Part shown: piece by piece, positions 1 to 32,000 of the stretch
Layout: every line of letters starts with the position of its first letter
How positions within the stretch are numbered: position 1 is the stretch's first letter
Assembly (NCBI RefSeq): GCF_000400465.1
Contig: NW_008806285.1
Location: forward strand, 270,001-302,000
DNA: 32,000 nt
Reading direction: 5' to 3'
From: Wallemia ichthyophaga EXF-994
Lineage: Eukaryota; Fungi; Basidiomycota
The notes under the pieces: generated by a model
Database searches by the model: none
Told to the model about the DNA's origin: nothing
The model's input: only the letters and a program-made list of their open reading frames with translations
Position numbers and translations under genes: made by a program

Positions 1-2604
1 TGCTCCCTCATCGAATCTACGTTGGCGCATCTTCTGCGACAACTTGTATAGTATCTTTATATCTCCGCCAATCTCTTCACTAGTGTACTTGTCACTCTTT
101 CTGCCCTCAACCACATCAAGTTGTCTACCCTCGATGATGTTCTGGGCATTGCCATACGACAATTGTGCGCAAGATTTGATTATCGTACGCCCAAACCATG
201 TCTTAAGCACCTTGGCGTCTTTGTCCATAGTAAAGGTGACAGAGAAGGCTAGTCTTTCTCTGTCGGGAAGCAATGAACACAGGTCTGACGACAAGATCGA
301 TGGTAACATTGGCAGAGCTTTTTGCACCAAATACACACTAGTTGCTCTCTTTCTAGCATCTTTATCCAGTGGCGAATTTGGTTTGATGAAGTAGCTAACG
401 TCCGCAATTGAGACTGTTATATCATAAGTATCATCGCTATTGACTTTAACAGAGACAGCATCATCTAAATCTTTCGCAGTGTCTGGATCTATAGTAAAAG
501 TCCTCTCATTTCTCATATCTCTCCTCTTTCCATACTCCTCTTGTGGAATGTGCCAAGGCAATGCAGGAAGACACCTGAGAGCAGAATCTGGGAAATCTTC
601 AGAAGATGTTGCATTGGAGTCTTTCAATAATGCACTAGTCTCAACTTGGACGTCACCAATCGGTCCGAGCTTCTCAACCAATGTACCGAATGGATGCAAC
701 GAAGTAATTGGCCAGCGCTTGATGCAAGAAACGAACAGTTGATTCTGATAATGCTCAGAATTACTCAAGAAATCTTTTGGAGCTTGTTCAGTTGGAATAG
801 CAATAAGTGGCACTCTCTTATCAGTTGGCTTGAACCACACAATCTTTGGCCTCTGTGCTGGTTTTTCTTGTGCCTCTGGTATTCCACCTTCACGCTCACG
901 TCTTTCAGCATCCTGTTTTTCTTTAGTGGCAGCTGAACTTGGTCTGAGTATACCAAGTGTACCTGAGAACAACTGTCCAGGCATGCGCTCAACAATCGCG
1001 ACAACGTGACCAGCATATTTAGGTTTCTGATCGTCGTTAACCTCCTCATCTGCAATCAAAAATAAACCCTGTCCTTCAACTTGCACATCATCTCTATTCT
1101 TGGCCTGCTGTTTAGTTTCAATTGAGGGATTGATTGCGCGCAATGCATCATACTGTGCATTTTCTTCTTTACGTCTCTTCTTATCCTCCTTCTCCTTCTT
1201 CGTACCCCAGACCTCATCGACATTTAGTAATTCGACTGCAACTATATCACCCTCTAATGCACGGTTACGATCTTTGCTACCACAGATATAGACATCGGCA
1301 TCCAAGACCTCGGTGGATATGTAGGCATCCGATCTATTGCGTTTGTTTACACGCAACATACCAACTACCAGCTTACCAGCAGTGAGGAGCGGAGGTAATG
1401 AAGCTTGTGGAAGGTATGGAGCAAATAGAGACTTGCGTTGAGGGCCCCCATGGTTGCTTGGTTGTTGGATTTGTAAATTGAACGCTTGTTGTTGCTGGAG
1501 AGCGTAGTTGATGCCGTTGTCAAATTTACCCATCTGATTGCCACCAAGTGCAGCAGACAAGGAAGCGGCAGCTACCATGTTTTGGAATGAATTAGGGAAT
1601 GCGAATGATTGGGCCCTGTTGTGACCACCTGCACCGACACCAACACGGAATTGAGCCAATGAAGCTAATTGAGATTGAGCTTGTGCAAGATCAGGTACTC
1701 CTGATTGATTGTTGTTAGGAATAGGTTGCTGGATGGCTGAAAAGGTTAGAAATGCAAGTAAGAGACATTAATTCTCACCTTGACCAGTGCTAATTCTTCT
1801 ACCATGACCACTTTGAGCACTTTGTGGAGACATCTTGTTAACAGTGTTGGATGGGGGGAAGGAAAAGTCATTAAGGTCTTTAGTAACTTTTGAGACATTG
1901 ACAGAATGACGTCTTCCATGACCTTTTGGGGGAATGTTTTTCATTTGTGGAGAGCCTTGTGGGTTGTAGAGGTTTGGTGAGTGAGGGGAGTACTGAGTGA
2001 GGTTACCACCAGACATTCTCATGTTAGGGGCTTGCTGAGATTGAATGCGGCGGTGGTTGTTAGGGATGTTAGGGATGTTAGGGATGTGAGGGTTGTTAGC
2101 GTTGGGATTCATTCTCGAGTTGAGAGTCTGCTGATCGTATTGCTGAATGAATTGAGATTGATTTTGAATCAAAGCTCTCTGCTGATGCTGGAGTTGCTCA
2201 ATTTGCTGCTGGAGGAGTAATTGCTCAGGGGTGATACCAAGTTGAGGAATTTGAGCAGGACCACCGAGTGATTGAGAAGGAGTGTGGTTGCCGTATGAGA
2301 TTGAGTTGTTGGTTTGGCGACGTCTAGCACCGAATTGGAAATTTGGGTTCAGAGTGCCGTAGCTGTCTGATTCGTTTGATTCGTCCTGGAATCTAGGACC
2401 AAGATTCTTGCGGCGATTACGATCTTGAGATTGAGGTTGATTCATTGAGGCTGATTTGCGGTGGCCGTTGATTGATTGATTGCGTGGTTGTTGTTGTGGC
2501 TGTTGCACAGGCAATGGAGGCATCGCTGTTGGATCATCGCTATGGTTATGCATTTGATTTGCTTGTTGTCTCCTGTTCTTTGGATTGTGTTGTGAATCTG
2601 CCAT
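1..2604 (-). CDS. SSD1: Ssd1/Dis3L2-family RNB (RNase II) protein, 3' end runs off the window start
   Basis: Q/N-rich N-terminal exon (ORF 1768..2604) and a 42-nt intron at 1737..1778 (GTGAGA...CTAAC...TTCAG). The next exon stays open to position 1. Manual translation gives Ssd1-type blocks RKSLFAPYLPQ, LRVNKRNRSDAY, IYICGSKDRNRALEGD-like (here VYICGSKDRNRALEGD), YAGHVVAIVERMPGQLFSGTLG, PKIVWFKPTDKRVPLIAIPTEQAP and IKRWPITSLHPFG, then RNB TIDPDTAKDLDDA. Confidence 0.95.
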
Positions 2605-3094
2605 TCTCTGTTCAATTGGTTAGGTTGATGGCGACGTGTTTCAACGCACAGACCTCTTAATTCAATTTTTAGCTTAATTCAAATTCTTTAATTCCTTCAG
2701 TATTAACGAGTGGTTGGTATTTATCTCTTTAACCCTTTGTCGCTGTCGCTGTCGTCGTCGTCTGATTAAACTGCGCGTAATGAAAGATGTATCAATTTGG
2801 ATAATTCAATTTCACTTTAATTAATTTAATCATCGGTTCTTGTTCCAATAGTGCTCTCTCATATCTACAAACATTCCTACTCATCTTAATATCTCTACAC
2901 ATGAATGGTAAAATTTTCACACGGGTATTGTGCATGTATATTAGAATAACTAAGTGCATCATTGTAAAAACTCCAATGGCCCCCAGAAACCTCTAAAATA
3001 ACGGTAAAATTCAAGAATTTTTGAATTGGCTGTTGTCATCGATATGTGGTAATGGATATCAGCGGGGCTTGTTCAAATACGATCAAGATACAAA

Positions 3095-4823
3095 ATGTCT
3101 GCAACATATGCTCAATTAAAGGATAACACGTCTATTGTTGGTTAGTGTGGATTCATATGCTTACTCAAATCACTCAACTTAGACGATTAGTTTTCGGGGC
3201 TTCCGGAGACTTAGCCAAGAAGAAGGTGAGCGCGGTTCAATTGGTGGTATGTTATGGACCATCTAACCAAACCATTTAGACTTTCCCAGCTCTCTTTGGT
3301 CTCCGTAAGATGGGTTTACTCCCAAAGGATACACGCATCATTGGATACGCCCGCTCAAAGATGACAAATGAGGAGTTCCATGACAAAGTTACTGGATTTA
3401 TTAAGATTGATGATAATGATTCAAACTCCAAGAAGCTCCTTGATGAGTTTAAGAGTGGTTTGTCATACGTCGCTGGTGGATACGATGGCGAAGAAGCGTT
3501 TAAGAATCTCAACGATAACCTCACCAATGCTGAGAAGAGTAATGCTTCATCTGGTAAGGTGTCAAATAGGTAAGTCAATTTGGAGTATAACTATCTGATT
3601 ATCTAATCAATTGCTCATTTATAGACTATTCTACGTGAGTTTAATTGTTTAGATAATTATCTCGCCCTTCTAAACCTTCCCCTCAGCTCGCTCTCCCTCC
3701 TAGTGTCTTTGGCTCCGTCTCTGAAGGCTTACGTAAATTCTGTTACTCAGGCTCAGGCACCAACAGACTCATCGTCGAAAAGCCTTTTGGAAAAGACACC
3801 GAATCTTCACAGCAACTTATGAATGCAATCAAAGCAAACTGGTCAGAGGAAGAAATATTCCGCATCGATCACTATCTTGGTAAAGAGATGGTGAAAAATT
3901 TGCTTGTTTTGCGCTTCGCTAATGTTTTCCTTGACAATCAATTCCACAAAAACTCTGTTGATAATGTACAAATCACTTTCAAGGAGCCTTTCGGCACTGA
4001 AGGACGTGGTGGATACTTTGATGAATTCAACATCATCCGCGACATACTCCAAAATCACTTAATGCAAGTACTTTCTTTGGTGACGATGGAGAGACCTGTT
4101 TCATTCTCTTCAGAGGATATTCGTGATGAGAAGGTAAAGGTTTTGCGCACAATACCACCACTCAAACCAGAAGAAGTCGTCCTTGGTCAGTACGTTGGTG
4201 CGAATGGAAAGCCTGGATACAAGGAGGATGATACTGTCCCACAAGATTCAAATTGCCCAACATACGCTGCATGTGCTTTACACATCAACAACCCACGCTG
4301 GGAAGGCGTTCCATTCATACTCAAAGCAGGTAAAGCTTTGAATGAAGGTAAGGTTGAGGTTAGAATTCAATTCAAGGACGTCACATCGGGTATATTCTCA
4401 GACATTCCAAGAGATGAGCTCGTTATTAGAATTCAACCATCTGAAGCTATCTACTTGAAGGCCAACACTAAAGTACCTGGACTTCATATGTCGGCGCTAC
4501 CAACAGAGTTGGATTTGACATACAAGGATAGATTCGATAAAGCTGTCATACCTGAAGCTTATGAGTCACTCCTCCTTGATGCGCTTAACGGGGATCACTC
4601 CAACTTTGTGCGTGATGATGAGCTTGATATTGCGTGGAAAATATTTACACCAATCCTTCACTGGATCGAGGGAGCGAATGGGGAGAAGCCAACGCCAGAC
4701 TCATATGAGTATGGATCAAGAGGACCAAAGGGGGTTGAAGAGTTCCAAGCCAAGTTTGGATACAAGCGCACACCAGATAACTACAAGTGGCCAGTAACTG
4801 ATCTTAGCCAGGCCAAGATGTAA
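3095..4823 (+). CDS. ZWF1: Glucose-6-phosphate 1-dehydrogenase
   Basis: Spliced N-terminus [27 protein letters not shown] carries the NADP-binding motif. Catalytic RIDHYLGKE and [13 protein letters not shown] are present. Four introns at about 3141-3190, 3226-3278, 3570-3624 and 3635-3686, with a 10-nt exon at 3625..3634. Confidence 0.97.
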
Positions 4824-4943
4824 TAAGTGTTTTGTAGATGAAGATGAATAATTTTGTAAACTGCACAAAGAGAAAAAAATCCAAACCAATCCGTCAAAAG
4901 AGGTGATGCATGTGAAGAAAGTACATATTCACTACACTTGTGT

Positions 4944-5357
4944 TTAGTTGGTACCCTTGGTACTGTGAGGAATGTTAACCTTGTACACCACCTGAACTGA
5001 AATCCAACCCACCGAGCTTCTTGAATAACCGAAGAAAGCTCTTCAACCTTACCCTTGGCACGACGGAGAGTACCAAGACGCTTCTTAGTGAGCTTACGTG
5101 CCTTCTTGTCCTTGGAGTTACGGAGGAGTTCCATGACACGCTTCTCGTATGGAGCGAAACCAGCAACTTCACGGATGACGCCCTTCACCAAGCGACCACG
5201 CTCAGAGTTAGCGCCCTTTCTGTGAGAAGGCTTAACACGCTTTGGGAGCTGTGTGGTTGGGTAGCCCTTGTTCAAGCCAACGCGGAGGTTGTTTGTAGTG
5301 GTCGACACTATAGGCTGTGTTAAGTGGGTTTTTCTGCTTAATTCCCCCCTACTCACT
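4944..5357 (-). CDS. RPL36: 60S ribosomal protein L36
   Basis: LRVGLNKGY...[48 protein letters not shown]. Intron 4963..5012 gives C-terminus ARTKGTN*. Best 5' model: intron 5308..5356 splits the ATG. The start position is less certain than the gene call. Confidence 0.93.
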
Positions 5358-5658
5358 CTCTCTTCACCGTCTCTCCAGAAGTCAGAAATTTCTGAGATGC
5401 GCATTATCACAAAATTAAAATTTGCGAGGTATAAAAGGTGGTCTTCTCAGAAATTATTCTTCTTATCTTACATTCATTTCGAAATATACCAGCTAGCAGA
5501 CGGTGTTTTATACACCGCATGACTGTCTAGCAAAATTGGCTTCGAATATATCTACGGATGCTACAATTCATCCGGTGTGCAACCTACACGCTGGGGATTC
5601 GCTTGTATCCAACATTACTCGCCTTTGTAACTTTTTTCTATGTATCTTTATCTACAAT

Positions 5659-7039
5659 CTACTCGTTCTGCTCCTTTTTATTCTTTGACAAGATCTTCTC
5701 TATCTCTTTCTCTGCCTTATCAATGTTTTCCTTGGTCTGCTTCTCCTGATTTGCCTCATACCATGCCTTCTTTATCTCCAAACTTGAAATTGTACTCTCA
5801 ATATCTGAGTATGACTTTGGAGGTGGGATCGACAATCCGATGAGTGCTGTCAGTGTGGCCAGAGGTACGTGCACTTTATCCTCCGAAGTCGCTTTTGCTG
5901 GTGTCTTTTTCTGTCCCCTTTCCTTCTTCTTCGATTTCCCTCCGCCGACAAAGTAAGCGTCATCATCGTCCTCCTTCTTCTTGAGTAGTGTGCCGCCTGG
6001 AACTTGGTTGTCTACTTGGCGGATGTTGTGTTGGGCGAGTGGGGTATTAGCACCTTGAATACCCTGGTTACCTTCAGCATTGTCACTATGATTGTGCACC
6101 ACATGCACCCCACCAATCCTCCCAAACTGATCAATTAGCGTCTGGCAATCCTGAATGAGAGGTTCAAAAGCGGGCAGTTTAGCATCTTCGCGGAGTTGTT
6201 CAGCATGCAATTTAGCCTTCTGCGCATTCTCAGCTTCTCTTTCCTCCTTGGCCCTTTGTGCGCGTCTAGCTTTATCCTCGTTGACTTTGGCGTAGTACGC
6301 ATCCATACCTTCGCGATGGGTTTCTGAGTGCGAGCGTTTCTCCGCGTACACGGCATCGAGATCGGATTGCAATTTGTTACGCTGGTCGAAGAGTGTCTGC
6401 TTGGATGCCTGTGCATGGTCCATCTCCGCCCTCGTTTCATTCAAACCCTTGGAAATAGCCTCCGATTTAGCCGCGAGTGCTTTGTGTTCGGGGTCATCCA
6501 GGTGCGCTTTCAATGCTTCGACTTGCGCCCTGTCTGCGTCTATGGCGTGTTGCTGCTGGGCAAACCCATCAACGAGCTTCCTCTGTCTTCTGAGATTTGT
6601 TATTTCCTGCAGAGACCTCTTCTCATCGGCTAAACGGAGCTGACCAGATTCGATGGAAGTGTTGAGGTGGTCGATCCTGCTGTCGATATCGCCTACAGAG
6701 GAGAAAGGTATTTTAGACTTGGAGGATTGCAAATCTTTTACCTTGTGTGTGTGAGTGGGTTATGTGTTCCATATGCTCCCGTCTTACCTTCCTCTGCGTA
6801 GACTCGTGCAACACTCTCACCCTCTCAAGCACCTTGTCTCTGCTAGCCCTGTTCCCTGCTTGATTCGATTTGTGCTCGTCAAGCTCCTTGAACAATGCCT
6901 TTCTGCGCTCATGCGCTGGCCCGTTCGCAGAGGCGTTGCTGATCTTTTGGCGCACAATTTGCAGCTTGCCTTGGATATCATCTATCTGCGATTTGTAGGC
7001 GTCTTGGTGTTTTCTAAATTCCGTGATGTCTGGCTTCAT
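5659..7039 (-). CDS. BFR1: Bfr1-like coiled-coil RNA-binding / nuclear segregation protein
   Basis: MKPD start, long coiled coil, IDHLNTSIESGQLRLADEKRSLQEI, DDAYFVGGGKSKKK, L-SIPPP and LEIKKAWYEANQ blocks typical of Bfr1. Intron 6742..6787 joins ORFs 6713..7039 and 5659..6732. Confidence 0.8.
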
Positions 7040-7191
7040 TTGGTGTTTTGGTGTGTGCTGTGTGCTGGGAAAGATAGGCAGACAATAAAAAAAGGGATGA
7101 AAAATAAATTATTTCAACTCAATATTATATTTAAATAGATATTTATGTTTATGTTTATATATATACTTACACACTCACACTCACACTCACA

Positions 7192-7795
7192 ATGGCCATC
7201 AACGATATCTACGTCGCCAATACAGCGTGTGTTTCTATTTCTCTACTATGCCCACCCTAACGCTCTCAGTCGCCGCTTGGATGAGTTATCACGCGGGCGT
7301 TTAAGCGTAGACGACGACGGGATGCTCGTTCTAGGTCAGAGCACCTTGGACAGCGCCCGCAGGCAGCACCTCCTCCACTTAGCCTCGGTAGCCAAGCACG
7401 CTGCGCTCGAGACGCACTCCTCCTCCCTCCTCACTGGCCACCTCAGCGAATCTGATGACTTTGCCGATCTGGCTTTCTCCATCAAGATAGACCGCGATGA
7501 GGATATTGCACACAGATCGCCCAACGATATCGCCAGACTCATCCTCAACCAGCTCCACCTCTCCTATACGCTCATTGTGGAGGATGACGCCATAGCACAG
7601 AGACTGCCCAAGCATTCCAGTCACTTGCTCAGCCAGGATCAGAAAGATAGCCTCATTCACGCTTCCTCTTTCGTCGGTCGACCCACACTCGACTTTTCCG
7701 CCTCCATCACCCCTTCAGAAGACATACACGTCTGGGCCATCAGGATTGCAGAGCGTCAGTACCTCGGATTGCTGACTATATCTGTGCATACGTAG
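7192..7795 (+). CDS. Hypothetical protein, about 186 aa, family not recognised
   Basis: ATG 7192 after a CACACTCAC-rich leader. Intron 7227..7269 (GTGTGT...CTAAC...CTCAG) joins it in frame to the long ORF ending at 7795. Globular-looking composition. Confidence 0.7.
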
Positions 7796-7865
7796 TATGA
7801 AATGTGATAATAATGTTAATAATGATAATGTAAATAATGTTACCTCCTCTGCTGCCCCTCGCCGC

Positions 7866-9050
7866 TCACAGGAAGAATTTGCGCCTGCTCGTCTCCAATT
7901 CAGGTCTCCACTGGAACTCAAACGCATCACCGCCGCCGTCGTTGTCGCCTGCATTAGCGAGACGCGCTTCAACAGGTCGGTTGTCCACCTCGTACTTAAC
8001 CCCCGGCAGGCCTCTCTTCATCCACCTCAGCTTGAGCGTGAACCGCGGTCCTATCTCCTGCAAAGCTGTCTTCTCTGTCGACTTGAAAGCGTAGCGGTGT
8101 CGCCTAAAGAAGATAAAGTCGCGCTGCACGTGGAAAGTCGCTACCTGTCGACCCTCAAATTCCGGCACAGGTGGGAAGAGTGCTTGGAACATCCTTCCAA
8201 CAGTATGTCCGAGTCTGGTAGCGAAGTTGTTCAGCACCAGTTCCGGGTGGTGCGGTGTAGGACGAGCGTGACCCTGTATCATTAAAGAAATGAATTGAAA
8301 AGTTAAGCACGTCAGTAAATCATTTCTCTCAAACTAAACACTCCAGCCACTTACCGTAATAGCCTTGCTTTGTTTGACGGACGACAATTTGAAATACGCC
8401 GTGGGGCCACTCGGGAGATGCATCAGCGTCAACGCATTCGCCGTCTTGTGATCCTCATTCACCACCATCATGTCGCTGTACTCCCGTTTGCGTGCCCAGC
8501 CGGCAATAGTACCCATCTCGTACCCCTTGCCGCTCCTCCTCTTGACGTACTCTGAGTTGGGCAGTACGGATGTGAGATCCATGCAGAACTCTATTGTGCT
8601 CTTTCCCGCGCCCGCGCTCGTCGTGATGAGTATCTTGGGCAACTTGATCCCTGAATCTGGGTCATCGGGGTTGACCAGTTGCGGTGTGAAGTAGCTTGCG
8701 AAGGCGTCGTTGGCAATATCTGAGGAGAGTTCGGGATCATCTGTTCCCATGTGCATATCCTTGTTATTCTCGCTGTTATTCTCCTTGTCGTTGTCGTTGT
8801 CGTCTGGCTGCTCTGGCTGCTCTGGCTGCTCACCCCCTCCTCCTCCTCCCACACCCATACTCATATCATATTCCCGCGTATTGTCGAGCGTGTTGGGCAC
8901 ATTCCGCGCCCTCCTCTCCTCTGCATCTTCCTCTGTTTCCTCCTTCCTGCTCTTCAAGCGGCGCTCTAGCTTCTGCTTGCTTTTGGTTTTCTTAGCTGCG
9001 TCGACTATCTGCCCGCGCTTCATTTTGTTTTTAATTTTTATACTGTCCAT
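7866..9050 (-). CDS. RPF1: Brix-domain ribosome biogenesis protein Rpf1
   Basis: [85 protein letters not shown] and RRKFFL*. One intron at about 8272-8354. Confidence 0.93.
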
Positions 9051-9425
9051 TGTGCGCAAGTAGGTGTTGTGGTGGTGGTATGGTACAGAGCTCTAAACAG
9101 CCATATCTCAACAACAAACATAGAAAATGTATCCAAAAACAGCATCAGCGGTAACAAGCGTGAATTTCCAATCCATAGCACATTTCAGAATGTATTTTTG
9201 TGTCTTTACGAGCACAGTGAGGGGAGTGAGACAGATTAGAGTGGTGTTAAATCCAACAGTACTCAACCCACAATACACAACACCAAACTCACTCTACAAA
9301 CCCCACACACTATATAATCACATTCTTTTCGATGAAATTCTATTCATTTTCAATTTTAAAAAAACCCGCTCAGTCTCCTCACACACCGGGGAATAAAACG
9401 AGCGATCCATTCATCTTGTTACGCT

Positions 9426-9609
9426 ATCCTCTCTGGCCTTTTGGCTTAGATCAAGTGTAGTATCTGTTCTTCCAAGTTCGAACAACTTGGATCGCATAAC
9501 TTATGCGACTAACGTTCGATCTAATTTTTATCCGCGTCCAGCCGCCCTCACTGCTTGCATAGGATGGCTGGAAGATGGCCTTGCGTTGCACTACCGCATG
9601 TGCCGTCAG
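9426..9609 (+). ncRNA. U2: U2 spliceosomal snRNA
   Basis: GGCCTTTTGGCTTAGATCAAGTGTAGTATCTGTTCTT matches the U2 5' core, with branch-recognition GTAGTA at 9457..9462. Stem IIa TCCAAGTT/AACTTGGA, stem IIb TCGCAT/ATGCGA, IIc GTTCGA complementary to the IIa loop, Sm-like AATTTTTA at 9523..9530, and 3' stem IV with a TTGCACTAC loop. Ends are approximate. Confidence 0.97.
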
Positions 9610-9909
9610 CGCTCTCTTATCATTCTCATCAACCATTTTGCCATGTCTTTGCTACTTTTAGTGGTAATGACTTGATGATATGGTTGTCGAGTAAAGGCGA
9701 GTTTGCGGCATGACGGGAGTGTGCCGGTGTTCGAGCGTACAAAATAGCAACAATGTGATTTGCACGCACACACCTTTAGCACACCTCCAAACACCCACAC
9801 ATACAAATAAAATGCATTGATTAACAGTTATAAAATAATTTGGTAATAATTATCACGAATGTCGCTAGAAGTGAACAGATAGGATTATCGATTAACGTAA
9901 GTGTATATA

Positions 9910-12338
9910 TTAGCGTGTTGATTGATGCAAATGCGTGTGCGTCTGTAACGTGTTTAAGGTGTTTAAGGTGTTTGCGTTGTTCGAGTTGCTTGAGTTGCCT
10001 GAGTTGCCTGAGTTGCTTGAGTGGTTTGAGTTGCCTGTATTGCCTGTACTCCCCCCACCCGCCATATTCGATCGAACACCCAGTGGGTTCTTGGAATACG
10101 ACAGTCTGATTCCACCTCTAATTAATCCGTTGAGTGTATTCCCGTAGAGCTCGTGGAGTGTCTTAGTAGCCACATGTACATCTTCGAACTGTATTTGTGT
10201 TAGCGTAATTCTCACCCTTACGACACCCAACTCACCTCCACGAAACACATTGGTCCGTTCGCTTTCTGTCTAAATGACAACCTCTTAAATCCGCCCTGCT
10301 TACTAAATAATGCTCGCAGAGCATCCTCCAATAGACTAACCGGCTGTGATGGCGGTGGTGTGGTTAAATTTCCAACGTACAATGTCGAACAGGGTGGATT
10401 TTGATCTGCGGGATTCGTCGGTTTCAGTGGTGCTAAACTTGGTGCTGTATTCGATGTTTGACTTTGTGTTGATGTCGGTGTCAGTGTGTGTGTGTGTGTA
10501 TTTGTATGTGCATTCGTCTGTGTGTTTTTCTGTGCGTTCGCTTGTGCGCTTGTCTGTACACCCGTCTGTGCACCTGTTTGCGCTAATTGACTATGCAATG
10601 TGTGTATACTACTCGTTTGCAGACTGCCTGCTTGCAAACTACTCGATTGGGCTGGAGGTGGGGATGTTTTCGTAACCTGTACGTCATTCAATGCCAGGCC
10701 AATATGACTGGTAGTGGTGTTGCTGCTGGTCAAGTCTTGCGCGCTGTGTGATACATGTCCTCCACCCAGGTTGTGTCCTAAAGCCAATGCACTCAACCGC
10801 CTGCCCAGACTCTGACTAGCTAAGGCTGAGTTGGAATTGGGGTCGAGTGTTCTAGGCGATAGTGGCCTCATATGGCTCCCATTCCCATTTCCATTCCCAC
10901 TCACACTCCCATTTCCACTCACATTCCCACTCACACTGACACCACCTGTAACACCCCCATTGGTGTACATCGGTGGAGAGTACGCATCCAGACTGTTGAG
11001 AGGTGATAGTGTACTCGAATTTGACTTTTCGTGGTTACGAGATTGTCGCAGTTGTCCACTTTGCCCCGTTTGGCCTGACGGCGATAACGTATATTTGTTA
11101 CTTTGGAACGGGTCAAACCCACCCGATGGCGGTGTGGGTTCAGTATCAAATGGCCTAAACAATGTTTCTTGATTAGGTGAACAGATTGAACCAGTCGTAG
11201 GTGAGCTCGTTGCGTTGTGAAATGCCTCAAAAACAGCGGACGATCTAGGACCATCCCATGCAGAGTTGGATGGTCCAAATAGACTTGAATTGGAGGTCTG
11301 AGAGTTGAGTGAGGTTGATGTAGGTGGGTTAACTCGAGTGCCTTCTCTGAAACCATCTCTCGCACCAACACCAACACCTACACCTAATCCCACTCCTGCT
11401 CCCACTCCCAGTCCCACACCCTCCTGTGTCGAATGTGTGGCTTGCATATAGTTCTCCTCCTTCTTGGAACGCGTGTGCAGATTCTTCTTGGCCATCTCAG
11501 CCTTCAAAACACATCCACGCTCACTATCGATTTTGCGACCCGATAGGATATCCTTAGCTTCAAGAGCAGCGGGCTTACTCCTAAATTTTGCAAAACCTAT
11601 AGTCTGTTTTCTGGCCGAGAGCTGCTGAGCAGCGGTGACATTCATATTCAGATTCATGTTCATGTTGGCGTGCATGTGCATGTTGTTCGTATGCAGGTTG
11701 GCGGACTCGTCGACGGCGCTGCCGGGGGCGTTTTCACGCTCGGACATGATACTCGTGGAGGGGATGTGAGCGAGTGAGTAAGGGTCTTTGTGTGGCGGAG
11801 GGACAACATCTTTCGCAGGTATTTTGAGCGTCGCTGCTTCGAACTCTGCACTGAAAATGAACATGTTCTGGAACTCCCTGTCAGTCATATCGTCAGGGAA
11901 ACCGACGACGAAGATAGTGCTGATGTCGTCAGCGTTGGTGCTATGGCTGTGGATTTGAGACTGGGAGTGGTTGAAGCTGTTAGTACGATGCGCATTGAGT
12001 GGGAGTGGTGGAGGAGGCATGAATAGGGGATTAAAAGAGGATTGAGTATCATGTGCGTCTGATTCGGGGGATGATTTCAAGTCGACTGTGGGTGTACTGC
12101 CGTTGCCGTTGCCGCTGCTGCTGCCGCTGAAATCACCGCGCTGAGACGGATTAAAAGGCTCAACAGAAGCAGATAAATGAGATTTGGTAGGACTAGATTT
12201 ACTATTTGGATTGCTGACTGAATTTAAAAGAGAATTGTATCCGAAGAAAGGCTCATTCGATTTAGGCGATGAAGGTAGTGATAGTGTCTCCATATTATTT
12301 GGTATTGCCAGTATATCTTCATCCTCGATTTCTGTCAT
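9910..12338 (-). CDS. WHI3: Whi3/Scw1-like RNA-binding protein with two RRMs and long low-complexity regions
   Basis: RRM1: [20 protein letters not shown]...QTIGFAKF...[15 protein letters not shown]2: [16 protein letters not shown]...[19 protein letters not shown]|FED...[15 protein letters not shown]. Intron 10189..10235. Start taken as MTEIEDED (12338). Confidence 0.85.
9945..10055. repeat. Imperfect 9-nt tandem repeats (GTGTTTAAG; GAGTTGCYT) in the Whi3-like C-terminal exon
   Basis: Visible periodicity encoding NTLNTLNTL and GNSGNSSNS. Confidence 0.8.
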
Positions 12339-12766
12339 GGCGCCTGCTGCCGATTTCTCCTGCCGATTTCCTTTATTCTTGGTTGTGGGTGATTGGGAGA
12401 AACCCGCGTCTCGACAAGAGCACACGTGTTTTTTTTAAAATTATTGCGCGGTGACTGATTTTGGTGTATTTTATACTATTTACACGCGTTGCCCATACTG
12501 ATATGCATCTCCATGTGATTATAATATGCTTTGCAGCTTTGGGCTTACGTGGCAGCTGAGCTGCGCTGTGTTGATAACGGCGGCGTGGATGGTGGATTTG
12601 TGTAACTGGTGCAACTGCCGTGAGTACCTCGAGTGCTTTAGCTCGTCATGGTCCATGTCATAGCATATGTCATTGCCTTCTCCCAATACTCAGCGTGCAT
12701 GAACGCGGATTTATTAAGTAAGCGTGGCAGATATGATATTCATGTATTTTAAAACGACATTTTGAT

Positions 12767-13848
12767 TTAAATATCCAGTTCTGAATCATCACTATCCTCC
12801 TGTGCATTCTGCCCCTGTCTGATATGGTTTGGCTTGCTATCATAATCGCCGTCGTGATCCTGTTCCTCCTTCTTTGCAAAGTCGTGTGCATTTGTGTTTA
12901 CTGGCTTCAACTTGACTGCATCCAGCGCGAGGAGGAGGTTCTCCACATCTAAATAATTCCTTGGTCAGCCTCACCCCACACGCACCACACAAACCCACCT
13001 TTCTTGGTCGTCTGCTTCCCGTGCAACCCAATAGCAGCATCATTGGCACCCACTATCTGCTTCATAAGCGTCCCGCGTCTGTAAAATAGCAGTGTAGGGC
13101 AATTACGCTCTGGATAGCCTGCTATACACTGACTGCCAACGATGGAGACGAATTTCGTATGCGGGTATTCAGTGGCAAGCGAGTGGAGGTGCTGTCCAAT
13201 GATTCTACTCTCTTCGATGCTGAATTTGTACCGTTGTTAGGCGTAACTTACTCCCAATCAAACCAACTCACGCTTCTGAGTAGAGGAAACATATTACACT
13301 TGTTCCACCACGCTTGAGATTCTCTATACTATCATCATGAGGGTTGAATTGAGGGTCTGTGTGTTCCTTGCTCGCGTCTGTCACCTCGCGTGTGTAGTCT
13401 GGTCTCGCAATTGGATACATTCTGCCAAATTTAGCAGTGCTTTCGAGCTTCTGCATCTCCTCTATCCTTTTTTTGCGGTAGGAAAGAAGGACACGCTCAT
13501 CGTCGCTGTCATCAGCCTCCTCCGCCGCCTCAGCGAGAGTGTCCTCTGTAGCAAGTGAGAGACCAGCGTTTCTGATCTGGGAGTAGTCAATGTCCAGACC
13601 CTCTGGAGTGGATGGTCTCGAAGGTGGTTTCTGTGGTATAATTCCCTGTGCTCGCAGTGCATCGTTGCTAATAACGATATTGCTATTAGAGAAGACACTC
13701 GATTCAAATGTCAGGCGTACAATTCAGTGTCATCCGAGTAGCGTAATGCGCCTGTCGTTGGTATGTGTGGTTGATTCTCTCCTAGAAATGTTTTCTCGTC
13801 GCCGCCGCCGCCGTTGCCGCCTTGGGCCATATCGAATGGGTTGAACAT
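12767..13848 (-). CDS. PLP2: Phosducin-like protein 2 (PhLP2/VIAF), CCT co-chaperone
   Basis: Spliced DDTEF|NDALRAQGIIPQKPPSR...DERVLLSYRKKRIEE...KFGRMYPIARPDYTREVTDAS...YPHTKFVSIVGSQCIAGYPERNCPTLLFYRRG...DSDDSELDI*. Three introns. The start is uncertain (13848 or 13830). Confidence 0.9.
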
Positions 13849-13897
13849 TGGTGTTGGTCGTTGGTGTAGAAGAAATGCTTCTGTGTTCAACACCACC

Positions 13898-15500
13898 ATG
13901 TCATTCGTATACGCGCTTATATTCCAAATCTACACGCTCAACGCTATTCTCTCGTCGTACAGAGCACTCAAGAAGAACAGCGAGCGTGATAAGCGTGTCC
14001 AGCTGAGTGAGCGCCGTCGACAAATATCCTCGTGGCTCCAAATATGGATATGCTGGGTGAGTGGGCTACTTTCTTATAACTGATCCACTTCCCGCTTAAC
14101 ATACTCCGCCTCAGTTCATCTGGCTCAAACTGGGCAACCTCGTCGACTACTTGCTCAGCTGGATCTGGTTCTATTGGCAGATAAAGACTTTCATTCTCCT
14201 CACTTTTATTCTCACTAGCAGACAATCTGCCAGCGCGCTTTTCATCGACGCGCTCAAACCAACGCTGATGCCCTACGAGTATTATGCGGATGGTTTTTTC
14301 GCGCTGCTTGAGGACACGCACGCGATTGGGATGTGGGTGCTGACTGATATCATATACCGTGGCGTTAGGGATAACTTAGCTGACGTGGGTGTTCTGAGAC
14401 ACTACCTGAATCTCGCACCGGCGACAACAACAGCACCAGAAGCAGAAGCAGGAGCACACCATCCACCCAATCCCAAGAAGAAGGTCGTGCGCAGGCCAAC
14501 AGGACCTATTATCCGCCAGCGCAAGAACATGATAGCCAATTCCCAAAAATCACAGAACACACAAAGCAAAACAGGGCGTCCGAGTGTCGTGCTTAGACGG
14601 CCGCAGTCTGCGAAAACACCTGAACTCACACCTGCACCCGCGCACAGCGGCAAAGAAGAGGACGCAGCGCTCATCAACACCAAACCTACTTTCATGAGTA
14701 CTCCCAAGGCCAAAGCGTTACATGCGAGTGGAGATAATGTTCTTCACGCACCTCACGCACCCGACACACTCCACTCTCCTTACATACCAGGCAGGCTTCC
14801 TCACACTCCGCCATTTGTGCGGCTGACGAGGTCGCAGACGCGTGGAAATGCAAATGCAGCAACAGCACCAGCACTAACAGCTACAAGCGGTGATAAGGGT
14901 GGTGATTCTATAAGCAGTAGTAGTAGTAGTAGTAGTAGTAGTGGCAGCGAGGAGGACACACCGCCAGCACCTCCTCACACCCATAGCATAGCCAACATGG
15001 ATAGGAAGCGCAACGCTTCCAGTGCCTCTCTTAAGAGTGCGAGCAGTGCAAACAGTGCGAACAGCGCCAAGAGCGCGCAGAGCAACGAGCAGCCGTCATA
15101 CACAGTCCTTCGACGCGCTGACCCGAGTTCGAAGACAAGTGGGAGTGGGAGTGGGAGTGACGGCCAGAACAGCGGCAGTGACAGTGACAGCTCGAATGAC
15201 AATGACAGCGACAGCTCCACAGAAAACACAAAGATGCTCGATCAAAACGAATTAGCCACAACGCACACCCGCACCTACTCTTCAACCGCCGAGAACAAAA
15301 AACTTACATCCTCAAATATACCACGCAAGAAACGCATTGTAACTTTGCGCAAACAAGTAAATACAAACGCCAAACCAAACACGAACACAAACACGGACGC
15401 ACAAACACAACCACACCCTCCACGCAGACAGGCAGCTACACGGGGTAGAGGACTGAGACGACCTCCTATACGCGGCAGAGGGCGCGGACGAGCCACTTGA
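13898..15500 (+). CDS. TB2/DP1/HVA22 (REEP-family) membrane-shaping protein with a long disordered C-tail
   Basis: Exon 13898..14056, intron 14057..14114, then the long ORF. LSSYRALKK...WLQIWICW|FIW...LSWIWFYWQIKTFILL...ASALFIDALKP resembles the HVA22/REEP hairpin domain. About 370 aa of S/T/N/K-rich tail follow. Confidence 0.72.
14915..14943. repeat. (AGT)n microsatellite encoding poly-Ser in the REEP-like tail
   Basis: AGCAGTAGTAGTAGTAGTAGTAGTAGTAGT gives SSSSSSSSSS. Confidence 0.9.
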
Positions 15501-15528
15501 TGGGTTAAAATGCAACATATACACTAAA

Positions 15529-16901
15529 CTAAAACAGCAAGCTAGACGCGTACTCAATGTTGCCATTCGTCGATCTGAGAGCTTGAATAGCTTCTTCTCT
15601 GCCCACACCTAACTCCATCAACTTTGCTATTTTCTCTTCACTTATACCGTTGTTACTCCTATTTGAATCTGTATTTGTAGATGCTGCAGGATGAGATTGA
15701 GAAGCCGTGCTGCTTCCACCTAGAGTAGCGCCTGAGCCTGGGAACTTATCACCAGAGTGTGGTGGTATCGATGGCTGTTGAGCAATACCGCCTCCCTCTG
15801 CCGATTCCAACTGAGCTGGATCTTGATGGTTGTTCTTTGGTATCTCATGTTCCTAAGAGGTTGGGTTAGCGTGGGTGCGCTGTAGTGAAAGCTACACCTA
15901 CTGCCAAGAAAGGAATAACTATGTCTTGAATAATCATAGCGTTTTGCCGCAAGTCAATTACAGCTTGATGACGCTTGAGCATATCTAAACCGAACAATAG
16001 ATCAACGCCACTGCCTTCACTGAGAGGAAGAGTGAGTTTATATGTCTTACCAACCACACAATACGTACGTCACAGTGAATGAACACTGTAGGAGTATATC
16101 ACCAATCTGCATAGGTGCAGCGTGAATTCTTCCCAAGATCTTCGCAGTTCCTACACCTCGTGCAATACCTTGAAAGCGTGTATCAAGAAGACGCATGAGG
16201 TTGCAATCTTCAGCGCACTTTGGACTCATAATTGTATTTTGAGCGCCTGAATCGACGAAAGCTTTAACGTGGTGTTTGTTAACCTGTGTATCGATATAAA
16301 GCATCTCAACCATCCCGAATGTTTCTGGATTGTATTCGATTGCACGTTCAAACGACTCAGCTACGGCTTGTTGACGTATTTCTTCTTCGATCCGCTTCTG
16401 CGAGTCGATATCGAATGGATCTGAATTGAGCATTTCAGCCTGTTGGGTTTCAGCAACGTGTTTATTACGAACAGCTTGCTGCATCAGTTCGTAGAATTTC
16501 GGTGGATTCTTCTCTGCTGCTTCTGCTAGTTCTGGCTGTACCTGCTTCATCTGCTCGAGCAAATCTCGATTTCCTAGCAATTGTAGTCTCATCATCTCGC
16601 CGTCGTGTGCAACTTCTTTGCCCGCCACTTGAACCTTCCTTCTCAATCCGAGCATAGCATCTGCTGTGATGCCCTCGTCTTTGAGCTTGCGCGTGGGTTC
16701 TAAACTCAACTCGCTGTCGACATGTGTTATAATCTGCTCAGATGGTGGTATTTCTGACTCTGCCTCAAGCAGTGCTTGTAGATTATCCATTTCCATATCC
16801 GCACTGACTTCGAGCGTGTAAGTCTGCTAAGCTTGTGAGATTTGTATATGTGTGTGGCTGTATCCCACCTGTCCACTGTCCGTGACAAATGTCAAGAACA
16901 T
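15529..16901 (-). CDS. DDI1: DNA damage-inducible protein Ddi1 (UBL, retroviral-like aspartic protease, UBA)
   Basis: N-terminal [14 protein letters not shown]|TYTLEVS..., [12 protein letters not shown], protease motif [37 protein letters not shown], and C-terminal [37 protein letters not shown]. Three introns. Confidence 0.96.
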
Positions 16902-16995
16902 GGTGGTATATGATAAACAAGTTTAGATTATATTGATTGCCATACATTGATTGCGTTACATTGCTACACTTAATAAATATACTCGTTAGTTCCTT

Positions 16996-18470
16996 CTATT
17001 CCCCTCCGTCGCTCTCCTCGCTCTCCGCGTACACCACATCATCATTCTCGCTCTTCCCCTCAATCTCCCTTCGGAATGTCGACTTGACTCTCTCCATCAG
17101 CTTCTCAAACGGCAGCGACGTTGCCAGCTCTTTATCCATCCCGCAACTCCTGTACGTGATGTAACGCCACTGGTCTCTGAGCGTCTTGACAGACCACTCC
17201 CCCTTATACGTATCCATGCCCAGCGACTTGAAATTGATCACCCCACGCTCCTTGATATTCATGTCAAGTACGTGTTTAATCAGTATACCACAATCAGACC
17301 GCCTGAAATCTGATCCTGACCGGCGATTCGGAAGGTCACGTCCGCGTAGCTCATCTTCCCATTTGATACGACACTGGTGTGCTGAACGCTTTCTGCCCAT
17401 CTTCTCCTGTACAGTGACCCAGAAAGGATCGTGTCCATCTCTAGTCACGTGGTTTCGCTCATTCATCATTGGTATTACGATTGAGAGGTACTCATTCTTT
17501 TCATCCTCCGACCACAGTCCTTTGCGTCTTTCTGGACAAACAAACATTCGGCGGTAATGATCAGAGCACTCGTTAGCTGGACGCTCGACGATGTGCGATA
17601 TTTTTGTCCAAGAAGTTCCAAGTTGGGCATGTGCACTGCGTGAGAGTTAGTTTTTTTTTTTTTTGCATGTTTGCAGTCGTTCAAATGTTTCACTCACTCT
17701 AACAACCTATCGTCCTCGTCTTTCGTCCAGATTCCTTTGTTTGCATAAGGATGCCATCGAGCTCGAACATGCGTGTACACACTTGCTAGCACTCTATGTG
17801 GGACACATTCGGTAAGGTCACACCAGAAGTTGTCTCTGTTTTTCTCCTTCTTTGAAGCAAATATCCTCTCTCGGAGTTGATCATCGTCCAGGTTGTTGGT
17901 AATTTTGTACTTGCTTATCCAGTCATAGACGATTCTCCTCTCTTCTTCGTCGAATGTACCTTGTTTGATTTTCGTGAAATTATCATTGATTATCTTTATT
18001 TGAGGTGGGTATAGCCATCTAGTGTAGCGGTGTTCAGGAAGAACAGGCTCTGTCTCCCAGCCTTTATGAATTTTTCTGCCTTTTTTATGTAATTCTTCTG
18101 ATTGAGGTACAATTGTTGAAGGTGCATCGTGTGGTAGCACTGGATCTGTGACGCTGTTGCTGCTGTTGACGTCATTTCCGCGTGTCTTTTTATCCTTACT
18201 CGTGCTATCTATGCCATTTGTGCCATCGAAGGTTTGCTTTTTCTTTGACTTGTTGCGGTCAGATTCCTTGTACTCCTTGAGGGGAGCTAGAGAGGCTTCC
18301 GAATTAGGCTCCATTTTTACTCTCTTTCTTTCAGCGACGTCTGTATCTGCCTTCTCGGACCTACTCGAGAGATGGCCACGGCTGCTACGACGCTTACGAT
18401 TAACTTTCCTGATAGAATCCTTCACAACTAAATCTAAAGAATCCGCGATAACTTGACTTAGTGAGATCAT
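16996..18470 (-). CDS. Myb/SANT DNA-binding protein, Reb1/Nsi1/TTF-I-like
   Basis: KQGTFDEEE, FWCDLTECVPHRVLASVYTHVRARWHP, KGIWTKDEDDRLL|DAHAQLGTSWTKI, KGLWSEDE and HDPFWVTVQEKMGRKRSAHQCRIKW. Intron 17636..17697. Confidence 0.85.
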
Positions 18471-18535
18471 ATTTATTTGCCGTATTTGGAGATATCCCAC
18501 TCGTGACGGTGTACCACCAAGAGAAAGGCAGAGGA

Positions 18536-20462
18536 ATGGACACGCCTGGTTCGCCAACGCCCTCAAACACATCTCTATCGTCGATCAACGATGAAAACGA
18601 TATTAACTTTGAGACTGAAATACTCCAATCTCTCGCACTCGGTGAGTTGGCGGGTGCGCAAATGACCCCTAAAGGTGGCGCAAGGAATTCAATTTCATTA
18701 TCTATGGCATCAGCTCCAGCCACTGAACCACTGGAGAATCCAAATGGTCCAATCAGCAAACTCCCACTCGAGATACTCATACACATCTTACGTCTGCTCA
18801 ACAACCCAACGCACCTCCTCAACAATTTACTCGTTTGTAGGACTTGGTGTGCCTGTGGAATCGAGATTCTCTGGCATCGCCCTTCCTTCCCTGCCGCGAC
18901 TCCTTATGTCAAGTTCGCGCACATAATCGGTGGGCTGTATTCCAACGCGCCTACTTTTCAATACTCAAACTACGTCAAGCGTCTCAATTTTTCTAATATT
19001 CACAATTGGATTACTGATCCTTACTTCCTCCCTGTGGCAAAGTGTCTCCGTCTCGAACGGCTGACGTTGACCGGTTGCAAGAGTCTTAGTGATAGTAGCC
19101 TGGAATTCGTTCTCGAGAACTGCAAAAACATACTGGCTTTGGATTTATCTGGTATAAACAAAATGTCAGACAAGACACTCAAGGTTATTGCCAATAACTG
19201 CAAGAAGCTTCAAGGAATGAATTTGACAGACTGCGAGAGTATTTCTGACGAAGGCGTTGTTGAGCTTGCTAGAGGTTGTCAGCATATGAGAAGGGTGCGT
19301 GTCTTGATTTCCTCCCTTGCCATCGTTGACTTAGATATTTTAGTTGAAATTGTGCAATCTGAGGCAGATATCTGATATCACCGTTATAGCTATAGCTGAG
19401 AATTGTCCAGATTTGCTAGAGGTAGACTTCACAAAGTGCTCCATCTCATCCTCCTCTGTCAGTTTATTTTGGAAGAATGGCATTGGGGCACGTGAATTCA
19501 GATTAGGACAGTGTGCCTTTATAGATGACTCAGCATTCCCTTCACCCTCTACAACATCAAACATTCCTCATCACTACACACTAATCACCCAGCCACAAGT
19601 AAAACACTTTGAAGTCCTCCGTCATCTCGATCTAACGAGCTGCACATCGATAACCGACGAAGCGATAAAAGGAATCATAGCGCATGCGCCCAAAGTGCGA
19701 AATTTAGTTCTAGCGAAATGTTCCAATCTCACCGACGTTGCGATCAAAAACATATCAAAATTAGGAAAAGCTCTTCATTCATTACACCTTGGACACGTAA
19801 CGGCGATTACCGACGAGAGTATTATAGTACTTGCTAGGATGTGCACGCGTATCAGATATATAGATCTGGCATGCTGTCCCAACTTGACGGACAATTCTAT
19901 CACAGAACTGGCCAGAAACATGCCGAAATTGAAGCGTATTGGATTGGTGAGAGTGACAAATCTAACGGACATTTCCATTATAGCGCTCTGCGATCACTAT
20001 ACGCAGCTCGAGAGGATACATTTATCTTATTGCGAGAAGATCACAGTAGATGCCGTACACCATCTCGTAGCCAGGCTCCAAAAGCTGACGCATCTCTCGC
20101 TCAGCGGTATACCAGATTTTAGGAGGCCTGAGTTGCAGAGGTTCTGTCGAGCGCCACCAAAGGAATTCAGCGAGCACCAACGTCAAGTATTCTGTGTATT
20201 CAGCGGTAAAGGGATACACGACTTAAGAGCATACATGCAGGAGGAGTACATGAGAGCTCGAAGAAGCCTGTTTGAGGACATACCACCATTCCAGAATGCG
20301 AGCGAGGGCGGAAGCGAGGCGAGCTCAAGCCCGGCAAGAACAAGACCTAACAGAATGTTAGAGGCTCTGGGTCTGAGCAGCTCAGATACGCAGCAGCTTG
20401 GCCTATCCAACGCTGAACTACGCCAGTTGGCGCTGTCTAACTTTGAGCAGCACAATCGGTAG
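18536..20462 (+). CDS. GRR1: SCF F-box/LRR substrate adaptor Grr1
   Basis: F-box PISKLPLEILIHI...LLVCRTWCACGIEILWHRP, then YVKRLNF, CLRLERLTLTGC, multiple LRRs, CTRIRYIDLACC, LKRIGLVRV, LERIHLSYC, LTHLSLSG, and FCRAPPKEFSEHQRQVFCVFSG. Intron 19295..19343. Confidence 0.93.
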
Positions 20463-20628
20463 CATAATAATACAACATATAGCATAGCATATTCACTTTA
20501 TTTTAGAGCAAACTTTTTTTAGTAATTGTTATTTAAATTACTCTTTTTGCATTGATTGAGACATATTTACTTGGGATAGATAGCCACATGAATAGAAAAG
20601 GAATCATGAATTTGAGTGAATAAAGTCA

Positions 20629-21360
20629 TTACATGTATTGCGAGATCCATCTGAAGCCTTCACCGTAGCCTTGACGCATAACGACGGAGCACATGAAGAC
20701 TTCAATAGGACGAATGTCTTTAAGGGGTACCTTGCCCTTGCCGGTAGTTTGCCAGAGACCGAGAGACTGACGGAGTTCTTCTTCAGAGACAGCGCCAGGA
20801 GCGTCAATCTTGTTACCGAGAACGAGGAAAGGAACCCTAGAGAGTTCCTCGATGGAGAGCAGAGCGTCGAGCTCTATTCTAGTCTCGTTCATTCTCTCCA
20901 CGTCTTGACTGTCGACTAGGAAGACAACGCCGTCAACTTCAGGGAAGTAGTCCTTCCACAGTCTTCTCGCTTGTTGGTGACCGCCTAGATCGTAAGTGGT
21001 GAATTTAACAGCGCCAATAGCGAGTTCTTCCGAGGTTGGGTGCAAAGTCGGCTGGAGTGTTGCCAGTCTGTCGTTCTTAAGCATGTGGAGGAGTGTCTGT
21101 GAATTGGTGTGTTGGTTAGCAGATAGCTGGGGAGCGGCGGGGATCGACCCACAGTCTTTCCTGCATTATCCAAACCAAGGAACAAGATCTTGGCATTCTT
21201 GCTGGCGAGTCCTGAGCGGCGGCGGTGTGAGCTGTTTGTGTCGTGTGTTGTGATTGTGATTAACACACCTAAAGAAGCGAGTACGTCCCAGAACCAATCT
21301 AAAATCCACCTAATGTGTATCAATGTGCTGCTCTCTCGATGTGCTTCTTTCTCCCCACAT
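20629..21360 (-). CDS. SAR1: Small COPII GTPase Sar1
   Basis: [14 protein letters not shown]|[20 protein letters not shown]|[11 protein letters not shown]...[16 protein letters not shown]...NKID...[23 protein letters not shown]. Three introns; the first (21310..21358) splits the ATG. Confidence 0.97.
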
Positions 21361-21444
21361 TTTTAAATTTCGTCGTCGTCGTCGAGTGCCAAACGTACTC
21401 GAGTGCAGACTTAGATTACAGCGTCAACGAAAGTTGAAAAATAA

Positions 21445-22745
21445 ATGTCGCTATTTGGAAATAACAGCGGTGCCGGTGCAGGCGCAGGTGGTGGATTTAG
21501 GTGGGTTTATTCCCTATGTCCCTGCATCCTGCTCAATCTTACAGCTTTGGTCAATCTTCGCAGCAGCAGCAACCTGCTCAGTCTGGCGGATTCAGCTTTG
21601 GTGGCGCATCTGGATCCACAGCGCCTAAGCCATCTCTCTTTGGTGCGGCTGCTGGTACTAGCAACAGCGCGTCAACTGGGACTACCACTCAACAGCCTCC
21701 ATCGAGTGGATTTGGAGGATTTGGAGGATTCGGTCAGCAGCAAACTTCCCAGCAACCCGGTCAACAAACACAACAGCCAGCCCAAACTGGTGGTTTGTTT
21801 GGAAGTCAACCACCAGCTTCATCGACGACGGGCACGGGTTTTGGAGGTTTTGGACAGTCGCAGCCACAGCCACTGCAACAGCAACAACCTCAGCAGTCTC
21901 AGCAGCCCGCTACTTCGAATAGCGCCTTAGGGTTTGGGTTGGGAGGTGGGAGCACCGCGTGAGTATCTCAGATGCAGCACTACGCGCTCATACTGACAAA
22001 CTACAATAGCAATACAACAGGTGCTTTCGGAAGTACGATTGGTGGTGGATTGGCTGGCACAGGTGGTCCGAATAACTCACAACAGCCCCAGCAATCACTC
22101 ACCCGGACAACTAAATACAACGACCTCTCAGACGCACATAAGAAAGTGATAGACGATATAGATGCCCACATACAAGGTAGAAACCACATAGCATTGAACC
22201 TCAAGTCGGAGCCACTGGGCAAGGACGTGGATAGATCATCAGTGCTGCTTGAGCAAGTATCGAACGATTTGATGAGTCTGAAGAGCACACTTTCGCACAC
22301 TTCAGCTGCTCTCGACAGTCTCAAAGAGGACACAGACACTGATACAGTCCGAGCACTCACCATGACGCGCATAATTGATGGCTACAAACGCCCACAAGAG
22401 AGTGGCGCGTGGCTCAAAACATATAGGGACTTCCCTCATGAGTACTTTACACAAATGTCAGTAGATCTTAAAGACAGAGCGACTAAATATACCAGTACAC
22501 TTGAGCAGATAGAAAGACATTTGAGATATCTGCTCAGCACCAACAGCCAGCAGCAGGCCATGTACACACCACACAGTATCGCTCAAATACTGCAAACGCA
22601 GCATTCAACCTTTATGAGTCTCGCAAGCCACGTCGCAGAGCTGCAGAGCGCGACGGAAGGACTCAAGGAGGGATACAGGGATATATGGAGAAACAAGACC
22701 AAATCGTACGCTGATCCGTTCACGCTGCCGAATGAAGGCGCTTAG
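21445..22745 (+). CDS. NUP49: FG nucleoporin, Nup49/Nup58-like
   Basis: N-terminal FG/SLFG repeats with Q/T/S spacers, then a coiled-coil region starting TRTTKYNDLSDAHKKVIDDID and ending WRNKTKSYADPF. Two introns at about 21501-21544 and 21959-22009. Confidence 0.75.
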
Positions 22746-22793
22746 AGGGTGAAGATAAAGTGTAATTTATTCTAGTATTGATTTTTAAGGTGA

Positions 22794-23412
22794 TTAGACC
22801 AATTTCGTGAAGAGCTTTGGAGCAGCGCAGTCGTCGACGGCGTGCAAGAAGCTGTAAGGGGTGAGAGGGGTGTGTGCGTGCTGCGGTTTACTCACTGGAC
22901 TATAAATCGGGGAAATGTTATTGGTTAAGCATAACAGTTAAGGCAGATTACTTACGCCTGTAGAAAGAATCACTTAGATATCGTTGCTAGCCTATGAATC
23001 GCACTCACATTTCCTCAGCACAGTTCTCGCCTTCGAATCCTTTGCCTGCTTCGACTTTTTCGTTGCAGTGCTCGAAGTGGTGCTTCAAGTGAGCGACGTG
23101 GGAGTTGTTCTCACATTCTGAATAAGCGTCAGGAGTGCGGCGTACAGCAAGCAGATTCATTCACCTTCACGGATAGCTGGGTAGATCTGAGTGGCATGAG
23201 AAGGCTAAGCGTTGTGAGCCAGCAACACTCACATCTTCTGGCTCCTCTTCCTCCTCCTCTTCTTCCTCCTCTTCCTTGTCTTCAGATTCCTGTTGTGGCT
23301 CTTCCTGTGTCTCTTCCTGTGGCTGCTCCTGTGGCTGCTCCTCGCCCTCATCTGCGTACCCAACTGAGTAGACCGCGTCGACTGCTGAACTTAAATAATC
23401 TGCTAATCCCAT
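22794..23412 (-). CDS. QCR6: Cytochrome bc1 hinge subunit Qcr6
   Basis: Acidic N-terminus, then EPED|IYPAIRE|ECENN...LKHHFEHCNEKVEAGKGFEGENCAEEMLHFLHAVDDCAAPKLFTKLV*. Six exons, including 22-, 2- and 4-nt exons. Confidence 0.93.
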
Positions 23413-23479
23413 TTTCTGCTCTTTGGATATTTGAATTCCTCGGTGTGTTGGTTAGAAACGACGAAGCGAAAAAAACTAA

Positions 23480-24434
23480 ATGGAGTTCTGGGATATGTTC
23501 AAGACGCGCAAAGCTGGTGTGTCGTAGGCGTTGAGTGTCTATTAGCTTCTGTTCATGCGCCACAAATTAGATATCCTGCGCCTCGTCGACGCTGCCCAGT
23601 CTGGCTGTGAAATTAGGCAGGCGAGGGTAGAGGTCTATTCACTGCAGAAGACTTTCAACGACGCCGTTGATCTCCTTCCCTCATTCGATCAGAAGAGCTA
23701 CTCCACTCAGCTCGTTCAGATTGCAAGTATCCTCAACGAGAAGGAAGCTGCAGTAGCGCCGAAACCCAAATTCAGCTTTAAAGATAAAGCACGTGCAAGA
23801 CAGGCCGCATCTGTAACTACTGCAAGTGCTGGGAGTGCTGGGAACGCTTCAATTGGCCCTGCTAAGACTACGCTAGACCAGCACCTTCACCCCCACAATC
23901 ACGAGTCAGCCTTGGCAGCTACAGATATACACCACACGCTACATATCATCAACGCCCATCAAGGCGGTCTCACTGTCGATCGCGTCTCCGATAGCGTCCT
24001 CGTCGCTCCTGCAGACACTCACTCACCGTCTAGCTGCCACATCCACAATGTAGAACGAAGCATAATCAACCTCATTCGGGTAGACGGCAGTCTGTTCCTC
24101 AATAACATCAACCACGCTATCATTATAGCTGAATGTCATCAGGTGCGTTAGTACTTTTGCTGTTTGAGACATTCGGGAATGACTGACACGTTTTTAGTTC
24201 CGTATACACAAATCTCACAACGTTACCATCGCACTCTCCATTTCTTCCACTGCTATCATGGAATCGTGCACCAACATCACTTTCGTCAAGCATCCAAAGG
24301 CTACGAACATACCCGTGGTATCTGACTTTGATGATCCCGTTTCTTCATCCAATTTCACATATAGCGAGAACACCGGGCGAGTTGAGGATATAGTAAAGCA
24401 GCCCACTCTCGCACAGTTAGCATACCTTCCTTAA
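23480..24434 (+). CDS. TBCC: Tubulin-folding cofactor C (C-CAP domain)
   Basis: N-terminal helical region with LPSFDQKSYSTQL...PKPKFSFK, then C-CAP SCHIHNVERSI...VDGSLFL...IIIAECHQ|FRIHKSHNV...AIMESCTNITF...VSDFD. Introns at about 23517-23570 and 24143-24197. Confidence 0.88.
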
Positions 24435-24731
24435 TTCATTACTCCACGCTAGCATATGCAAGATCTTTGTACACCACCAATACATTCATAGACGTTGCAC
24501 ACTCCAAATGCAAGCCAGGCATCATCCAATATACCTAAATCCATTTGATTTATTCTGATAGTACAACATAAAAGAAAAAAAAGAAAAGTCCCGTTGCAAT
24601 TAGCAGTGGATAGCTTTTAAGCATATTTGAAAGTAAGTAAGTAATTAAAATCAGAGAGCATCTCCAAGAATGTTCCACATCCCGTAGAAACGATAAATTC
24701 AAGCACGAGCGAAAGACCGGTTTCCTCAAAT

Positions 24732-26633
24732 CTAAGCTGATTCCTTCTTCGATGTATACTCGCGGTGACCTGAAGCTTGCGAGTTTTCATCGCTCTCGAA
24801 TCTCTTATCAGAGTGATCGACATTGTCAGAATGCTCGATATTTTCCGGATTACCATAGATATCCATCTTGTTGGCCTCCATGACATCTCTCCTGGAATTG
24901 TAACCGGGTGGGACCCACTTCTCGCTTGCCCAGGCTGTCAAGCCCTTCGTGGAGTACATTATGTCCACATTCTCGAGCGATAAACCTGCGGTTTCGTAGA
25001 GGAAGAAGAAGACAAAGACTGACGCGAAGAGATTGCAGCCAGCGAAGATGTAACCGTAAGCGAAGCCAATGTCACCAGTGATGAATGGCGAAAAGAAGGA
25101 GATAAGGAAGTTCCACGTCCAGTTCGAAGCCGTCGCCAGCGATGCCTGTCTTGCTCTTGTTCTCGTTGGGAACGTCTCACCAGTGACAATCCAGCAAGCT
25201 GGACCCCAAGTAGTGGCGTAACTGGCAATGAACAAGCAAGCTGAGACAATCATGAGATCTCCCATACCTTCGTATTCGCTTGGAGGGCGACAAACACCGA
25301 CGGAGGCGAAAATAAGCAGCCAAATCTTTATAGCAGTTAGCAAAATGCAGTTACTCTCGGAGACAACTCACTGCTATGGAAAAGTTAGCATGATCTAGGA
25401 GAAAGATTTTCACTACTCACTTTGCCATAAACCTCCAATGTAAAGTGGTCTACGACGTCCATAGTGTTCTAGCACATAAAGACTGAAGAAGACGCAAACA
25501 AAGTTCACAACACCCATAATAATTTGTGTAATGTAAGAATCTTCGATACCAACCGACTGGAAGATAGTGGCACCGTAGTAGAAGAAGTAGTTGGCACCAG
25601 TCAGCTGTTGCAGACTTTGCATCATCATTCCAAGGAAGGTTCTGTAGGCCAATTTCTTCGAGCCAGGAGAGCCGACGAAACATTCAATCCACGACTGCCA
25701 GAATGGAGCGTCATTCTCCCTCTCCATGTTGATATTTGTTTCAATTTCGCGGTAGTCATGCTCAACAACAGCTCTATCATAGTCTGTCTTGATACCTCTA
25801 ATTCTTTCGAGCGCATTTCTTGCGTCGTCGGTTCTGTCGTTTTTCATGAGCCAACGTGGTGATTCTGAGATTATCAGCAAAACCCCGAGAAATCATCAAG
25901 CTACCCACCTGGAAACCGAGCGTGAAAGTGAGTGCATAACCAAGACCAACGATGATTCTCCAACTCGCGTCACTGTCTAGCTGGCGGGTACCGTAACAAA
26001 AGCAATATGCCAAAAGCATACCAAATGTAATGGCAAGTTGGTAGCAAGCAACCGCTGTACCTCTGAAAGAAGCTACGACGCACTCGGACATGTACATTGG
26101 TACCGCTGCTGATAAAGCACCAACACCCAGACCAGCTATCAGTCTACCGACTGCGAATTGCTGCCACACTTCAAATGTAGTGATCTGTACGAGGAATCCA
26201 ATACTGACTACGATACACTCGATCGTCATGGCCCATCTTCTCCCTAAAAAGTCCGCGAGAGGAGCACCAAGAAGAGCACCACCAAAGGTACCGATCGACA
26301 AAAGACCAACGATAAGACCCTCTCTGACTCGGGAAAACTCGTAAGTCTCGCAGTTCATACCATTAGCATCACATCCCTCTTGAATGTCCGAAAATCGCTC
26401 GAGGAAGTCCCTCATGAGAAGCATGTCTGATATCATACCAATATCATAACTTAGTGCGCTGTGAGCGGGGAGGTCTCGTAATGACATTCTGTACTCACCC
26501 AAAAACCATACCTCCAACGGAGCTGCAGGTCTCAGTTAGTGGTGTTTTGCGGAGATGCGGGGCCCTACGATAGTGCTGCTATGAAAATTGTCACAAGCCC
26601 TAGCGGCTGTCCATGTACTTTAAAATTAAACAT
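24732..26633 (-). CDS. MFS sugar porter (hexose transporter), array copy 1
   Basis: MFNFKVHGQPLGLV...GGMVFGYDIGMISD, ADFLGRR, GRLIAGLGVG..SAAVPMYMSE, PESPRW, MMQSLQQLTGANYFFYYG, GRRRPL, WGPACW..TGETFP, SNWTWNFLI, YETAGLSLE. Five introns, one pair flanking a 2-nt exon. Confidence 0.96.
24991..25186. repeat. 196-bp direct repeat identical to 27818..28013
   Basis: GTTTCGTAGAGGAAG...CTCACCAGTGA is identical in copies 1 and 2, with divergent flanks. Confidence 0.9.
25555..25914. repeat. 360-bp direct repeat identical to 28383..28742 (includes a whole intron)
   Basis: Read base by base, GACTGGAAGATAGTGG...CTACCCACCTGGAA, constant offset 2828. Overlapping antisense ORFs in the track have identical translations over the tract. 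Confidence 0.92.
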
Positions 26634-26833
26634 TGTGGTTGTAGTTCGAGATGAAAGGGCAGCTCGGATTGACTTTACAAGTATGGTATATGAATGCGTA
26701 CCTGATGGTCATGTGCACGTCATACGGTGCGCATACGGAACTCTTCCTTGTTTGATGATCACCGGGGGTGACTCAATGCGGATAAAATCCCCAAGAATGC
26801 TAAGGGAAGAGCTTCTTCGTATCTCATAATCTG

Positions 26834-27298
26834 GTCTAGCTGCATTATCGAGAATGCTAAACGGGGTATTGCGGGAATTATGCATGCATGGCGGCTATAA
26901 TTTCAATACTTGTCAAAAATAAAAACAAAGACGCTAAACTTCCATCTGAGTGTCTTCAGGTACGCTGTTGTTTCAGTAAGTTGTAAAAGACTGACACCGG
27001 AACACTTCCGTATACACAAATCTTACAATGTCATCATCCTACTTTTTACTTTTTGTCCGTTATCATACGACCGCATAATGGCACCCCTTTCGTCAAGAAA
27101 CCGAAGCGTGCTGGCACATCGGAAGCCTCCGACATGGCTGATCACGTCTCTTGATCTAATTTAAAGGATCATGGGAACTCTGGGCTGACTGAGGATATTT
27201 CTAGATGCGTTCTTATCATACTACAAGTATATATTGCTGAGATGTCTTTTTTTCAGTAACTCATTTACAACACTACCATACTCAATATGCAAGATCTT
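26834..27298 (+). pseudogene. Decayed duplicate of the TBCC 3' half and its 3' flank (relic 1)
   Basis: Colinear matches to 24030..24467: GTCTAGCTGC, TGTC(A/T)TCAGGT, GACTGACAC, an identical 18-mer TTCCGTATACACAAATCT (24198 vs 27006), TTTCGTCAAG and ATATGCAAGATCTT (24454 vs 27285). The intron acceptor AG is lost and the frame is disrupted. Confidence 0.85.
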
Positions 27299-27606
27299 CA
27301 TACAAAAACAGATGATGCAAACTCTCGCTACTAAGGGATATCACTGACTGCAATCACGATCTCGCCCCAACTGCAAGCCCCGCCCAGTCACATATCTAAG
27401 TCGGCTAAAGTTTAAAGTAAATTTATTCGAAAAATTTGATAATACAGGCATCATTTTGATGACATTAGGAAGCCTTTAGCAATTCGTGATCACCAGTTAT
27501 GGATAGATTAGTAGGTAACTTGAAATATTGGAGAGCTGTCCTTTGCATCCGGCAGAAATGAAAAAATTGATGAAAAGTGAGATGAAGTCTTCCATGCAGC
27601 TTACAT

Positions 27607-29523
27607 TTAAGCTTTGTTTCCTGCATCGTCGTTATTTCCTGATGATTGAGAGAATCTGTCACCGTCAGAGTGATCGAACGTGTACTTTTCAGCGTTCGAA
27701 GACTCCAAAGCATCTCCCCTTCGAGACATTCCTGGTGGAATCCATTTTTCTGAGCCCCAAGCTGTCAAACCTTTCGTTGAATACATCTCATTGACGGCCT
27801 CCAAAGACAAATCAGCAGTTTCGTAGAGGAAGAAGAAGACAAAGACTGACGCGAAGAGATTGCAGCCAGCGAAGATGTAACCGTAAGCGAAGCCAATGTC
27901 ACCAGTGATGAATGGCGAAAAGAAGGAGATAAGGAAGTTCCACGTCCAGTTCGAAGCCGTCGCCAGCGATGCCTGTCTTGCTCTTGTTCTCGTTGGGAAC
28001 GTCTCACCAGTGATAATCCAACACCCTGGTCCCCACGTTGCGGCATAGCTGGCAATAAACAGACAAGCTGAGACAATCATGAGATCTCCCATTCCATCGT
28101 ACTCCGCTGGAGGACGTGCAACCCCTACTGAAGCAAAAACAAGCAACCAAATCTGAGACAAAATTAGCAACGATTTTATCGAAATTTCTCTTACTCACAC
28201 CTGTGAAAGAGTCATTAAGGGTTCAAGAGGAAGATTTCCGCTACTCACTTTGCCATAAACCACCGATGTAAAGTGGTTTACGACGACCAAAGTGCTCCAA
28301 GATGTAAAGACTAGCAAAAACGCAAACGAAGTTCACGACCCCGAGAATTATTTGGGTAATGTAAGAGTCATCGATACCGACAGACTGGAAGATAGTGGCA
28401 CCGTAGTAGAAGAAGTAGTTGGCACCAGTCAGCTGTTGCAGACTTTGCATCATCATTCCAAGGAAGGTTCTGTAGGCCAATTTCTTCGAGCCAGGAGAGC
28501 CGACGAAACATTCAATCCACGACTGCCAGAATGGAGCGTCATTCTCCCTCTCCATGTTGATATTTGTTTCAATTTCGCGGTAGTCATGCTCAACAACAGC
28601 TCTATCATAGTCTGTCTTGATACCTCTAATTCTTTCGAGCGCATTTCTTGCGTCGTCGGTTCTGTCGTTTTTCATGAGCCAACGTGGTGATTCTGAGATT
28701 ATCAGCAAAACCCCGAGAAATCATCAAGCTACCCACCTGGAAGGAACCAAATGCCAATTCCAAGGGTGAATGTAAACGCAAAACCGAGACCGATGATGAT
28801 TCTCCAACTAGCGTCGCTATCTAATTGACGGGTACCAATACAGAAACAGTATGAAAGCAAGACACCTAAGGTGATTGCGAGCTGGTAGCAAGCGACAGCC
28901 GCACCTGTTCATAACGTTAGAGCAAAATTTTCTTCAAAGGGCACACCTACCTCTGAAAGACGCTACGACGCACTCGGACATGTACATTGGTACCGCTGCT
29001 GATAAAGCACCAACACCCAGACCAGCTATCAGTCTACCAACCGCGAGTTGCTGCCAGACAGTGAAGGTGGTTATCTGTATGAGGAATCCAATGCTGACGA
29101 CGATACACTCAATTGTCATAGCCCATCTTCTGCCGAGGTAATCTGCAATAGGAGCACCAAAGATAGCACCGGCAAGGGTACCGATGGAGAGAAGACCGAC
29201 GATAAGGCCTTCTCTGACTCTGGATAATTCATAGTTGCTACAGTTCATACCGTTGGAGTCACATCCTTCACGGATGTCTGAAAAACGCTCTAGGAAATCC
29301 CTCATGAGAAGCATGTCTGAGATCATACCGGTATCATATCTGGAGTGAATGTTAACGGCGGCATAACGCAGATTCAGTCTATACACACCCAAAGATACCT
29401 CCTCCGACAGATCTATGGGTCTTGATCAGTTGCAAAGTTCGGGGATGCGGGGACTTACGATAATAACGCAATGGAGATTGTCATAAGCCCCACCGGCTGA
29501 CCCTTTATTTCGAAATTGATCAT
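27607..29523 (-). CDS. MFS sugar porter (hexose transporter), array copy 2
   Basis: MINFEIKGQPVGLM...GGGIFGYDTGMISD and the same sugar-porter motifs as copy 1. Six introns, including 28905..28950, which copy 1 lacks. Confidence 0.96.
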
Positions 29524-29897
29524 AGTGGTTGTAATTAGAGGCAAGATTAGGCTACTCGAGCTTTACATAAGTGCGAATGGGCACGGTCGAACATTACGAC
29601 GAGCTGCATGATGAATTTGGTACCTGACTCTTGTCATGTGCAAGCAATACGAAGATAATCCAAATTCAATGGCAAAAAAAAGCCTGGATATAGACTGGTG
29701 CTCATTGATGGGTCGGCAGCCGTTTCCGTAACTACACACTCGCTCTCCAGCTGCCATAACCACAATTTTCACCGGAGTATACTATTTTCCGACCGCGTGT
29801 CTGAAAATCCATTCCTCAATATTTTTAACCACGCTACCAGCCTCGCGCTTATTAAAGCGAGGCCCATATGGTGCGTCGTTGTCACAAAAAGCTTAAA

Positions 29898-30082
29898 GAA
29901 TGACAGCGGAGAGGTTCCGTCTATACCATCACATAACATGACTTGTTTACTATCCATTATCTAAACAGTCATCACGTTTTCCTGAACTCATACTTTCATC
30001 AACTGTCGGTCAAGTATACCAAAGCTGCTGTCTTACCAATGGTGTCTGACCTCAACGATGGTGTCTTCCTATTCAAATATCC
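29898..30082 (+). pseudogene. Decayed duplicate of the last TBCC exon (relic 2)
   Basis: GAATGAC...GTTCCGT matches the TBCC intron/exon junction. Residual translations SHNMTCLLSI (vs SHNVTIALSI) and VKYTKAAVLPMVSDLNDGV (vs VKHPKATNIPVVSDFDDPV). Confidence 0.7.
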
Positions 30083-30656
30083 TACTTTACATATCTGCTG
30101 TTCCCTCAGCATTGCTGCTCATCCCATCTTTAACAGACAAGCATCTCTTCAATCGTGATGATGATTCGGAAATATGAGACAACCATGAGCTGTCACAACG
30201 AGCATGCATTCATGAGATGGCATGCATTCCCGAAATGTATTCTTAGTAGCTACTCCACAAAGAACAGTGATCACCGATGATACGCTCTCTCTACGCGCTC
30301 ATCCCGAAATCCACAATCACTATATCAATTTCACGCCATCTACAACGCACACAAATTCACAATCAAAATTCGAAAAGGGAGAATCAATGTGAACGTTACA
30401 GTGACACTCTTTCTGCACGATCATTTCAAAATCCGCAATCGCCATACCAATGTCACGCAATCTCAATGCACACATTCTTGGGAAGAAGCAAATTCATTTG
30501 AGAGCACAGGTATTATTTTATTTGCGCAAGAATTATCTAAGCAAGTCATAGTAAGCAATTAGTAAAATGAGAGCAAACCTTGGAAAGTTCTATGTCCTAT
30601 AGAAGCGAAAAAGCAAATTAAAAAAGAGAGGAGGAATATAAGACTTCCTGAAAATC

Positions 30657-32000
30657 TTAAGCCTTCTTGGCTGCGTCTTCGTGCTGATCTGAAGCTTGAG
30701 AGAACCTCTCACCATCCTCAAATCTCTTGTCGACGTTCTCGCCATTCTCATCATGATATGTATCAAGCTTGGCCGACTCCATGACATCCCTCCTATTTTC
30801 ATAGCCAGGAGGTGTCCAAGCTCTGCTCTTCCATGGCTTCAAGCCATCGGTTGAGTACATTTCGTCTACTGCCTCAAGAGATAAACCGGCAGTCTCGTAG
30901 AGGAAGAAGTATACGAAGACTGACGCAAATAAGTTACAGCCAGCGAAGACGTAACCATAGGCGAAGCCAATGTCACCAGTGATGAATGGTGAGAAGAACC
31001 CGATGAGGAAGTTCCATACCCAGTTTGATGCGGTGGCAATGGATGCTTGTCTGGCTCTGGTTCTCATTGGGAACGTTTCACCAGTGATAATCCAGCAGGC
31101 TGGACCCCAAGTAGTTGCGTAACTGGCAATGAACAAGCAAGCTGAGACAATCATGAGATTACCCATGCCCTCGTTCTGATCTGGTGGGCGAGCAACACCG
31201 ACGGAGGCAAAAATGAAGAGCCAAATCTAAAGAGAGATTAGCAATGGCTAATGGTATCTATAAACTACTCACGGCTGTAGAAAAGTCAGTAATATTCAGG
31301 GAGGAAGATTTTCATGACTTACATTGCCAAAGACCACCCCAGAAGAGAGGACGACGACGTCCAAAGTTCTCTAAGACGTAAAGTGATGCGAATGTGCAAA
31401 CGAAGTTGACGGCACCGAGAATGATTTGTGTGATGAACGAATCTGAGAGACCGACCGATTGGAAGATAGTGGCACCGTAGTAGAAGAAGTAGTTGGCACC
31501 AGTCAGCTGTTGCAGACTTTGCATCATCATACCAAGAAGCGTTCTGTAGACCAACTTCTTCGAGCCATGGTGACCAATGAAACACTCCACCCAGGACTGC
31601 CAGAATGGAGACTCAACTTGTCTTTCAATTTCAATACGGCCAGAAATCTCTAGGAAGTCGTGCTCGACAACGGTTCTTTCAAAGTCTGTCTCAGCACCTC
31701 TAATTCTCTCGAGCGCATGTCTTGCCTGTTCAGGCTTGTTGTTCTTCATCAACCAACGGGGAGATTCTAGCGCATCGTTAGTAAGGAAGGGTTGAAAACA
31801 TAAGTATTCACCTGGTAAGAGCCAGATACCACAACCGAGAGTGCAAGTTAACACGAAACCGAGACCGATAATGATTCTCCAACTCGCGGCGCTCTCTAAT
31901 TGACGAGTACCAATGCAGAAGCAGTATGACAGTAGAATACCGAAGGTGATTGCCAGTTGGTAACAAGCGACAGCCGTACCTGTTAAATGTGGTAAGATGA
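30657..32000 (-). CDS. MFS sugar porter (hexose transporter), array copy 3, 5' part outside the window
   Basis: AVACYQLAITFG, PESPRW, QQLTGANYFFYYG, GRRRPL, WGPACWIITGETFP, SNWVWNFLIGFFSPFI and YETAGLSLE. More diverged from copies 1 and 2. Confidence 0.95.

Follow-up and report, generated by a model that had tools for sequence, protein, structure and literature searches.

Does a fungal gene for a respiratory-chain subunit carry two successive exons of only 2 and 4 nucleotides (nt), or is the stretch that contains them one ordinary intron? The question arises in a 32,000-nt piece of the genome of Wallemia ichthyophaga EXF-994 (contig NW_008806285.1, positions 270,001 to 302,000 of the forward strand), hereafter the window, within which all positions are counted. 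From the letters alone, an initial annotation had read a minus-strand gene here as QCR6 and had placed a GC exon and a TCCA exon back to back within it.

The QCR6 gene model

Every QCR6 coordinate and junction string of the initial annotation was present as given when located by script on the minus strand. The proposed model divides the gene as follows, with slashes marking splice junctions here and below.

22794..23412, minus strand: coding region of QCR6, the hinge protein (subunit 6 of the cytochrome bc1 complex), from ATG (23412) to TAA (22794), with six exons and five introns
23233..23412, minus strand: exon 1, 180 nt; N-terminus and acidic Glu/Asp-rich region, last residues ...PED
23187..23232, minus strand: intron 1, 46 nt, GTGAGT..CTCAG
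23165..23186, minus strand: exon 2, 22 nt, IYPAIRE-E; 95.5% identity to W. mellicola
23118..23164, minus strand: intron 2, 47 nt, GTGAAT..TTCAG; phase 1, position common to Meredithblackwellia
23009..23117, minus strand: exon 3, 109 nt; helix 1 and the beginning of helix 2; 3' end GAG GAA AT (GAGGAAAT)
22958..23008, minus strand: intron 3, 51 nt, GTGAGT..CTACAG; phase 2, Met codon
22956..22957, minus strand: predicted micro-exon 1, 2 nt, GC; junctions CTACAG/GC/GTAAGT
22900..22955, minus strand: intron 4, 56 nt, GTAAGT..TTATAG; phase 1, Leu codon
22896..22899, minus strand: predicted micro-exon 2, 4 nt, TCCA; junctions TTATAG/TCCA/GTGAGT
22852..22895, minus strand: intron 5, 44 nt, GTGAGT..TTACAG; phase 2, His codon
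22794..22851, minus strand: last exon, 58 nt; begins C TTC TTG CAC (CTTCTTGCAC), ends FLHAVDDCAAPKLFTKLV, stop TAA

Written out along the minus strand, the layout around the micro-exons is GAGGAAAT/GTGAGT..(51 nt)..CAG/GC/GTAAGT..(56 nt)..TAG/TCCA/GTGAGT..(44 nt)..CAG/CTTCTTGCAC. All six exons joined give 375 nt and 124 amino acids (aa), with the C-terminus ...ENCAEEMLHFLHAVDDCAAPKLFTKLV, and the site in question reads ...CAEEMLHFLHAVDDC... in this protein. The initial annotation had held that skipping both micro-exons keeps the frame and that skipping only one destroys it, and both outcomes were seen on translating the joined exons: the double skip of GC and TCCA leaves an in-frame product of 122 aa reading EEIFLH, and either micro-exon without the other shifts the frame. 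The candidate mRNAs can be told apart by the strings expected at their joined exons.

Micro-exon mRNA: GCTGAGGAAATGCTCCACTTCTTGCACGCC; GAGGAAATGCTCCACTTCTTG
Skipped-form mRNA: GCTGAGGAAATCTTCTTGCACGCC
mRNA with a single 6-nt exon in place of the pair: GAGGAAATGCGTAACTTCTTG
Intron-retaining mRNA: TCCA running on into GTGAGT

Both micro-exons are bounded by canonical signals, a YAG acceptor on one side and a GTRAGY donor on the other, and the introns of 51, 56 and 44 nt around them can be set beside a mean intron length of 61 bp in W. ichthyophaga (PMC3849046). A motif scan located branch-site-like YTNAY motifs at distances that are plausible for introns 4 and 5 in both Wallemia species, and in W. 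mellicola for intron 3 too; the W. ichthyophaga intron 3 showed no YTNAY at the usual distance and only CTAAG near the 3' end. Intron 4 contains a TTAACCAAT / CTAACCAAT block, a candidate branch site, that is kept in both species. Upstream of the disputed stretch, the phase-0 intron after PED is common to all of the basidiomycete QCR6 loci mapped (9/9).

Retention of the pair across basidiomycetes

The W. mellicola locus (L001) has exon lengths of 168, 22, 109, 2, 4 and 58 nt, with GC and TCCA identical to those of W. ichthyophaga, and the internal donors and acceptors of QCR6 are retained between the two species. Exon identity between them is 72-95%. For the five introns, interior identity is 46-60%, which does not exceed that of random sequence put through the same aligner (47.5 +/- 4.4%). 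Logan contigs L002 to L004, which represent further W. ichthyophaga strains, are identical in this region and add no divergence. If the 157-nt span between exon 3 and the last exon were one intron, nothing would keep two internal acceptor-N-donor units in place while the remainder drifted. Shuffling that span produced two AG/N/GTRAGY units totalling 6 nt, with all sub-introns at least 40 nt long, in 0 of 200,000 trials, and the QCR6 arrangement is therefore more than chance. When all canonical in-frame splice paths through the span were enumerated in both Wallemia species, the 2-nt plus 4-nt model was the only one to restore the cysteine spacing C-x13-C with strong donors. The sole other path kept in both species uses a 6-nt exon, GCGTAA, and gives EEMRNFLH.

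Genomic QCR6 loci of basidiomycetes were each scanned for exact canonical splice paths whose product was the annotated protein or a corrected version resembling the transcripts. The 2-nt plus 4-nt pair was recovered in five Agaricomycete genomes, listed here with the end of the upstream exon, the two micro-exons and the start of the downstream exon.

Tulasnella sp. (L008): GAGGAATT, AT, TCCA, CATGATG
Pleurotus ostreatus (L009): GAAGAAAT, GT, TCCA, CATGATG
Lentinula raphanica (L005): GAGGAAAT, GT, TCCA, CATGATG
Lentinula edodes (L016): GAAGAAAT, GT, TCCA, CATGATG
Laccaria amethystina (L020): GAAGAGCT, AT, TCCA, CATGATG

The three intron positions and phases in these genomes are as in Wallemia, X{2}X{1}H{2}. 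The initial annotation had pointed to intron positions in other fungal QCR6 genes as informative, and the comparison places the pair at the same phases in W. mellicola as well as in the five Agaricomycetes. The 2-nt exon is GC in both Wallemia species, GT in Pleurotus and both Lentinula species, and AT in Tulasnella and Laccaria; the 4-nt exon is TCCA in all seven examined genomes that have the pair (7/7). The deposited L. edodes QCR6 protein requires both exons (GT and TCCA), so some public gene models already include the pair.

The three-intron arrangement is thus common to Wallemiomycetes and Agaricomycetes and absent from the two Tremellomycetes examined, Kwoniella and Naematelia, which have no introns in the micro-exon stretch of QCR6. 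Meredithblackwellia, of the Pucciniomycotina, has one intron there, CTTT/GT...CAG/TCCAC, whose position is precisely that of intron 4 in Wallemia. Because this lone intron occupies the identical position, intron 4 probably came first. The gain of introns 3 and 5 would have preceded the split of Wallemiomycetes and Agaricomycetes, and the Tremellomycetes would have lost all three. The split between Wallemiomycetes and Agaricomycotina has been placed at about 250 million years (PMC3849046).

Protein, transcripts and competing gene models

The micro-exon model matches the Pfam family UCR_hinge (PF02320) with 86.3 bits against a cut-off of 27.2, over profile positions 1-64 of 65, and the identification of the gene as QCR6 stands. 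On the same profile the skipped model scores 75.5 bits, about 11 bits less, and a form that retains intron 5 scores 61 bits. Among known structures, 26 distinct PDB sequences are matched by the micro-exon protein (best E = 1.2e-9). Aligned with solved bc1 subunit 6 chains, it scores 41.7 bits and is gap-free through helix 2, whereas the skipped model scores 33.4 bits and opens a 2-residue gap precisely at the micro-exon site. The initial annotation had described a gap-free fit to the hinge consensus by reference to a yeast string; the fit holds against the Pfam model and mammalian chains. In the micro-exon model residues 21-60 are rich in E and D and are followed by C-ENNSHVAHLKHHFEH-C ... C-AEEMLHFLHAVDD-C, a hairpin of the form C-x15-C ... 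C-x13-C. Proteins of the UCR_hinge family have a two-helix hairpin braced by paired cysteines. The spacing in helix 2 is C-x13-C with the micro-exons and C-x11-C when they are skipped, and a 2-residue deletion would be expected to set the helix 2 cysteines out of register.

Transcripts of orthologous genes cover the same junctions. An uninterrupted QCR6 frame is present in two Logan RNA-seq contigs, L018 (SRR19536636) and L019 (SRR7979663), which come from independent sequencing runs. They have a neighboring F-box gene in common with the Laccaria amethystina genomic locus and match that locus at 92-95% identity in their best blocks and at 83-88% in others. Both contigs read GAAGAGCT-ATTCCA-CATGATG, and the six bases between the flanking-exon blocks are the genomic AT plus TCCA. 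The sequence GAGGAAATGTTCCACATGATG occurs in a further RNA-seq contig, L010. Among the best 120 relatives and three further W. ichthyophaga models, 20/20 open reading frames derived from metatranscriptome or RNA-seq contigs have the full spacing, the motif being LFH, FYH or MFH. Since the callers behind these frames take no account of introns, an intact hinge frame in such contigs should mean spliced RNA. For Wallemia, metagenome contigs were searched with gapped DNA patterns for every possible QCR6 isoform junction of both species and yielded none, and a protein-guided metagenome scan for QCR6 relatives found none; no transcript or peptide from Wallemia turned up in the collections searched, although Illumina RNA-seq of W. 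ichthyophaga at 10% and 30% NaCl exists (PMC3849046). Conservation, protein fit and the orthologue transcripts together make it very probable that both micro-exons are constitutively included in Wallemia mRNA.

The public gene models give a different picture. The proteins closest to the QCR6 product are those of W. ichthyophaga, identical to it on either side of the disputed site, followed by W. mellicola, and at both of its ends the protein matches W. ichthyophaga J056_000956 exactly; the relatives thus place the window in W. ichthyophaga, a halophilic basidiomycete of the class Wallemiomycetes. That RefSeq model of the type strain (XP_009268859.1 / J056_000956, 122 aa) is the skipped form. 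Population-genome models such as TIA84550.1, with a length of 140 aa, splice from a weak donor that lies four bases downstream and then read through intron 5. W. mellicola XP_006959373.1 reads EEIHSFLH and has no canonical GT/GC-AG splice path, because the final bases of intron 5 are taken as coding. No public Wallemia QCR6 model that we found uses the micro-exons, and the exact 124-aa protein is absent from about 15 billion sequences. The reference annotation of W. ichthyophaga was produced ab initio with GeneMark-ES (PMC3849046), and the skipped model is therefore not transcript-based evidence.

This disagreement extends well beyond Wallemia. In a census of the best 120 relatives and three further W. 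ichthyophaga models, 85 of the 102 genome-derived models (~83%) departed from the transcript form at the micro-exon site: 48/102 were two residues short, 26/102 were otherwise wrong (retained intron, read-through or truncation), and 11/102 had the right length with invented residues. The transcript form was matched by 17/102, six of them from lineages without these introns. The initial annotation's remark that such exons are usually mis-annotated is borne out by all of the public Wallemia models found and by these 85 genome-derived ones. Exact look-up in the sequence collection of ten corrected proteins (P. ostreatus, L. raphanica, Tulasnella, W. mellicola, Psilocybe, Armillaria, Moniliophthora, Amanita, Wolfiporia and Laccaria) found none of them.

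The most direct challenge to the micro-exon model is the reference model itself, in which positions 23008-22852 (157 nt) form one ordinary intron and the product is the 122-aa EEIFLH protein (XP_009268859.1 / J056_000956). Its outer splice sites are good, the frame is kept, the model is the deposited one, and its product still clears the Pfam threshold at 75.5 bits. However, that model is an ab initio GeneMark-ES prediction, an intron of 157 nt is about 2.6 times the genome mean, and two residues are lost from an otherwise fixed C-x13-C helix. The single intron also leaves unexplained two AG/N/GTRAGY units that are base-identical in W. mellicola amid a randomized span, and the same units in five Agaricomycetes, and the equivalent skipped Agaricomycete models (48/102) are contradicted by 20/20 transcript-derived proteins. 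We consider a single intron very improbable. Alternatively, in-frame double skipping could yield the same 122-aa protein in small amounts or under regulation, next to a predominant micro-exon form that is 2 aa longer. The outer sites are strong, and alternative splicing was reported for 15% of W. ichthyophaga genes, but only one exon-skipping event was detected genome-wide (PMC3849046). The short form occurs in 0/20 transcript-derived relatives and would be expected to break the helix register between paired cysteines, and we regard its production as unlikely.

Two further readings were weighed. A single 6-nt exon GCGTAA (22957-22952), ending at the donor GTAATC, would give EEMRNFLH; it follows a canonical GT-AG path in both Wallemia species, has the family length, and uses the donor on which the 140-aa population-genome models (TIA84550.1 and others) rely. 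Against it, the donors GTAATC and GTAACA have no G at +5 and lie next to an optimal GTAAGT, the conserved TAG/TCCA/GTRAG unit goes unaccounted for, Laccaria cDNA has AT plus TCCA and not the analogous ATGTAA, and Arg-Asn is at odds with the x[FYL]H of all transcripts. On these grounds the 6-nt exon has only a slight chance of being right. Still less credible, to the point of being almost dismissed, is that the longer or non-canonical models deposited in GenBank and RefSeq are themselves right. In the 140-aa form (EEMRNPVSKPQHAHTPLTPYSFLH), which retains intron 5, helix 2 is enlarged by 16 residues, and an intron-5-retained form reaches 61 bits only; W. mellicola EEIHSFLH lacks a canonical GT/GC-AG path and reads the end of intron 5. 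We adopt the micro-exon model below.

Splicing of the cluster and comparison with known systems

Under the micro-exon model, three short independent spliceosomal introns (51, 56 and 44 nt) would interrupt the sequence for helix 2, leaving GC and TCCA as exons. Constitutive removal of introns 3 to 5 would give mRNA reading GAG GAA ATG CTC CAC TTC and the 124-aa protein with C-x13-C. In fungi with short introns, splice sites generally pair across the intron, and exon length is then not limiting. Since each QCR6 intron has a strong GTRAGT donor and a YAG acceptor and a length near the ~61-bp mean, such pairing (intron definition) is most likely here too, as general knowledge of splicing would predict.

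An acceptor AG and the next donor GT lie 2 or 4 nt apart, so neighboring introns would not be bound simultaneously. The factors that read the AG and the next GT would need overlapping nucleotides, and adjacent introns would therefore be handled sequentially; general spliceosome footprints likewise suggest that they are removed one after another. The initial annotation's reading, strict intron definition with ordered splicing, is reasonable; the geometry itself would imply mutual exclusion of neighboring introns and not a fixed order, every order being chemically possible. A broader proposal joins two parts: that the three-intron cluster predates the split of Wallemiomycetes and Agaricomycetes, two introns having been added next to an older one, at 2 nt upstream and 4 nt downstream, with the older position surviving alone in Pucciniomycotina, and that it allows strictly sequential spliceosome assembly only. 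We offer the combination tentatively and lean somewhat against it. If it is true, the QCR6 cluster offers a naturally occurring and conserved system in which to test how small an exon can be under intron definition.

Stwintrons and recursive splicing resemble the QCR6 cluster in that several reactions follow one another on one short stretch. They differ in leaving zero exonic bases between introns, whereas QCR6 keeps 2 and 4. Both were considered as readings of this locus and rejected. All three introns carry their own full set of signals, none interrupts a splice signal of another, and six bases remain in orthologue mRNA, which a stwintron does not accommodate; recursive splicing at zero-length exons does not fit an AG and a GT separated by 2 and 4 retained bases.

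The micro-exon model would supply a corrected respiratory-chain subunit sequence for W. ichthyophaga, the most halophilic fungus known. By that model, a disulfide-braced helix is two residues short in RefSeq QCR6, and the 16 residues inserted in the population-genome models are spurious. More widely, the QCR6 site would be a systematic annotation trap, and alignments, domain-evolution counts and structure predictions of the family would inherit the error. Back-to-back 2-nt and 4-nt exons across fungal classes would also offer a compact natural substrate for two questions, the minimal distance from a 3' to a 5' splice site and the order of intron removal.

The window holds further candidates for 2-nt exons, in three tandem sugar-transporter paralogs.

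31274-31273, minus strand: 2-nt candidate exon CC, sugar-transporter paralog, good acceptor and donor
28200-28199, minus strand: 2-nt candidate exon GT, sugar-transporter paralog, good acceptor and donor
25373-25372, minus strand: 2-nt candidate exon CA, sugar-transporter paralog, good acceptor and donor

The 2-nt unit falls at the same codon in each paralog, and the joined peptides read GLWQ-S/S/T-IWL (here slashes separate the three copies). Omitting the two bases causes a frameshift. The joined peptide of the first copy is gap-free at this point against solved sugar transporters. Among the joined strings expected at the three sugar-transporter junctions is ...TGGCAATCCATTTGG. On the minus strand of the window the pattern AG-N2-GTRAGY was observed 8 times, with roughly 2 expected from base frequencies. 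As three paralogs each need such an exon, 2-nt exons seem recurrent in the W. ichthyophaga genome; the paralogs suggest that tiny exons are not rare in Wallemia, and the ab initio gene set may hold many similar errors.

The initial annotation had called 2-nt exons rare. Per gene this stands; as a class they are established, with 57 in Coprinopsis (PMC12230235) and three more candidates in the window. Long reads from Coprinopsis cinerea revealed ultra-short exons of 1-3 nt, among them 57 of 2 nt, spread over 50 genes, and 13 of 1 nt, and gene models break where such exons are omitted (PMC12230235). The likeness to QCR6 is that Coprinopsis belongs to the same fungal subphylum, and its tiny internal exons lie between short introns (PMC12230235). 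The difference is that Wallemia belongs to another class and is without long-read data. Neither QCR6 nor back-to-back exons of the 2-nt class appear in the main text of PMC12230235, and in the literature on Wallemia and basidiomycete micro-exons and on stwintrons we found no paper on the QCR6 pair or its cross-class conservation.

Plants offer a second parallel. Conserved 1-nt exons occur in plant APC11 and VPS55, and rice has a validated adjacent pair of 5 nt and 12 nt (PMC8831610). Like the QCR6 pair, the tiny exons of APC11 and VPS55 are constitutive and long conserved, have strong GTRAGT donors and are missed by nearly all annotations, and plant tiny exons have been lost in some lineages along with their flanking introns (PMC8831610). 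The plant introns are longer, however, and the rice pair totals 17 nt against 6 nt in Wallemia QCR6 (PMC8831610). Ultra-short exons being documented in both Coprinopsis and plants, the Wallemia QCR6 case belongs to an established class.

A third comparison is with the orthologous L. edodes QCR6 model (GCA_028011485.1, P0016), in which exons of 2 and 4 nt occupy the codon phases seen in Wallemia; about ten other Agaricomycete QCR6 models with EEMFH or EELFH resemble the micro-exon form. L. edodes differs in that its 2-nt exon is GT and not GC and in that its introns, at 78-231 nt, are longer than those of Wallemia. We conclude that the class of exon is known and that the pair is already annotated in L. 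edodes, and that its conservation is deeper than in any publication found.

QCR6 intron positions, deposited models and acidic-region length

The phase-0 intron following PED in QCR6 was found in all nine of the mapped basidiomycete loci. Intron 2 (23164-23118), a phase-1 intron in REE^C (carets mark splice boundaries), is common to Wallemia and the Pucciniomycotina species Meredithblackwellia, and no intron at this position was found in the mapped Agaricomycete and Tremellomycete QCR6 loci.

For three deposited QCR6 proteins, those of W. mellicola (L001, EEIHSFLH), Lentinula raphanica (L005, EEMIHMMHC), and Pleurotus ostreatus PC15 (L009, EEMCHMMHC), no canonical GT/GC-AG splice path yields the deposited sequence. 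Non-canonical junctions are the route by which the modelers reached the correct length in these models.

Relative to the window at ∼23300-23330, the QCR6 genes of other W. ichthyophaga strains (Logan contigs L002 to L004) carry an additional 15-nt repeat unit, in frame, that encodes ETQEE and lies in the acidic N-terminal region of the protein. The extra unit is a length polymorphism of the Glu-rich tail of QCR6.

Further candidate micro-exon units

More YAG^N(1-4)^GTRAGY units occur on both strands, and these motif matches could be extra micro-exons belonging to other genes in this stretch.

Candidate units matching YAG^N(1-4)^GTRAGY
17698, minus strand, 1-nt unit
10935, minus strand, 1-nt unit
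9293, minus strand, 1-nt unit
14631-14630, minus strand, 2-nt unit
11580-11579, minus strand, 2-nt unit
24029-24027, minus strand, 3-nt unit
13275-13272, minus strand, 4-nt unit
20989-20991, plus strand, unit
14003-14006, plus strand, unit

A sugar-transporter array and its candidate 2-nt exons

A sugar-transporter unit is present in three tandem copies at ∼24855-31984, spaced ∼2.83 and 3.07 kb start to start and sharing 65 to 90% pairwise identity. The three copies share a block of ∼70 nt (ATGATGATGCAAAGTCTGCAACAGCTGACTGGTGCCAACTACTTCTTCTACTACGGTGCCACTATCTTCCA) that is unchanged even at synonymous sites and lies between flanks that vary; gene conversion or strong constraint could account for this invariance.

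Each of these minus-strand MFS paralogs also contains one candidate 2-nt exon, placed at the same codon.

Candidate 2-nt exons in the MFS sugar-transporter copies
31274-31273, minus strand, CC
28200-28199, minus strand, GT
25373-25372, minus strand, CA

All three share the splice context CAAx^GTRAGT..YAG^NN^GTGAGT..AG^ATTTGG, and omitting the 2 nt shifts the reading frame. When the exons are joined with the 2-nt units, they encode GLWQ-S/S/T-IWL, and for the first copy the resulting peptide can be aligned without a gap to solved sugar transporters.

Follow-up and report, generated by a model that had tools for sequence, protein, structure and literature searches.

Ultra-short exons in other lineages and in Wallemia

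Long-read transcripts of Coprinopsis cinerea contain 57 exons of 2 nt, which are distributed over 50 genes (PMC12230235), and exons of a single nucleotide are known from the Fusarium CYP621A P450 genes, with confirmation in SRA transcriptomes (PMC12940212), and from Arabidopsis APC11, with confirmation by RNA (PMC4674806). Here we describe three tandem MFS sugar-porter genes on the minus strand of Wallemia ichthyophaga (Basidiomycota), each with a 2-nt exon. Fit to homologues and comparison of paralogues make it very likely that in each gene this is a genuine internal coding exon that is included constitutively. Related fungi are already known to have exons this small, and the W. ichthyophaga exon is no new kind of element.

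Like the ultra-short exons (1–3 nt) of C. cinerea (PMC12230235), those of W. ichthyophaga occur in a member of the Basidiomycota, have short flanking introns, break the frame if omitted and are missed by standard predictors. The C. cinerea exons are supported by transcripts, however, whereas the evidence for the W. ichthyophaga exon is homology and comparative anatomy, and the gene family concerned, one of sugar transporters in a Wallemiomycete, provides four paralogous instances as well as three clean losses of both introns. The logic of discovery was that of the Fusarium and Arabidopsis cases, in which an over-long 'intron' hides AG-N-GT, an intron-less homologue sets the residue count and the exon falls within a conserved motif, although those exons are 1 nt rather than 2 nt long and belong to other genes and lineages.

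Two further classes of element can be compared with the unit. The stwintrons of filamentous fungi (PMC12403724) resemble it in comprising two adjoining canonical short U2 introns that are spliced in consecutive reactions (predicted here), but the external intron of a stwintron has one of its splice signals split by the internal intron, and no nucleotides are left between the two in the mRNA, whereas W. ichthyophaga has two complete introns and the 2 nt between them must be retained. Plant micro-exons of up to 15 nt are likewise conserved, frame-critical and systematically missed or misplaced by reference annotation, but they usually have long flanking introns (PMC8831610), while those in W. 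ichthyophaga are of genome-minimal length, so that recognition is likely to be by intron definition and not by exon definition. The locus would extend the range of 2-nt exons from the Agaricomycetes to the early-diverging Wallemiomycetes, and its four genes with the unit, together with three relatives from which both introns are precisely gone, offer a compact comparison for ordered splicing and concerted intron loss.

The sugar-porter array and its micro-exon units

The window (the whole stretch of DNA that was analysed, 32,000 nt) comes from W. ichthyophaga, a salt-loving fungus. An earlier reading of its letters (the sequence-only reading) spoke of three paralogues, but the genome contains at least seven members of the transporter family; a fourth array member lies just past the window end, and a distant paralogue (the P0007 gene) sits at another locus. 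The copy 2 protein matches the Pfam profile Sugar_tr (PF00083) over residues 19–488 with E=2.2e-122 and 409.6 bits (cut-off 22.3), and this full-length match above the gathering score makes it an MFS sugar porter; the names of its best homologues are general substrate, hexose or glucose transporter. Copies 1 and 2 are identical over tracts of 360 and 196 nt, which indicates gene conversion. A MAFFT placement of the truncated copy 3 that left it without intron 3 was ruled out, since the 3′ end of this intron is read directly at the window edge.

Table 1. Positions of the sugar-porter genes, their micro-exons and other features in the window
Feature	Position	Strand	Remarks
Copy 1 gene	24732..26633	-	6 exons; gene model built here
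Copy 1 introns	26568..26523, 26498..26450, 25908..25865, 25420..25374, 25371..25326	-	gene model
Copy 1 exon equivalent to copy 2 exon 2	26522..26499	-	gene model
Copy 1 intron A, 47 nt	25374..25420	-	GTGAGT donor, TGCTAAC branch, ATAG acceptor
Copy 1 micro-exon CA	25372..25373	-	positions 2-3 of ACA (Thr)
Copy 1 intron B, 46 nt	25326..25371	-	GTGAGT donor, TGCTAAC branch, AAAG acceptor
Copy 2 gene	27607..29523	-	7 exons, 6 introns of 44-49 nt, complete 545-aa ORF
Copy 2 exon 2, 24 nt	29389..29412	-	second short exon of these genes
Copy 2 intron A, 48 nt	28201..28248	-	direct reading
Copy 2 micro-exon GT	28199..28200	-	positions 2-3 of AGT (Ser)
Copy 2 intron B, 46 nt	28153..28198	-	direct reading
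Copy 3 gene (5′ part cut off by window end)	30657..32000	-	reading frame open across in-window part
Copy 3 intron 3, 3′ end	~31980..32000	-	direct reading
Copy 3 intron 4	31811..31767	-	gene model
Copy 3 intron A, 48 nt	31275..31322	-	direct reading
Copy 3 micro-exon CC	31273..31274	-	positions 2-3 of TCC (Ser)
Copy 3 intron B, 46 nt	31227..31272	-	direct reading

The three copies share the plan CAA N/intron A (47–48 nt)/NN/intron B (46 nt)/ATT TGG, where slashes mark splice junctions. Copy 1 reads CAA A/GTGAGT..CATAG/CA/GTGAGT..TAAAG/ATT TGG (giving WQTIW), copy 2 reads CAA A/GTGAGT..CACAG/GT/GTGAGT..CTCAG/ATT TGG (WQSIW; the predicted sequence across its spliced junctions is GGTGGTTTATGGCAAAGTATTTGGTTGCTTG) and copy 3 reads CAA T/GTAAGT..TACAG/CC/GTGAGT..TTTAG/ATT TGG (WQSIW). 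The P0007 gene has the same structure, T/46 nt/TT/49 nt/GTT, in which the split codon encodes Phe. On the minus strand the 2-nt exons of all three copies match the positions given in the sequence-only reading exactly, but its assertion that the codon is always Ser or Thr fails with the Phe of the P0007 gene and with the Cys or Gly of intron-less relatives (below).

Each flanking intron in the four genes is 46–49 nt long and has its own complete donor, YTRAY-like branch site and YAG or AAG acceptor. The donors are GTRAGT in 8/8 of these introns compared with 3/11 of the other introns, and the branch A lies 11 nt from the 3′ splice site in seven of the eight (range 10–11 nt). These splice signals are a genuine sign of tighter constraint. 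The more specific claim of a conserved CTAAY branch holds for intron A of copy 1 (CTAAC) but not for copy 3 (CTGAC) or copy 2 (AATGAC). The 2 nt fall at the same codon in four paralogues, with length and position conserved while the intron interiors have diverged (those of intron B are 7–30% identical between copies). All three units are kept in a second strain, where the sole difference is a SNP in copy 1 intron B (25350 C>T).

A scan of both strands of the window for two short consensus introns no more than 12 nt apart found only these three sites, compared with an expectation of 0.19 for random sequence from a first-order Markov model. Strict GTRAGT intron candidates number 19 in the window (13.7 expected by chance), and six of the nine candidates in its 46–49 nt length peak are the introns under study. 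This histogram is too weak to represent a genome-wide distribution, and the homologous introns of the paralogues were therefore taken as the length control. Intron 2 measures 49/49/49 nt and intron 1 46/46/49 nt (copies 2, 1 and 0), and all introns of the family are 42–49 nt long. Thus the proposal of a length-constrained tandem-intron unit is not borne out, since other introns keep their length too and the P0007 gene has an intron B of 49 nt. Nor can the three-fold replication be counted as independent evidence, as had been suggested, because the copies arose in tandem as paralogues and gene conversion passes sequence between them.

The state of copy 1 bears on whether these are working genes. 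Its CDS in this strain is 1670 nt, no multiple of 3, and a 16-nt deletion at 25914/25915 causes the frameshift; the gene is also uncalled in one strain's annotation. One could read the micro-exon copies accordingly as decaying pseudogenes with the tandem introns as a functionless remnant, but we find this scarcely credible. The frameshift is strain-specific and recent and borders a conversion tract, and in strain L009 copy 1 has an intact 561-aa ORF under the micro-exon model; copy 2 is complete and copy 3 open within the window, and four paralogues have perfect splice signals throughout. In the flanking exons, third codon positions are less identical (0.58–0.69) than all sites (0.76–0.84), which indicates purifying selection. 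Since copy 1 is frameshifted elsewhere in the gene, selection on its micro-exon may have ended in this strain.

Reading frame, splice solutions and public gene models

In an alignment with the best 120 homologues, 112 of them non-Wallemia basidiomycete proteins, the motif GG[LIV]WQ-x-x-W is ungapped in all 112, and the GGLWQ-S/T-IW of the micro-exon model fits it exactly. With the 2 nt included, the frame is retained and the residue count is that of intron-less homologues. We enumerated all GT/GC-AG one- and two-intron solutions for the three copies; the micro-exon solution is the only one common to all three, and within each copy no other solution has a consensus donor at either intron as well as at its partner, while alternatives that spare both flanking exons occur in single copies only. 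Together with the occurrence of the unit in the distant paralogue, this supports the earlier claim that the exon is coding and selectively kept, which is almost certain, and it would be kept because its loss destroys the protein. The claim that the 2 nt are needed to close the frame is strictly correct for copy 3, for which the enumeration yields no read-through solution; in copies 1 and 2 reading through intron B is formally in-frame and inserts 10–13 unconserved aa.

All five public models of micro-exon genes (P0001, P0002, P0005, P0006 and P0007) are wrong at the micro-exon junction, each with a different deletion, insertion or frameshift precisely there. The NCBI models P0001, P0002 and P0005 use single-intron/read-through or shifted-splice-site junctions, P0001 by way of a downstream acceptor. 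If splicing did follow one of the public models, the 2-nt exon would be an artefact, and either one intron would be removed with intron B coding for an insert of 10–14 aa, as the in-frame solutions of copy 1 (IVSESNCILLTAIK) and copy 2 (IREISIKSLLILSQ) permit, or an upstream donor or downstream acceptor would delete 11–27 helix residues. This is highly improbable, as the insert peptides are unrelated between copies, copy 3 lacks such a solution, acceptors would be required within the GTGAG of a perfect donor, and the models disagree with one another and break the motif that is ungapped in the homologues. Transporter-family counts, studies of domain gain or loss and expression analyses in this model halophile inherit the junction error. 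The 24-nt exon 2 is likewise misread in public models.

Two other descriptions of adjoining introns were rejected because the 2 nt must remain in the mRNA. The unit is not a stwintron, for the splice signals of both introns are intact and excision of the full 96 nt leaves CAA N/ATT with the frame shifted; nor is it a recursive splice site (a zero-length exon, AG/GT), since each of the four genes has 2 frame-critical nt that separate AG from GT. When a profile built from the four junction segments was compared with a collection of 5.8 billion proteins, none of the 85 candidates scored was more than 66% identical; the exact spliced-junction pattern had no match in JGI metagenome and metatranscriptome contigs.

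The frameshift that results from joining donor A to acceptor B (1+0 nt are left) could in principle be put to use, with skipping of the micro-exon leading to nonsense-mediated decay and so tuning transporter levels, for example by salinity or sugar supply. A glucose-dependent micro-exon switch is described for Trichoderma Xlr2 (PMC11121469), and in copy 2 the sequence AG/GT/GTGAGT offers a competing GTGTGA donor. We nevertheless consider such regulation improbable here: the signals of both introns are optimal, which argues for efficient constitutive use, the intron-less paralogues work without such a switch, and a transcriptome study of W. ichthyophaga recorded one exon-skipping event genome-wide (PMC3849046).

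Intron history and a possible order of splicing

In constitutive splicing, the micro-exon would complete a codon of the motif GG-L-W-Q-[x]-I/V-W of an MFS hexose transporter by adding its second and third positions. The codon lies in the helix after the conserved GRR loop, and this helix is probably TM9. The exon would stand between two independent minimal spliceosomal introns of 46–49 nt, each of which, in a fungus whose introns are so short, is probably recognised as its own unit by intron definition; no minimum exon length would then be needed. Introns A and B are probably excised sequentially rather than simultaneously because 3′ splice site A and 5′ splice site B are only 2 nt apart, and the consensus donors may offset the missing exon bases for U1 pairing.

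Both introns are absent in three Wallemia relatives, which keep exactly one codon (3 nt) at the site (CAA TGT GTT, CAG GGT GTA and CAG GGT GCA); a single codon is what precise loss from spliced mRNA would leave. These relatives and copy 2 have GT in common at positions 2 and 3 of the codon, a hint that GT may have been the original micro-exon and that the remaining copies drifted from it because such a GT competes with the true donor. The two introns are either jointly present (four Wallemia genes) or jointly absent (three Wallemia genes), and in three other basidiomycetes the site is free of introns. The tandem-intron arrangement is dispensable, and these clean losses count against the suggestion in the sequence-only reading of selection for the minimal-exon arrangement itself.

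The distribution suggests that the arrangement is older than the diversification of the family within Wallemia, that the micro-exon unit was then multiplied by tandem duplication, and that nothing but purifying selection on the splice sites and the reading frame has maintained it, with at least three losses, each by simultaneous precise removal of both introns. We reject as unparsimonious the idea that the P0007 lineage and the array lineage each acquired both introns independently at identical positions, and inter-paralogue gene conversion may have been a route of transfer between these lineages.

The uniformly perfect donors, the 11-nt branch spacing and the joint presence or absence of the introns also raise the idea that the two introns and the 2-nt exon form one coupled unit with rules of its own. 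We regard this as conceivable though rather doubtful; if it were true, splicing would be obligatorily ordered, loss would occur only via a spliced-mRNA (reverse-transcriptase-mediated) route, and the family would be a natural series on how the spliceosome handles adjacent splice sites.

Anatomy of the units and the case for a 2-nt exon

Copies 1-3 each carry a unit of two complete minimal introns, A and B, separated by a 2-nt micro-exon that the reading frame requires. Direct reading of the reverse complement and a splice-pattern scan matched the earlier description of these units base for base on the minus strand. A scan of both strands of the whole 32 kb for two consensus short introns with a gap of ≤12 nt found only these three units (0.19 sites are expected in Markov-1 random sequence).

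Features of the transporter array and neighboring genes (window positions unless a locus outside the window is named)
Feature	Position	Strand	Details
Copy 1 unit	A 25420..25374; exon 25373..25372; B 25371..25326	-	CAA A / 47 nt / CA / 46 nt / ATT TGG; WQTIW
Copy 2 unit	A 28248..28201; exon 28200..28199; B 28198..28153	-	CAA A / 48 nt / GT / 46 nt / ATT TGG; WQSIW
Copy 3 unit	A 31322..31275; exon 31274..31273; B 31272..31227	-	CAA T / 48 nt / CC / 46 nt / ATT TGG; WQSIW
Copy 2 gene model	29523..27607	-	seven exons, six introns
24-nt exon 2	29412..29389 (copy 2); 26522..26499 (copy 1)	-	between 46-nt and 49-nt introns
Intron 3	28950..28905 (copy 2); ~31980..32000 (copy 3, 3′ end)	-	after codons ..SFR
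Copy 1 deletion	25914/25915	-	16 nt
Copy 1/2 identical tract	25914..25555 = 28742..28383	-	360 nt
Copy 1/2 identical tract	25186..24991 = 28013..27818	-	196 nt
Copy 0	L001 1501..3311		directly upstream of copy 3, just past window 32000
Copy 1, second strain	L009 6417..9605		strain GCA_004917845.1
Glucose-6-phosphate dehydrogenase (G6PD), C-terminal part	3819..4823	+	
Brix-domain protein	8334..9059	-	
Ddi1-like aspartyl protease	16047..16796	-	
LRR protein	19344..20462	+	
TBCC-domain gene	near 23555..24434	+	

Comparison of sequences makes it very probable that the micro-exon is real. In an alignment of the micro-exon model with its 120 best homologues, the motif GG[LIV]WQ-x-x-W (x mostly Ser or Ala) is ungapped in 112/112 non-Wallemia basidiomycete proteins, and the model fits it exactly. 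When every GT/GC-AG one- or two-intron option was enumerated for copies 1-3, the micro-exon solution was the only one common to all of them and, copy by copy, no other solution had consensus donors at both introns. Other solutions that retain both flanking exons are few and each confined to one copy; copies 1 and 3 have one extra two-intron solution each, using a weak donor and an intron of 39 nt. Intron B can also be read through in frame in copies 1 and 2, with unrelated inserted peptides, and copy 3 has no counterpart. Third-position identity in the flanking exons is 0.58-0.69 vs 0.76-0.84 at all sites (copies 1/3 and 2/3), indicating coding constraint there. A junction-centered protein search for a transcript-derived peptide and a scan of metagenome contigs for the spliced junction found nothing.

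The Wallemia micro-exon is a well-replicated member of an already known class of ultra-short exons, which it extends to Wallemiomycetes and sugar transporters. In the basidiomycete Coprinopsis cinerea, long-read annotation includes 57 2-nt, 13 1-nt and 27 3-nt exons (PMC12230235), and a 1-nt exon is known from Arabidopsis APC11 (PMC4674806). The 1-nt exon of Fusarium CYP621A was established by the same comparative logic as we use here, to which that case adds SRA transcriptome reads (PMC12940212). Stwintrons differ in that nothing is left between their two introns, whereas the Wallemia unit keeps 2 nt.

Splice signals and intron interiors

GTRAGT donors are present in 8/8 introns flanking the micro-exons vs 3/11 of the remaining introns in these genes (one-sided Fisher p 0.002, for cases that are phylogenetically non-independent), and the distance from branch A to acceptor is 11 nt in 7/8. 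Exon positions -3 to -1 read GCA, GGT, GCC and GTT, and the donor and branch pattern is consistent with intronic signals having to be strong where the exon is unable to aid U1 pairing. Judging from short-intron fungi in general, each intron would be recognized as a unit of its own (intron definition); intron A's 3′ splice site would lie too near the 5′ splice site of intron B for simultaneous occupancy, so removal would be sequential, and whichever intron went first, the second reaction would have a normal substrate.

The constant 46-nt length of intron B, which the sequence-only reading took to be special, is not distinctive: every intron in the family falls within 42-49 nt, intron 2 (49/49/49 nt) and intron 1 (46/46/49 nt) are similarly length-stable in copies 2, 1 and 0, and one intron B elsewhere in the family (the P0007 gene, below) is 49 nt. 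Between copies, intron B interiors are no more alike than random sequence, or even less so (0.07-0.30 ungapped identity), with identical length and branch-site position, and MAFFT alignment suggests compensating 7-nt indels. Intron A interiors are 0.62-0.72 identical, as high as or above third codon positions.

Distribution and history of the unit

The same anatomy occurs in the gene for public protein model P0007, a more distant paralogue from a separate W. ichthyophaga locus (about 62% protein identity), which reads CAG T|GTGAGT..46 nt..GCAG|TT|GTAAGT..49 nt..TTAG|GTT TGG to give WQFVW. Three Wallemia relatives lack both introns and have exactly one codon at the site: copy 0 (model P0003, CAA TGT GTT), the P0004 gene (CAG GGT GTA) and W. 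mellicola P0008 (CAG GGT GCA). The codon is therefore not always Ser/Thr, as had been proposed, but Phe, Cys or Gly in other family genes. Coprinopsis, Naematelia and Clavulina homologues have no intron at the site.

P0008 is roughly syntenic with the P0007 gene and is its sister in a neighbor-joining tree, where bootstrap values on unrooted splits are 100 for this pair, 99 for array copies 0-3 and 94 for the array plus P0004. The unit thus lies in both lineages that part at the deepest Wallemia split, and the simplest history would be a single ancestral origin, after which both introns were lost together and precisely at least three times; alternatively, the unit may have passed between paralogues by gene conversion. 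Introns A and B never occur singly (both in four genes, neither in three). For the losses that a single origin would entail, a remnant of exactly 1+2+0 nt is expected from recombination with spliced cDNA, which argues indirectly that the 2 nt are present in mRNA.

The site holds an NGT codon in each of the three Wallemia relatives without the introns (TGT, GGT, GGT; L001 ~2724, L003 ~2746, L005 ~7160), and the copy 2 micro-exon is likewise GT. Speculatively, GT may be the ancestral micro-exon, and the CA, CC and TT copies may have moved off a GT liable to compete with the GTGAGT donor beside it.

The transporter array and its annotation

Copies 1, 2 and 3 are tandem paralogues. The copy 2 model, with its 24-nt and 2-nt exons and introns of 44-49 nt, translates to a 545-aa ORF (Pfam Sugar_tr, E=2e-122) whose top database matches are W. 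ichthyophaga proteins, then basidiomycete "general substrate/hexose transporters"; these matches identify that halophilic basidiomycete as the source of the window. Copy 0, a fourth array member, has introns 1, 2 and 4 and neither micro-exon intron, so the array holds both states side by side. Intron 3 is found only in copies 2 and 3 and is precisely missing from copy 1, copy 0, the P0004 and P0007 genes and W. mellicola. Some paralogues likewise have introns 1, 2 or 4 where others lack them, pointing to lively intron gain or loss in the family.

Two gene-conversion tracts (360 and 196 nt) are 100% identical between copies 1 and 2, so the three copies are not the independent replication they had been taken for, and the earlier interpretation as a whole is partly supported. 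At the exact edge of the 360-nt tract, 16 nt present in copies 2 and 3 are missing from copy 1 in this strain; they fall within a transmembrane helix (probably TM6) just upstream of the PESPRW motif, and the 1670-nt CDS of copy 1 is frameshifted. Copy 1 of strain GCA_004917845.1 retains the 16 nt, differs by about 30% over the tract and has an intact 561-aa ORF. A recent conversion event, with copy 2 as donor and copy 1 as recipient, seems to have broken the gene.

Every public protein from the micro-exon-bearing genes is aberrant exactly at the micro-exon site, each differently: P0001 has SIWLLVFASVG deleted, P0002 translates intron B as IVSESNCILLTAIK, P0005 has 27 residues deleted, P0006 is frameshifted and P0007 reads intron sequence as CECKLSLLT. 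Annotation correction is the main immediate value of these findings. P0001 and P0003 also read through the intron adjoining the 24-nt exon 2, giving spurious N-terminal inserts, and the GCA_004917845.1 annotation has no gene over copy 1 despite its intact, micro-exon-using ORF. The remaining genes of the window (1..24500) look ordinary.
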